The notes under the pieces: generated by a model | Databases searched by the model: none | What the model was told of the DNA's origin: nothing | Seen by the model: the letters and a program-made list of their open reading frames with translations, nothing else | Part shown: one piece after another, positions 1 through 64,000 of the stretch | How positions within the stretch are numbered: position 1 is the first letter of the stretch | Layout: every line of letters starts with the position of its first letter | Source of the DNA: Aplysia californica | Lineage: Eukaryota | Reading direction: 5' to 3' | Length of the DNA stretch: 64,000 nt | Assembly (NCBI RefSeq): GCF_000002075.1 | Contig: NW_004797726.1 | Span: 542,335-606,334 of the forward strand | Made by a program: the position numbers and the translations under genes

Positions 1-844
1 CCCCCCCCACCTGCCCCCACCCCCTCTGTGTTTTCAGTCTTTGTGTTTGCTCTTTCAATTGACTATTTGGCCATTATTTTGTCGACGTGCTTTTCTTTTG
101 TCAAACATGTAGGATTTAGAAATCTTCGGGGACAGTGGGCATTTGAGCTGAAGGAGGGTGAGTGGTTTGAGGGCGCGGCGCCACTGTTACCTCCGACGTC
201 TTTTCTTTCCCTCTGTGGTTTCTGTTTGTTCCAACTTCTTTTCTTTCCCTCTGTTGTTTCTGTTTGTTTATCTGCCTTGGGTTGTTTTTTCCCCCTGCAC
301 CAAACGACTTGTATCGTGCCGACGTGCTTCTCTTTGCTCAAACAAAACAACAACAAAAAACTGCAGGAAGACAGTCTTCCAGTCGGGACGTGTTTTGCTG
401 TACGTCGTGGTCTGGCCTGCTGGGTCTCCTCAGGTACAGCGTTGTCCTTTGACAGTCTTCGTGAGGAGTCCAGAATCAACAGGCCACTTCGCGTTGATTG
501 GCGCCGCCTAACGCCCTACAGATGCTCGTAAAGGGAAATAACTCAGTGTTGCTCGGATGTCTGGTGCTCTGTTATTGTAATTATTCATTATTAATCGTTG
601 GTGTTTGTGTGTGGAGGAGGGGGGAGGGGTCGGGGGTCTGAACTTTCTACTGACCTACTGGTGTGGTGTTTCAGAAGCCTGCGTCTTCCAACTTATTTGT
701 GCACCTGGTTGTGTTCGTGGTTCGCTTCTTCTCGATTGCATCACACTAAGACTTGAGATAAATTGGGCCGCCCTGCTCGCTTCATCTGTCGGCCCGTATA
801 GCTTCTCTTGTAGTGTCAGTGCGGTTGGCCACGTTTCCTGTCTC

Positions 845-1240
845 AGAGTGGGTGGGCGGGTGGTTGGCGGGTGCTCTGGTGTGGTCTGCTCCTTCTTTCC
901 TATCAAACGCCTATCATCCTTATCAGAAATCTACCCTCCTTATTTTTTATGTTTGTTACGGTACTCGCTTGTAACACCTCTAATCTTCTGGCGCTCATAT
1001 GACCTTATGCAGTTGCAAGCGCTGAAAAACCTCTACTAAAACAAACTAAACAAGAGTGGGTGGTTGGCGGGTGCTCTGGTGTGGTTTGCTTCTTCTTTCC
1101 TATCAAACATCTATCGTCGTTATGGCCCCATCTTCTTTTTTATGTTTGTTACTCTCTTGTAACACCTCTAATCTTCGGCACTTATATGACTTTATTGTCC
1201 TGCAAGTGCCATAAAACTCTTAGTAAAACTACAAAAAAAA
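845..1240 (+). mobile_element. Two head-to-tail copies of a ~190-bp retroposon (gggtggttggcgggtgctctggtgtgg ... taaaactaaa)
   Basis: Units at about 856-1052 and 1053-1240; the same family recurs at least 8 more times in the window. Confidence 0.88.
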
Positions 1241-1406
1241 CTATGTCTCAGGGCCCTGTGTATCTTGCAGTGCTGAAGGATTTCATGGTTCTCCTTTCTA
1301 ATCAATTCAGGCCGTCAACGATGGGCTTGCCGAAAGAAATCATAATTTTAATCTTCATCTATCATTTATCTACCTCCATGTGTACACTCTCACAGACACG
1401 CCTGCA

Positions 1407-1408
<2 letters not shown>

Positions 1409-1490
<82 letters not shown>
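1409..1490. repeat. (CT)n microsatellite; other microsatellites at 4148-4206 (GA), 8688-8772 and 11387-11438 (CA), 18343-18404 (CT), 18697-18788 (CCAA/CCTA), 36327-36402 (TG)
   Basis: Direct reading of the sequence. Confidence 0.98.
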
Positions 1491-1495
<5 letters not shown>

Positions 1496-3665
1496 ACATA
1501 GCCCCCCTTCTCTGCCTGTCTTGTACATTCATAACATACGAAACGGTCTTCAAGGCCGCGTGCTGACTGATGCATGTCTACTGTCTACCCCGGGTAGATG
1601 TAACCAGCAGAGCCAGCGCCCGCCTGTTGCTGACTCGCCCGGTATCGATTGCCTTTCAAGTGTTGATTGTTTGTTGTTTGTCTCTGACTGGCCAGCCAAT
1701 GCCGAGCTAGAACTGCCGGCTGGTGAAACAACGCCACTGGCCCTGCCCGCGGGTTTCTTAGCAACTACGGACATACGGGTGGAAGCATGGGGGGAGAGGG
1801 TGGGCTGCTAAAGAGAATGAGGTAGGCTGGATGGATGAGATGATGGAAACTGAGAAGGGCTGAGTTGGGTGTGGTCCGTGGCATCAGCTTGTCCCCGAGG
1901 GGTATATTCAAGACTTTTGAAAAGTCGCTGAAAGTGAGAAGAGCGGAGATTATAATCATGTCGTGTCGATCATACCGGGGTAGTAAGTCTGTGTCTTACG
2001 AGTTGTCATGGAGAGTGCTTCGGGGGAAACTCGGGTGGAGAGGGGAATGGTGAGGGTGCGAAAGTTTGCTGCGCGTTTTTTATGTGTACCTGTGGCTATA
2101 CATTAAAAAATTTTANNNNNNNNNNNNNNNNNNNNNNNNNNNNNNNNNNNNNNNNNNNNNNNNNNNNNNNNNNNNNNNNNNNNNNNNNNNNNNNNNNNNN
2201 NNNNNNNNNNNNNNNNNNNNNNNNNNNNNNNNNNNNNNNNNNNNNNNNNNNNNNNNNNNNNNNNNNNNNNNNNNNNNNNNNNNNNNNNNNNNNNNNNNNN
2301 NNNNNNNNNNAATAATATGATTAAGCTTGGGAAGCTAAATAGGGGGAATTGTGTATTTAGCCATTTGGTTCTAACGAGGTTTAATGTTTGAATCATTGTA
2401 TTTGAAGTGAGGGACGTTATTTTAATTCTTGTCCACGAATTTCTCCGCAGTCCTAATGAGTTGGTCTCGATATCGTATCATGTCAGAGCGAAGTGAACAT
2501 ACGAAATGCCTGCCTGGGGAGGGGGGGGGGGGTAAATTAATTTCTCTTAATGGTTGCAGGCATGAAATGTGACTTCGTAAGTGTGTGTACCACGGTTTGA
2601 ACTTTTCTTTTATGGTTTTCTTGCACTGTAATGGAAAGACTAGTACTTATTGGCTGCTCAGGTGTATAGATCTTTCGAGTGTTTCTTTTTATCTAAAGCA
2701 AATCAACTTCTGGCTTGGTCTGGCCTTTTGTGTGCCTACTTGCAGTTAACTGTTTCTGAATACCTGACTTACGTAGCTTATTTAGGATAAAGTTTACTTG
2801 AAATGGATATCCATTTGCCCATCGCCCGCTTGAGAATGTGAGAAGTCTCTGAGAAATCGATTAGAAAAAAATGTGTTAAAAAGCAATCCATCATAGTTTG
2901 TAACTCGCCATTCTTTTATTGACGAACAGCCGAGGTGATGTAGCGTCTAATCAGTTTTGTTGAACCCAGTCAGTGCTTCAAAACGTGCCTGATTTAGGTT
3001 TGGGAAAAATTGAAATGCGCTTTGATAAGTAAAGCTATTATTTGTTAACATTTTTCTGAAGCTGTTCCCAAGGAGATGGGCATGAAGTCTGACTGCTATC
3101 GGGGGTGATAAGACCAGTGGGTAATTTCTGGCCCGGCGATGGTCTCTGCGTGTGGATGTGCCGAGATGAGTTGCCTTAGCAACAGCTGTCAGAAACGATC
3201 TCGAGCCCCTGAGGTGTGTATGTATGGTTTGAAGTGATACGGCTAGGATCAGAAAAAACACACTCTTAACTTACTAAAGTTGCTTAGTTCTTGTGGAGAT
3301 CACGCAATGAGACCGGGCCGTGCCGTTTTACAATACAAGTAATTTGCAAAATGTTCACATTGCCCCAGTACAGATTAGATAGTAATTGACACCAGTGCTG
3401 CTGATGTTGGTCCCTCCCGCTTCTTCGCCACGCCACTGTTCGTTGAGTCATCTCAAATTGTAACGTCGCGTCGCCTCTCACCAACACCAATGCTCTGTGC
3501 GAGAATCACCGTGTCTGCGCCATCATCAGAACTTGACGGACATCTTCATTTTCTTGAGTTGCAATAATTGTCGACATCACTTTTTGCTTACCGACTTCAT
3601 TGTCGGTCATTCTTGTACGACGTACCGGTATTTGAGTGGATGGTCTGGTGGGCCGCGCGAGCGCA

Positions 3666-3779
3666 ATGGAGGTGTCCACGTGGGTGCTCTATGCCTTCTG
3701 CCCGTGCCGCAGGGACAAACATCGGAAACATTATGCGGCCCAAACTCCAAGCACTGGCAATACAGCTGCAGATACCAAA
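3666..3779 (+). CDS. Candidate internal alternative first coding exon MEVSTWVLYAFCPCRRDKHRKHYAAQTPSTGNTAADTK
   Basis: Strong Kozak context GcaATGG, 38 codons, phase-0 donor AAA|gtaatt compatible with the phase-0 exons at 6973 and 4702, CpG-rich upstream sequence, and a W..CPCR motif like the Kalirin Duet N-terminus. Confidence 0.62.
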
Positions 3780-4142
3780 GTAATTACAATCTTATTGTGA
3801 TGTGATTTTGTCTTTTTTTTTTGCTCTTGTTACACTGTATGCTTCTATCTACTATAGTCGCTTTTGAATAAATTTGAAAAGTATCTTCTCAGTGTAGATT
3901 GCAGTCGTCATCTTTCGTGTCTGTTCATTCAACGTCTTTGTTGAAAGTCGTATCTCTCTTTGCTTATCCTGGTTTTGAGCTTGTGGCGACAATAGTGTTA
4001 GTTTGTTTATAGGTTGATTTTAGAGATTTGAAAACTGTTCATGTTAAAAGATGTGGATTTTTATGTCCACAATATGGTGGGGTGAGGGAAGACAGTTTTT
4101 AAAAAAAATGTTAGTGTATGGCTGAAAGAGACACACAGACTG

Positions 4143-4206
<64 letters not shown>

Positions 4207-4701
4207 NNNNNNNNNNNNNNNNNNNNNNNNNNNNNNNNNNNNNNNNNNNNNNNNNNNNNNNNNNNNNNNNNNNNNNNNNNNNNNNNNNNNNNNNNNNNNN
4301 NNNNNNCCCACCATGTGGCTACCATTTTGTTTGCCTGATTGTTTATGACCATGATGGCATATAGATATGTAGCCATGAACTAGTTTCGGATGGAGGTACT
4401 CTGGGTTTATATAGGCCTAATACCAAATTCACTGAATGTTAGGGTATTCTGAAGATGAGAACTTCAGAATGATACAAAAAACAGAAAAGAAAGGCTTGTG
4501 ATTTGTTGTTTTTGATTGTTTAGCTTTGTTCCGAGTTCACCAAAATTAGTTGAGAACAAGTCCCAGACAGGTCTTGGCAAAAAGGTTATTATCTTGCCTC
4601 TGTGTGAAGAAGTCCACAATGCTATGAAATGACAAATAAGCACGCTGTCCCCTACTAGCTGGTGTTGTGAGGGAGCCGTGACCTTTGTGTTGTTCCCCCA
4701 G

Positions 4702-4791
4702 GCCTCCCAGCTGACACTCAAGTCCCAGCCCGAGGCCGCCTCCTCCATGGACCTGGCCAATCAGATCGAGAGTATCGTCAAACAAAGAATT
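4702..4791 (+). CDS. TRIO: Trio exon, pre-DH2 linker [30 protein letters not shown]
   Basis: ccccag| ... |gtgagt, phase 0-0; resembles Trio SAAELVSAIEELVKSKM. Confidence 0.85.
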
Positions 4792-7700
4792 GTGAGTACA
4801 AGATGACCTTTTTGACAGGTCTCTCTCTTCTGTCCTGTTTGGATTTTTTGGACATTGTCTACTTAAGAATTTTCCGTCTGATGTATGATATGAATATTTT
4901 TAAAAGAACAAGTGAAGAATGTGTTTTTGCATTGTCAAATTAAGAATTGTCTATCTCAGTATGATATGAGTATTTTCTAAAAGAGAAGTGGATTTGTTTC
5001 TGCTCTGTCAGGTTTACATTTTTCTATCCTATTGTGATTTGAATATAGTCAGTGTTGGAGGTAATCTTTGAAACAGAAAGGCGTTAAATTAAAAGGGGAC
5101 CAAAAACTCTATTAATTTTGTCTTTCGATATATCCGTACATAGTATTGTGCTAACAGCAACTTACAAAGTAGTCAGATTAACATTAAGTTTAGCTGGTTT
5201 CTGTCATACAAAATCTTTTACAATGTAGGATGGACACTATTTATACTGGTTAACTCATAGCCTGTCGGTGTACAAAGTGTTTCCTTCTTATATTAAGAGA
5301 TCTGTTGTGGACTCAATTTTGAATTTATCTAAAGGTGTTTTTGTTTTTTTCTTGAGTACTACAGACTGAGTGTGACATTTCACATAAGAGTCAGAAACTG
5401 AATAAAACATTTCTCTCTTTGGAGATTGATTTTACAACTTATTTTGCAACTTGACAACTTGCAGTTTATGTTTTTTAATTCATTTCTGATATTCTTATTT
5501 TTTATTATCTTGAGCATATGTGTTGACTATGTATTCTGTTGTGTGTGTAGGAGCCATCAGGAGATGCCAGCTCAACGTCTGCTGCTAAAGCAGACTTGAC
5601 CTCAATGTCTGCGGAAGAAAGTCAGGTCTCTCTGGAGGAACGACAGAGTAACAAAGATGATGGACAGATCGAGAAAGATGAGAAGGACGGAATGAAAGAG
5701 GATGAAGACGATGATGACAAAGGAGAGACTGGAGGAGATAAAGAGTCGGAGAAGGCGAAATATCTGAAGAAAAGACAGTAAGTGTTTTGTATGTCCAGTG
5801 TTGTCAACTCCTGCTTGAAGTTGTCCTTTCGATTTCTGTTCTAGTCAGTCACTAAAGACTAAAGGTGACGTCAATAAAATATTGATGAATTTCTACAGAA
5901 GTCCAATGTATCCGTCAATGATCTCTTTTCAAGGGTCGATCAGTTCGAGAGCAATAAAATCTGAGGGCTAGTCAGTGTCTGGTAATGGACAATGGTCAAT
6001 GTGTATGAGGGCTATAGTTGCGTCTTTGTGCATGTGCACTTGTGTGTATGGCACACTTGTTCGTCTTTGTTATCTTAAGCTTCATTTGCCTGAAATTTTT
6101 TTCTTTGATAATCAGAAACTATATGAGTGGTCTCCCAGCTTGTCTCTGAAGCTTTCTTTCTCCAGATTTTGCATTTTCTTCTCAATTTCCCCATCTCCCC
6201 AATTTTCTTAGAGTTTTGACTGCCGAAACGTTAGCCCACACTGCATCCCATTTTCTTTAATAAGTTGGTCTGTTTTCCTGAAATTATTAGATGTTCCAGG
6301 CCTTTGTAAGATAATGTTTTATCTTCAAGTTTTCTCTAAATTTTTGTTAATCTTTTGATGGGGTTTAGTTTTAGTAATGTAACGCCAAAAAAACCCACAA
6401 AACAAACAGGCCTGAGCATGCCTTTTCTTCTTGTACTGTCAGTAGTTTTTGTGCCTTAATGAATAAATGCCTTCCTTATTTGGAAGATAAGAAATACATT
6501 TTTGGAAAACAGTGGCAATTTTGTAGTTATGCACAACAAAGCGTGAAATGTGGTGTACTATACATTTTTATTTATATGTGTGTGTGTGTGTTGGGGGGGG
6601 GGAGTGAGTGAGTCAGACAGTTTTTTCACTGGCCAGGCTCCAAGATGACATTTTTCGTTTGCATCAAGGTAAGTTGCGACCAGTAACTGTCCTCTCAAGG
6701 TAATGTATTGTCCTCCTGCCTCCATGCCCTGACGGCACTGACGACAGTTTTGACCTTCTTCTAATGTTGCTTTGATTTGTCAGTATTTAAATGACCAGAC
6801 TGTACATATTGACCTGTGACTTCTCTACCTGAAAACCCTCGTAGGACTACCTTTAACGTTCCCTGTCTGGCCTTTGTTTCCCTTCCAATGTCTTCCAGCC
6901 ATTGTATTTGTCTGTTGCTTGAACCTTACAAAAAGCTTTCTTTATCAAATATTTCTTCTCTAATGTCTCCAGGACTCTACGGGTGGAGAGAGCGTTGTCA
7001 CGGGCGACCAGACCATCGCGCCCCAGGTGGCTGTGGTCAACCAGAAGAGCCCTCTGGATGCCACCAGCGAGGAGGAGGAACCGGCCCAGGACATTGAGAT
7101 GCCACCACCCATGGAGATCCAGGAGCACTCCTTCAAGCCAGACAACAAGGAAGTCTCCACTGATGATGTCACTACCAAACTGGTCAGTGACTTTTGAATC
7201 CCAAAATTTTGAATTAGTAAAAACTGCAGTCTTTTATTAGTCTGTGGTATCGGTTGCATGTGCTCAAGAAATAAATTCAAATTTTAAATGCTGAAAAAAG
7301 GAGGGGGGAAAAAACATTTAAAAATTAATTTTTTTTTAAAACGTACACTCTGTACAATTTACAAAAAAGGTTAAAATGCTTTTTTCTCTCGCCTGAAATA
7401 TGTTGCTTTCAGGAGTAGAAAAGTTGGAACAGCTTGCTGACTGTAGTGATTTTTTCCGCTGATTAAGAACTTTGGTATGGTCAATGCAATTAACTGTTAC
7501 CATGAGTATCCCTGCATACTCNNNNNNNNNNNNNNNNNNNNNNNNNNNNNNNNNNNNNNNNNNNNNNNNNNNNNNNNNNNNNNNNNNNNNNNNNNNNNNN
7601 NNNNNNNNNNNNNNNNNNNNNTATATATATATACAGTCAAACCTGCCCTGACGGCCACATCTATAAGACGGCCATCTGTACAAATGGCCACTTTCCATTT

Positions 7701-8702
7701 CCCCCCTTGCGTTTTTTCTATAAAATTTAACTGTAAAACGGTCACCTGTCCAACGCGGCCACGGCCACCATATTTTAACCCCTATCACACCAAGCAATAA
7801 CACCTGTCTTAGACGGGCACCTTAGTGACTCCATTACGCTTTTTCATAATTTGTGCATTGACCCTTGGCGTTGTGGGCGAGCCTTCATAATCCAGTCCCC
7901 TGTCATTGTTGTTAAGTAGTCCCTCATGTTGTGTAGGCCCCTCCCACTGCTGACCAATAGGTAACAAATTTTCAGCTGCTGGTGAGGTAAGCGTGTGATA
8001 GAACTCATACACAAGTCGTAAGTGAGATGAGTGGTCACTGTTTACCCAGTCTGTTACAAAGTAACAATGGACGTCAACATGAATTTGTGACAGAAGCATC
8101 GCTCATTCTCCGAGTGGTGGCGACTCGTGTATTTGTTTTAACGTGGCACTAGGTCCTCTTTGTCTGACACATTTTGTTTTATTGTCACCCTTGCGCAAAA
8201 TCAGCAATAAAAGAAAAATAACAAACAAAATACAAACCAACAAGAACAAAAAACAACAACGCGGCTCCTTTCGATTGGGACCTCAAATTGAATGGTTTGT
8301 TTTCTTCATCATGATCAGTCCTGCCTAAGACGGCCACCTATCTTATACGGCCACTTTTCTCCTTGACAATGGGTGGCCGTCTTACTCAGGTTTGACTGTA
8401 TATTTGTTTGTTTTAACCATTGGATTGTATGGTATGTTGTCTTGATATGAATGAAGGCTTTAATGGGAGCATGATAATTTTCTTTGTTTAAAGGATGTTA
8501 GGGTTGGATTTCGCAATCAAATTAACCTACTGTCACTCTCCCAGGGCTACATGGCAGTGATGCGAGACAACCCCCTGCCAGAAGACATGGTTGGCAAGGA
8601 CAAAATTGTGTTTGGAAACATTCACCAGATTTATGACTGGCACAATGAGTAAGTTTCAGTTACCCCTCTGCTTCATGCTATGTTTCTGCACACACACACT
8701 CA

Positions 8703-8771
<69 letters not shown>

Positions 8772-11385
8772 ACTCATGCGCATGCATGTATACACATAAT
8801 ACAAATATAACCTTGTATACACATACACCATTTTTTGTTTGCACATGTCTATTTAATGCAAATGAATGTGCCACAACGTGGTGGAATCGAGCGCTCTTTA
8901 ATTTTTGGACATATGGAGTTATTGGTAGTTCCTGAAAGCTAATTTATTTGTCTTGTTTTCATTGAAATAATATTCGTTTATCTTGGATAGAACTCAGGAT
9001 ATTTGTGATTGAAAGAAGTGAGATCGCCTGGTTTCAGTGGTGAAATTAGCGAGAAAATGGCCACCAAAGTTTAGTAACTCCAATAGCTTAAAGATTCTTT
9101 GAACACTGAAATATTTTGTGCCTTTAATCAATGTTTTTCCGTAAAATTCACCTGGAAATGTGTTTTTATATGGACACAAAAGATGTTAAGCCAAAAAATA
9201 AAAATTCGATCAAAATGTCCAAACTGGGGGGGGAAATGCCTGTTTCTCCGATTTTGTTATTTTGATGAGCACCCGATTTCACCCTGTTGCCTCACAAATA
9301 ATTCTTGGTCTAACTGTGTGTGTTTTCAGAACAATGCTCTCAGAGCTAGAGAAATGCCTTGCAAACCCTGGCAGAGTTGGCTCTATTTTCATCCGTTATG
9401 TGAGTACTACGCTCTTATCATAATGACTTTTTAAAAATAGTATTTATTGTTTATTTATGTCGTGGGATTAATTATCTGTCATTTTCAGTAGAAGTTTTAT
9501 CTTTTAGATTACCTGTCTTTGTCAGTGGAAGCTTTATCCTGCTGATTACCTGTCTTTATTTATGGAAGTTCGGATCCGTCGAACTTTTGGATTTTCCGGG
9601 TGGTAAACATTATATATGGACATAGGAAGATGGTGGTCCTTCGTGGAGTGAAGTTCTTTTGTAGATGTAACTTCACCATCATATGACGAAGACGTGTAGT
9701 CGATAACCGTGGGGAAGTTTTTATAGTATCTCAGTCTTTTCTTGGGACTTTGTGTCTCTTTCACCTAAGTTGGCCCTGACAGGCATGGTCTACACTGCCC
9801 ACCTCCTAGATTATCTAAATAGTGTTGATTGGGGTGTAAAACCACCTACAATTATAATTTTCTCATGTAATTTCACTAATCTCTGGATGGAACTGGATTG
9901 TACAGAAACTTGGATTGAGTTGTATGCGAATGTTGATTTTATTGTAGAGAATTGTGGGGACAATTCTTGATTTAGAAATGTAAAGAAAACCATAAGACCA
10001 AGATGCACTGATTACACATTCATTACTGCTTAGGTAATTGCCTGACTACTATTAATTTTTGACACAATGCCTCTTACGCGAGACTTCAGGAGACTTTTAA
10101 AGATATAAGGTTATAAACTTGGAGGATAGCAATTAGAGGATAGGGAAGAGACAAAGAGTAAATGTTTGAACCGTCAGCTTATGTCAGTGAACTTGTCTTT
10201 AATTGCTTGTAATATTTGTTCCTATTGGTACCTGGACTTTCCCTGACACTGTGTTTTCTTTCATCTCAACAGGAGCGGAGATTGTACATGTATGTAAAAT
10301 ACTGCGAAAATAAACCCAAGTCTGAATTTGTCGTCTCAGAATACCTTGACACCTATTTTGAGGTGAGTTGTTTATTGGTCTATTGAGGTCAAGAAGACCT
10401 GACAAATTGAATAATTATAGTGTTGATTCTTTGTGTTGTGTTTTGCTGTCTGTTTTAAGGAGTCCTTTATTGGTTTTGACATGGGTGGTTGGCATCTGCT
10501 CTGGGATGGTTTGCTCCCACTTCTATTCTTTGGCACTTATACGACCTTATTGTATTGCTAGTTCCGTAAAACTCTTACTAAAACTGAAACATCAGTTTTT
10601 ATCATCTTTTCTCTTTCTGGGTATTTTTTTTCATATTACTCAAAGGTTACACAATTGATGTAAGGCTCTTTTTGTCATATTTGTGTCCCAAGTGCCATAA
10701 AACTCTAATTAAAAGTAAATTTAGTTTTTACAGTCTCTACTCTAATGTATGCCTAATGTATTATTCTGTTCTGTTACTCTGACAACTGCCAATAAAAGGG
10801 CTCTGGACACATACAAAATGAGGAGAGTTAATTTTTCTTCTGTGTAACATTTTAGCTTCTATTCAGTCATGTGTCAATTTGTAATGTGTTGGCATAACGT
10901 AAAAGTTCTCTTTGTTTTCAGGAGGTACGCCAGAAACTGGGTCATCGACTTATGCTGCCAGACCTGTTGATCAAACCAGTGCAAAGGATAATGCGCTATC
11001 AATTGTTGCTCAAAGTAAGTCTGCATAAATATTTTTGAAATCTCACTTTTATATTTGGGATCATTCTTGTGTGGATGTGACCTGGGCTCATTGCTTGAGG
11101 GTTTTCTGTGATGGTTGCCTCCACACCGATAGAATAAGTTCTTTTTCCAACTCTGTCTGTAAAGTTCAAATATTATCTCTTACTTTATTACATTTTGGTG
11201 AATATTTTGAGGGTGATTTTGATATGTTTCTTTTGATAGGTGCATTTACTAGCAAATTGGCATGACTTTGCAACTGTAGTGAAGTCTTCTGAGCTTTTTG
11301 GATAGGCATGCAAAGCCACAAAACTTCACAATTACTCCGTCTCAACATTTTCGATAATGCAGAGAGACTCCTGCCTCTCATGCAT

Positions 11386-11440
<55 letters not shown>

Positions 11441-12829
11441 ACACAAGCACACTGTCTTTGAAAAAATGGATGTCAACTTAGAACTTTTTACCAATTCTCT
11501 GGTGTTTTTGTAAAAACTATAGGTTTTGCCTTTAGTTTAACTTTTGTTTACTTTCTCCCTTCCAGGACATTCTCAAGTACACAGAAAAAGCGGAAGAGGA
11601 CCCCACAGAGCTGAAGAAAGCCTTGCGTGTCATGTGCATCGTGCCTAAAGCAGCTAATGATATGATGCAAGTTGGACGTCTGCAAGGCTTTGACGTGAGT
11701 ACTCTGTAGTGATCTTCTGTACATCTTTTTTTTTTATCCTGTATCCTGATATATTCTGCCCGTCTAAACCCATAGTAAATTAGTATATATTTTTTCGTGT
11801 AGTTTGTTTAAAAAATTGTTCATTGTTCTATTCTGCTGTTGTGCTCTCGATACTACCGTGTAAAAATCGAATTCAAACAGTGCAGGGTTTTTCCTTGATA
11901 TTTTTTTCTTCTATTTTTGTGGTACGATGTCTGATGTCCCTAGCCTCCCTTATGTCCCAGATGTCTACTTTCATGCCATTTTGTCTTTTGTGTATTATCT
12001 CCCCTGTCTTTGTTAGATCTTTTCCATCATTTTTTTCCACCAGTCTGTTGACTTATTTTTAGAAAAGCAAAGTATATTTTAAGTGCTTTTTTTCTCGGAG
12101 TTGGCTCTTGCTTGTTTGAATCACATACTATTTAGTTAGGCTATAACTATATTGTGGTTAATGTTTTTTTTAAATTGATATCCTTAGTTATAACTATATT
12201 GTAGATAATGTTTTTTTCTTGATTGATATTTTCAGGGCAAGCTCACAGCTCAAGGAAAGCTGCTGTTGCAGGTCAGTTGCACTGTGGACTTCATTCTTAG
12301 ATTGTTTTGTCACAACTCGAATATTAGCAACAACGGAAATCAATAATTCTTGAATCTTTCACTCAGGAACTTTATTGTTTTGTACATTCATATATCATGA
12401 TGTCCAATGCTTTTCATTACAAAAGAGTAATCAGGAAATGTTGGGTCATAGTGGGGGAAAGGGATGTTTGGTGAAGCCTCTTTTTGATGTTATGTAGCTC
12501 CGGTCAAACTGGATTTGGTAATGTCCCATGTTTAAAAACACCAAATTGAACGCTGGAAACTCATTGTAACATTTTTGGATTCCTCATTAAAAATGTTCCT
12601 TTACTTCTACCAGCTAGCTCACTTTTGTTTCTGTTTGTCCTCCCCAGGATACACTGTTGGTGTCAGAAGTCTCCTCTGGGGGTCAGCAGAAGTTCAAGGA
12701 ACGTCGGGTGTTCCTTTTTGAACAAATCATCATCTTCAGCGAGATGATAGAGAGAAAGAAAGGAAACTTCTCAAATGCCTCCTATATATTCAAGAACAGC
12801 CTCAAGGTATGGATAGTCCGCTCTCATGT

Positions 12830-12882
<53 letters not shown>

Positions 12883-15800
12883 TATGAGAGTGAGTAAGTG
12901 AGGGGGGGTGCACACACATATATATATATATCAAATGTATGTGAGGCAGCGTGGTGAAATTAGGCGCTCGTCAAAATAATGAAAGCCAAGAAATTGGAAT
13001 TTTCCCGCAGGCTAGGGAATTTTTGTTGAATTTTTGTTTTTTTGGTTCAATAACTTTCTTGCCCATTAAAGAGCGCATTTTCATTGAAAACATTGATTAA
13101 AGGCGGAAGAAATGTAAATTTTCAGTTCCCACGGACTCTCAAGCTAAAGAAATAACTCAAATTTGGCAGCCATTTTCTCGATAATTTTACCTCTGAAACC
13201 AGATGACCCTCACCTCCTTCAGTCGCACATATCTCGACTTCTATTCAACATGGATGGATATTAATATTATATTCACCCAAAACAAGGAAAATGGACAGGC
13301 CTTAAGATGGTACCATCAACTCTGTATTCCCAAAAATTGACGAGAGCCTGATTCCACCGCGTCGTGCCCCTTATTGAAATGGCATTATATTTTATATGGT
13401 CGTTAGACCTTGTTAGGTTGCAAGATCACTTGAAAGCTCCTGTTATCACTGCTCCCGTAGAAAGATGACATTATGTGTCTAAAAATATGATAGATGTGTT
13501 GATGATGTAAACTAAAACTAAAACATGCTTTTGTTTACTGCAGGTGAACAAAATGTCTCTGAATGACCGTGTGGAAGGGGAGCCGCTGCGCTTTCAGCTG
13601 ACTGACCGAACTCCTGGCTCAGACGTGAGGATGATTGTCCAGGCCAACTCAGAGGAGAACAAAGACACGTGGATCAAGCAGATTAGATCTATACTGGATA
13701 TGCAAGGAGATTTCCTGAGGGGTGAGTCTACCTACAGCTGTTTCTGGCCTTTCTCATTGTCGAGTTATTGAGTGTTCTTTTACTCTGTTTTGCGGAAACG
13801 TGCATTACCCGACTCTGGAAGAACTTTAAAATTGTGTTTTGGTCGTTGATTTTGAACTTTTCATGTGTTGTCTCACTTTATGCTCGACTCAGCGGATCAA
13901 TTAAATGGAAAGAAATGGAAAAAAGAAAACGTAGTTGTGAATGACAATGATCCACACTATGTAAGGTATTTTGTAACCATTTGGTTGAGAGACTTTGTTC
14001 GAAAATGTAGTCTGTCTATAGCATCATTGAGCACATATTAGGTTGATAGTATGAAATGGAAAGAGGACTGATAATTGGGTGATAATTCAAGTATTAGGTG
14101 CTGCCATTCTTTGAGGGTGATATGAGGTAGTTCACCAGCTTCTGTTTCCTTCTCGCAGAGGGTTTTACTCTTAGTTTGCACATGCTACAATTTGGTGCTA
14201 AATAATCTTAAGTGGGACCTACATTGTGTTTTGCTTTTTATCAGTAGGAAAAGAATGATGGTATCTCGTTCTCCATATGTTTACTCTACAACTTTTTACA
14301 GCTAGATAATATTTACTGTTGTGTTTTTTTGGTTAATAAAGAAGGCTATTTTAAATATGATTTCCAAGTGTTACTATGCTTTTCTTTCTTTCGTAATCTA
14401 ACTTTGCAGACAGTCAGACTGCTTTTAAGGATGCAGTTTTTGTTTAAAAAATCGTGCAATGAGAATAGACACCTCCTTAGTTGCAAAGAATTATATCTTT
14501 ATTTATGGCCTACATAATATGATCTATGTTCATCTCTTTAATTAACTTTGCAGTATCACAGCAGAGTTTTGAGATGAAAATGGACCTTAAATTTTTCTGT
14601 ATATAAGAAAGCTTACCAAAGTATACTTGAGATTTTTAAAAATCTCGAAGAACAGTGAGTTGGCTGAAGATATGATTGCATATGTTGATAATCTTTACCC
14701 CACATGTATCGTCTCTTTTCTATTGTATTTTCTTTTGTTTTCTCCAGCTCTCCAATCTCCAATAGCTTATCAGAAGGAGCTCACAAAGGAATTGTAAGTT
14801 TTATGCGTGCAGTGTGTTTGCTTTGTCTTGTTCACTTCTTGACTTCTTTCTTCTAGAATGCTACAATTTTTGTCATATCGTAGTTTTGTGGTTTGCTACT
14901 TTTTTTGTTTTGGCTCATGGGGTGTTTTTAAGGGTTGAGACAAGCTGTCAAGTCTTTTTCTCCCTCCTTTTGATTTTGTTCTTTCATTTCTGTTTTGAAT
15001 TGTGTTTGATTCTTAAAGCTTTCTCCTTTATGAGTATTCCTGTTCTGCATCTTACTATGGCATGTTTGTGCGCAGATGCTGGATACAGTTATTGTTTTTC
15101 AGTATTTTCCTTCCTTTTCTGTTTCATTCTCACTGACGGCAGGTGGTTGATGAAGGCTCTAAAGTTTTCTGGTCCTTAATCTTCTCAGTGGTACTTTTAT
15201 CATAATCCATACTTGATGAAGTCTTCCTCTAACAGTGCTGTCTGGCTATATCTCAAGTAATCCTCATCTTGTACTCCTTTTTCTTGTGAAGAATCGTGTG
15301 GCCTATTTATATTTCAAGGAGCATGTATCTCTCTCTGACTGACCAGATATTTAGAGGCATTATTTTCTTCCTGCTTTTCCAGTGATATTAATGTCCTTAT
15401 CAGCAGTGTGCTTTCTTTCACTCTTCAATCAATCCTGTGCTGGGATGTATGTTCAGATCTGTTCAGGTGGTAGATACAGAAAAAAGAGTTACTCTCATTT
15501 CGTCAAGCAGTATAATTCTCTTCAATGTGTAGTTTGGTATCCTGTTGAATCAAAGCTTCTCTCTATGATCTCTGCTATGCAAGGACTAAATCTTTGACTG
15601 TGGATAGCCTTTTCCCATTGCATAGTCTATATAGATCTCTTCCCACTGTATTTTTTTTTAAATCCAAGAATCCTCCCTTCCCCTCCCATCCCCCCATCCC
15701 CCCATCCCCCTTCCCGTCCCCTCGTGGGTGGTTGGTGGGTGTTCTGGTGTGGTTTGCTCCTTCTTTCCTATCAAACAACTATCGTCCTTATCTCTCCTCC

Positions 15801-18207
15801 ATTTTTTTTATGTTTGTTACTCTCTTGTAACACCTCTAATCTTCTGCTCTTATATTATGCCCTTATTGTGTTGCAAGTGCCGTAAAACCCTTACTAAAAC
15901 TAAAAATCCCATTCCCCTGCTTTCAGGTGTCAAATCCTGTCCAAGAGGCTTGGTGCCCCTTTCTGTTGTATTTTTAAAGGTCGTCCATTCTAGAGTATCT
16001 GAAAGCCTCCNNNNNNNNNNNNNNNNNNNNNNNNNNNNNNNNNNNNNNNNNNNNNNNNNNNNNNNNNNNNNNNNNNNNNNNNNNNNNNNNNNNNNNNNNN
16101 NNNNNNNNNNNNNNNNNNNNNNNNNNNNNNNNNNNNNNNNNNNNNNNNNNNNNNNNNNNNNNNNNNNNNNNNNNNNNNNNNNNNNNNNNNNNNNNNNNNN
16201 NNNNNNNNNNNNNNNNNNNNNNNNNNNNNNNNNNNNNNNNNNNNCTCTCTCTCTCTCTTGCCCCCGCCCTCCCCCAGCGGCGTCGGTAGCCTAGCGGTTA
16301 GGCTACCCGACTCGTAATTGTGAGATTATGGGTTTGGGGGTTTGAGCCTCTGCTCGGTCTGACGTTGTGTCCTTGGCACTTTACACGAAATTCCGACTTG
16401 GCTTCGTCTTTTCAGAGATGGACGTTAAACTCGGAGGTCCCACCTCTTAAATAACCTAACAGTATTGACAGGAGCGTTAAACATGTACCATTTCACCATT
16501 TTCTCCCCCCACCCCCCCAGTCAGGAAATTATATTTTTAATGATGCTTTGTGAAGACTCTTTTATTACCGACCTTATTCCTTCCAGGTATGAGTGCTCTT
16601 CCAAAGTTTAAAAGAAAAAAAAGTGATTTTCTGTTTCTCTTTTCCTGTGTATTCGGAGCACGAGGTTGAATTCTGTTGTATCTCATTACTTTTTTAGATA
16701 TTTACTCCAACTATCAGTGTTCTTGTTTTCAGTAAACCATATTCATGTTTGGATCAGGATTGTCCGTACATTATTCTTTTTCCAGTGGATTTGAGCCCTT
16801 TTTGAGTCTGTAAAGACTTTGTAATGTCTCATTTTCTAGTTTGTTCTTCGTTAAATTCAGAACCTTTGGGGGTGTTTATCTTTTTCTACTTGTGTGTTGG
16901 CAAGATGTTTTAGCTCTCTATGGGTGTCCTCGTGGTTTTTTTGGCATGGTCTCAGGATGTTATCTATTAGCTCTTTCTAATTTGTGAATGAAATTTGCCT
17001 GTTTTTTGTTTTTTACTTCTCTCCGCAAATATGTCCTTTGTTTTGTCCTCTTTTTTTGTGCGTCTGATAAGGGTTGATTGTTTCCCTTTTTTGCGGGGTG
17101 GGGGGGGGTGTAATAATATCAGATTTTTTAAAGCTAATGATAATTAATGAGGAAGTTTTCATCATGTATACAATTAATCTAGGTCTAACTTTGTTTTGTT
17201 ATTGCTGTTGTCAAAACAATATTCAAATTTTATGTTATTTATATAATAACAAAAAGTATATGATAATGATGATTGATGTAACTATTATTTTTTCTTTTTT
17301 TTTCTTTCCATTACCATTATTATAATAATATTTTTACCCTTAGTTTCTTTTTTGTTGTGACTGTTTCCTTACTATAAGTGTTGCATGACCTTGAGCTTAT
17401 TGTTTTTCATGAAGACTTCGGGAGCCAGAGCTGGGTTTCTTTTTACTTTATCTGAGGCCCAAATTCAAGTGTTTTCCCATTCTGCCCTATGTCAATCCAA
17501 ACTTCTGCCGTTCTGACCTTCCATGGTTATATTATTCCCTGTGGAAGCTAATAAGAAGAGAAGTCAGTGTGTTTTGGGGTTAACTTCCATTTTTATTTAG
17601 GATTTTAATCAAGACAACTCATCATTTAATTTTGAATTGGCAAGCACTGTCTCAAAAGTTTAAAAAAATTATTGCCAAAAAGCTGAAACTGATAAGCAGT
17701 CCTTTGCTACTGTCCGTAAAATCTGTTATTACCTTGAAATGACCCCCAGGATATAATTTTACAACACTCCGCGTCAAGAATTTAAGCAAAAAAAAAATAT
17801 TTTAAAAAAATAATAATAATAAAAAGGGTTTAAGGGTGACCGTAGTTCTGTGAGACAAACACCATTTTAGATTTCCCTGGCTCCCTTAGTCCTACCGTGA
17901 AATGTTTGTCATTGCATTATTTCCTTTGTATTTTTGTTGTCTTTGCCTACTTTGGCGTCCTGTCTGTTTGTGTGTCTGTGACTGCAATTTCATTATTTTG
18001 TTTCCCTGGTCTTGTCCATGTGTTTGTTACAGTTTTCCCGTCGTAAGGCCTTTCAGTTGCCATGTCTCCTGTGTTTGTTAGTTCGTCCGTCAATACCTGT
18101 TGTTGTTGGTGACTTTGGGTGTGGGTGTGTGTTTGTGTGTGTGTGCACGCACCTCACCCACCGGTCTGTTTTCTCGTACCAGTGGCTGTGTTCAAGCTGT
18201 GTACATG

Positions 18208-18245
<38 letters not shown>

Positions 18246-18340
18246 TACATAATATGTATATATGTACATATTATATATACACTTGTATGTGTGGTCGTTG
18301 TATACATACATGAATGTGTAAGTGTGGTCATTTTTCTGTT

Positions 18341-18410
<70 letters not shown>

Positions 18411-21400
18411 CGTGCGTGTCCTGTTTCGCTGTGATAGCAGCTTGACCTGTGAAGATTTTGTTGTTTTTTCAGTTGAGGCTCTAGCCCTGTGTCATCCTTA
18501 GCCGGCCGTGGTAGCATGTTCTCTCTCCCCCCGAGACTCCGGTCCTCGCGCTAGCACAGGCCTAGAGCAACAGATCACACACTCTGAGTGAAGGGGCATT
18601 ACATATTCAGTCTGCCGAGTGCACTAACCATAGCAATCGTCATGCAGCAAACTAAGGTTTAATGGGAAAAAAAACAATCTTTGAGCAGTCTGTGTTCCAA
18701 CCAACCAACCAACCATCCAACCAACCTACCTACCTACCTACCTACCAACCACCAAACTACCTACCTACCAACCAACCAACCAACCAACCGTACACAATAG
18801 ATCTCAGAGCTTCAGGAATCAGATCTGCCGGTGATCACAATTTGCCTTAAGGGAGATCTGTTGTGTTTTCCAGTGTAGCTCATGCATTTGTGGAAAGTGT
18901 AATATTGTTGTTCTTCGATGAAAGGAGGATGGATATTGTGTTTGATGTTATCAAGGAGACAGGATTTTCGCCAACTGACATAAACTCTGTGATGTAGCCA
19001 AAAGCGGGCAAATGTTTCAGGATGGAATACTTGAGATCAATACTATCAATTAATTAAATGTATTTTTTGCTGCAATGATACCCTCATAATCTATGCAATA
19101 GAGGCGTTCACATGCGTATGACTTAGTGAATGGGTGCGTGCGTGTGTGTGTGCGCGTGAGTGTGTGTTGTGTGTGTGTGTGAGTGTGTAGACATATATTA
19201 ATGTTGGCGTCTGTAGTGAGCGCTCCTTTGTTAACCTTCGTGCTGATGGCTCCCACTGGTGTCGTTGTAGCCGGGCGTGTCTGTGTATGCTTTCATCTCT
19301 CATTTTGGTTTGTACTGTTTCATTTGAAGTGCATTTCTTTCTCATTGTTCTCTCGTGTATGTATGTATGAATAGTTTTTTGCTTGAGTCGGTTCATGTCC
19401 GGGTTTCAGTTTTGCATCATGATTTGTTTTTCCAGTGTGTTGTCAAGTGTTTCTATTTGCTAAATTTTTCTCAATCATTTTATGACATGTTGTATTCACA
19501 ACATTCCTCCATTTTTAAAAGTTATTTAGTTATGGCAAGTTTCTTTGCTAGATTTGGTCACGATACAAAGTGGTTGTTTTTTTTTTTTTATAGTATTTTA
19601 ATGGAACAGATTGCTGTCAACTCAATCTCAGAACTATTTAGAGAACAAAGGTAACCAAAATAAGAGATACTTTGAAATCATCCATTAAATATGTACCTGT
19701 TTCTGAATTCAGGTCTACTCAAAACAACCAGATTTGAAGAATAATTTCTATATGCTTTTCTAATCTCGATACATTCTGATACACAGGAAAAAACTGCCAT
19801 TCGTTTTCCTTTTTCGCAATGGAATTGAAATTTTAATAAAAGTAATATTTATAAAAGTTTATCCGTCAGTATTTGACGATGAATTGATGTGCAGTATTCT
19901 TTCAACAATGACCCCTTCAGCCATAATCTGAATTGTTGTGTCCAAAGTGATCTGTTCTACCTTATAAAATACATCCCATCTTGTCGAGTTAAATACGGCC
20001 TTTCATACGGTTTCACCTGTGGTCCATGCTGTTATGGTTCATTAAGCCCTTAGTTTTAAGTTAAATGTTGTTTGTACTGTCCTTTTCAATGTAGCCTATG
20101 GTGTCCTGGGAAATGTTGCCACTGTTGAAATTTTAGATAAGGCCCATTTTGTCGTTGCAAATGAGGCTCGTGTGTTGATGTCACAGGTGGCCTGTGTTGT
20201 TGTGTCCCTTGTGACCCCTGTTGTCTTGTTAAATATGACCACACTGCTATACGAGATGTATCCCTGGTCTCGTGAGCATAGTTTTTGTTATATTAGAGAT
20301 CCCATCTGTGTTGCCTTGTAGAATGTTTCCACTGGCGTTAATATGGAATGAAGCCCATGCTTGTTCATATCCTCTCCCCCCCCCCTTCCAACCTTTGTCG
20401 TGTCTAATCATGTGTGTATTGTCATGTCAACTGGGACCAGTGTTGTGTCAAACCCATATGTTTCTAACGCATGTACTGTCACCCCACATGTTGTCTTTGT
20501 TGCGTACAATATAGTCTTTGTTGTCCTGCCAAATGCGGCCCAATATGTCTCGTCAAATTTGACCCCCCATGTTGTCTTTTGTCCCTGATCTTGTAGTGTC
20601 AGATACGGCTTGTGTTGAGGACAGTCCGTAAGGAACAGGTATTTAATTTGTAAAGGGAAGTTGACAGGAAAAACCCAGGACCATGGGGGTGTGAGTGGAA
20701 ACAATGTAACCTACAAAATGTAGCCTTTACAATAAAATTTATATTTGTGGGTGTTTCAGAAATCACGAATATCCTTGATTTTCTTGGTTGGCATTTAGCT
20801 ACTTTAGCTACTTGATATCCCTTACCTTTTGTGGTTGTTTTTTTTTCCCTCTAGATCTCGTTTCTTTGTCAAAGGTAACAACACTATAGGTTTGTGTAAA
20901 AGTGAAAAGGAGGGGCGGGGTCAATACATAACAACACAGCGCATTGTGAAAGGTAGCACCAGTGTAGAATTATCTGTTTACTCTCTAGGGAGTAGACTTT
21001 GGCTCAAGACAGATTCATAATCTGTCACCTTGTACAGAGTGAGTATGGTCTCTGGGGCCATTAGAAGTTAGGGTGTGAAGCAGGGAAAGCCATATCTGGT
21101 GAATTTCAGTTTTTCTTTTTCTACTTATCTACTTTTTTTTTTTTAACTTGAATTTCTTAGAATGTTGTCATCTCAGAGGTTTAACAAGAGGGATCATGTT
21201 CTTGCTATATCGGCTAAGCCATGTTATAAACTTTTGAATCACTGCTGCATTTGTTTTTATGTCAAGATATTTGAATTGGCTTGAAAGTTTAATGGTGGGC
21301 AAGGCTGACATTACTTAAGGCTTAGTTGACACCGCTGGGATGTATCAGCATTTACATATTGTTTTTATAGTGCTCAGTTGTTCTGTAGTTGTATGGTAAC

Positions 21401-24400
21401 AGTCACTGTCTGTTCTCTTTGAACCAGCTTGACTTTGTCTTTGTCTTTTCCCAGTATTAGAAGAATGTATTGAGTTATCCCTGTGTCTTTGAATTACAAA
21501 CTCTATTTAGCACGGCGCCATTTTTTACCATTGTTTCTTTCATCCCTGCGTGTGTACGTTGTGCATGCCTGCGTGTGTGTATCTGGCAATATCCAGTTGT
21601 CTGTGTATGGATCTGCTAAGATCCAGTTGTCTTTTACCTTTTACTGTGTGCGGGGTGTGCCTGTGTGCGTGTGTCTGACTACATCCAATCGTCTTTGCCT
21701 TGTCTGACAGATCGACGCCGGACTTCAGCAACAGCTCTGGTCCATCGGACTCGTCGCTGAGAAAAACTCAGTCTCATCCACTGAACCGCGCTCACAACCT
21801 GAGCCCGTCCAAATCTGTTGCCACCAAAACAAAATCGGACACAGTCTTTGGAGCAGCGTCCAAAAGTAAAAGTGATCGCTGCAAATCGGTGCCGGGCCCG
21901 CTCAATTCAGAGTCTTCTGGCGAAGGCCAGGATGGGGGTGGGCCGGGGGACATGTCGGCGTCCTCATCTGTAGGAAAAGCCTCATGTCCCAACTCACCGC
22001 TCGAGGCCAGCAAAGATTTTGTGCGGAACACGGCCAGTGACGCGGGATGGCGGAAAGGCTCCTCCGCTGCCGCCCCTGTCTCCGTGGAGGCCGCGGCCGG
22101 CTCTAGCTCGCCCAAACCTCGGAAGACCATCTTTGACGGGTTCCGCAACACTCTGGGCCGCAAGTCAAAGTCAAGTGACGCCGGCAAAATGGCAGATGGC
22201 ACCTCGCCCCAGTCACCCAGCACCTCCACCGGCGGGCTAGACCCATCAGCCATAAATCTCACAGACGGAGGCAATTCGGAAGGAAGGACGGCCACTCCAG
22301 AATCTTCAGACGAGGCCACTACTGCAGCAGCGTCTGCAACCGCAGCGGCAGCAGCAGCTACAGCAGCATCTTCTCTTCCTCCTTCCTCCACGACACGGGT
22401 AAGTGGACGCAATGTGACCTCGTGATGGAAAGAGGAGGTAACTTTGAATGCAAAAAAGTATATATCTATCCATCTATTTGTGTGTGCGTGTGTGTGTGTG
22501 CGTGTGTGTGTACATATATCAGTTGCCGCCCTCTCGCCTCACAGGAGTTCCTGGCTCGTTCGTTTGTTCATACCTTAGTTTGCTGCATTCGTTAGTGCAC
22601 CATCCTCTGATGGTAGACATGGTTGGTTGGTTCGGCTGCTCGTCCGACTCCCCGTATGCCCCTGTCCTAGTTTCATACCTTGCAATCTTCACTGAGTTCA
22701 TACGTTGCCCCGGAGCACTCACCCTCCCTCCTGGTCAAGTGACGGCCACGCCCCCTACCCGTGAGTGATCAGCTGTCACTTGAGTCAGAGACAAGTGGGA
22801 TACACCAGGGAACACATAAGTCGTTTTTCATTCTGTTTTGTTCTCTACATTTCACCGTTGCAATCTACGACGTATAGATGAGTAGTTTTCAAACAAACAT
22901 ATTGGAAAACTAGTTGAGATGACAAGACTTTGATTTGTGAAAGCAGTTTTGTGTAGTGGATGGATGCAGGCATAAATTCTTGAGAGGACTTCATTTCGAG
23001 TGTTCATCTCTAGGATATTAATTGAGTAATGAAAGTGGACCGATATCCAGCGAGTGAGATTTTCAAATTAATATATTATGTTCATTCTACAATTTTATGT
23101 TTCATGAGTTCCAGAGAATATCATAGTGTCATATCTTAGTGTTATTACAATTTATTATTCTTTTAATAACATTCTCTTCTACTCTATGTTCATCCTGATT
23201 GAGACGGGGGTATTAACGAACATTTCACGATCACGAACAATGACTATGTAAACCACTCAGCTCTGTTTCTTTCGTTTGTTTGTTATGATTAATTCCCCCT
23301 TTTTGTTATGACTGTGAGAACTACTGCTTGCCTATGTACGACTTATGTCCGTTCGCATGCATTACTTTTTTGGAATATACGTGCATTTTGCTAAATTAGT
23401 TGTCTCCTCTCGGTTCAGTGTTTTCAGCGCTGAGCGGATCTCTTCCTTTTTCCTGTCAGTATTTTCATAAGTTGAATTGGAACTTGATAAAAGAGTGTGC
23501 TTGTAATGGGAGTTGTAATAACGTATTTGTCATTTCTGAAGATCAAGTGTTATTTCACATGTTAGTGGGGAGCGTATGCAGATTGATTTCCTGCTGATTT
23601 CCGGACAGAGCTGAGAGCAACCTCACAGCTCAGTTCATTTGATATTTCATGAGAAAATGCCTGGTTACATTGCATGCCAGTGGCAGGACTCGTGGCTACG
23701 ATGACTCCACGGAGACTGTACCTGGCTTTGTGAAAGAACAATGTGGCCACATGAGAGAAGGATTGTAGTGTATGGCCATGTGTGAGAAGTGTGTGTGTGG
23801 CGATGTGTGAATAGTGTATGGTTATGTGTGAGAAGTGCGTGTATGGTGATGTGTGAATAGTGTATGGCTATGTGTGAGAAGTGTGTGTGTGGCGATGTGT
23901 GAATAGTGTATGGTTATGTGTGAGAAGTGTGTGTGTGGCGATGTGTGAATAGTGTATGGCTATGTGTGAGAAATGTGTGTATGGTTGTGTGAGGGTACAG
24001 TTAAAGTGGTGGGGCTAAGTTCCAAATAGTTTGGTGTTTGCGTGGCCACATGAGAGTAGAGGAACAGTTGTGTGTGGTTACATGGAAGTAGCTATGAATA
24101 TGTGGCGATATGAGAGTATTGTGGCATTTCTGTGGCTACATGAGAGTAGAGGAATAGTTATGTGCGGCTGCATGAAAGTAGAAGGACAATTGTGTGACTT
24201 CTTGAAAGAGTTGTGGCATTTCTGTTGCTCCATATGGGAGTAGTGAACAGTTGTGTGGCAATTTGAGAGAGTGGTGACTGTATTACATCGAAAGAGTTCG
24301 GTGCCAATACATGTTTGAGACTTAACATTGTGGGTTATCTGTCTAATTGTATTGTGGCTGAGCATAATTTATGGAACATTAGGCACCCCAATGTCAAACA

Positions 24401-27400
24401 CGTCTGCCTTGATGGCTTTCATAGTGCTACTGTTCAGTCTGTACCAATTATTTATTCATTTATTTATTTTATCTTTTTTGGCAGTTGTTGGGTTTTTTAA
24501 TTGTTCCTATTTTCATTTGACTTTTTAAAAAATATTTTTTTGTGTTATGATCTCCATTCTTTGTCCTGTAATATCTCCACTATGCTCCTTACTGCCAGAA
24601 CTTCGTCGGAGCCAAGGTGTGCAATTGCTAGTGGAAATGAACACAGCTGTGCGAGGAGTGGCGATAGGTGTTTTGATAGGCAATTTGTTATCTTTTATAG
24701 CAGTAGTAAACCTGAACATTGTATTTGAATAGAGTATTTGTCGGGTTTTCTTTCAGAGCTGGCTGAAAGATGTAGAATTACTTGAGACCCCCCCACCCCG
24801 GCCAGTATTTTCGTAGTGTGGAAGGTTGCTCTTTTAATTCCGAGACCTACCTCAGAACTACCAAGTTCTAATTTAACTGCTCAATGCCTAATTTTGAGAA
24901 ATATGAGGTCCAAATTTTTTAGTTCCACAGTATGTCAAGCTTTTCCGAATGCAATTCTTTGAATATCTTGACGACTCGGAACATTTTTACTAGTTTGATA
25001 GAGCAGATCGAGCATTTGTTTTCTGGCCACTTGGTCCTAATAACTCAAAACGACTAAAAATATCAGATAAAACTTTGTAATTCGGAGGTAACGAATAGTT
25101 GAAACTACGAAGATGCTCTGTCACATCTTTTTGCCAACCTACGCACTCATTTGTCAGAACAGCAGTACCACTTAAGGACTACGCATTGAAAACTCATTGT
25201 CTGGCAATTTTCTGTCAACAATAACAACGAAAAGTCCATCCGTGATTTTGGTTAAAACCCTCCTATTTGTAATTCGGCGCCACATTTTCTTTTTTTACGT
25301 ATTATTTATAGGTGAAGATCACGATATGGATGGCTCCCCTCATTGAACGTGTTTTTTTTTGTTTTTTTAAAAATTATTAATATTTATTAATTTTTTAAAT
25401 TTTTAAAGTCACCCCGTCTATTCATGGGAAAAAAGCAGAACATATCCCACCTGTAGCATTTCAGTGTATTACTTTGTTATAGATTTATTATGTGTTTGTG
25501 TGTTTATGTGTATGTTTATGTATTTCTGTCTGTGTCTGGGTTCGTGTGTATGTGTTTGTAAGAGAGGTAACGAAACGATCACGATTTCTGTTGAAATAGA
25601 TGCATGTGTGTACATTTCCATTCTTCCATACATACTCTGGCTTCAGTCAGTTCAGCCCACTGTTTTGATTTTTTAACGACATTAACATTTTGTTCTCCCC
25701 TTTATGTGGCCCTCAATAACCGTCCGGGTCACGGGACTGTCATGTTTGCTAAAACTACACTGTCATTGCCATCATTGTTTTGCCACTGTATCAAAAGCTT
25801 TGTGCTAATCTAAACTCTAGGGGGTCATACATATTTATTCTATTGTAAAGTTGTGCGCTGTTGGCGAGAGCTGACAAAGTATTCGTTTTGTTGCTTGGGC
25901 AGGTGGGGGGGGGGGGGGGGGAATGTATGTTTTCCAGCCTCTTTGTGAATGACGAATAATTCATTACTAGCAAGTGTCTATACTGCCAAGCCCTGTCTCC
26001 GCACAGCTGGCTCATAGCTTCACAAAACCGTTGAACGTGCTTGTCCTCTCGCAGTACACATGTATTAATTACTACGCATTACCCAAAAGCGTTCAAGTTG
26101 AAATAGGGGCCTACGATTCCCACTCTTTTTTTTTTTTGCCTTCTTTGTTCGCTTGACCTTACTTAAAAGAAGCCAGCCTGACTGGCCTGTAGAATGACCT
26201 GCTTGGTTCTGTAGAAGGTGGAGCTTCAATATTAACTATAATAATGACTATAATATTATTAATAATGGTGTAATAGTTATTAACAATGAAGTTTAGTTGA
26301 AGAATTTAGGCCTGTCGACTCACGAGATGTTTGGTTCAGCAATAAATTGAACAGAATCCGTTTCTCACCCCTCATGCTCACCCCTTGGTCAACCTGATAG
26401 GTTTGGTTTGTTGCCATAAGATTGGTTTACAACCGTAGGTTGGGGGACACTGTCGTAGACAATGACTGTGTGTNNNNNNNNNNNNNNNNNNNNNNNNNNN
26501 NNNNNNNNNNNNNNNNNNNNNNNNNNNNNNNNNNNNNNNNNNNNNNNNNNNNNNNNNNNNNNNNNNNNNNNNNNNNNNNNNNNNNNNNNNNNNNNNNNNN
26601 NNNNNNNNNNNNNNNNNNNNNNNNNNNNNNNNNNATGTGCGTTTGTGTATGGGCGTGTTTGTGTATGTAAGTGTGTGTTTGCGTGCGCGTATACTCATCC
26701 TAACCTTTGATATTGAAAGGACCACTTTGCTGTTGGCTGTAGATTACTTTGCTGTTGGCTGTAGATTACTCCTGATGCTCAACGGTAATGGTCATAACTC
26801 TTACAGAACGGATAACTTGTCACTCTCTACTGGACAAGACATGCTGATTTTCCGGATAAATCCGATAATCCGGATATCTTGAATTATCCGGATATTTCAT
26901 GATATAAAATCGTCTTGATACAAGTGGTATTAGACAGCATCATTAGTGTCGAAAGCCATTCACTTAAGTCCGTTTGAGTAAATGTACTTTTTACACTAAA
27001 GACAAAAATGAGTTTTTGTAGTTATTCCTATCAGGGCTCATGAAAAGCCAGAAATTTTCTGTCTTGACCATAGCATTGAACTACATTTTGGTTATGTTAA
27101 AAGTTGCCTCTTTGGTCAAGCTTTGGGAGGGTGTAAAAATAAAAATAAAAGATTCATCAAATTGGACTTGAATGGATTTCTTGCCACAGGGACGATATAA
27201 TCCGTAAGTTCTGAGTCCCTGCACGTGCGCGTTTCCATGGGGGACCGAAAAGTTTAGGACTTTTTTCCCGTAGCCAGTTGGCACCCCTGCTGTACGGGAC
27301 GAAAGAGTTCCGTTTTCTGTTCTACCTAGCAGGACGCTGTCTCAGCCTACCGTAGCTGCCTCATGCAAATGCCTAGGTCAGTCGGTCAAAGCAGATACGG

Positions 27401-27615
27401 TTTATAAAGATGTTGTCGTGACGGTTTACAGAGATATTGTCGTGAATGATTGCATCGACTTTCGCTTTATGATATTTATGTGTATGAGTTGGACTAGGAG
27501 AAGACAGGCCTACAGTCTGTCGTGGTTTGATTGGGTGAATTCGTTTTGAATGGTGTCCATATTTTGGAAGCAAATCTTTTGGATTTGTGTGAATGTGTGT
27601 GTGTGCGTGTGTGCA

Positions 27616-27647
<32 letters not shown>

Positions 27648-30600
27648 CGACAGACAGAGACAGACAGAGATCGACTTGAAAGTAAAAGTGAAATCTTGTA
27701 ACTAACTTCTGTGTCTTGTAAGCAAGTAGATCTGAACAAGTCAGATGCAAAGAGAGAGGAGGTGAGGGGGGAAAAAGAATCTTGACATAGAATAAAGCTG
27801 TTTGAGAGACCCATGGTACCTCTCGTAATGTGGGGCGCACAGCTGAGGTCTTCAATATCATAATTACTATAAAGTCTATTACTATATCCCCTGTTCCTTT
27901 GCCACTCTTAAAACTTTTCTCTTTCTGACACTATTTTCCATTTCTTTTTNNNNNNNNNNNNNNNNNNNNNNNNNNNNNNNNNNNNNNNNNNNNNNNNNNN
28001 NNNNNNNNNNNNNNNNNNNNNNNNNNNNNNNNNNNNNNNNNNNNNNNNNNNNNNNNNNNNNNNNNNNNNNNNNNNNNNNNNNNNNNNNNNCCCCTCCTTC
28101 TCTCTCTCAGCCTGTGTCTGTCTCTGCGTTGTATGTTGTCCAACTGACGTTGATTTGAATTACAATGCATTATCGTGATTTGGACTTGAGTGCACAAGTC
28201 CATGTACTAATTCAAGCTGTGCTTCAGCGCTTTGTTACATCAAACTATAGTTATGTTGTTTTTCTAGTTTCAACAATTACTTGTTTCTCCTGTATGAACT
28301 GATCTTGTAAACATATTTTGTTAAATCTTGGTTGTTCTGTTTTGTTTTTTCAGTTGTCTGAAATAATCTTTGTGTAAGTGTACAGAAAGAAAATCTCCTC
28401 CCTTTATGAATTCTACCTAATCATGTACTGTCGTGTACATATTTATACTCTTTCCTGTTGTTTTTGAAGGAGATGCATGGGAAATGCGAAGAACAAAGAT
28501 TTTTTTTTTTTAGTGAGGAGAATGTAGCAAATTGAGCATTTGTACAGAAGGAGAAACAATGGCTGGCTTTTTGTTCCATATTGTTTCTTCAGTGTCTGAA
28601 AGTGAGCTTTGAACCTGTTTTTGTCATATTTATTCTTTGACGGGACTATTCAGTTGTTTGTTTTGTTGGGAATTTTGTTTTTGTTTTTCCACTTGTTTCT
28701 CCAATTCAAATGTGCTAATGTTCTATCTCAAATCTGAATAAAGTCTGTCTGATACTTTGAAATCTAATAATTTCTCCTTTGTTACTTTATCATATCTTAT
28801 GTTGTGCAGTGCCATACCTAAGTTATATACAAAGATCCCGGTTGCTATGGAATTTTGTTCTTTTATTTTGTTCTAAATTTTTCAGCTTTAATTTGTCTTA
28901 AAGTCTTACTGTTTTTGTTTAGTTGTGTCTAGGTTTGGTTAAGTTCTTCTGGGCTGGTAGGGAACTGTGTGATATCGCTTTAAAAATTTATTTTTGAGAA
29001 ACATTTACCAGACAGGTGCTCATTGTCCACAATAGTTTCCTCTTGGATTCCTGGAAACAATTTCAAGCCACAGACTATAGAAAAAAATATTTTCACCTGT
29101 TTCAAGGATTTAGGTCTATGCCCTAAATAATGTATGAATCAGGTTTTTCAGCTGGAAGAGCTTAGACGTTCTCATATTTTAGGACCGTTAGTTTGATTCC
29201 CAACTGAAAGTAAAGTTCAGACACTCAAGTGGTTGATTGTGTAAGTGGATTAATTTGTTGCTTGCACAGTTTCTAGATGTATCAGTCGTTTGGAGTGAAT
29301 TTTCTCTGGAAAATAGTCGAATTTCAAAATTCTACAATTAGGAATGATTTCTAGCCATAATATGCCTGTTTAGGCAAAGGAGTTAAATTGACTACTAGGG
29401 CATCTTGTGGATATGGCTTGTCTTTTACGACAAGGTGGCTGGACAATAGGAAAACCTCAAGGAAATTTCAACAAAAATGTCTGACAACATGACACCTACA
29501 CGGACGCCAAGTTGTTGTATGTAAACTTGTGCATTTTTTTTTTTCAAAGAAAGATATGTTTTTCAAGAATTGGGAAATGAAAGAATGTTTTTTTGTCAAC
29601 GTTTGTGTTGATGTAGACTACCAGCTCTTTTGTTAGGCTTAGCTGGGACTGATGGGGTGGTCCTTAGACCTCAACTGCTACAGACTACAGCCAATACTTT
29701 GATGTACCGGAATGCTATGGAAGAGATTTGTTTTGATCTACCACAAGTGGCAATATGAACAGGTGCACTGTTTTCATATGGTTTTTGTATGTGACCAATT
29801 TGGAAGTGTGCTGTAAATAATATTGGACTGCCCAAGTTACTAAATAGTCCTGTCATAACTGAAGTGTTTCAAATACTTTGAATCCTTAAAGTGAGGTTAA
29901 ATTGTGCACCTAAATGAAATACACAGGATCACATTATTTAGTTCTTAAAATCAAGTCAGACAGAAGGATGAAAATGAAAATATTAATGCCTCTTTCAACA
30001 CATTTTACTTTACACCGAGGAGCTGAGATGGGTAGATTGGAACAGGTCCGAAGTAAACGAATTTCTAATTAATAAATAGCTGTTCTCTATGACTAGTTTG
30101 GACTGGACTAATGAAGAGCTGTGTTCCAGAGCCAGAATGCTGGATGCTGCTACATTTTCTAAGGAGCAACGAGCGGTACAGCGATGTCCAGTATCACTGA
30201 TGAAGGAGACAAGTCGTGTTGCCATGCTCTCTGAGACATGGATCAAGAAAGCATCCAAAAGTTTCCATATTTCGGGGGAGGTAGACATGTTTTGGAGAAA
30301 ATAGTTTCCATACCTTCATCTAAATCAAGAGTTTCGAGGGGATTGTTGTTGATGTACATTTTGATCTCTTGCGTGAGACTTGACTGGCCTACTCTTACAA
30401 AACTGGTGGAGTAAGATATGTATGAATACATCTTTCAGGCATGTTCTTGTGTTTATCTCCCCTACTTTGGAAACTTTTGGTGCGTCCTCTAGCACTGTTT
30501 GAACTGCAAGCCTCTACACACGAGCAAGCATATGTGCGCATTCTCGCACATACATACATGCACAGAATACGACATGCATATTATATATATACAGGGTCAC

Positions 30601-33039
30601 AAAGATAGTGTCATCTGCAAGACACCATACTTAACTTTGTCTGTTTTATTAATTGCAATCATTGAATATGTACTATTTCATGATTTTAGCCAAATGGAGT
30701 GATAGAGTAGTTGTTCGCGTTGATGATTGTACTTTGAACTACTTTTGAGCTGACAGGAAAACGAAGAGGTCCACCAAACAGTCACGCCCTGTTCTCCGGG
30801 CTCGTGTCATTTTGGCCACATGCATGCTGCTCTAGCTGTGTTTGCTGTGAACCCATTACTAACAACCATGCATCTTGAGTTCAGTGTCTTCATTCATTTC
30901 ATCTTTTACAATTCAATAAATATCTTTGCTTTGCATTTGTGGCTAACCCTTTACTGCTCTTATTTTTCAATTTGCTTCTAGAAGTATGCCTTGCAGATGC
31001 AGATTCAGACTAGAGACTAGAGATTTTAGCTTTAATTAAGTACCACCGAAAACACAAATGATTGGGCTAAGATGATGATAGCAGTGAATATGTACAGTCT
31101 ACAGGCACTACTAGTTTGATGAACTATCCCTTCTCTGGAATGTCATTGTCTTCCTTCCATCCCAGTATCCTCTACTATCAAACGCCAAGATTCTATCTTT
31201 CACTCATGAAGTGTTTCTGATGCTTTTTTAAAGGGGGTCAGACAATTAATTGCTTTGTACTCTTACCGCTATGTCCTCTGATCTTCTGCATTCCAAGCTC
31301 TTTCATATCTATCAATCCACCTGTACCCCTTTTCAAAAGTTCCGGATATTAAATTATTAAAATAGTTGTGATACAAATGGTCCTTAAACCATATGGTCCG
31401 TAAATTTAGAGTCTGCTAACACATTTTCATGGGGTCTAAAAAGCTCAAGATTGTTTTTTTTTTAGCCAATTGGCTTCTCAATTGTTAGAAGTAGTATTCA
31501 GGAATGAGGTGGGAAGAGTCCCCTTGTTTTTATGTTAAATATACATATTATGCCTCTATTTTTTTGTGGTGCAAACACTTGGTGGTGTCTTTGTTTTGGT
31601 AATCCGATGGTTCAATTCTAAGTTTAATTAATGACCCCTTTAAGAGGCAGATATCCAGTCACTGTTCTTGATATCCAGAAAAAGTGCAAGGTATAATTTA
31701 TTCTTTTTTTTTTTTTGCTTTGATTTGTAGACATATTATAATGATCAACTGAGGGGCCTACGTTCTGGTCAGTGACCCCTAGCTTCAGCTAAATTACTAA
31801 AAATGCATTATTTAATTGTGAACTCTGGATTAATCTAAAGATATAGAGTTATAGTAATACAAGTTTTGAGGCATAACGCTGTGCCTAGTAGCTCCGCCAT
31901 AGACATGAAGGTTGATGGAAATAGTCCATAACATGTATAAATTTAGTCCTAAAAAAAGGTTTGTGGCATAAATTTTCAATGGAACAATTGTACTTAACTT
32001 GAACTCGTGCTTACCCATACCAGGCACCACTCCACAAATTTTTATTTATGGCTACCTCCGCTTACATATTATATTTCATTTGCAGTTCCTTTGTGGCTCG
32101 CCAGTACTTGTGTAGATTTGCTTTTGCTGCCTTCCAACTATTCCAAGCTTAATGTCCTCATTTCAACCTTTTCCAAACGTGCAATGCATTGCTTTATTCA
32201 TGCACACAGTATGACTTCATTATGACGAGACAATCCAGAAGGTAGTGTATTGGACTTCTGTGTGGCAGTCCTCATTCAAATCCACATCGGACTGATTTTG
32301 AAATTAGGTGATTTGAGATTTCTTTTTTCTCTCCAGAGCGCTCTAAAAATGTAATCTATCATTATTGTCTATTTGGTCCTAATTGAAATGGAAGTTACAG
32401 CAGAGGTCCTGTCTTTAGAATAACACTGAAGATGAAGGGGGTTGTCAAACCCATATCTATCATGACTAAGTAGAATTTGCTGACCATATCAATGCAGAAA
32501 AGGTTTCCTAAGTAGTCACTATCCCTAACTTTGACCGTTTCGAAAAAGGCTGTAGACTGTCAGGTCATACTTTGGGGTACTGAGCTGATGAAGTGGAATG
32601 AACTGCCCCTTTGAGTGACTTTTCTAAATGGAGCATTCATCAAAATAGGATATTCAAGAGGAACTTTCATTTATTTTTTTTAAATCACCTCAAATTACTG
32701 TGATGGAGTGGATGTGTCAAAGAGAACAAGGTTCACTTAATATTATAATATAATTAGTAGACTTCGGTCACAGATTTCAAAATGTTAACACTGTGTTGAC
32801 TTTTTTGACAATTAAAGGTCAAATGTGATGAAATAGACCTCATATTATTATGTAGACTTTATAGACTTCGCAATGGTGGGAAGAACTTACAGAAATGATG
32901 TCATAGTACAGCGTATCACTAAAGACGAGGCAGAGTCAATGTAGGGATGAGGTAATAATGGTAGCCACATTATGAGGTCCTTGTGCTATGTGTTAATCTC
33001 TCTGCCCTCTATTGTGTGATGTTGATGTCGATTGTGTGA

Positions 33040-33072
<33 letters not shown>

Positions 33073-36000
33073 TAAATCTTAGAGTGAAAGCGATTGAGAG
33101 TGAGAAAGAGAAAGAATAAGAAAGAGAGAGAGATTTATCACGGTTGATTTGACATAATGTATGCTTGCTGTTCGTCTTGCTGCCATTAACTTTTGGCATT
33201 TGCTTGCTTTCCATCCATTTCCAAAAACAAAGTTTTAACAACTTGCTTTAAGTAACAAGATGAAAAAAGATAGCGTCCAGTTCTGGGAAAATTGTCTAGA
33301 CCTATAATAGAATACCGCTCCGACGAGTCGCTTGCAGAGCTTTGTCATCCTGCTGATAATCTCAGTTGTCACCACCCATCTAAACCTCCACCCATCTGTA
33401 GTGTGGTAAAAAATTCGTGGTGCCACTTATCCTTAAATATCTTTGTAATGGTTTAGTCATTGTCACCCATACTTTGCACAGCAGTTTCAGACAATTTGTC
33501 TTAACTTAATCATATTTCTCCACAACAATTGAGGCTAAATTTTAAAATCACAAAACTTGTTATAAGAAATTAACTTTATAGCGAACACTTTTTTGCTCAA
33601 AAAGTTCACAAAACATACATTCAATAAAGATAATCTCGCGATTAGAAAAAAATGACAGACTTGCTTTTAAAAGCAATATTGTCCCAGCTGTTCCTTTTAA
33701 ACTCAGTATAAACCAACCACTGGGATATCTTGGCAGTAGGCCTATCTATTAAGTAATTTTCTAGAATAGAGCTTGCAGGTGTTTACAAAAATATTGATCT
33801 GAAAAGACAAATTGATACAAGTCACTGTGCAAAAGCTGAAGAGTTATTATTTTATAGTGTAGGAGATATTTGACAATAAGTTGTGCCACGAATTTTTGAC
33901 TGCACAATAAGTAACTTCAGCCAACTTCACACGTGCTCACGTCCATACTACTACTACTCACACTTAGTAACACCCTGATGCATGCTCACTCAGTCATACA
34001 AAAAATTCTGTCGGTGCAAGCATGCATGCACTGGTCCTGGTACACACGTTCTCATTCTGCAGCCTAACATTCAAGATACATAGTGTGATGATACCGAGCA
34101 TAAATGTTTATGAAAATGTAGTTTTGATAATTATACTAAGGTTGGGGATGCTTTGATGATGATGATGATAATGATGATGATGAGGGTGATGAGGATGACA
34201 ATGATGATGAAGGTCCTGTTGGTGTTGTTAGGGTGATGGAGTTAAAGAAAAAGAAAGGAGACCTTTGGTGGTCTTCGGTCTGACTCTTGGAAGTAATAGA
34301 AATGACTGGGCAAACATAACCATGCAGCGATAGCATATAGCATGTCCTGTGATGCTGACATCATGTGACCAATTGTTTTGGATGCTGATGGAACTTTGAA
34401 AGCTGAGGGGTTCTCCCGATGACTGCATGTACTACACATTGGAGGTTGACAGGGCATTAAGCAAGCCAGGCGGTTTGTATTTGCAGTGTTGTCTTCTTCA
34501 GAGAACAAGGGACAAAGTATTTTTGGTAAGACTCAACGAGATCTATGTCTTCAATTTCATTGTTTGTAAGCTTTTGTCAGACAAAAGAACCATATACTGG
34601 CTTCTGTGGTTTAGTTGTTAGGCTGTTTGTGGTTGCGCAAAGAAGACTCAAGCCTGAAATAGCATGCCTCCCTAGTGATCTAAATTGTGTCTATGGAGGC
34701 GTAAAACACTTACAAATATTTACAATTACTAGAGAACAGTACTGTGCTCTTGGTGTTTATGGTGAGAAAGTCTGGATCCAATCAATGTCGTACAGAATTA
34801 TACCCTTTCCAGTTGTAAACAGCTGATGAACGAACATATTATGACCAATGTGACTGACTCAGCCTCAAAACCATTTCTAATCTGTATTGTTTTGCAACTT
34901 TCACTTTATTTGGACCCCACCAATAGTGGATAACATTTAAAGAAGCTTTCTCCTCTCTGAGTTATTGACAATCGTTTCACTGATTTTAAACACTAGCATC
35001 TGTGGTGTAGTGGTTGGGCTCTTTGCCATCACACACAGAAGATGTGAGTTCAGTTCCCAAGTGGGAAAGATTTTCATGGAGTACATTGGTCTGTCCTCTG
35101 GGATGTTGTGTCTCACTCAGGCCAGGTTGACCCTACTCAGAGTCAAAGACGGCCTCCTTATAATTGATCTAAATTTTGTGGATTGAAGTGTAAAACATTC
35201 ATAATTTTTAGAAAAGAGTTCTCTCTGCTGTCCTTATCTTCTGATTATCATTCATGTCATTTTCCCCCCACCCTGTCTCCCCCCTCCCCTCCGACGGGCA
35301 GCCGATAGTGGAGACCCCTCTGACAAGCGCCCGCATCCTGTTTGACTACCAAGCTATCAAGGAGGATGAGGTGACCGTCAACAAAGGGGAACTGGTGCAG
35401 ATCCTCAACATGAACCACCAGAACATGTACCTGGTCCACAGACCGGCCAATCACAACTCTCCCGCAGCCGAGGGATGGGTGCCCAGTCACATCATTGGAC
35501 CCAGAGATGGAGAGGGCAGTCTCAAGTATGTGCTCTTGATAAGTTTATTTTTTTTTACTTGTGGAAACCTGATTTTTAAAAAAATAATTTTTCTCGCTCC
35601 TCCTGTTGCTTCTGTCATCTGTTAGTCTTGCTTTGTGGTGTCGTTTGCTCCTTCCTTCCTATACACATCTTTTGTCCTTACGTCTCCTCCTTTTCTTTGT
35701 ATGTTACTCTCTATAGCAAGTGAAACATTTTTAGCACAACTTATCATTAAATATCTCTTTAACAGGTGAATCAATGTCGCCCATAATTTGCACCACAGTT
35801 TGTATCAATTTGTCTTAACTTAATCATATTTTTCCACAACAATTAAGAATAAGTTAAGAAACTTTTCTTCTTAAATTTAAAACAATGCTGCTAGACTGAT
35901 AACAAGATCTAAAAAACGAGACCATGTCACTCCATTATTAAAAGAACTGAATTGGCTCCCTGTAAAAGAAAGAATAATATTTAGAATCTGCGTCATGTGT

Positions 36001-36328
36001 TTCAAATGTGTAAATAAAACTGCTCCTTTTTATCTACAAGAACTTATTAGTATTTATAAGCCAGGGAGAAACCTAGGATCATCAAACGATAACACCCTAC
36101 TTGTGACACCTGTAAAATCATACAAATCATATGGAGAGAGATCTTTCTCATATCTTGGTCCATTTATGTGGAACAGATTACCCATGAAACTAAGACAAAT
36201 AAAAACACTTGATAGCTTCAAAAGACACCTTACACATTTTCTGTTCCTACAGGCCTATCATTCATAAGCTTTTAACATTATTTTTCATTATAGTTGTTCT
36301 GTTCCTATGTCTGGATGAAAATAGTCTG

Positions 36329-36403
<75 letters not shown>

Positions 36404-39400
36404 ATTAATGTCTATTGCATGAGAAGAAAGGAAGTAGTAAGAAAGGTTTTTGAAAAATGGGTATTCCAATGCGCACTGAGCTACTTTTTTGGAAATGCGC
36501 TCTATAAATGTTATATATTATTATTATTATTATTATTATTATTAAATTTATATAACATACTGTTAATCTCCGCCACAGGGAAAATGGAATTGTTCACAGC
36601 ACTTCCCACTCCTCACACACATTTTGCGTACACTTATGGCCTATGTCACAGCTCACCAATGACACTTTTTAGAGGCAGAACTTGTTACAAGAAATTTATT
36701 GTATTGTGAACTCACTTTTGCACTAAAGGTTCTCGAAACACGTTCAATAAAGATAGTGTCATGATTAGAGACAAATGGCAGACTTGCCCCTTCTGTAAAC
36801 CTTTTAAAATCTGTAGAAATCACCCACTTGGATATTTTATTAGTGATTATTGAGGAATTTTCTAGAATACAGCCAAAGGATGTTTACAAAAATCTTAATC
36901 TGTTATGACTAATTGATACAAATCATTATGCAAAAGCTGGAGAGTCTATATTTATCAGTTTAGGAGATATTTGACAATAAGTTGCGCCACGAATTTTTTA
37001 CCGTACTGTAATAACACCTATAATTTTCAGCACTTTTTTATCTATTTGTGTTGTGAGTGCTGTAAAACTAGTAGGCCTACTAAAACTGACTAAACTTGAA
37101 ATAATAGAGTACTTTTTATCTCTCCCCCAGTTGGTTCTGTCATCTCTTTCTTCCTTTTTCCTGGCACTGAATTACTTTTAAGGTGTCAATGTGTTTCTCT
37201 TTACTCAATGAATTACTTATTTGATTCCTCAATGTTGAAGCTTAATGTTCTTACTGACTTGAAATACGTCTTAATTCTTAATGAAGAAATAACATTTATT
37301 TCACTGGCAGGTGTTGAGACTGAGAAGACAGGTGTTTTATTTCCTTAACAGGAAGAGAAATGTTTGTATTTTTTTTGTTTTTCCTTCTTTCCTATCCAAC
37401 ATCTATCATCCTTATCTCTCTTTCTCATTTTCTTATTGTTACTCTCTAGTAAAACTTTTAATCATTGTTACTGATATGATCTAATTGTGCTGTATGTGCT
37501 GTAAAATGCGTACTATACTAAAAACATAAAAAAAACCAATCTTTTATCTCTGTGGCTCATGTGACTTCCTTCGTTCACCAAACAGCAGGAAATTCTCCAA
37601 GCAAATGTTCAAGATCAAGAAGCCCATGTTCCGCTCCCCTCAGCGCTACGACTCAGACTCACACGACCGACGAGACATGGATGGGATGACCAGCCTGGAG
37701 AGAAAGTCCAAATCATTGGGCCGGGACGGCAAGCCCAGGGTCAAGGTAAGTCTGGTTGCCCTTCATGACATTGTGTTTTTGAGGTTGGGACATCATGTGA
37801 CGCTATTTATGTGGCTTTTGTCCCTCAATGGAGGAAACTTGTCCCTCAAATGTTGCAAGTGGAAATTTGACAAAACTTGCTGCAACATGCATTGTGTATA
37901 GTATTAGAATGAAATGTGGTCTTCCCAATTTGAAGTATGTTTTTAACAAAAAGTCTCGAAAAGGTTATGGTTCCTATGGTTACCAAAGAGTCCTATCACA
38001 GTTTGAGGCGGTGTAAAAATTTTCTTTACCAACACCAAGCCCTGTTCCTAAATGCTGTACCCCAAGGTTTTTTTGTGTACTTTTTTTTTCGTTTTGCCTA
38101 TTTCATTTTTAAGGAATGGTTTGAATTGACAATCTGATTTGCTAAGATTCATGTTTTCCAATACAGAAGGGCCACGTTTAACATTTTGGGAATGACTTGA
38201 GTTCAGGAATTTCATTGAAGATTGTAAATTCAAGTTGTGCTCCTAAAATAAAACCCCTGGAATACAGTATGCCAACTAAAAACAAAACTAAAATGATCTC
38301 TTGGTGGTCCCTATAACCGTCTTTATCCTCAGCCTGCATACACAAGTCTTGAGAGCTGGTAATTAAAGTCAAGAAGGTTTCCACCAATCCCAATGTGTTC
38401 CTCCTATGTTTCTCAACAGCTACTCTCTCCTGACCTGGGCCTGGAGGTGCCTCCCATTGTCCAACAGCCACTGACCAGCCTGACCGTCCAGGCTGGAGAT
38501 ATCGCCACACTGACCTGTCGCTTGTGTGGCCGACCTCGACCTTTGGTCACCTGGCGCTACCAGGACTCACAGGTCATAGGTCACAGTTCACGGGTCATGA
38601 TGATGTATAATGAGGAAGGTCTGGCTACCCTACAGGTGAGTCATCTCGTGAGTGGGTGGTTGGTGGGTGCTCTGGTGTGGTTTGCTTTTTCTTTCCTATC
38701 AAACATCTATCGTTCATATCTATCCTTCCTTGTTATGCAGCTGCCTGAGGGGGCTCTCGTGGCCTAGAGGTTAAGGTGTTGGCCTCTCATTCAAAGGTCC
38801 CGGGTTCGATTCCGGGTAGCGACCAAAAAATTTTCTTCTCTAAAATTGTCTCCTTTCACATCCTTCCCTGCTCTCTAACAATGTTCTGTTGTCTGCTTTC
38901 CTTTCCACTTTCTGCCCCCACCCCCTCACCTCCTTTGCCCCCTCCTCTGGGCTCCTGACTCTCTCTGCAGCCTTTCTACTGCTACTCCTTGGCCCCTCCT
39001 TACTGCTGTCTTTCTGCCACACCCCTGATCTTCTGGTAGGAAAGATCTACACCTAGCCTTCTCGGACAAGGGCGAAAAATCTCGGAGGACCCGTGTGCAA
39101 ATTGCGCACGTTAAAGATCCCTTGGTGGTCTAAAATCGATAAGAGTAGGCTTCGGCCGCCACCCGGGCAAAATTCAAAATTTCCTACCAACTGAAAATAT
39201 TAGGTGTGTCCCGCGCGCTGATATGACCTATGCAGTTGCGAGCGCCGTAAAACACTTTACAAAAACAAAAAAAAACAGCTGCCTGACTTCCTGAGAGTAT
39301 GTCCAATCCATCGTCATCACTTTCTTCCTACCTCATCTCTGACTGGGATCTGTTTTGTTTTCCTTAACACTTCCTCGTTGGTGACTCTGTTCTCAGTAAC

Positions 39401-42400
39401 TTTCTTAGACACTTGTTCAAGAAAACTTGGATCCTCTTTATGCAAGTCTGTGATGCATTCCATGTCTCACATCCATACAACAGGACTGATTTCACATTTG
39501 AATTGAAAATCCTCAGCTTTGTTCGAAGTGAGATATCTGGTCTTCCAAATCCCATTCAAAGATATGAAAGCAGCCTGTGTCCCGGCACTAGATGACCATT
39601 TTTGTGTTGATGTGCTTCTCTTTACTCAAAGTTCAAAGTGTTCTTACTAAAACTATTAGAAAGCGTGTTTGATCTTGTTTTTTCCATATACATATGAAAT
39701 GAATTGTCTAAGATCATGTTCTAATGTGTGGGGGTTTTTTTCTGTCTGGTGTTTCTCAGCTGTCGAATGTCTCGACCACGGACACAGGAGAGTACTCTTG
39801 TGTGGCCACCAGTGAGCTCGGCACTGTCGTCACCCGAGCAATGCTGTCTGTACTGGGTGAGTTACTGTCGTTTTCCCGTTGGTGGTTGCTGGAAAGACTG
39901 TTTTTCATTAACTAACAGGGAGATAGCGTGAAGTCTCCAAAAGGTTCAGAAATGTTTTTTGTGTATTTTGAAAGTTTTGTTGTTTTTAAAAAAAATTAAA
40001 TTATTGTGGGGTAGTGAGGATCTTCCATCAAATATCTTCTGCGTTCCTTTGCTAGAGCTCAAAGGGTAACTGACTGTAAGATTTTCACAGTGAAGTTGAT
40101 TTTTACATATTTGAGCATTATATCTACATGAGATGAAGAATTATCCTTTACCTGAGAGGTAACCACGTGGCATTTTCAATGGTACTCTTGATATTTATGC
40201 TGACTTGAGTGGTTTCATTTCTGAGTTTGAATTAATTTTGAATTTTACCCTGACAGATGCCCGACTGGTCTTGCACTCTTCAATTTTAGAACCGCCATAT
40301 AAGCTTTGAGGTGTGGAACTTCCACGTGTCCTCTGAATGTTTTTGTCCTTATTGGAGAAGACTAGGTGCTGGATCCTTCCTACTTTAAGATCAGGTGGTG
40401 TAGAAAACATGAGAAAAGAGCAAACATTTTTTAAATCTGTTTTAATTCATATCAGTCTTTAAAATGGGTTAGTCTTCCACTGCTCAATGAGTATTTGTCC
40501 AGTTCTGCGTTGAACCTAAAATGTATTATGAGTTTGGCCCTCTGTGAGACTGAATTTGACATCTGGTGTTCATGGTCAAATGCCTTCCTCAGACCGGCCA
40601 GGGCCCCCCGGACTGCCTGTGATAAGGAACCAGGTGGGGACGGCCGTACACCTGGAGTGGGCCCCGCCCGTCAACGCTCAGACCATGGCCTCCATGAGCT
40701 CGGGTGTGCCTGTACAGATACAGGGCTACACAGTGGAGTACAGGGAGGCTGGTGAGTTCTGCTGCTGTGCTCTGGCAATGTGTCTGTATTTGTCCTTGTG
40801 CCTCTTTGTCTTTGTCATTCTCTCTGCCTGTCTTTGTCTGTGTTTGTGTGCCTGTCTTTTCTTGTTGTATGNNNNNNNNNNNNNNNNNNNNNNNNNNNNN
40901 NNNNNNNNNNNNNNNNNNNNNNNNNNNNNNNNNNNNNNNNNNNNNNNNNNNNNNNNNNNNNNNNNNNNNNNNNNNNNNNNNNNNNNNNNNNNNNNNNNNN
41001 NNNNNNNNNNNNNNNNNNNNNNNNNNNNNNNNNNNNNNNNNNNNNNNNNNNNNNNNNNNNNNNNNNNNNNNNNNNNTGTGCCTGATCTGCAACAGGGAAT
41101 TGCTGCTTTTTCTTTCCTAATCCTTACTATTGTCATTTTCCTCTACTTCTTTTGTATGTTTGTCACTCTCTTGTGACCTGCTATTTCCGGGGTGCCTTGG
41201 TAGTCGAAGCAGACCTTGTGCTGTTGAAGCTAGAGGGGTGAGCAGAGTAAGTCTGATTCCCTGTAAGGAGTTCTCTGTTGACGCCCACCCCTTGGCTCTC
41301 ATATGACCTTATGCAGTTTCTTGCGCCGCAAAACCCTCTACTAAATTATTTTTTAAAAATCTATCTCTCTATCTGTCTATCTATCTATCTATCTATCTCA
41401 CATACTCCTATAATCAATCATACAGGTTACTTGTCACTTATTATTTTAGCTGTAAGCATCCTTATATGTTGTTAAGACCGGTAACTCACATCATAATTTT
41501 CCCCATATGCATACAGAACTACAAATCATAGGTTGTAATTTGATGGATTTTAATTTTTGCAGGTTATAAATGAAAAAGTGTATGTTCTTGTCATAGTAAC
41601 ATATTTTGATTTTTGATGAATTGTGTATATATATAGACTCTATATGACATTTTTCACCTCAAAATGGTATGTGTTTAAAACAATAATAATATGTGTGTTG
41701 CATCCACATAATAACATTGGCGTGCTAACTTTAACAAATCATATATGTTTCCAGGTGCCACAGCCTGGCAGTTGGCCATCCCCTATGTGCCCAACACTTC
41801 TCAAGTCATTGGCGACCTGGAACCTGGCATTACCTACCAATTCCGTGTCAGCGCCAATAACGCTATAGGCATCAGTGAGCCAAGCAAGTCTTCGAACTAT
41901 GTGGCCATACCCAGTGAATATGGTAAGTTGCAGTCAAGTAATTGCACAATCAAACATGTCTCAAGAGAAACACCCATTGTTCATGAGGAGAGGGGTTATC
42001 TTAGACAAGTGGTCCTCTTGGACAGTGTCACCTTTAGTTTAGTTTTAGTACAAGTTTTACAGCACTTGCAACACAATAAGGTCATATAAGTATGGAAGAT
42101 TAGAGGTGTTACAAGGGAGTAACAAACTCAAAAAATAAGGAGGGGAGGTAAGGACGATAGATGTTCAATAGGAAAGAAGAAGCGAACCACACCAGAGTAC
42201 CTGCCGACTGCTCTCACAGTGTATTCATAATATAGGAAAAAAACACAAATGGTAAATCTAAAGTGGTCATTTGTACAGGTGGTTGTCTTGGACAGGTGGT
42301 CTTTAAACAGGTTTGACTGTATTTCAGAGTTTTGTTTGGTCAGTTTATACTGTAATGAAGACACTGATATATGATAAACATGGCCAGGCTATGACGAATG

Positions 42401-45400
42401 TGAATTGCCTTATGTCCCTCACTACCAACTTAGTTTTTGTCATTGTCATAACAAAATGATTGTGATAAAATATCGTGCAAAAATGACATAGGTTATGATT
42501 GATGTGCTTTAATCTTTGTATGTACTATTACATGTAACTTAAAATAATTGTATTGAGGCAAGCTAGTTTATACTGATGTCAGGACTAATGTGTTGTGACA
42601 TACATTTTTGTTGTGTGTGCTTAAGGCTTTATTATTTGATGTGACTACTGTGTTATGATTAGTTTGTAGAGACATTTGGTTTATGACACATGTGTTATTT
42701 AGTAACCTGTGTCGAGAAATCTGTTGACCAAGATGTGATTTTTATCTGTCTGTCTACAGAGCTCAGTGAGAGAGAGGACGCCCCATGTGTCATGTGGAAG
42801 TCCACTTTTGAGAACGACTTCACTGACCTTGGCGAGATAGGGAAGTAAGTGTCAGCAGTCACACCATCGTGATAAATACTTCTCAAGATTGTGGTCTTGA
42901 CCCAGAGTAATATTGTGTAGGATTGCACAAGACGAAGGGGTTTAGTGTGTTAAGTGGTTGATTCAATAATTCCAGTACTTTCTGCCTTTCCAGTAAAAAT
43001 CAGAATTAGCCCATTTTTGTTAAAGTCAGGGCACTCTCTTAATTTGCAACAGTACCTGTAAAATATCCCTATGAAATTAATCAAGAGGAAAAACCAACTG
43101 TAATCCCCAAAGAATAAGCTAAGTTCATCATGAAAAAGTGAAATATAGGGTGGGTCTTGGTAGGGTCAATGTTACTTAGCTTGTTTTTCCCTTGACCCCT
43201 TCATATATTTGAAGCACCAATTTTTACCCTTGTTTTGTTTCACTTTGACGTTGGATTCTTTTTGTAAGTGTTTTGATTACCAAATGAGTTTGAACCAGTA
43301 TCGTGTCCATCTTATGCAAAAATGAAAACTGAAATAAATATTCAGTTTCTATTTCACTTCAAGTTTTTAAAGAATTTGTGAGCTAAAATTATATTTGCAT
43401 ACCAGAAAATCATATTGTGCAACGAATTGTTTCAAAGGGTTTAATAAAAAGGGTCATAGTTTTTGGATAAATAGTATTATTCAGACACAAAAATCACCAG
43501 GATGGAGAAGCTGAAATTGATTTTTTGATGGTCGTTTTTTCTGAACCCTGAAGGCAGTATGATTCTGATGCTTAAGAGGGAGTTGTTATCGGAACATGTT
43601 TGGTAGAAAAGGTCGTATTCACAAGTATTTGTTTAGAAAAGGTCGTATTCACAAGTATTTGTTTAGAAAAGGTCGTATTCACAAGTATTTGTTTAGAAAA
43701 GGTCGTATTCACAAGTATTTGTTTAGAAAAGGTCGTATTCACAAGTATTTGTTTAGAAAAGGTCGTATTCACAAGTATTTGTTTAGAAAAGGTCGTATTC
43801 ACAAGTATTTGTTTAGAAAAGGTCGTATTCACAAGTATTTGTTTAGAAAAGGTCGTATTCACAAGTATTTGTTTAGAAAAGGTCGTATTCACAAGTATTT
43901 GTTTAGAAAAGGTCGTATTCACAAGTACAGTCGAACCTGTGTAAGACTGCCACTCATTGTCAAGGGGAAAAGTGGCCGTATAAGACAGGTGGCCGTCTTA
44001 GGCAGGACTGATCAAGATGAAGAAAACAAACCATTTCTTTCTGAGGTCCCAACCGAAGATAGCCGCTTTGTTGTTGTTGTTATTGTTTTCGTTGTTTTTT
44101 GTTCTTTTTTTTTTTTTGTTGCTGCTTTTGTGCAAGGGTGACAATAAAACGAAATATGTCAGACAGGGAGGACCGAGTGCTATGGTAAAACAAACACACG
44201 GGTTGCCACCACTCGCAGAACGAGCGACGCTTCTGTCTCAAGTTCATGTTGACGTCCATTGTTACTTTGTTACAGACTGGGTAAACAGTGACCGCTCATC
44301 TCACTTACGATTTGTGTATGAGTTCTGAGCGGGGCTTACTTAAAGGTTATGAGAGATCGCACGCTGACCCCAATGGCAGCTGAAAATTTGTTACCTATTG
44401 GTCAACAGTGGGAGGGGCCTACGCAACATGATCGGTTGGAGGGACTACCTAACAACAACGACAGGTGATTGAATTATGACGGCTCGCCAACAACGCCAGG
44501 GGCCACTGCACAATTTATGACAAAATGTATTGGAGTCACAAAGGTGGCCGTCTAAGACAGGTGTTATTGCTTTGTGTGATAGGGGTTGTGTGTTAAAATA
44601 TGGTGGCCGTGGCCGAGTTGGACAGGTGCCCGTTTTACACAGTTAAATTGTATAGAAAAAATGCAAGGGGGGGAAATGGAAAGTGGCCGTTTGTACAGGT
44701 GGTCGTCTTATAGAGGTGGCCATCAGGGCAGGTTCGACTGTATTTGTTTTATAGTGTGTGTTTTTTTTTGTGTTGAAAGCTTACATTTGGGGGCTAATTA
44801 GATGATTCATGTAAAAAAACAAATTATAAAGTGTGTTTGTATTGAAAACAAATGACTAAAAACGGCAGCCATTTTGTTTTTCTTTTTGAACGAGTTATTT
44901 TTTTGGGTCAAAAGTTTTTTCTTATTTTTAATCAAATAAATTTGAAATATTGCAGGTAGACACTACAAGATATGATAAAACTTTACACCAAAGATTTTTC
45001 TGATTGAATAATTATTTTGATTTTGATTTATTGATAAGATATTTCAAAATCTACATTTTGACTGCCTAGTGGAAGATTCTGCTATACGGGTACGCCATTT
45101 TGAAAAGTGAAGAATGACTGAGTCCTTCACTGAGCAGTCAATTTGCCCATAGAATTGAGGTTGTTTTTTTTATTGCACTTGCCCTTAAGTTTTTGCCTTT
45201 TCCCATTTCCCTAGGGGCAGGTTCTCCATCGTCCATCGATGTGTCCAGAAGTGCTCGGGCCAGGAGCTGGCGGTCAAGCTGATCACCAAGCGACTGACCA
45301 GGAAGGAGGCTGCGGAGATTGAGTTCAACACGGTGCAGAGTCTGCAGCAGACCAACCTAGTCAAAGTGTTTGATCTGTACGAGAGCCCAGCCCATTACCT

Positions 45401-48400
45401 CATCATCATGCAGCTGTGAGTGGACGGGGTTTTCCTTACTTCATAAGTGTGTTTGTGGGTGGGTGGATGGTAGGTGTGTTTGTGGGTGGGTAGATGGTAG
45501 GTGTGTTTGTGGGTGGGTGGATGGTAGGTGTGTTTGTGGGTGGGTAGATGGTAGGTGTGTTTGTGGGTGGGTAGATGGTAGGTGTGTTTGTGGGTGGGTA
45601 GATGGTTGGGGGACGTCAGTGTGGTAATCTGTTTTTCTGTGTGACTATTTATGTGGGGGGGTTTTGTTGTGTATTTTGAGAGGAAACGGTGATGGGAGGG
45701 AGGATTTGGTATTCGTTTTTATGTTGTAGGATAAGTAAGGCAGATCAACACCACACTTTAAAAAAGGGAAAGGCAATGCTATTTTCTGTGAGTTGTGGCA
45801 TTTGTTGAATGGCATTAGTTATATTTTGTGTACATATGAGTTTATACACATAATTGTTGGAATGGAGAAGTGTAAAGTTGGGGACCCTCAAAGACTATCT
45901 AAAAATATGTTTTTTGGGGGATGATGGCAATTGTTTATGTGGATGTGTATATATAAATGTGTTCATATTTTTGTTTCCTCCTTACAGTCTTGATATTATG
46001 AAATAACTTGTCAAGATTATTTATCATCTCAAAAGCTTTTTTTTGGTGTACTTTTTAATGGTTTAATCTAATTTCTTTTGATCAGATTGGATCAGGGCCG
46101 ACTGCTGGAGTTCATCTGTGGAAAACATCATTTTGACGAACTGCTGGCTGCGGAGTACCTGGCACAGCTGCTGGACTGTCTGCAGTACCTGCACAACTGT
46201 CGTATTGCTCACCTGGATGTGAAGGTGAGAACTGTTGGACTTTTTATGCTACGAGTGTTGTGCCATGATTATCGAGGAGCATGCTGATCCTGAAATAGTC
46301 TGAAACAGCAGATGCATTGTTCTTGATCAGACATTGACGGATGAACTATTATGGGTGTGGTATTGTGTTTATACGATGTTGATGAATTATTGTAAATAAA
46401 GTTTGGATGAATTATTGTAAATAATGTATATTTTGTACTTGCCGTCATACTCTACATTTTCTAAAAAGGAATCAGAAAAAGTGCTTTTTATCATTGGAAG
46501 GGATTTGTTTTTTAAACAGTGGAAGTGGTATTCAATAATTTTTTTTTTAATCAATGAAAGTTTTGGGGTTTTTTTTTCGTTTTTTTTAAATCAATGAAAG
46601 TGATATGTTATAATGTCTTTATCAATGAAAATGATGTTATTGTTTCTTCATCAATGAAAGTGATATGTTATAGTTTTTTATCAATGAAAATGAAAGGATA
46701 TTTGACTACTTTTTATCGATAAAGGTGGTGTTTTATCATTTTAAAAGTTTTATCTTAATACCTTGTGTTTCAGCCGGAGAACCTGATGGTGGAGGTGTCG
46801 CCGACCATGGTGCTCCTCAAAATTGTGGACTTTGGCGACGCCCGGCACATCTACAACAACTACTACATCCATCCGATGATTGGCCACCCGGAGTTCACCA
46901 GCCCAGAGGTGGTCAGCGGCACGCCAGTCGGCCTTCTCACAGATATCTGGTCAGTTTACGTATTTATAGGAGGTTGGGAGTTTTCTTGTGTTTTGTCTAA
47001 GAAGTGTGCAGGGTTTGTACAGGTCTTACAAAACTGGAATACTGGTGGAATTTTGTTTTTATTTTCCAAGCTATAGAAAACTCTTGGAATTTGGGAAAAT
47101 TGGTAAAATTCTTCGGAAAGTCTTATAAAAACAAATTTTTAGCTAGATCTATTGTAAAAATATTTCGTAAAAGTTTAGAAGGCCTCAACTTTACGCTTTC
47201 TGAAGTGTAACATAATGTATATTTGCATGCTGAATGAAATTTTTCTTCCGAAATGACATGTTATTCATCTTGGAAAAAAGAAATCTGGTTTTGAAAATTC
47301 TTGGAAAAGTCTTGGAAAAAAAATCTCCTGCTCAGTATGAACCCTGAGTGTGTGTTAGTTTGTTTATGTATGTTTGTTCACAGATATCTTATTAGTTTGC
47401 AATGTAATGGAGGGGATTTATTATTGTGTGTGTATATATGTGTGTATTTTTATTCTTCTATGCTTGTTCACGATATCTGGTCAGTTTACGCTGTCACAGA
47501 GGGGATTTAGTCTTGTGTTGACATGAGTGTGTGTGGTTGTGTATTATTTTGTTTTTGTGTGTTTGTTATTAGATATCAGATCTGGTTTATATTTGCTGTG
47601 TCGCAGTATTTAATCTTTTGGTTGTGTATGTGTATATTTTGTATGCTCTTTTGGATCAATGTCTGTCGTATTGCGTGGATGGTTGGAGGGTGCCTCTGGT
47701 ATGTCTAACTGCGTTTATGTCATCACATATAGACACACATGAATGCGTAGATTGACCTGTAATTGTTACTCTTGCATGGAGATTAGCAATAAATACATTC
47801 TCTTAACTTCCTCCTCATATTGATTTCCTCTCTGTCTCCTTTCATTTCCCCAGGAGTGTTGGTGTCTTCTTGTATGTCCTGTTGAGTGGAGTTTCGCCGT
47901 TTTTGGACGAGAGCCAAGAAGAAACCTGTTCCAATATCGTACGTAATGACTTCTGCTTCCCTGATGAGTACTTTGCTGGTATCTCTCCAGAGGCAAAAGA
48001 CCTGGTCCGCTTTATGCTGGTGGAGGAGGTCGGGTAAGTCGGCTCTCATGGACAAATTGCTACCACAGAGTTACAAAGTTTTATCTTCTCAGTTCTTGGT
48101 TTAAATTTTCACAAAAAGTCAAACTTTTTTTATTGCAGTTTTTTAAAAATATCTTAATAACGACTCTGAATAATCTAACGATTTTTTATACTGCAGACAG
48201 AACATTTGTTTTCTGACCTCATGGTATTAGTAATTCAAAACGACCAAAAATGTCAAATAGAATGTTGTAATTTATTTGTATTGCAAGTGTTGCAAAACCA
48301 AAAGTAAACCTCTGATTTTCAACTCTTATGTAAACTATTTGTGTTGCTTAAAGTGAAACATGTTATACAATATTTATGCCTACAGTAAACGCCCTACAGC

Positions 48401-49652
48401 TCAGGCGTGTCTGGAGAGTGCATGGATCAAGAAGGCAGCCATGCACCGCAGCTCTCCCATCCGACCCAAGCCCATCAACATGACCCGCTTGTCCGACTTC
48501 ATTCAGAGGAGGAAGCACCAGGTGAGTGCAGCGGTTGGATGGAGGGCGCCACCAGTAAATCCTACTTCTTCTGTTTCCATCTATTGTTTCTGTCTGTCTT
48601 TCTTGCTTTTCCTCTTCCCTAAATGACTGTTATGATGTACAAAAAAGTGGAAAGACCTAGAATAATGCCAAGAAGCTAGCTTAAGATAGGGAAAATGGAA
48701 AATATATGTCTGTGGCCTATACCCTGATTCAGGATGAGAAAGACCAGGATGAAATGATGATGACGATATGACTGTTGTTGTTCATCAAAGTGCTTCTCTT
48801 TATTCAAACAAACAAGGAGCACGGTCTAGTGGACCCAAAGTCGAACCCTTTCTGTATATGTCTGGGCAAGACGAGTATTTGAGTCTGTCACATTTAGACA
48901 GATACTAATAGAAATTTCCTCCTGAAAGTTTTAAGAGTATTATAGTTTACAGATTTTAGGATACAGATTTCAGGACANNNNNNNNNNNNNNNNNNNNNNN
49001 NNNNNNNNNNNNNNNNNNNNNNNNNNNNNNNNNNNNNNNNNNNNNNNNNNNNNNNNNNNNNNNNNNNNNNNNNNNNNCCCCTCATCTTGTTGGACTGAAC
49101 ACAGATAGCAAAAGAACTGTAGCCAGCTTGTGACAAATGACCACTTACTTCAGGACTTCTAGACCTTGTTCATTTTGCTCCATTGTATGAAGCTTCTGTC
49201 TCATGCTTCACCGTGTCATTTTAAATAGCAGAGCTCTATGAATCTGGTTTGTCAGTTTTATAGAAACTGACTTACTTAACAGTATTGACTGCTTCTATAC
49301 TTTGAAAGAAAATACGGTGCAGCCTCTCTATAACGACCTTCGATATAACAACATCCTCTGTATAACGACATGGTGCCCAGGTCCCGATTTTTTCTGTGTA
49401 TATCATTAGCAAATTTTGGTTGCCTCTCTATAACGACATTTAGTCTGGTCCCGACGATGTTGTTATAGAGAGGCCGCACTGTATTTCATTGATGGATCAG
49501 AAAAGTGAAACAGTAAAAATTTAATTGAAGTTAAAAATCAGTTGTTCTTGTATAAAATTTGCTCTCTTGTGTGTGTTTAGGGTTGCAGTTACTCATTTTC
49601 TTCTCATCTGTTATTTCAGAGCGACGCTTTTATCCTGAAGTCTCTACCCTGA
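4702..49652 (+). CDS. TRIO: Trio/Kalirin-like multidomain RhoGEF-kinase, 3' half (26 exons found, about 1,360 codons; gene span, introns included)
   Basis: The spliced translation gives DH ([34 protein letters not shown]), PH ([15 protein letters not shown]), [11 protein letters not shown]3, Ig, FN3 and kinase (GKGRF, HLDVKPEN, DFGDA) in Trio/Kalirin order. All introns are GT-AG with matching phases from 8545 onward. Confidence 0.96.
5551..5777 (+). CDS. TRIO: Trio exon, acidic linker ending KAKYLKKR(H/Q)
   Basis: gtgtag| ... CA|gtaagt, phase 0-2; ends at the basic motif just before DH2. Confidence 0.88.
6973..7182 (+). CDS. TRIO: Trio exon DSTGGES...[25 protein letters not shown]...TTKL (out of expected order)
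   Basis: ctccag| ... |gtcagt, 210 nt, phase 0-0; [10 protein letters not shown] matches Trio PPPMAIQQHS. Confidence 0.85.
7634..8398. mobile_element. Tc1/mariner-type MITE
   Basis: TIR CAGTCAAACCTG...CAGGTTTGACTG, TA TSD; second copy inverted at 43928-44740. Confidence 0.9.
8545..8648 (+). CDS. TRIO: Trio DH2 exon [35 protein letters not shown]
   Basis: cccag| ... GA|gtaagt, phase 0-2; near-identical to Trio/Kalirin GEF2. Confidence 0.97.
8868..9291. mobile_element. MITE copy, reverse complement of 12945-13368
   Basis: Internal matches such as tttcagtggtgaaattagcgagaaaatggccaccaaa versus tttggcagccattttctcgataattttacctctgaaa. Confidence 0.78.
9330..9399 (+). CDS. TRIO: Trio DH2 exon [23 protein letters not shown]
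   Basis: ttttcag| ... |gtgagt, phase 2-0. Confidence 0.95.
10273..10362 (+). CDS. TRIO: Trio DH2 exon [30 protein letters not shown]
   Basis: caacag| ... |gtgagt, phase 0-0. Confidence 0.97.
10482..10590 (+). mobile_element. ~190-bp retroposon, internally deleted copy
   Basis: Head tgggtggttggc joined to tail ggcacttatacgaccttat...ttactaaaac. Confidence 0.7.
10922..11014 (+). CDS. TRIO: Trio DH2 exon [31 protein letters not shown]
   Basis: ttttcag| ... |gtaagt; DH CR3 signature. Confidence 0.98.
11566..11694 (+). CDS. TRIO: Trio DH2 end exon DILKYTEK...[18 protein letters not shown]
   Basis: ttccag| ... |gtgagt, phase 0-0. Confidence 0.97.
12236..12271 (+). CDS. TRIO: Trio 36-nt exon [12 protein letters not shown] (start of PH2)
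   Basis: tttcag| ... |gtcagt; matches [10 protein letters not shown] of p63RhoGEF/Trio. Confidence 0.96.
12648..12806 (+). CDS. TRIO: Trio PH2 exon DTLLVSE...[15 protein letters not shown]...FKNSLK
   Basis: ccccag| ... |gtatgg, phase 0-0. Confidence 0.97.
12945..13368. mobile_element. ~420-bp MITE with ~30-bp TIRs (inverted copy at 8868-9291)
   Basis: ggcagcgtggtgaaattaggcgctcgtcaa ... ttgacgagagcctgattccaccgcgtcgtgcc. Confidence 0.8.
13544..13721 (+). CDS. TRIO: Trio PH2 exon VNKMSL...[17 protein letters not shown]
   Basis: ctgcag| ... G|gtgagt, phase 0-1; C-terminal PH helix with the conserved Trp. Confidence 0.96.
14748..14793 (+). CDS. TRIO: Trio exon (A)[14 protein letters not shown](L), Galpha-q-binding PH extension
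   Basis: tctccag| ... TT|gtaagt, phase 1-2; matches the ALxSPIEYQ motif. Confidence 0.96.
15724..15905 (+). mobile_element. ~190-bp retroposon copy
   Basis: Aligns with 1056-1235 from head to tail. Confidence 0.88.
16277..16500 (+). mobile_element. Degenerate tRNA-derived SINE
   Basis: TAGCCTAGCGG A box, gttgtgtccttgg..cactttac, ggacgttaaactcggaggtcc, tail gacaggagcgttaaac. Confidence 0.7.
18473..18571 (+). other. Candidate alternative terminal or poison exon: acceptor, immediate in-frame TGA and RNA hairpin
   Basis: ttgttttttcag|T TGA after the phase-2 exon ending at 14793; 13/14-bp stem between 18478-18491 and 18555-18568. Confidence 0.45.
19900..20610. repeat. Old degenerate tandem array (gacccc-atgttgtc-aaat motifs)
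   Basis: Recurrent cccatgttgtc / aaat(a/t)tgaccc motifs at roughly 30-60 bp spacing. Confidence 0.5.
21711..22398 (+). CDS. TRIO: Trio large Ser/Gly/Ala-rich linker exon [10 protein letters not shown]...SSTTR
   Basis: ctgacag| ... CGG|gtaagt, 688 nt, phase 2-0; bridges 14793 and 35302 in frame; GC-rich 229-codon ORF. Confidence 0.9.
23745..24270. repeat. GT-rich ~46-bp minisatellite with degenerate flank
   Basis: gtgtgaatagtgtatgg(c/t)tatgtgtgagaagtgtgtgtgtggcgat repeated about 5 times, then decayed units. Confidence 0.88.
27333..27376 (+). CDS. Candidate 44-nt alternative exon [14 protein letters not shown](R)
   Basis: ccgttttctgttctacctagcag| ... TAG|gtcagt; converts phase 0 to phase 2. 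Confidence 0.5.
30757..30835 (+). CDS. Candidate alternative terminal exon [25 protein letters not shown] (polybasic + CaaX)
   Basis: ctgacag|G AAA..., phase-2 entry, TAG at 30833-30835, AATAAA at 30915-30920 followed by T/GT-rich sequence. Confidence 0.6.
33399..33906. mobile_element. Tc1-like MITE (second copy at about 35715-37008, split by the L2 fragment)
   Basis: TIR-like gtaaaaaattcgtggtgc / gtgccacgaatttttgac; internal sequence matches 35778-35850 and 36690-37008. Confidence 0.8.
35302..35525 (+). CDS. TRIO: Trio second SH3 exon [23 protein letters not shown]...[11 protein letters not shown]
   Basis: Pyrimidine tract + gggcag| ... AA|gtatgt, phase 0-2; SH3 motifs FDY and EGWVP. Confidence 0.95.
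35880..36545 (+). mobile_element. 5'-truncated L2/CR1-group LINE (ORF2 C-terminus + 3'UTR + (TTA)n tail)
   Basis: [34 protein letters not shown]...[17 protein letters not shown]...SFKRHL; flanked by a possible TSD ttaaattta. Confidence 0.92.
37375..37530 (+). mobile_element. ~190-bp retroposon, 5'-truncated copy
   Basis: ctttcctatccaacatctatcatcc...tactaaaa. Confidence 0.7.
37589..37745 (+). CDS. TRIO: Trio linker exon [12 protein letters not shown]...DGKPRVK (NAGNAG acceptor, alternative start 37586)
   Basis: aacagcag| ... AAG|gtaagt, phase 2-0. Confidence 0.9.
38420..38635 (+). CDS. TRIO: Trio Ig (I-set) exon 1 LLSPD...[17 protein letters not shown]...ATLQ
   Basis: caacag| ... |gtgagt, phase 0-0; I-set Cys and Trp. 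Confidence 0.96.
38731..39575 (-). mobile_element. RTE-clade LINE fragment, interrupted by the SINE at 38749-39275
   Basis: [25 protein letters not shown]...NKCLRKLL plus a WIGHTLRK remnant at about 39288-39312. Confidence 0.9.
38749..39275 (+). mobile_element. Full-length tRNA-derived SINE with Nin/Deu-like central domain
   Basis: A box TGGCCTAGAGG, B box GGTTCGATTCC, core ggaggacccgtgt...gcacgttaaagatccc...aagagtagg, A-rich tail, and 11-bp TSD cagctgcctga (38738-38748 / 39276-39286). Confidence 0.92.
39760..39856 (+). CDS. TRIO: Trio Ig exon 2 [21 protein letters not shown]...
   Basis: tctcag| ... G|gtgagt; DxGxYxC motif. Confidence 0.96.
40593..40751 (+). CDS. TRIO: FN3 exon 1 (D)RPGPPGLP...LEWAPP...GYTVEYREA
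   Basis: ttcctcag| ... G|gtgagt, phase 1-1. Confidence 0.95.
41077..41345 (+). mobile_element. ~280-bp retroposon, longer relative of the 190-bp family
   Basis: Aligns with 53813-54095; shared 3' tail catatgaccttatgcag. Confidence 0.85.
41755..41922 (+). CDS. TRIO: FN3 exon 2 (G)ATAWQL...[24 protein letters not shown]
   Basis: ttccag| ... G|gtaagt, phase 1-1. Confidence 0.96.
42033..42215 (-). mobile_element. ~190-bp retroposon copy nested in a MITE remnant (about 41946-42319)
   Basis: Reverse complement of the family; host ends caggtttgactgta. Confidence 0.82.
42760..42844 (+). CDS. TRIO: Kinase exon 1 (E)[27 protein letters not shown](K)
   Basis: ctacag| ... AA|gtaagt, phase 1-2. Confidence 0.94.
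43604..43927. repeat. Perfect 30-bp tandem repeat, about 10.8 copies (tagaaaaggtcgtattcacaagtatttgtt)
   Basis: Identical units with no spacers. Confidence 0.98.
43928..44740. mobile_element. Tc1/mariner-type MITE (same family as 7634-8398, opposite orientation)
   Basis: TIR CAGTCGAACCTG...CAGGTTCGACTG, TA TSD. Confidence 0.92.
45215..45415 (+). CDS. TRIO: Kinase exon 2 GRFSIVHRC...LAVKLITK...YLIIMQ(L)
   Basis: ttccctag| ... CT|gtgagt, phase 2-2; G-loop and beta3 Lys. Confidence 0.96.
45448..45605. repeat. 27-bp G/T-rich minisatellite, about 6 copies
   Basis: gtgtgtttgtgggtgggt(g/a)gatggtag. Confidence 0.95.
46086..46224 (+). CDS. TRIO: Kinase exon 3 LDQGRLLEF...[13 protein letters not shown]
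   Basis: gatcag| ... |gtgaga, phase 2-0; catalytic HLD. Confidence 0.96.
46545..46725. repeat. ~30-bp degenerate tandem repeat (tcaatgaaa(g/a)tgat...)
   Basis: About 5-6 recurrences of atcaatgaaa. Confidence 0.75.
46774..46949 (+). CDS. TRIO: Kinase exon 4 PENL...DFGDA...GHPEFTSPE...TDI(W)
   Basis: tttcag| ... TG|gtcagt, phase 0-2. Confidence 0.97.
47009..47346. mobile_element. hAT-like MITE
   Basis: TIR CAGGGTTTGTAC / GTATGAACCCTG; imperfect GT-rich flanking duplication. Confidence 0.7.
47854..48033 (+). CDS. TRIO: Kinase exon 5 [25 protein letters not shown]...
   Basis: ccccag| ... GG|gtaagt, phase 2-2; SGVSPFLD as in Trio/Kalirin. Confidence 0.97.
48386..48521 (+). CDS. TRIO: Kinase exon 6 [14 protein letters not shown]...[12 protein letters not shown]
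   Basis: ctacag| ... |gtgagt, phase 2-0; matches the Trio tail FIERRKHQ. Confidence 0.96.
49315..49481. mobile_element. 167-bp Tc1/mariner (pogo/Tigger-like) MITE
   Basis: TIR CGGTGCAGCCTCTCTATAAC / GTTATAGAGAGGCCGCACTG, TA TSD. Confidence 0.9.
49620..49652 (+). CDS. TRIO: Terminal coding exon [10 protein letters not shown]
   Basis: ttatttcag|, phase 0, TGA at 49650-49652, followed by long T-rich UTR-like sequence (AATAAA at 50762, 53271, 57317 and others). Confidence 0.85.
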   Translation, partial: SDAFILKSLP

Positions 49653-51469
49653 GACAACTCTTACACAAGATGGCTCCTTACTTATCATTAGACAACTCAA
49701 GACTTTTTATCCCTCAAACCTGATTGGCTGGTTTTCTTACAAATCTCTACATCCTTTTCTGTGTACTTCTTGTTGAAGCACCTGTATGTCATGAGACTTT
49801 TTGACTGTAGCATCTGACAGATACAGAGGAGTTTTTTATTTTAAATATTTTTTTGGGGTCAGTTTTGTCTTTGTTTCTTGACTGTGATGTTTAACGTGAA
49901 AATTCGTGATACAGTGGAGTGTGTTCTTGAAAGTTTGAGGAAAAACTTTGTGCTTGTTGTAAGGGTCGACTCGATAAGAAACTCAAGATTGTCATGGAAG
50001 CTGCTACGAGACATTCTTGATTATTTTACCTTGGCGCAGAGATGACAGTATTTGACTTTATGGGATACATTTGAAGACCGAGTGACAGACGTATTTGGCA
50101 GTTGGTTTTTATGCATTTAAATTCAGTATGCAGATAATATGAGAGACCTTTGAGCAATTTTTCTGCATGTTGTATTTGTTGAGAGTCACTGTGAGGATGT
50201 GGTGCACAAATATGTATTCATCTTGGTATCTGGATTTGTTTTGGTGGAATGTTGAAGCTTCATATCACACTGGTATATATAAGACTTGCTGCCACCTTCA
50301 TATCAGTGGGCAGATGATTGTATGGGTTTCTTTCTTTTATTTTTTTAAATAATTTTTTTTCTTCTTTTTTTTTGGGGTGCGTGAGGCCTGACTTTGCCAA
50401 TGAATGACTGAGTTTATTTTTGTATATTTCTCTAAACTTTTCTCACTGGTGTAATTACATTGAATACAAACTCATGCTTCTGGACATACACATTGTTTAC
50501 CAATAACTCATCTGTAGAAATTCGCTTTAAGTGTACTTGAAAGTGTTTTGTTCATTACTGCCACCTGTTGCAGAGAGTGTCTGATTCGATGCCTTGAAAA
50601 TTTGTTGTAAATAATTTTGACTTTCTCCCTGTACACTAGTTTGACTTTCCCACATTTCCTCTTTCTGTCAGTTCAGTAATTCAGTTTTCACTTCTGATAC
50701 TACTAAGAAGTGAAAGGAATGCATGGTTTAGTCTTCATAAAGCTGTGTATACTATACTAGTAATAAAGTGTGGACTTGGAGCAGTTATGTGCACTGTGAA
50801 ATAACTGTTGAATGTGAAACTAGGACAGTTATCTTTACTTCTGGACAGCAGTAGGAAGTTTTGTCTGTGAGGCGTACTAACAAAATGAGTTACCGCTCGC
50901 AATTCACAAATGGAAATATTAGCTAAAGAGCGATGCTGATCTTAACTTTGTAGATTTTCAATGGATGCCATTTTGTTTAATTATAATATGATTTTAATTT
51001 TTTCTTAATTATAAACTGTACAAACACTACCTACACATTAGACTTATCTATTTCCAGAGGGCTAAAATCCAAGAAGTAACTCATTCTGTCAGCCCGCCTG
51101 GCATATTGTTAGCCTTTGATTATATTCATCGCCCTACCAGATACAGATAGGTAATTTTGATGGCGAAGCTTTTGACACTGAAGTGGTGGGACGGAAGAAG
51201 ACGAGATGGTACAACATGGTACCTAATGCCAAACGTGTAAAGCTGACATTAGATGTTTTCTGTGTAAATATTTTGTATTTTCCACATGACAAGGGTTGCC
51301 CCCCCCCCTCCTGGTGAACAGCAGGCCTGGCCTATTTATTTCCCACCAACCTACTGGAGTAGGGCAGTGGAGAGAAGACTTGAGAAGAATGTTTGAGTTA
51401 TGAATGCTGGTGTTGTGAATGCAATGTTTAGATTTAACTACAATAAAAGATGATGGGCCACACAACTAG

Positions 51470-51860
51470 ACCGTGGGCTACTGTAGCGGATAAATGACTT
51501 CAGGAACAGATGACTGGCTATAATAAACTGTTGAGTGGCAATGATGACTGATGACTAGCTGCAGTAGCGGATGGCTACAGTACCACCTTAAAAGATGACT
51601 AGCTACTGTAGCAGGCAAGTGGCTACAATGCTGCCATAAGAAATGACTAGCTGCAGTAGCAGGCAAGTGGCTACAGTGCTACCATAAGAGATGACTAGCT
51701 GCAGTAGCAGACAAGTGGCTGCCGTACTATCATAACAGATGACTAGCTGCAGTAGCAAACGATTAACTGCAGAACTGACAAGAGGCTATGGTTACGGATG
51801 ATTGACAAGATGACTGTTGACTGACAGCAGTAGCAGGCTGCAGTAACAGATGACTGGCCA
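51470..51860. repeat. ~48-bp degenerate tandem repeat in the putative 3'UTR
   Basis: gatgactagctgcagtagcaggcaagtggctacagtgctaccataa units. Confidence 0.88.
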
Positions 51861-53646
51861 CAATAAGAAGTGGTGGAGACTACCAATAGATTAATAGACA
51901 AGTTAGTAACCAGATTTTAAAATGTAAATTCTTAATGCACAATTATTTTGTAAATTATTGACCCTATCTTCACTGAACATACATTGTGAAATGTTAACAT
52001 TGTCAACAGTAGCATACTTTGAAAAATATTATCAGATTATCGCAAAATTTCTTTTAAAATTGTTATTAATTTTATCTCTCTCTATCAATCTTTCATAGTT
52101 TACCGACTTCGAAATGCATATCTAGAAAAATGATAACATTGCATGTAACTTCATTAACGTTATTCATAAAATGTGAATATTACCACCAGAGACATCTGAA
52201 AGTATATATGTTAAAATATTTTCAGTATGTAGACATCCTGTAAAATGTTAACTCTTTCATCATAGACATCCACTCTTTCTCTCGGTGATGCTCAATCTAC
52301 TTAGTTCATCTGGGGTGCTGCTTGATGCTTCATTTCTCCTACTCAGTTCAAAATTTTTGTGTGAGGTGCAACTTCGGACTCACCTTCTCTTTAATTCCTT
52401 TAAAAGAGACTGCACAAATAGATGTTTTATTCAAGAATGTAGAGAGACGGAGATGTACTGCATTGTTTTCCATGCTCTGATTTACTCTTGAATCGGTGAC
52501 ATTGTGGGGAAGATTTCAAGAAAGTGTCGTTAAGCTTGTTTAGAAGATTTTAGTCAGTAGAATTCTGGAGGATGACCTGTCTCTGAAAGTTTACTATGAG
52601 TATGATGATATACTTTCTTTTCTTATCGTAGAGAGATGAGAATCCAATGTAGGAGTATAGAGAATTTGGACTCAAGACTGTTTCCATCAACGAGGTAGTT
52701 TATCATAAGACCATAAGTTCAGGTCACAAAACAAAGGGTGTGTTTCCATCTTTTCACTGTCTAGCAGTGTATATATACACACATTTATGTTCCCACTAGA
52801 CATTTTGCAACCATTCACCAATTCACCTGTCATGTTCTGTCTATTGACCGTACTTCTGCTCAATCTGGACTTGTACACATATCCCCAAACATTAGATGTT
52901 CTTATTGATCCTTCAACTACCCATACTTTAGCTGCTAACATGGGTCCTTCACACACCTGAACATTAGATGTCATCATGTTTCAGATTTGGCTTAATGTAG
53001 AATTTGTTAGCTTTGATTTGATGTCACTTTTATTGCACACTTTTTCATTACCATTACTTTTATGGTGTACAATACTTTTTCTATTTGAGGTAAATCCTAG
53101 TGATTGAAATATTTTCAATCAGTCAGATCTTCTGTTTTGAGCAATGACCTTCTTTAAATACACATTCACTATTTACTCTGAAGTCCACTGTGCCGATATC
53201 AGTACCCCTCCCCTTTCCCATATTCTCTCCTAGTTTGGAAGACTGGTTTATCATAATTCTCATATTGTATAATAAAAAGACTTGCCACTTTTTTCATCTC
53301 CACAGTACATAGTAGCTCTCAATATTCTCATGTTCTTGTGAATTATTTTGAAACATTTTTTCGCGTCCCAAGAAAAGTATTTGACTTGGTCTGACACTGC
53401 TTTACAGGGTGAATAAAACAATGTGGAGTTTCTTCTTTTTTTTTTCTCTTTTTTGCGATGTAACGATTTGCATTCTGATAACTGGGGACAATGATAGTCT
53501 TCTCCCTTAGTGGCAAAACTTCACCAAATTCATCAATGTGTGATATTTTCGCCCATGAAGATCACTGAAAAATAAGGCCCATTGTCTTTGTAAGACAGGT
53601 TTTCTCTGTCTATGTCAAATCCCGTCACACATGTACATGCATAATA

Positions 53647-54216
53647 CAGTGGAGTTTGCTTAAACAGAGCATATACCCCCCCTGGGGCGGAGCTACTGAC
53701 TCAAGTGTCTTTAGGCCATTTCTAAGGGGGGGGGGGGGGGGGGGGGGCATTAACATGTTCTAATGCTCAGTAGAATTGTAAATGGGCTGATTCATCAATG
53801 TCATGCTCATAACTGTGCCTGAAGGGCAATGGAGGACTGCTGCTCTTTCTTTCCTAATCCTTACTATCATCTTCTCTACTTCTTTTGTATGTTTGTCACA
53901 CTCTTGTGACCTGCTCTTTCCGGGATGCCTTGATAGTCGAAGTAGACTTTGTGCTGTTGAAGCTAGAGAGGTGAGCAGAGTAAGCCTGATTCCCTGTATG
54001 GACTTCTCTGTTGACATCCACCCCTTGGCGCTCATATGACCTTATGCAGTCGCAAGTGCAGTAAAAACTCTATTAAAACTATAAAACTAAAACTGAACAT
54101 AGTCAATCTAAAAGAAAGTAAAATCCCCAGTTTGAGCAACCTCTGTAAACAAAAACTCGGACAAACTGAAGGAAATCTGACGGGCCCGCCGATTTTGGTT
54201 TAAGCAGACTCCGCTG
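53647..54216. mobile_element. Tc1/mariner-type MITE in the putative 3'UTR
   Basis: TIR CAGTGGAGTTTGCTTAAAC / GTTTAAGCAGACTCCGCTG, TA TSD. Confidence 0.88.
53813..54095 (+). mobile_element. ~280-bp retroposon copy nested in the MITE at 53647-54216
   Basis: Aligns with 41077-41345; ends taaaactataaaactaaaac. Confidence 0.85.
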
Positions 54217-56771
54217 TAGTGTGTCTTTTCATAAGCCAGACATCAGAGTTAGCTGAAATTGGCCTCTCTTGTGACCCAGTTTCTTAAACTGTGTCTTAGT
54301 TGAGTTTTCTGTTACGGTACTCAAATTTGTTGAGTTTGGTATTAATTGCTGTATGTACCACATACCATGTGAGCTTTCTTCTTCTACACTGACTGACTTT
54401 TTTTCTCCTTCTTCCTCTCCCAACCACTGTATGTATACAACCCATGAGCTTTCTTTCTTCTCGTCTGTTTGAAAGCTTTCCCCCTCCATCTCCCAATACT
54501 TACTTCATCTTTTCTTTTTCGAGTTTTTTGTCAGATTGTATGTAGGTGAGTCTGTTTGTATTGCTGTTGATTGATGATGGATGTGTCGTGTCTGATGACA
54601 AAACATTGCAATGTCTGGTACTTGTTTACCGTCTCTGTTATTTTTGGTTTGACACAATTGCCTCTCCCGGAGTTCATCTCATAAGACTGACTGGCTAGAT
54701 GTACACATTTACATGTATATACTATAATGTTTGCGTGTCTGAGAGTAGCGAGAGTTCATGCTGTTGCTGGATGATCAACAGACATTCACACACGCAAAGA
54801 GAGAATGAAGGAGAGAGAAAGAACGAGTGACATTTTGGGCGCCCATGAGTGAGAATTAAGTTCTGAAGAATTAATTCAAACTTAAGATTTTGCACTTTGA
54901 TTATTAATAACCGTTTCTCTTCTCTATTTCACCTTGGTTTGTCTGTAGCTAAGAGTTCATTCTTCCTACTCTGTAGAAGGGTACATGGTATGTGTGAACT
55001 AGTAACTGTGTGTTTGATGGATGTTACGAGAACTAGGTGGAGCTTATGGGTGGCGTGGAACTGAATGTCCCATAATAATGAGTTATGGGCAGCATCGCTA
55101 CAAGGAATAAAAACAATACCTGTATAAGTTTCATGTGAAATATGTCAAACTTTGAAAATGTCATAGCTTTTTAATTTAGTGGAAGATAGAGCCTGAAACT
55201 AAAGTCTTTGTAAATTATGACGATGGTCATACAGAGAAAAGAGCGAATGCCATATTTTTTTTGCTCTTGAAATTAGTTTCTACCGAACATCAGGGTTATG
55301 AAAAATCTACCAGAACTCGTATGCATTGAAACACCCTTCTGATGAGAAATAATCTTTTCTGTCCCAGCCTTAAAGAATGTCAGCTTCAAACTTTGTGTTT
55401 CCCCTCATTTACTCAAGAGTATTCACATCAACTCTATTCAACTTAAACCTCCCCTCTGATCTTGAAGACAAGATGTGAGGCACACGAGATTAAGGTGGAC
55501 CGCATAATGTGAACCGACAACACTGAAGTAGCGACCTCAAACAAAATCAGGTCATTACGCGTCCCCACCTCTGAGTCTGAGCCAGAGATGACACCTTCCG
55601 ACATCTGTGTGCAAGTCAGGGGCTATTTACAGCAGCGTTCCTGTACTTTGACTGGAGCTGGTTGAGAAACTGAAGGCTAGTGTTTACTATGTAAACAAAA
55701 GTTGGCAGTATTGCTAGTGATCAGAAGGATTCAGAGACCCCTTGCTTTGTGCATGGTAAAATGCTATCTTAACTCTGTCGTTGCCAAACCAGCTGAAAAA
55801 TCTGCGAATAGAAATAGCCTAGCTGTCTCTGGCCTAGTGGCGGAGGGATTAACGTGTCCGGATAATATCATAATATTAACATCAACTCTTTTAGTCAGGA
55901 TGAATCTTATGTGGAGTAATAAACAGAAATTATGAGTTATAGCAATGATAGTACATAACAAGATGGGCCACTTCTCTCTTTGAGCCAATTAAAAAAGTGT
56001 CCTCAAAATTTGGTGGCGCCCTCTTCACAAAAGCGCATTCTTTGCGAACAGAGTTACCCTACTTGAGTTTTTAAAAATCAATGTGAAACTAGCATGTTTT
56101 GGGATAAATTTCGGAAGAACGCTTTTTTAAAATGGTTACGCTGACAAAAAACCTTTTCCGGAGGAAAGGGTGGTGGTTTTCTTCGTTTAATTTGACTTTA
56201 GAATGAAAGGCGAGAGGTCATTAAAATAAAATAAAAAACCTAAAACTACGCACTGAACGTACCCGAACTGCTGATGAACAGCAGTCGATCTGCGCACGCA
56301 AGGAGGTGCTATTCCTATTCTTCTTCTGGAAAAACGAAAGAGAGCTTCAAAACAGACTGCAGCGCCATCTGAAGCAAAGAGCATACTTCCTGCGGACACT
56401 TTTTTGGCTGAGTGAACCATCTTGTTATGTACTATCATTGGTTATAGCGCCAATCTATCAAGGATATGTCCTGACGGCGTTAGAGCTGGTGCTAAAATCA
56501 GACCTAGCAGCTTAAAAAAAACCAAAAGCTTTGGGTTGTTTGCTTCTCGACCTCAGCAGTCTGCAGCTAAAGTGACCACCTTCTCATAGGTAGACAGAGC
56601 CCAGCTCTGACGAGACTGGACCAACCGTGGCCTTGGTGTGTCTGCATGTAACAGTCTAAATTCTCAAAGACGACCACTTATTCATTGTCATGAGAAAAGT
56701 GTTGTCTTGTACAGGTGGACTTCACGGACAGGGTCATTACAATGTAGAAAAAATCTCAAGTGAGAAGTGGT

Positions 56772-56932
56772 CGTTTTTTTTCGTAAGAGTTTTACTGCAC
56801 TTGCAGCACAATAAGGTCATATAAGTGCCCAAGAATAGAGGTGATACAAGGGAATAACAAACACAAAAAAGAAGGAGGAGATATAAAGACGAAAGATGTT
56901 TGATAGCAAAGAAGGAGCAAACCACACCAGAG
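56772..56932 (-). mobile_element. ~190-bp retroposon copy nested in a MITE remnant (about 56651-56987)
   Basis: Reverse complement of the family; possible TSD agtggtcgtt/agtggccgtt. Confidence 0.8.
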
Positions 56933-57789
56933 TGGCCGTTAGTGCAGGTGATTGTCTTGGAGAGGTGGCCATTAGAGCAGGTTCAACCACACACATGTGA
57001 AGGGCAACTGGGTACATAATTATGAGCATGACTTGTTTGAATGCTGTTCTGGTAGACCACAGGAATGTTTCCTAGTTATTTTTTTTCTGTGTGAGCCCTA
57101 TGACATCACTATTTTCTGTGTACTTCTTCCCCACTGGCTGTGTACTCCACAGAGAAACATCACAACCTATTAGTCTGGTTTGACTTTTTAATATTCTCAT
57201 AACAAAACCTACTGTATGATTATATTTATTCCTTTTTTTAAATTACGATTTGATAATGTGATCATCATCATCATGACTTCTGTAATATTCTTTATCATCA
57301 TTATATGTATGTTGCAAATAAAAGATAAAATAATTACCATGTTTTGCTCCAAGAATTATTTCTGCAAGGAAAAACTATAAGACATTTTATTACCAAATGT
57401 AAAATGTTCCCGCAAAATTATGAGAACGGCGTCAGATGATTGGATGAACCCAAAATCTTTTTATCATTGTCTAATGTAGATTATTAGAGCACAAACACAC
57501 GGCAGCTTCTGTCACAGCCATCCTTATATTTGACAATGATCTATTTACCTAAGGTGCATTTGATCAAAATCGGGAAAGAGTTTTTTCTAGGTGCAGGAGG
57601 GTTAGCTGAAACTCAACTCAGACAAAACAAACAGCTGTTTTGCCTTTAGTGCAGTTGTCATTAGAGACAATAATTTGAACAAGGAAAATTTGTACCACAG
57701 TCCACTGTAATATCATGATAATAATTGCAATTATGTAGTGCGTATCCACTATACAGCATGCTCTACACCCTTTTTTACTATTATTACCC

Positions 57790-58068
57790 AAGCAGACTTT
57801 ACAACACAAGTCAAAAACATTTCCCACTCCCCAGGAAGCATACAGAGTAAGTGCAAGCAGCCGATTACGTGCCCTAAAACACTTACAAACTGACTAGAGC
57901 TTTTGCTGTATACATTATGTATATATATATAGCCAGGTACCCATTCCCACATGGGAGAAGTGAGGAACACTCGTATAGTCTTTCCCAAGGACACAGCATC
58001 GGGCCCCTGATGGGATTTGAACCCAAGATCTTACAGTTAAAGAGTTCACGAGCATAACCAGTGAGACC
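57790..58068 (-). mobile_element. Degenerate tRNA-derived SINE with CORE-like domain
   Basis: Minus strand has B box GGTTCAAATCC, tgtgtccttgggaaag, aatgggtacctg and gtatgcttcctgggg. Confidence 0.7.
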
Positions 58069-58102
58069 TTGATAAACTTAAACACCTATCTTATAGTATC
58101 AA

Positions 58103-58595
58103 TTTTTAAAAAATTTTTTGGTGAGTGTCTTACGGTGCTCACAACTGCATATGGTCATATGAGCGCGCGGGACACATCAAACATATTGAGTTGGTAGGAA
58201 ATTTGGAATTTTGCCCAGGTGGCGACCAAAGCCTACTCTTATCGATTTTGGACCACCAAGGGATCTTTAATGAGTGCAACTTGTACACGGGACCTCCGAG
58301 ATTTTTCACCATTGTCTGAGAAAACTTGGTGTAGATCTTACTAAGATCAAGAGTGTGGCTGAAAGACAACAGTAAGGAGCAAAGGAGTAGCAGTAGAAAG
58401 GCTGCAAAAAGAGTCAGGAGCCTAAAGGAGGGGGCAAAGAAGGTGAGGGGCTGGGGGCAGAAACTTTGAAAGTAGAGGCGAAAGCAGACGACAGAACATT
58501 GTTATAGAGCTGGAAAGGATGTGAAAGAAGAACATTTTCCATCGCTATCCGAATTCGAACCCGGGACCTTTGAGTGAGAAGCGACAAGAGCCCCC
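58103..58595 (-). mobile_element. Second copy of the Nin/Deu-like SINE
   Basis: Reverse complement aligns along its whole length with 38749-39275; A-box region partly deleted. Confidence 0.9.
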
Positions 58596-60629
58596 ATATA
58601 TTAGATCAATTCTCTTTAAAAACACAGCAAAAAACACACATATGACTGTCTTGTTCGTCACAGCACATGTCTATTACTGTAATGCAATGAGTACCATACA
58701 CATCAATTAAGAAGACAAAGAATCATATATACATGTAGTGCAGGAAGCATACAAAGACACAGACCCCCCTGCATCATCCATTCACTCAAACAACTGGTGC
58801 AAATTTCTCATCGCCACTACTGAAAAACAATTTTTAAGGCTAAATTATCGGGACTATTCGAAACGCTTACTCTTTAACTTTTATATCACTAAAGAGCCAA
58901 TCAAATTACATGAAAATCCTATTTTTAAAAAAAAAACAACAAAAAAACAAATAAAACAGCAACATTCTCCTTCTACTTCTGAACACCTGCCAACCACTCC
59001 AAAACCAGAAACGGGAGTTTTTCTCAAAATCCTTATAAAATTTTGGAATTTGAGGGGAAAAAATCAAGTGTCTAGAACCCCCTGTAGATCAAGATAACAT
59101 AATGAACTAACCATGGAACTAAATAAACGTGCATATACACGCAATTAATGCAAATAAAAATGTGTATTTTCACACCATTTGCAATAAGTCGCATACGACA
59201 AGGTGGAGATGAAATTCAAGAAAAAATAAAATGGGTACAAATCCGATCAAGTTTTTTTGACAGGCCAAATAAAAAACGGAGATCTCCAATTTTATCAACA
59301 AAGTACTCAGAACATCTGTCTTCAAACTTCAATCACGTAAGCAATAAGTTTTCTCATTTTCATGCCACGATAAAAAGAAAGTCACAATGAAAACAAGAGC
59401 TAAAATCAATGTATCGCCAAAACCATACTAGATCAATTTCATAGTGTTTAACTTATTAACATACTACCAACTCTCTTCCTTTGAAAACTTTCTAACGCTA
59501 TTTCCCCCCCCAAAAAACCCTTTCATTTACAAAAATAAAATATGATGAGTATGTTAAATCCAAACAAAAAATCTTCCCCTAACTTAACTAACCAGCATTT
59601 TACAATCTGGAACTTACTACGTACAATTTCTAAGAACCGGGTACACTTGAACTTTGCTCGTCTTTTCTCGTAAAATATGAAAATGGCACTTGGTGGAATC
59701 TTACAGAATGTGACGACACAACAGCTCACCTTTCTGAATCCTGCAAACATGACCAACGCACCAAATCACACAAATTTGTATCATCTTAATAAATGAGTTA
59801 AAACACAAAACATCATTTAACAGTAGATTCTGAAAAGCCTCAGACACTTTTATCAGCTTCAGCACACCAAATGACTTCACTAAGAAATATGAACAAAAGA
59901 CAATGAATAGCACAAACTACCAGAGCACCAACAGACCACAATACACAAAATACTTGCAGACTTGCAGGAACTCACTTTGAACACAGCACATTTGCCATTG
60001 AAATTATAACGGTCAGCTTTCCTCATACTGGAAGGGTTTCCATGAATTCTCTTAGCCATCCTATCCATCTCACACACCAACACACTCACTAACACATCTA
60101 GCCACACCACCAACATGCACACAACTTATGTTACAGTCACTCAGACACGGTATACATGTACACACATTTATACCCCAAATGCTAGGAAACTCTAAACTGA
60201 CTTGTCTTACTCATACGCATCTGTGAAAAAACAACTGACAGCTTTCTTCACCCTTTTTTTTCTTCCCATAATTAATGCCAAGCATTCATGGAAGTAAATA
60301 GAGACCATTTTTCATGGACGCTAGGAATTTCAAATGTTTTGGCACAGGGGTGGTCAGTGGAAGTAACAGTAGGCAATCTAGCAATGACCACGAAAATCCT
60401 TTTTTTGCCAGAAAGTGTTTGCAAATAGATGCATTTTGTAGCTTTATCTTCACAGAGCATGGAACTTTTTGAATTTTTGAAATCCATCAATAAACAAAAA
60501 AGTAACAGATTTTTTAATCAATTAATTTCTGGTACACTTTTATATAATGAAAAAACCCCAAAATATGGGACATTCTTTGGTGAGTTTTGAGACAATATTC
60601 GTCATAACTCGCTCATTTCTCAGAGTATT

Positions 60630-61000
60630 TAAAAGAAACTTGGCAACCCAGTACATTTTCTAGTGCAGAATCGAGTCCTGCTTTCAGATTTTTCATAGCT
60701 ATCCTATTATTTGAGTTATGAAGACGTTTATAGGTAAAAATGTGGCGGTTTTCGGTGCGTTTTGAGAAAATATTTGTCATACCTCGCCTATTTCTTGGAA
60801 TATGTAAATGAAACCTGGCAGTCTAGTACATTTTTTAATGCAGAATCTAGTTATGCAGTCAGATTTTTAACATCTGTCGTACTTTTTGAGTTGTAAAGAC
60901 ATTAACAGGTAAAAAAGTGGCGTGCTTTACAGATTTACAAAGATTATCAGTCATATGTTCTCCCAAAGTCATGATATTTGAATGAAACTTGGCAACATAA
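60630..61000. repeat. ~175-bp degenerate direct repeat, 2-3 units, probably transposon-internal
   Basis: gaaacttggca...tgcagaatc...aggtaaaaa.gtggcg recurs at 60635, 60810 and 60984. Confidence 0.7.
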
Positions 61001-61644
61001 AAGGTTCCTCCTTGCCAAGCAATGCTCTGGATCAATTTGTCACAAAAATGTAAGTAGAGAGCTACTAATAAATCCAGTTCTATACTAGTAAAAGCATGCA
61101 TACTTTGTTATAGAAAATAAGATCGTCTCTGTGTATATCCATTGTTGGACAGTGTCCTATTATGTGGTAGATTAAGATGCGTTCAGATAATATAGTTTAC
61201 AAGTCATGGGAATATTTCGCAGGTGTAGGCTACAACTCATACAATAAATGTAACATATTTACACCCCCCCCCCCCCTTCTCTCTCTCTCTCTCTCTCACG
61301 CGCGCGCACACACACACACATGCACGCGCGCGCACTCACGCACGCACGCGTGAACGATAAAAATGTATAAACGGGACTATCTTCCCAGACTGGACTAAAT
61401 AAGTACCGTACTCTTTAATAACAATCTTAATGCCTCACTTTTCCAAACAGAGCACACAGGACAAGTCCAAGTGTGTGCTTTCCCAAGAGGGGGGAATAGG
61501 CTTTCATAACGCAAACACAATGCCATACCACTTCTCAAGATGTTTGCTTTTCTGTTTCTATTTTTCTGTCATGCAATCAAGCAAATAAAAATGACTACAT
61601 CTATTGTATTGTGACTAAAATGCAACAAAAACACAAGTTATCAA

Positions 61645-62156
61645 GGCCCCCGTTTAGTTTTCAAGTATCCTTCCCCCCCTTTCCGGTTCACATAAGCGGG
61701 GCCTCGTTTGTAGCGCCCGAGGCGACCGATGGCTGATGACGTCACTCAGTGGAAATTTCCCAGCGGCAGGCCGTTCACCCAGTACGCGCAAACGGCAATG
61801 TCGCTTTTTCCCTTAGTTACTCCCACATTTTTAAAGATTACGCAAAAACCGCTAAACACAAAAGCTTGAAATTTTAAGGGAATAAAGAAAAATGGTGTAC
61901 AACGTATCAGTCAGTTTGACAAATCACAGCTTCGAAAAATCTTCAAAGCGCACCACATCAACCACTTTCGCAAACGTTTTCGACTGCTTCTAGGATGGGT
62001 ACAATGTTGTAAAACTGCATACTACGAGATTGACCTCTTTTCTGATTGGCTGCCAAGTTTCATTTATATCCATTCACGAGAAGCGGCGTGAGAGCGAGTT
62101 GAAGACAACAACCTTTGCGTTAGTGCGTCCCACAAAACACCCCCGCTGCGGGGGCC
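61645..62156. mobile_element. CpG-rich MITE-like element
   Basis: Termini GGCCCCCG ... CGGGGGCC bound a CpG-rich block in otherwise CpG-poor DNA; no second copy in the window. Confidence 0.5.
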
Positions 62157-63249
62157 AAAAATCGGCAGAACAAAACGCGCTCGGTGGGCATTGCTAGGCA
62201 ATCAGTCTATATTTTTAGGGTGTACAAGTGTGGGGGTATGCTCTGCCTGTAGAGGTCTGAAAAGTCAAATATCTGATCGTACAAAGCAGTCGTTTTTGTT
62301 TGTCATATTACTCTAATCAGACCAGGTTTAAGTGAGACTTTCTCTCGATGGCAGCAAGTTCTGCAGAAATAAGTACTAATTATAAAAATGTGAGCATGAG
62401 TTTACTCTTATGAAAATCTTGCTATTAACATATATCTGAAACTTGACAAAATAGAAGACTGAGCCGAGAACATTTTCACACTGCAGAGAAAACTTGCCTG
62501 CCTTACCACACCAACCATAAAACATCTCCTCCTCGGATCATTCAAAAGGCGTTGTGCTACATACAAGACTAATAAAAACTCTCAAAACCAGTTTCATGTT
62601 CCAAAATACATTGAGCCACTGAAGGTAATAAAATACCATCAACAACAAAAGCACATCCGTACAATGTCAGCTTACATGACCCACATCAATAGGAGAGTAT
62701 CACTTGTATCCTGTCACAGAAACAGCTACATCAACAAACAGCAACTTGTCTGTGAAAATTCCTACCTAAACCTTTGGACTAGGAAACACAGCTAGACTCC
62801 CGTAAATTATTTTTGAATGTTCTTCAACTCCATTAAAAAGCACAATGGCTTTCACTGACAAAATTTCGAGTGGTCTGTTCTATAGCCCAAACTTTGAGAC
62901 TTGCTCAGAATATTGCTAGTACTAGTTACAAATGCAAACAAGCTTACTTTCTTTTAAAATCCAAAATTGCCATATCTTCAGAGGCTACTTACTACAAACT
63001 TGATTTTGCACGGCATTTTAAAAAAAACTACATCTCTTTGCTGGAAGCAGTTTATGAGAGTTGCATTACACTCGAGGCTTCCCTACAGTTCTGATAAAAT
63101 ACACTTATAATGGCCTGAAACTAAGAGGTACACAAGTTGGAAAGACCAGGAGTGAGCATAAAATGTGACACTGAGAGCTACACATCGCTGGCAGGCTGTT
63201 CAATTATTTTAAGTCCAAAAAGCAAAATTTTTTTCCGGGGGGGAAATTT

Positions 63250-63280
<31 letters not shown>

Positions 63281-63520
63281 GGGGGGCTTCAGATTTAGAA
63301 TTTCTACAAAATATTTACTGAGCTCAAGCAACCTATACCACAGATTAAGAAACTGCAATTTCAAAAAATTGTCCAAATTTTGAGGCTAATTCATCTCAAC
63401 AGCTGCTCAACAAAATATGTCCTAACTTGTTTCCTGCACTTTCTGTTCTCTCACTGATCAATGTTCAGGGTACAAGGTTCCTGCATATGACAGGTCCCCA
63501 GCTGTAGAACTCACACAAAC

Positions 63521-63605
63521 TTATATAATCTCAGTGGGTGGCATGTATGTAAGAGACCAGGCTGATCGGTGTGGGACCTCCATCAACATGTCCAAAGAAT
63601 CAGGA
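63521..63605 (-). CDS. Candidate last coding exon of a convergent neighbouring gene (PDSLDMLMEVPHRSAWSLTYMPPTEII*)
   Basis: Minus-strand acceptor tctttgtttctcgacattgtgtgcag|; this is the longest of the three frames (the other two stop within 6 codons) and runs 27 codons to TAA; strand skew is reversed in this region. Product not recognised. Confidence 0.4.
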
Positions 63606-64000
63606 CTGCACACAATGTCGAGAAACAAAGACATTCTAATTCTACTTAATTAACCAATGCCCTTGTCAACACAGCACAGAGACAGTAAAAGGCAAACCCC
63701 TCAAAATAACATCTTTCTTTTAAGAATAGGTTGGATGAGAGACTTCCAAACTCTCCAATGTCTCAATACATCTATCTGCAATCAAAGCTTAAGCCATGTC
63801 ACACTCACCATATTAACACACCAATTGAGATACATAAGCATACATTGGAAGAACACAAAAATACCACTCAAGATCCATATTTTCCATTCAAGCATACACA
63901 CACACATGTACACAGAAACACACTGACCCCCCCCCCCCCCCAAAAAGCTGAGAGAGCAACATCACTAGTCAAACAACAAGCCGGGCCGGGCTGTTCATCA

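What the first reader, a model, noticed from the sequence alone, without database searches (positions are those of the whole stretch)
3400..3785. Internal first exon with a Duet/p63RhoGEF-like cysteine motif, missed by the ORF track
Seen: ATG at 3666 in an optimal context (G at -3, G at +4), peptide MEVSTWVLYAFCPCRRDKHRKH..., phase-0 donor AAA|gtaatt at 3780, a CpG-rich leader and an AP-1 site TGAGTCA at 3444-3450. An out-of-frame upstream ATG at 3640 could tune translation. Established (recalled): the Kalirin Duet isoform starts from an internal promoter with ...WLFAKCCCCFPCRD..., and p63RhoGEF is palmitoylated on N-terminal cysteines. Inference: the internal-promoter, palmitoylated GEF2 isoform predates vertebrates or arose convergently. 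The hydrophobic-Cys-basic layout is typical of S-acylation sites.
Basis: partly seen in the sequence, partly recalled or inferred. Interest (0 to 1): 0.7.

Follow-up and report, generated by a model that had tools for sequence, protein, structure and literature searches.

The report
Cysteine-tipped short Trio isoform in gastropods
A small exon inside a gastropod's Trio/Kalirin gene is spliced in RNA onto the RhoA-activating half of the gene, and its cysteine pair, kept in two other sea slugs, likely takes fatty-acid anchors that would hold this short protein at the cell membrane, a trick known from vertebrate p63RhoGEF but likely evolved separately here.

Summary
The exon is real. RNA contigs from two studies splice 3779 to 6973 (GT..AG) in frame with the GEF2 half of a Trio/Kalirin gene, and its M-x3-TW-x-LY-x2-CPCR start recurs in Elysia and Plakobranchus models at the same junction. 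Corrections: transcription does not appear to start at 3350-3600. One run splices a short non-coding leader from 6.5 kb upstream onto an acceptor at 3374; another runs unspliced from about 2590. The AP-1 match lies inside the transcript at chance frequency. The peptide shows no similarity to p63RhoGEF N-termini beyond shuffles, and it joins two exons (about 76 kb) downstream of where Duet and p63RhoGEF join, so separate origin is likelier than homology. The same intron holds two more alternative start exons: a polybasic-CSC exon conserved to Nucella, and a spliced MG-start exon. GEF2-only isoforms from internal promoters are already known in worm, fly and mammals. S-acylation and the start site are inferred, not shown. 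The assembly order of three exons here contradicts the RNA. Verdict: new variant of a known kind, moderate interest.

The parts
2590..3373 (+). Upstream extension of the exon in run X4 (long 5' leader, or retained end of the 5'UTR intron)
   Evidence: One unspliced 1210-nt contig 2590-3779 plus 20 nt of exon A; no X4 depth at 3868-4040
3372..3373 (+). AG acceptor used in run X5, joined from a short non-coding leader exon 6.5 kb upstream (G000:C456:~539163-539197, GT donor)
3374..3779 (+). Alternative 5' coding exon X (292-nt leader part plus 114-nt coding part)
   Evidence: X5 contig 3374-3779; joint 3779->6973 in X4 and X5
3444..3450 (+). AP-1-like heptamer, inside the transcribed leader, chance frequency; not counted as functional
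3640..3642 (+). Out-of-frame upstream ATG (weaker context) opening a 120-codon ORF that overlaps the main start and ends just inside exon B; two more short uORFs start at 3404 and 3490
3666..3779 (+). 38-codon unique N-terminus
   Evidence: conserved in P0002 (34 of 38), P0007 and P0012 (10 of first 15 each)
3699..3707 (+). C12-P13-C14, predicted S-acylation site
   Evidence: Invariant in 4 of 4 aligned sequences; the only Cys before the DH domain in P0007 and P0012. Acylation itself is inferred.
3780..3785 (+). Phase-0 splice donor GTAATT
   Evidence: same position in P0002 read-through
6973..7182 (+). Shared exon A (PPPM linker exon): common acceptor for exon X, the KWL exon of long Trio, and the MG-start exon
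4702..4791 (+). Shared exon B; follows exon A in RNA although it precedes it in the assembly
   Evidence: Backward joint in all 5 RNA or RNA-guess runs laid
5551..5777 (+). Shared exon C; followed in RNA by a ~67-nt exon D not found in the readable genome
8545..13721 (+). Exons of the second DH-PH (GEF2) module
   Evidence: tblastn with mollusc Trio/Kalirin proteins; homologue P0007 hits TrioC 6D8Z at E 3e-119 and p63RhoGEF 2RGN at E 8e-111
14748..14793 (+). Exon with the ALQSPIAYQ extension after PH2, matching the extension in the Galpha-q/p63RhoGEF structure chain

Best explanation
Exon 3374-3779 is spliced in frame onto the GEF2 half of a gastropod Trio/Kalirin gene, and transcripts that likely start at an internal promoter would make a short RhoA exchange factor whose conserved C12/C14 pair is likely S-palmitoylated and would hold it at the plasma membrane; this anchor likely arose separately from that of p63RhoGEF. 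Shown: splicing 3779->6973, open frame through exons A-B-C, two 5' forms, conservation in other heterobranch gastropods, a join position different from p63RhoGEF and Duet, and a conserved post-PH extension. Inferred: a promoter near the leader exon (-3.2 kb) and/or near 2590; leaky scanning past the weaker ATG at 3640; membrane approach by the hydrophobic TWVLYAF and basic RRDKHRKH flanks; acylation by a DHHC enzyme; activation by Galpha-q and output to RhoA as in p63RhoGEF, TrioC and UNC-73E. The exon is one of at least three alternative starts in the same intron, which would let tissues choose among membrane addresses for one catalytic module.
For: Joint 3779->6973 GT..AG in X5 (contig depth 16.2, 30 nt on the short side) and X4 (77.6, 20 nt), two studies. 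X+A+B+C is 213 codons with no stop. Elysia marginata P0007 and Plakobranchus P0012 models begin MDATTWILYALCPCR and MDASTWILYVLCPCR and join exon A; none of 2000 shuffles reached either score. The rest of the exon is unalignable in these two while both Cys stay. Stops in all three frames 5' of the ATG rule out in-frame use by long Trio. p63RhoGEF needs C23/25/26 for membrane binding and its first 29 residues suffice (PMC3722567 passages). Separate origin: p 0.62-0.86 against three ARHGEF25 starts; 19 of 19 Cys-start ARHGEF25 entries keep the KWL segment after the Cys cluster, and the gastropod forms skip it; the canonical DUET TSS lies between the SH3 exon 34 and exon 35 (PMC11630257 supplement), while exon X lies two exons and about 76 kb beyond the SH3 exon.
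Against: No biochemical or proteomic evidence of translation or acylation. No capped 5' ends; Logan contigs cannot show starts, and X4 and X5 are only guessed to be RNA. The junction is seen with 20-30 nt on the short side, below the tool's 31-nt bridging bar. The X4 form carries 19 upstream ATGs and the overlapping 120-codon uORF should lower output. Conservation is shown only within heterobranch gastropods (3 other records); the Elysia and Plakobranchus entries are gene models. A cytosolic ARHGEF25 isoform activates RhoA about as well as the palmitoylated one after receptor stimulation (PMC5105084), so an anchor may matter little for output. Short peptides lose alignment signal quickly, so lack of similarity does not prove separate origin.
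Confidence: 0.62

Rival explanations
1. Same isoform, but the cysteines are not lipid acceptors: they bind metal with the following histidines, form a redox or dimer switch, or the hydrophobic-basic stretch binds membranes or a partner without acylation.
For: H residues follow the CPC in all four aligned sequences; the segment before the Cys is hydrophobic but weakly amphipathic (moment 0.26-0.28 against 0.49-0.59 for p63RhoGEF), so the layout differs from p63RhoGEF.
Against: His spacing is not conserved (one invariant His column); a Cys pair near an N-terminus between hydrophobic and basic residues is a common S-acylation context (established knowledge, recalled); Cys-rich starts recur on GEF2 short forms in several lineages.
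Confidence: 0.16
2. Deep homology: the exon descends from a bilaterian Cys-bearing first exon shared with Duet and p63RhoGEF, and was moved or duplicated into the next introns in gastropods.
For: Chelicerate short forms start with Cys clusters and join before the KWL segment, as p63RhoGEF does (P0053, P0076, P0118), which hints at an old promoter there; all these exons end so that the shared frame is kept.
Against: No similarity of exon X to vertebrate or chelicerate starts (p 0.14-0.86); different intron; no candidate in the readable part of the equivalent 1.8-kb intron of this genome (731 nt read N); three vertebrate Trio short forms and three nematode short forms lack a Cys cluster. If any gastropod exon is old, it is more likely the polybasic-CSC exon.
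Confidence: 0.12
3. The exon works mainly as a regulatory or poison element: a 406-nt internal exon with stops that, joined through the short leader to long Trio transcripts, sends them to nonsense-mediated decay, with little protein made from 3666.
For: It has a working acceptor at 3374; the leader exon is preceded by an AG one base before the contig start, so it may itself be internal; many upstream ATGs.
Against: Peptide and both Cys are conserved in sacoglossans from the same Met; X4 shows an unspliced 5' end; no contig joins the KWL exon to the leader or to 3374 among the rows shown (21 loose-end rows not shown).
Confidence: 0.07

Closest known systems
Kalirin Duet / Trio-Duet (mammalian internal-promoter GEF2 isoforms)
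   Same: Internal start, unique N-terminus, lacks Sec14/spectrin/GEF1; several alternative DUET starts exist in human KALRN (PMC11630257 passages and supplement; PMC3541206; PMC12148328).
   Different: Canonical Duet starts in the intron right after the SH3 exon; exon X joins two exons later and omits the KWL segment.
p63RhoGEF580 (ARHGEF25)
   Same: GEF2-type DH-PH with the ALQSPI.YQ extension, short N-terminus with Cys cluster and basic residues; alternative first exons give anchored and cytosolic forms (PMC5105084).
   Different: Separate vertebrate gene rather than an isoform; basic amphipathic helix before CxCC, whereas exon X has a hydrophobic stretch before CPC and the basic patch after; no sequence similarity; different join point.
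Drosophila trio M (GEF2-only)
   Same: GEF2-only transcript with a non-coding first exon and a multi-kb 5'UTR intron whose retention is regulated (PMC11321036 passages), like the spliced (X5) and unspliced (X4) 5' forms here.
   Different: No lipid anchor mentioned in the passages read; fly N-terminus not retrieved; the fly gene is said to lack the C-terminal Ig/Fn-kinase part (passage cut off; otherwise recalled), which this gene has.
C. elegans UNC-73 RhoGEF-2 isoforms (e.g. UNC-73E)
   Same: Short GEF2 isoforms acting downstream of Galpha-q in neurons and muscle (bioRxiv 2021.05.08.443256 and PMC3541206 passages).
   Different: Three nematode short forms retrieved have no N-terminal Cys cluster; the primary paper (PMC1199572) was not held.

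Membership tests
Trio/Kalirin gene | Spectrin repeats, GEF1, SH3, GEF2, SH3, Ig, FN3, kinase in order | tested here: met
   tblastn of mollusc Trio/Kalirin proteins over window plus 200 kb upstream
Duet-like GEF2-only isoform | Unique 5' exon spliced in frame to the exons before GEF2 | tested here: met
Duet-like GEF2-only isoform | Transcription starts at an internal promoter (capped 5' ends) | tested here: inconclusive
   Contig ends at 2590 (X4) and in a short leader (X5); contigs cannot show starts
Duet-like GEF2-only isoform | Galpha-q-binding extension after PH2 | tested here: met
   Sequence motif present; binding itself not tested
Duet / p63RhoGEF first exon (homology) | Lies in the intron after the SH3-1 exon, upstream of the KWL segment | tested here: not met
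Duet / p63RhoGEF first exon (homology) | Sequence similarity to the [KQ]CxCC N-terminus | tested here: not met
   p 0.62-0.86 against three ARHGEF25 N-termini; Duet itself not available
S-acylated N-terminal anchor | Conserved Cys near the N-terminus with hydrophobic and basic flanks | tested here: met
S-acylated N-terminal anchor | Thioester-linked palmitate and Cys-dependent membrane localisation | not testable with these tools
   needs acyl-RAC and mutant imaging

The most novel reading that the evidence does not exclude
The gastropod Trio gene carries a bank of alternative start exons in one intron, each coding a different lipid anchor (hydrophobic-CPC-basic, polybasic-CSC, and an MG start), and vertebrates, chelicerates, other lophotrochozoans and gastropods each built such anchors for the Galpha-q-to-RhoA module on their own. 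Membrane tethering of GEF2, thought of as a feature of vertebrate p63RhoGEF, would then be a repeatedly evolved design set by promoter choice.
Probability: 0.3. Interest if true: 0.6.

Novelty: new variant of a known kind. Interest (0 to 1): 0.4.

Why it matters
Galpha-q to Trio-GEF2 to RhoA signalling drives neurotransmission and muscle activity in worms and is studied in vertebrates through p63RhoGEF, whose palmitoylated N-terminus is described as vertebrate-limited (PMC5105084). A conserved Cys anchor on an invertebrate Trio isoform, with sister exons offering other anchors, gives a simple test of whether pre-positioning GEF2 at the membrane is a general, convergent solution. It also corrects a locus where assembly order and a missing exon would keep automated models from building this isoform.

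Tried and rejected
Raw-read runs X21, X22, X23 show no reads on exon X. Rejected as evidence of tissue specificity: depth already falls within exon A and reads end in poly-A inside exon C, which looks like 3'-primed libraries that do not reach the exon. No listed holder was on record as RNA. AP-1 site rejected as chance. Metagenome scan with alignment A1 gave 2 loci from 9 pattern matches, both unrelated membrane-protein ORFs matching only residues 1-11 and lacking the CPC. Peptide searches found only P0002 (1 of 2 candidates; 1 hit) and missed P0007/P0012, so these blanks say little about distant relatives. Pfam has no family for the peptide. Genomic order of exons A-B-C could not be tested: probable-DNA run X1 had no contigs over 4214-6289; its depth on exon A (47.9) against exon X (38.5) does not suggest a duplicated A. 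Scan for a Cys exon in the p63-equivalent intron found none in the readable part. Earlier-findings look-ups were empty. Literature searches for palmitoylation of Duet or of invertebrate Trio isoforms, or for mollusc Trio isoforms, listed nothing on point (listings only); two primary papers were not held, and subscription journals are mostly not searched. No fold was attempted: a 38-residue peptide with four relatives would not give a usable model.

Full report
Observation. The ORF is below the 70-aa cut of my ORF list. CpG o/e over 3374-3779 is 1.03 against a median of 0.46; 2.2% of 592 windows reach it, 6.3% of 1001 over a wider 139 kb. The AP-1 heptamer occurs 6 times, no more than shuffles give.

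The gene. The window is G000:C456:542335-606334. tblastn with mollusc Trio/Kalirin proteins places spectrin repeats, GEF1 and the first SH3 164-73 kb upstream, and GEF2, SH3, Ig, FN3 and kinase exons in the window. The closest named hits to a GEF2 exon are heterobranch gastropods (Candidula 95%, Elysia 91%; 92 of 104 candidates passed).

RNA evidence. Six runs were laid, of 24 listed. In contig runs X5 and X4 (two studies, RNA by guess) 3779 joins 6973 with GT..AG ends; the short side is 30 and 20 nt. The long form's KWL exon joins the same acceptor (contig depth 27.1 against 16.2 for exon X in X5; 511.8 against 77.6 in X4; depth is a poor measure of level). Exons X, A, B, C read 213 codons without a stop. 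In X5 the contig starts with 35 other letters, 25 of which were searched and map once in the genome, to a segment ending at a GT donor 6.5 kb upstream, and it enters at an AG at 3372-3373. In X4 the contig is unspliced from 2590, with no depth in the intron just after the donor. So exon X is a second exon in one run and a long first exon or partly retained intron in the other; fly trio M has a comparable regulated 5'UTR intron (PMC11321036, passages). Starts are not shown, since contigs cannot show them. Three raw-read runs have no reads on the exon, which I do not count (see Tried and rejected). The ATG at 3640 opens a 120-codon overlapping frame that ends just inside exon B (the coordinate my script printed ignored the end of exon A).

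Local assembly. All five RNA or RNA-guess runs join exon A (6973-7182) back to exon B (4702), then C, then about 67 nt that are not found in the readable genome; these may lie under N or in a gap. Models from Elysia, Plakobranchus, Candidula, Batillaria and Nucella read A-B-C-D in order. A misjoin near the simple repeat at 6561-6626 is the likely cause; untested.

Conservation. P0002, an unnamed genomic record, has 34 of 38 residues and reads into the intron at the same place, but its leader is similar too, so it is a weak test. Elysia marginata P0007 and Plakobranchus P0012 are stronger: 10 of the first 15 residues identical, invariant M, T, W, L, Y, C, P, C, R, basic and His residues after, an unalignable remainder, and a direct join to exon A. 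The two Cys are the only ones in 232-238 residues before the DH domain. No copy was seen outside heterobranchs, but the searches were insensitive.

Sister exons. N-termini of Elysia chlorotica P0008 and Nucella P0013 led to a second exon at G000:C456:493667-493864, RRKKRHKLSIAKLCSC with a phase-0 donor (tblastn E 5e-18 and 4e-14); its splicing was not seen in the rows shown. A third, MGDVHSSHSREHTPARSSE at about 519860-519916, is joined to exon A in X4 and resembles the start of bivalve model P0028 (by eye only). Asp at position 3 is unfavourable for myristoylation (recalled), so that reading is a lead. Unnamed lophotrochozoan-like records start with a polybasic FFKFFSC segment that scores p 0.0025 and 0.018 against the second exon, uncorrected for 16 comparisons.

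Homology or convergence. Of 93 new entries (best 120 of 1566 listed), 19 start with [KQ]CxCC; the 19 Cys-start ARHGEF25 entries I listed all keep the KWL segment after it. Of 7 chelicerate short forms examined, 4 have CC within 20 residues and all 7 join before that segment. The canonical human DUET start lies between the SH3 exon 34 and exon 35 (PMC11630257 supplement rows; PMC3541206 passage). Exon X lies two exons and about 76 kb past the SH3 exon and skips KWL. Its peptide does not beat shuffles against three ARHGEF25 starts (p 0.62-0.86) or three chelicerate starts (p 0.14-0.41). Three vertebrate Trio short forms and three nematode short forms have no Cys cluster. So it works like p63RhoGEF's N-terminus by inference but is not filed as its homologue.

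Mechanism. Shown: splice, frame, conservation, and the post-PH extension [12 protein letters not shown] that aligns with p63RhoGEF chain 2RGN_B through the Elysia homologue. From papers (passages only): p63RhoGEF's Cys 23/25/26 are needed and its first 29 residues suffice for plasma-membrane binding (PMC3722567); a cytosolic isoform is recruited by Galpha-q and activates RhoA similarly (PMC5105084); UNC-73E acts with Galpha-q in neurons and muscle (bioRxiv 2021.05.08.443256); PMC5499878 added nothing on N-termini. Inferred: internal promoter, leaky scanning to 3666, S-acylation of C12/C14, membrane pre-positioning, Galpha-q-driven RhoA activation. My odds: exon real and in frame 0.97; translated short isoform 0.9; acylated anchor 0.7; separate origin 0.75; confidence in the whole explanation is set at 0.62, a little above the plain product because the origin step does not change how it works.

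Novelty. GEF2-only internal isoforms are known in worm, fly and mammals, and relatives' automated models already contain this N-terminus. Searches listed no paper on a Cys anchor in an invertebrate Trio isoform or on Duet palmitoylation; two primary papers were not held and most subscription journals are not covered. New variant of a known kind; interest 0.4.

Noticed in passing
window 4702-7182: Exon order in the assembly (B, C, A) contradicts RNA (A, B, C) and the next ~67-nt exon is not in the readable genome; likely a misjoin. The Biomphalaria model P0014 also has B before A, which is unexplained.
   Followed up: partly
L006 / G000:C456:493667-493864: Second alternative start exon with a polybasic-AKLCSC motif and phase-0 donor, conserved in Elysia chlorotica and Nucella models; the better candidate for an old lophotrochozoan anchor.
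   Followed up: partly
L023:1471-1527: Third alternative start exon (MGDVHS..., strong ATG context), joined to exon A in run X4; similar MGD start in bivalve model P0028.
   Followed up: partly
L022:1464-1481: Short inverted repeat (CAGAGAG..CTCTCTG) just upstream of where the leader contig begins, followed by an AG; could be promoter-proximal or mark the leader as an internal mini-exon.
   Followed up: no
window 6627-6971: Run X4 has a contig (depth 23.5) over the intron directly before exon A: possibly a fourth 5' form or retained intron.
   Followed up: no
P0053, P0076, P0118, P0067, P0038, P0146, P0152, P0194: Chelicerate GEF2 short forms start with Cys clusters (one with MG plus CC) or with an MGNK start, suggesting lipid anchors there too.
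   Followed up: partly
window 7631-8400 and 43926-44743; 8867-9308: High-copy, widely transcribed repeat elements in introns (84% identical inverted pair; very high contig depth).
   Followed up: no
window 35881-36267, minus strand: 128-aa stop-free frame that reads like the C-terminal part of a LINE-type reverse transcriptase (recalled resemblance, no search).
   Followed up: no
window 43570-43950: 33-nt tandem repeat open in several frames, intronic.
   Followed up: no
window 21679-22425: Large Ser/Ala-rich exon after PH2, matched by Plakobranchus and cuttlefish proteins; may end or be spliced onward, giving Duet9-like versus Duet12-like forms.
   Followed up: no

What the first reader, a model, noticed from the sequence alone, without database searches (positions are those of the whole stretch)
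30757..30920. Hidden alternative terminal exon that would give Trio a polybasic + CaaX (prenylation) tail
Seen: inside the 13-kb intron before the SH3 exon, acceptor ctgacag| opens in phase 2 to [34 protein letters not shown] lies 80 nt after the stop and is followed by a T/GT-rich tract; a TGCATG (30821) and an ACTAAC (30858) motif are also present. It can be entered in frame directly from the phase-2 donor at 14793 or from the linker exon via the 44-nt exon at 27333. Established: Cys-aliphatic-aliphatic-Leu is a geranylgeranyltransferase-I signal, and an upstream polybasic stretch targets the plasma membrane (K-Ras4B/Rac1 logic). Inference: a kinase-less, prenylated Galpha-q-activated RhoA GEF isoform. 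I know of no described CaaX-terminated Trio/Kalirin isoform.
Basis: partly seen in the sequence, partly recalled or inferred. Interest (0 to 1): 0.82.

Follow-up and report, generated by a model that had tools for sequence, protein, structure and literature searches.

The report
Possible lipid-anchor tail exon in Trio
Inside a long intron of a sea-slug-like Trio/Kalirin gene there is a short reading frame that would give the protein a membrane-anchoring tail, but I found no proof that it is ever used as an exon, so it is more likely a chance sequence than a new isoform.

Summary
These are the AG acceptor (30755-56), the frame [28 protein letters not shown] (30758-30835), AATAAA at 30915, and in-frame entry from the donor at 14793 or through a 44-nt exon (27333-27376). 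The host gene is a Trio/Kalirin orthologue.

Three points favour an exon. The 79-nt coding part is a GC/CpG-rich island (top 1.6% of the intron). The poly(A) context is canonical. Short isoforms ending just after the preceding exon occur in many invertebrates.

Four points weigh against it:
- The acceptor is mediocre; 54 of 731 intronic AGs score as well.
- The nearest upstream donor (linker exon, phase 0) gives a different frame with no stop before the poly(A) signal.
- The tail has no counterpart in the Elysia or Candidula intron parts I could reach, nor among 238 related proteins.
- Near-equivalent composites occur by chance in this genome.

My odds are about 0.55 unused intronic sequence and 0.2 a real CaaX isoform. 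If real, it would be a new variant of a known theme (human TGAT, palmitoylated p63RhoGEF).

The parts
14748..14793 (+). Exon encoding ...[16 protein letters not shown], the end of the PH2 C-terminal extension. Its donor carries 2 nt (tt). GTAAGT follows and forms an in-frame TAA at 14795-97.
   Evidence: Homologues end or continue at this point.
21711..22398 (+). Linker exon (Ser/Ala-rich), entered with 1 nt and ending in phase 0.
   Evidence: Orthologous exons of other gastropods were found.
27333..27376 (+). Putative 44-nt cassette exon, unverified. It would link the linker exon to the CaaX frame. If joined to the SH3 exon instead, it gives a stop after two codons.
   Evidence: Its acceptor scores 11.2 bits, third best of 731 AGs in the intron. 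It lies in a GC/CpG-rich patch, 27207-27404. The donor is GTCAGT, with C at +3.
30737..30756 (+). Candidate 3' splice site (aactacttttgagctgacAG). The pyrimidine tract is weak, with a CTGAC just before the AG.
   Evidence: A PWM built from 14 real acceptors of this gene gives 3.3 bits, against 0.8-18.2 for the real ones; 54 of 731 intronic AGs score as well.
30757..30835 (+). Candidate coding part: 1 nt + [25 protein letters not shown] + TAG.
   Evidence: GC is 0.544 with 4 CpG, which places it in the top 1.6% of 79-nt windows of the intron. It is unique in the genome.
30836..30935 (+). Candidate 3' UTR up to the predicted cleavage site (CA at 30934-35). GC is 0.33. It contains ACTAAC at 30858.
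30915..30920 (+). AATAAA hexamer. TTTGTGG (30936-42) lies downstream.
   Evidence: The next PAS-like hexamers are at 31348 and 31356.
35302..35525 (+). Constitutive SH3 exon (Kalirin-type SH3). It is the normal partner of the linker-exon donor.
   Evidence: Pfam PF23587 SH3_KALRN, E=3e-24.

Best explanation
The stretch 30757-30935 is most likely ordinary intronic sequence of the Trio/Kalirin gene. It would be removed with the 12.9-kb intron between the linker exon (donor 22398) and the SH3 exon (acceptor 35302). On this reading, the combination of an AG, a 25-codon open frame ending Cys-Met-Leu-Leu-stop, and an AATAAA 79 nt later arose without selection, and no prenylated isoform is made. Shown: the features exist, they are single copy, and similar composites occur elsewhere in the genome. 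Inferred: that the stretch is not used as an exon.
For: - The acceptor is mediocre at 3.3 bits; 54 of 731 AGs in the same intron score as well, and the pyrimidine fraction is 0.60 against 0.60-0.93 for real acceptors.
- The natural upstream donor, the linker exon in phase 0, reads the exon as ENEEVHQ... with no stop before 30979-81. That is past the AATAAA and the predicted cleavage site, so the simplest splice would give a non-stop mRNA. The CaaX frame needs a 16-kb skip from 14793 or an unverified 44-nt exon with a GTCAGT donor.
- Tail-like peptides are absent from the reachable orthologous intron parts in Elysia marginata (L002), a second Elysia-like genome (L003) and Candidula (L005). The best hit has E=0.11, lies in the wrong intron, is in the wrong phase and has no stop.
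- None of 238 Trio/ARHGEF25-like proteins fetched ends in a polybasic CaaX.
- The chance background is not negligible: 15 CaaX-like polybasic ORFs in 478 kb-strand of this genome, one of them (L024 minus strand) also with a good acceptor and a PAS.
- The run holdings fit sporadic coverage. Only 18 holders appear, none recorded as RNA; six other runs of the same samples or studies, drawn from four studies, hold 0.00-0.04; and in study P2 the only holder is the run with five times more contigs.
Against: - The 79-nt coding part is a GC/CpG island whose limits coincide with the acceptor and the stop (top 1.6% of intron windows). On the + strand, most sites that pass 'acceptor at least 3.3 bits plus this composition' are real exons.
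- The poly(A) context is canonical: AATAAA, then CA 14 nt later, then a GU-rich tract.
- Only the candidate combines all features in 478 kb-strand.
- Fifteen runs with only 45-460 M letters of contigs hold the single-copy stretch, which could reflect expression.
- Short isoforms that stop just after the ...KELTKEL exon by means of an alternative exon are common in invertebrates, so an alternative last exon is expected somewhere in this region.
Confidence: 0.55

Rival explanations
1. This is a real alternative last exon read in the CaaX frame. The donor at 14793, or the linker exon through the 44-nt exon 27333-27376, is spliced to 30757 and the transcript is cleaved near 30935. The product keeps GEF2 (DH2-PH2 with its G-alpha-q-binding C-terminal extension) and lacks SH3, Ig, FN3 and kinase. 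It ends in a +7 basic stretch followed by CMLL. Geranylgeranyltransferase I would modify the Cys, and the lipid plus the basic residues would hold the RhoA-GEF module at the plasma membrane beside G-alpha-q and RhoA.
For: - The frames check.
- CMLL fits the C-a-a-L rule for GGTase-I (established knowledge; compare Rac1 CLLL, Cdc42 CVLL, RhoA CLVL).
- The composition is exon-like and the PAS context canonical.
- The composite is unique in 478 kb-strand.
- Isoforms ending right after the same exon exist in gastropod-like, bivalve, spider and tick transcripts or gene models.
- There is functional precedent. The alternative C-tail of human TGAT is needed for plasma-membrane association and RhoA activation (PMC5992656). 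p63RhoGEF sits at the plasma membrane, and membrane-restricted GEF activity suffices for RhoA signalling (PMC3722567 and PMC4592971, listed).
- The 27333 acceptor is the third best in the intron.
Against: - There is no junction or 3'-end evidence.
- The 30757 acceptor is mediocre.
- This route needs exon skipping or an unverified micro-exon with a weak donor.
- No conservation was found in the reachable relatives, and no CaaX end among 238 homologues.
- The short-isoform tails of other species are unrelated in sequence, and most stop within 1-20 residues.
- The basic residues are spread over positions -24 to -6, with a hydrophobic VILAT stretch next to the Cys. This differs from the compact K-Ras4B and Rac1 patches.
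Confidence: 0.2
2. The stretch is used as an alternative last exon or intronic poly(A) site, but not in the CaaX frame. One route is entry from the linker exon (phase 0); another is unspliced read-through into the site. It would truncate Trio transcripts after the linker as a regulatory or low-level by-product, and the CMLL frame would be incidental.
For: - The nearest donor is the linker exon.
- The PAS context is canonical.
- Some runs hold the stretch including its upstream flank, with shares of 0.95-1.00 over 30730-30960.
- Truncating devices after GEF2 are common in relatives and their tails are not conserved.
Against: - In phase 0 there is no stop before the predicted cleavage site, so such an mRNA would be a non-stop substrate unless a distal site (ATTAAA at 31348 or 31356) is used.
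- As for the other readings, direct RNA evidence is lacking.
Confidence: 0.15
3. The GC/CpG-rich patch is some other functional or relic element: an intronic regulatory element, or part of a transcript on the minus strand. A TTTATT at 30645 would be an AATAAA for the minus strand.
For: Similar GC/CpG patches without coding sense occur elsewhere in the window, at 1764-1826, 3185, 3765, 16278 and 61697. The TTTATT at 30645 is shown.
Against: There is no Rfam family above threshold; the only hit is SCARNA7-like at 19.6 bits against a gathering score of 65, and it lies at 30504-30657. There is no excess RNA structure (z=+0.87). No minus-strand ORF of at least 45 aa lies over the stretch. The stretch is not repeated in the genome.
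Confidence: 0.1

Closest known systems
TGAT (human TRIO splice variant)
   Same: Alternative splicing of Trio gives a short protein built on GEF2, with a unique short C-terminal tail containing basic, hydrophobic and Cys residues. That tail is required for plasma-membrane association and for efficient RhoA activation (PMC5992656).
   Different: TGAT has DH2 only, without PH2, so it is not G-alpha-q gated. Its tail is 15 aa with Cys at 242 and 253 of 255, which is not a CaaX box. Its membrane binding survives mutation of both Cys residues. The candidate would keep PH2 and carry a canonical C-a-a-L box. The two tails are unrelated in sequence.
p63RhoGEF / ARHGEF25 (lipid-anchored, G-alpha-q-activated RhoA GEF)
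   Same: It has the same DH-PH module with the C-terminal PH extension used by G-alpha-q. The window's PH exon matches 2RGN chain B at E=5.7e-6. The module is constitutively at the plasma membrane, and location governs signalling efficiency (PMC3722567).
   Different: The anchor is N-terminal palmitoylation, not C-terminal prenylation. It is a separate gene in vertebrates, not a Trio isoform.
Kinase-less Trio/Kalirin isoforms made by alternative last exons (Kalirin-7/-9, Trio-9; invertebrate 'ARHGEF25-like' short forms)
   Same: They use the same principle: an alternative 3' exon ends the protein before the Ig/kinase part and adds a short unique tail.
   Different: None of those tails is polybasic with a CaaX box, and they are unrelated to the candidate. 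In L007 and L008 the stop sits in a short insert between the KEL exon and the linker exon, not beyond the linker exon. Kalirin-7's tail is a PDZ ligand (from my own knowledge).
Polybasic + CaaX membrane signals of K-Ras4B, Rac1, RhoA
   Same: A Cys four residues from the end, aliphatic a1 and a2, Leu as X (the GGTase-I class), and upstream Lys/Arg.
   Different: These are small GTPases. Their basic patch abuts the Cys, whereas here five mostly hydrophobic residues (VILAT) intervene and the charges are spread over 19 residues. Whether the candidate peptide exists at all is unproven.

Membership tests
Trio/Kalirin gene (host gene) | DH-PH (SOS1/NGEF-type PH) followed by a Kalirin-type SH3, Ig, FN3 and a kinase, all on one strand | tested here: met
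   Pfam hits: PF22697 on the PH exons, PF23587 SH3_KALRN at E=3e-24, I-set and fn3. tblastn of full-length Trio-like proteins tiles exons from 8524 to 48031. PDB hits are to TRIO and ARHGEF25.
Alternative last exon | A functional 3' splice site | tested here: inconclusive
   An AG is present. The PWM score of 3.3 bits lies within the range of real acceptors (0.8-18.2), but 7.4% of intronic AGs match it, and the pyrimidine tract is weak.
Alternative last exon | Poly(A) signal with a downstream GU-rich element within the exon | tested here: met
   AATAAA at 30915-20, CA at 30934-35, TTTGTGG at 30936-42. About a quarter of comparable chance ORFs (4 of 15, the candidate included) also have a PAS within 150 nt.
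Alternative last exon | Spliced junction reads and poly(A)-ended reads | not testable with these tools
The holders are not recorded as RNA.
Alternative last exon | Conservation of the exon in related species | tested here: not met
   No homologue was found in about 10 kb downstream of the linker exon in L002 and L003, nor in the 10 kb after the KEL exon in L005. These relatives are distant and the introns were only partly reachable, so this is weak negative evidence.
CaaX prenylation substrate (GGTase-I class) | Cys at position -4, aliphatic a1 and a2, Leu or Phe at the C-terminus | tested here: met
   The conceptual translation ends C-M-L-L followed by TAG.
CaaX prenylation substrate (GGTase-I class) | The motif is the C-terminus of a protein that is actually made | not testable with these tools
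   No transcript or protein of this species could be retrieved.
CaaX prenylation substrate (GGTase-I class) | Covalent geranylgeranylation and Cys-dependent membrane binding | not testable with these tools
   This needs a bench assay.
TGAT-like membrane-binding Trio tail | A unique tail appended to GEF2 by alternative splicing, with sequence similarity to the TGAT tail | not tested
   This is an analogy only. The TGAT tail sequence was not retrieved, and the tails arise at different points (after DH2 versus after PH2).

The most novel reading that the evidence does not exclude
A gastropod Trio/Kalirin gene makes a kinase-less isoform that keeps the G-alpha-q-gated GEF2 module. It does so by splicing the PH2-extension exon (donor 14793), or the linker exon through a 44-nt micro-exon, to an alternative last exon at 30757. 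The 26-residue tail is polybasic and ends in CMLL, and it is geranylgeranylated. This would be the first CaaX-anchored member of the Trio/Kalirin/p63RhoGEF group. It would be a third, independent way of fixing this module at the membrane, alongside N-terminal palmitoylation of p63RhoGEF and the TGAT tail.
Probability: 0.2. Interest if true: 0.6.

Novelty: not a real feature. Interest (0 to 1): 0.28.

Why it matters
If real, a prenylated Trio isoform would show that membrane tethering of the G-alpha-q to RhoA exchange module has evolved repeatedly by different lipid anchors. It would also provide a natural, constitutively membrane-bound GEF2 in a classic neurobiology model.

On present evidence it is a plausible but unproven frame in one species. 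It is best treated as a cheap RT-PCR or RNA-seq check, not as a discovery.

The more solid by-product is comparative. Many invertebrates end a Trio isoform immediately after the PH2 C-terminal extension by means of stop-bearing alternative exons.

Tried and rejected
Local statistics scripts did read the whole window file.

2. I first read the 0.73-0.77 word shares as exon edges. I rejected that reading because a genome-sized run (X12, 1.18 G letters) also has 0.73, so the shares are most simply polymorphism.

3. A word search with the phase-0 reading of the exon found no protein. The linker exon and GEF2 searches returned no protein of this species, and nor did the representative search. Annotated isoforms therefore could not be inspected.

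4. The Elysia marginata hit KRTKASRSYLRS...CVLL (L002:7854-7922, E=0.11) looked promising. I rejected it because it lies upstream of the linker exon, is in the wrong phase for the tt donor, has no stop after CVLL, and is not open in the second Elysia genome.

5. The 3' UTR of transcript L006 matches the window only at a low-complexity repeat, 18642-18723.

6. I looked for a captured GTPase tail. Six-frame and DNA searches of the species' own genome find only the locus itself.

7. I looked for an intronic ncRNA. No Rfam family and no excess structure were found.

The joined frames were translated only locally, to check phase.

Full report
**What is there.** The window carries the 3' half of a Trio/Kalirin-type gene on the + strand. 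Pfam finds SOS1/NGEF-type PH on the exons at 12645-12809 and 13538-13723. It finds a Kalirin-type SH3 (PF23587, E=3e-24) on 35302-35525, and I-set and fn3 on later exons. Full-length Trio-like proteins tile exons from 8524 to 48031. The PH exon matches solved TRIO and ARHGEF25 chains, including 2RGN. The genome has 927,310,431 bases in 4,332 contigs. From memory this fits the public Aplysia californica assembly, but I did not verify the species.

**Exon layout around the finding.**
- The exon 14748-14793 encodes ...[16 protein letters not shown] and ends with two carried bases (tt) before GTAAGT.
- The linker exon 21711-22398 is entered with one base and ends in phase 0.
- The SH3 exon starts at 35302 in phase 0.
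- The intron in question is therefore 22399-35301, or 12,903 nt.

**Checking the observation.** All the stated features are present.
- AG is at 30755-56.
- The frame from 30758 reads [25 protein letters not shown], with TAG at 30833-35.
- AATAAA is at 30915-20, followed by CA at 30934-35 and TTTGTGG.
- TGCATG is at 30821 and ACTAAC at 30858.
- The tt of the 14793 donor plus g at 30757 gives Leu and then the tail.
- The 44-nt stretch 27333-27376 has cAG before it and GTCAGT after it. From phase 0 it also delivers the CaaX frame.
- The stretch and 1 kb on either side are single copy. The peptide has no second copy in six-frame search of the genome, so it is neither a repeat nor a captured GTPase tail.

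**Is it more than chance?**
- First-order Markov copies of the intron give 0.0185 composites per intron. A composite here means a CaaX-like stop, at least 5 K/R in the preceding 20 residues, an ORF of at least 20 codons, and a PAS within 150 nt.
- Real DNA is less kind. In 478 kb-strand of this genome (the window plus twenty 10-kb samples, L009-L028) there are 15 CaaX-like polybasic ORFs.
- Of those 15, four have a PAS and five have an acceptor scoring at least as well as the candidate's.
- One, on the minus strand of L024, has both. Only the candidate also has GC of at least 0.5.
- The window-wide expectation for the full composite is roughly 0.02-0.1. That is suggestive rather than compelling, given how many kinds of interesting tail a reader could have flagged.

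**Points in favour of an exon.**
- The 79-nt coding part has GC 0.544 and four CpG, against an intron mean of 0.385. It falls in the top 1.6% of windows, and the qualifying windows start only at 30745-30762. The island therefore coincides with the acceptor-to-stop interval, and the putative 3' UTR drops back to 0.33.
- On the + strand, most sites that combine an acceptor of at least 3.3 bits with this composition are real exons.
- The hexamer, CA and GU-rich arrangement is canonical.
- An isoform ending near this point is expected on comparative grounds. The related proteins and transcripts I retrieved include many that stop right after the ...[15 protein letters not shown](L/F) exon:
  - a gastropod-like metatranscriptome contig (L006, ...KEF*);
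  - bivalve-like transcripts in which a short stop-bearing insert precedes the linker exon (L007 ...KC*, L008 ...LT*);
  - Mytilus (...KETKS);
  - spiders (...KDMCSKNLRQTNENALLQN);
  - a tick.
- That exon encodes the end of the PH2 C-terminal extension. A JBC 2025 paper describes this extension as conserved and needed for G-alpha-q effector function (PMC12309612). Forms truncated at this point would therefore keep the whole G-alpha-q-gated module.

**Points against.**
- The acceptor is mediocre. A PWM from 14 real acceptors of this gene gives it 3.3 bits. Real acceptors score 0.8-18.2 in leave-one-out testing, and 54 of 731 AGs in the intron do as well.
- The simplest splice into an exon inside this intron is from the linker-exon donor (phase 0). 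It reads ENEEVHQ... with no stop until 30979-81, beyond the predicted cleavage site. The CaaX frame therefore needs one of two routes. One is a 16-kb skip over the linker exon. The other is the unverified 44-nt exon, whose acceptor is excellent (11.2 bits, third best in the intron) but whose donor has C at +3.
- The tail is not found in the roughly 10 kb after the linker exon of Elysia marginata (L002) or a second Elysia-like genome (L003), nor in the 10 kb after the KEL exon of Candidula (L005). The one tempting hit in L002 fails on position, phase and stop. These relatives are distant and their introns were only partly reachable, so this is weak negative evidence.
- None of 238 fetched homologues ends in a polybasic CaaX.

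**Expression.** This is the decisive question and I could not answer it.
- The look-up of sequencing runs lists 18 runs in 8 studies that hold 30730-30960, but none is recorded as RNA.
- Three of the holders have more contig letters than the genome, so they are probably DNA. One of these holds only 0.73 of the words, which means the partial shares are polymorphism and not exon edges.
- Six other runs of the same samples or studies, drawn from four studies, hold 0.00-0.04 of the words.
- In study P2 the only holder is the run with five times more contigs.
- This pattern fits sporadic intronic or low-level coverage as well as it fits a rare isoform.
I worked beside those places afterwards.
- No protein of this species surfaced in any protein search, so annotated isoforms could not be inspected.

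**Comparison with what is known.** The literature search found no CaaX-ended Trio or Kalirin, but the concept has close precedents.
- Human TGAT is a TRIO splice variant: DH2 plus a unique 15-aa tail with basic, hydrophobic and two Cys residues. The tail is required for plasma-membrane association and RhoA activation, although mutation of the Cys residues does not abolish membrane binding (PMC5992656).
- p63RhoGEF, the stand-alone vertebrate relative of GEF2, is held at the plasma membrane, and its location sets signalling efficiency (PMC3722567). Membrane-restricted GEF activity suffices for RhoA-driven actin polymerisation (PMC4592971).
- A CaaX tail would thus be a new variant of a known theme, not a new kind of system.

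**Verdict.** The interpretation can be neither confirmed nor excluded with the tools that were left to me.

| Reading | Odds |
|---|---|
| Unused intronic sequence | about 0.55 |
| Real CaaX-tailed isoform | about 0.20 |
| Used as a terminal exon or poly(A) site, but not in the CaaX frame | about 0.15 |
| Some other element | about 0.10 |

The test is cheap: junction and poly(A) reads, or 3' RACE.

Noticed in passing
window 14794-14799: The donor GTAAGT after the ...KELTKEL exon creates an in-frame TAA (TT|G TAA), so an unspliced transcript would end the protein exactly at ...KELTKEL. Annotated proteins of Candidula (P0014) and Elysia marginata (P0123) end at that same residue.
   Followed up: partly
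window 27207-27404 (putative exon 27333-27376): This is a GC/CpG-rich patch with the third-best acceptor of the 12.9-kb intron (11.2 bits) and a GTCAGT donor. If the 44-nt piece were included between the linker and SH3 exons, it would shift the frame and stop two codons into the SH3 exon (...MPSR*). That would make it a possible truncating cassette.
   Followed up: partly
L007:2770-2900 and L008:2340-2470: Transcript contigs of other lophotrochozoans carry a short stop-bearing insert between the ...KE(I/L) exon and the linker exon. The protein therefore ends after GEF2, and the linker sequence follows out of frame. A separate downstream ORF was called in each contig.
   Followed up: partly
L006:372-2357: The JGI metatranscriptome contig carries the same GEF2 ORF twice in inverted orientation (minus 372-1394, plus 1386-2357). 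This is probably a palindromic assembly artefact.
   Followed up: no
L002:11205-11310 and 12580-12695 (L003:11081-11178 and 12452-12572): These are two intronic islands, 0.3 and 1.7 kb downstream of the linker exon, conserved at 74-81% between two Elysia genomes whose introns otherwise do not align. They have no obvious coding frame and may be splicing-regulatory.
   Followed up: partly
window 43572-43944: A tandem minisatellite of about eleven 30-nt units (open in several frames, e.g. [10 protein letters not shown] repeats) lies in an intron of the kinase part. A second tandem array (CVCGWVDGR units) lies at about 45440-45627, next to a kinase exon.
   Followed up: no
window 30504-30657 (minus strand): A weak SCARNA7-like Rfam match, 19.6 bits against a gathering score of 65, E=0.04. 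It is most likely chance.
   Followed up: no
I worked beside them and sent none of their letters to any search tool afterwards.
   Followed up: no
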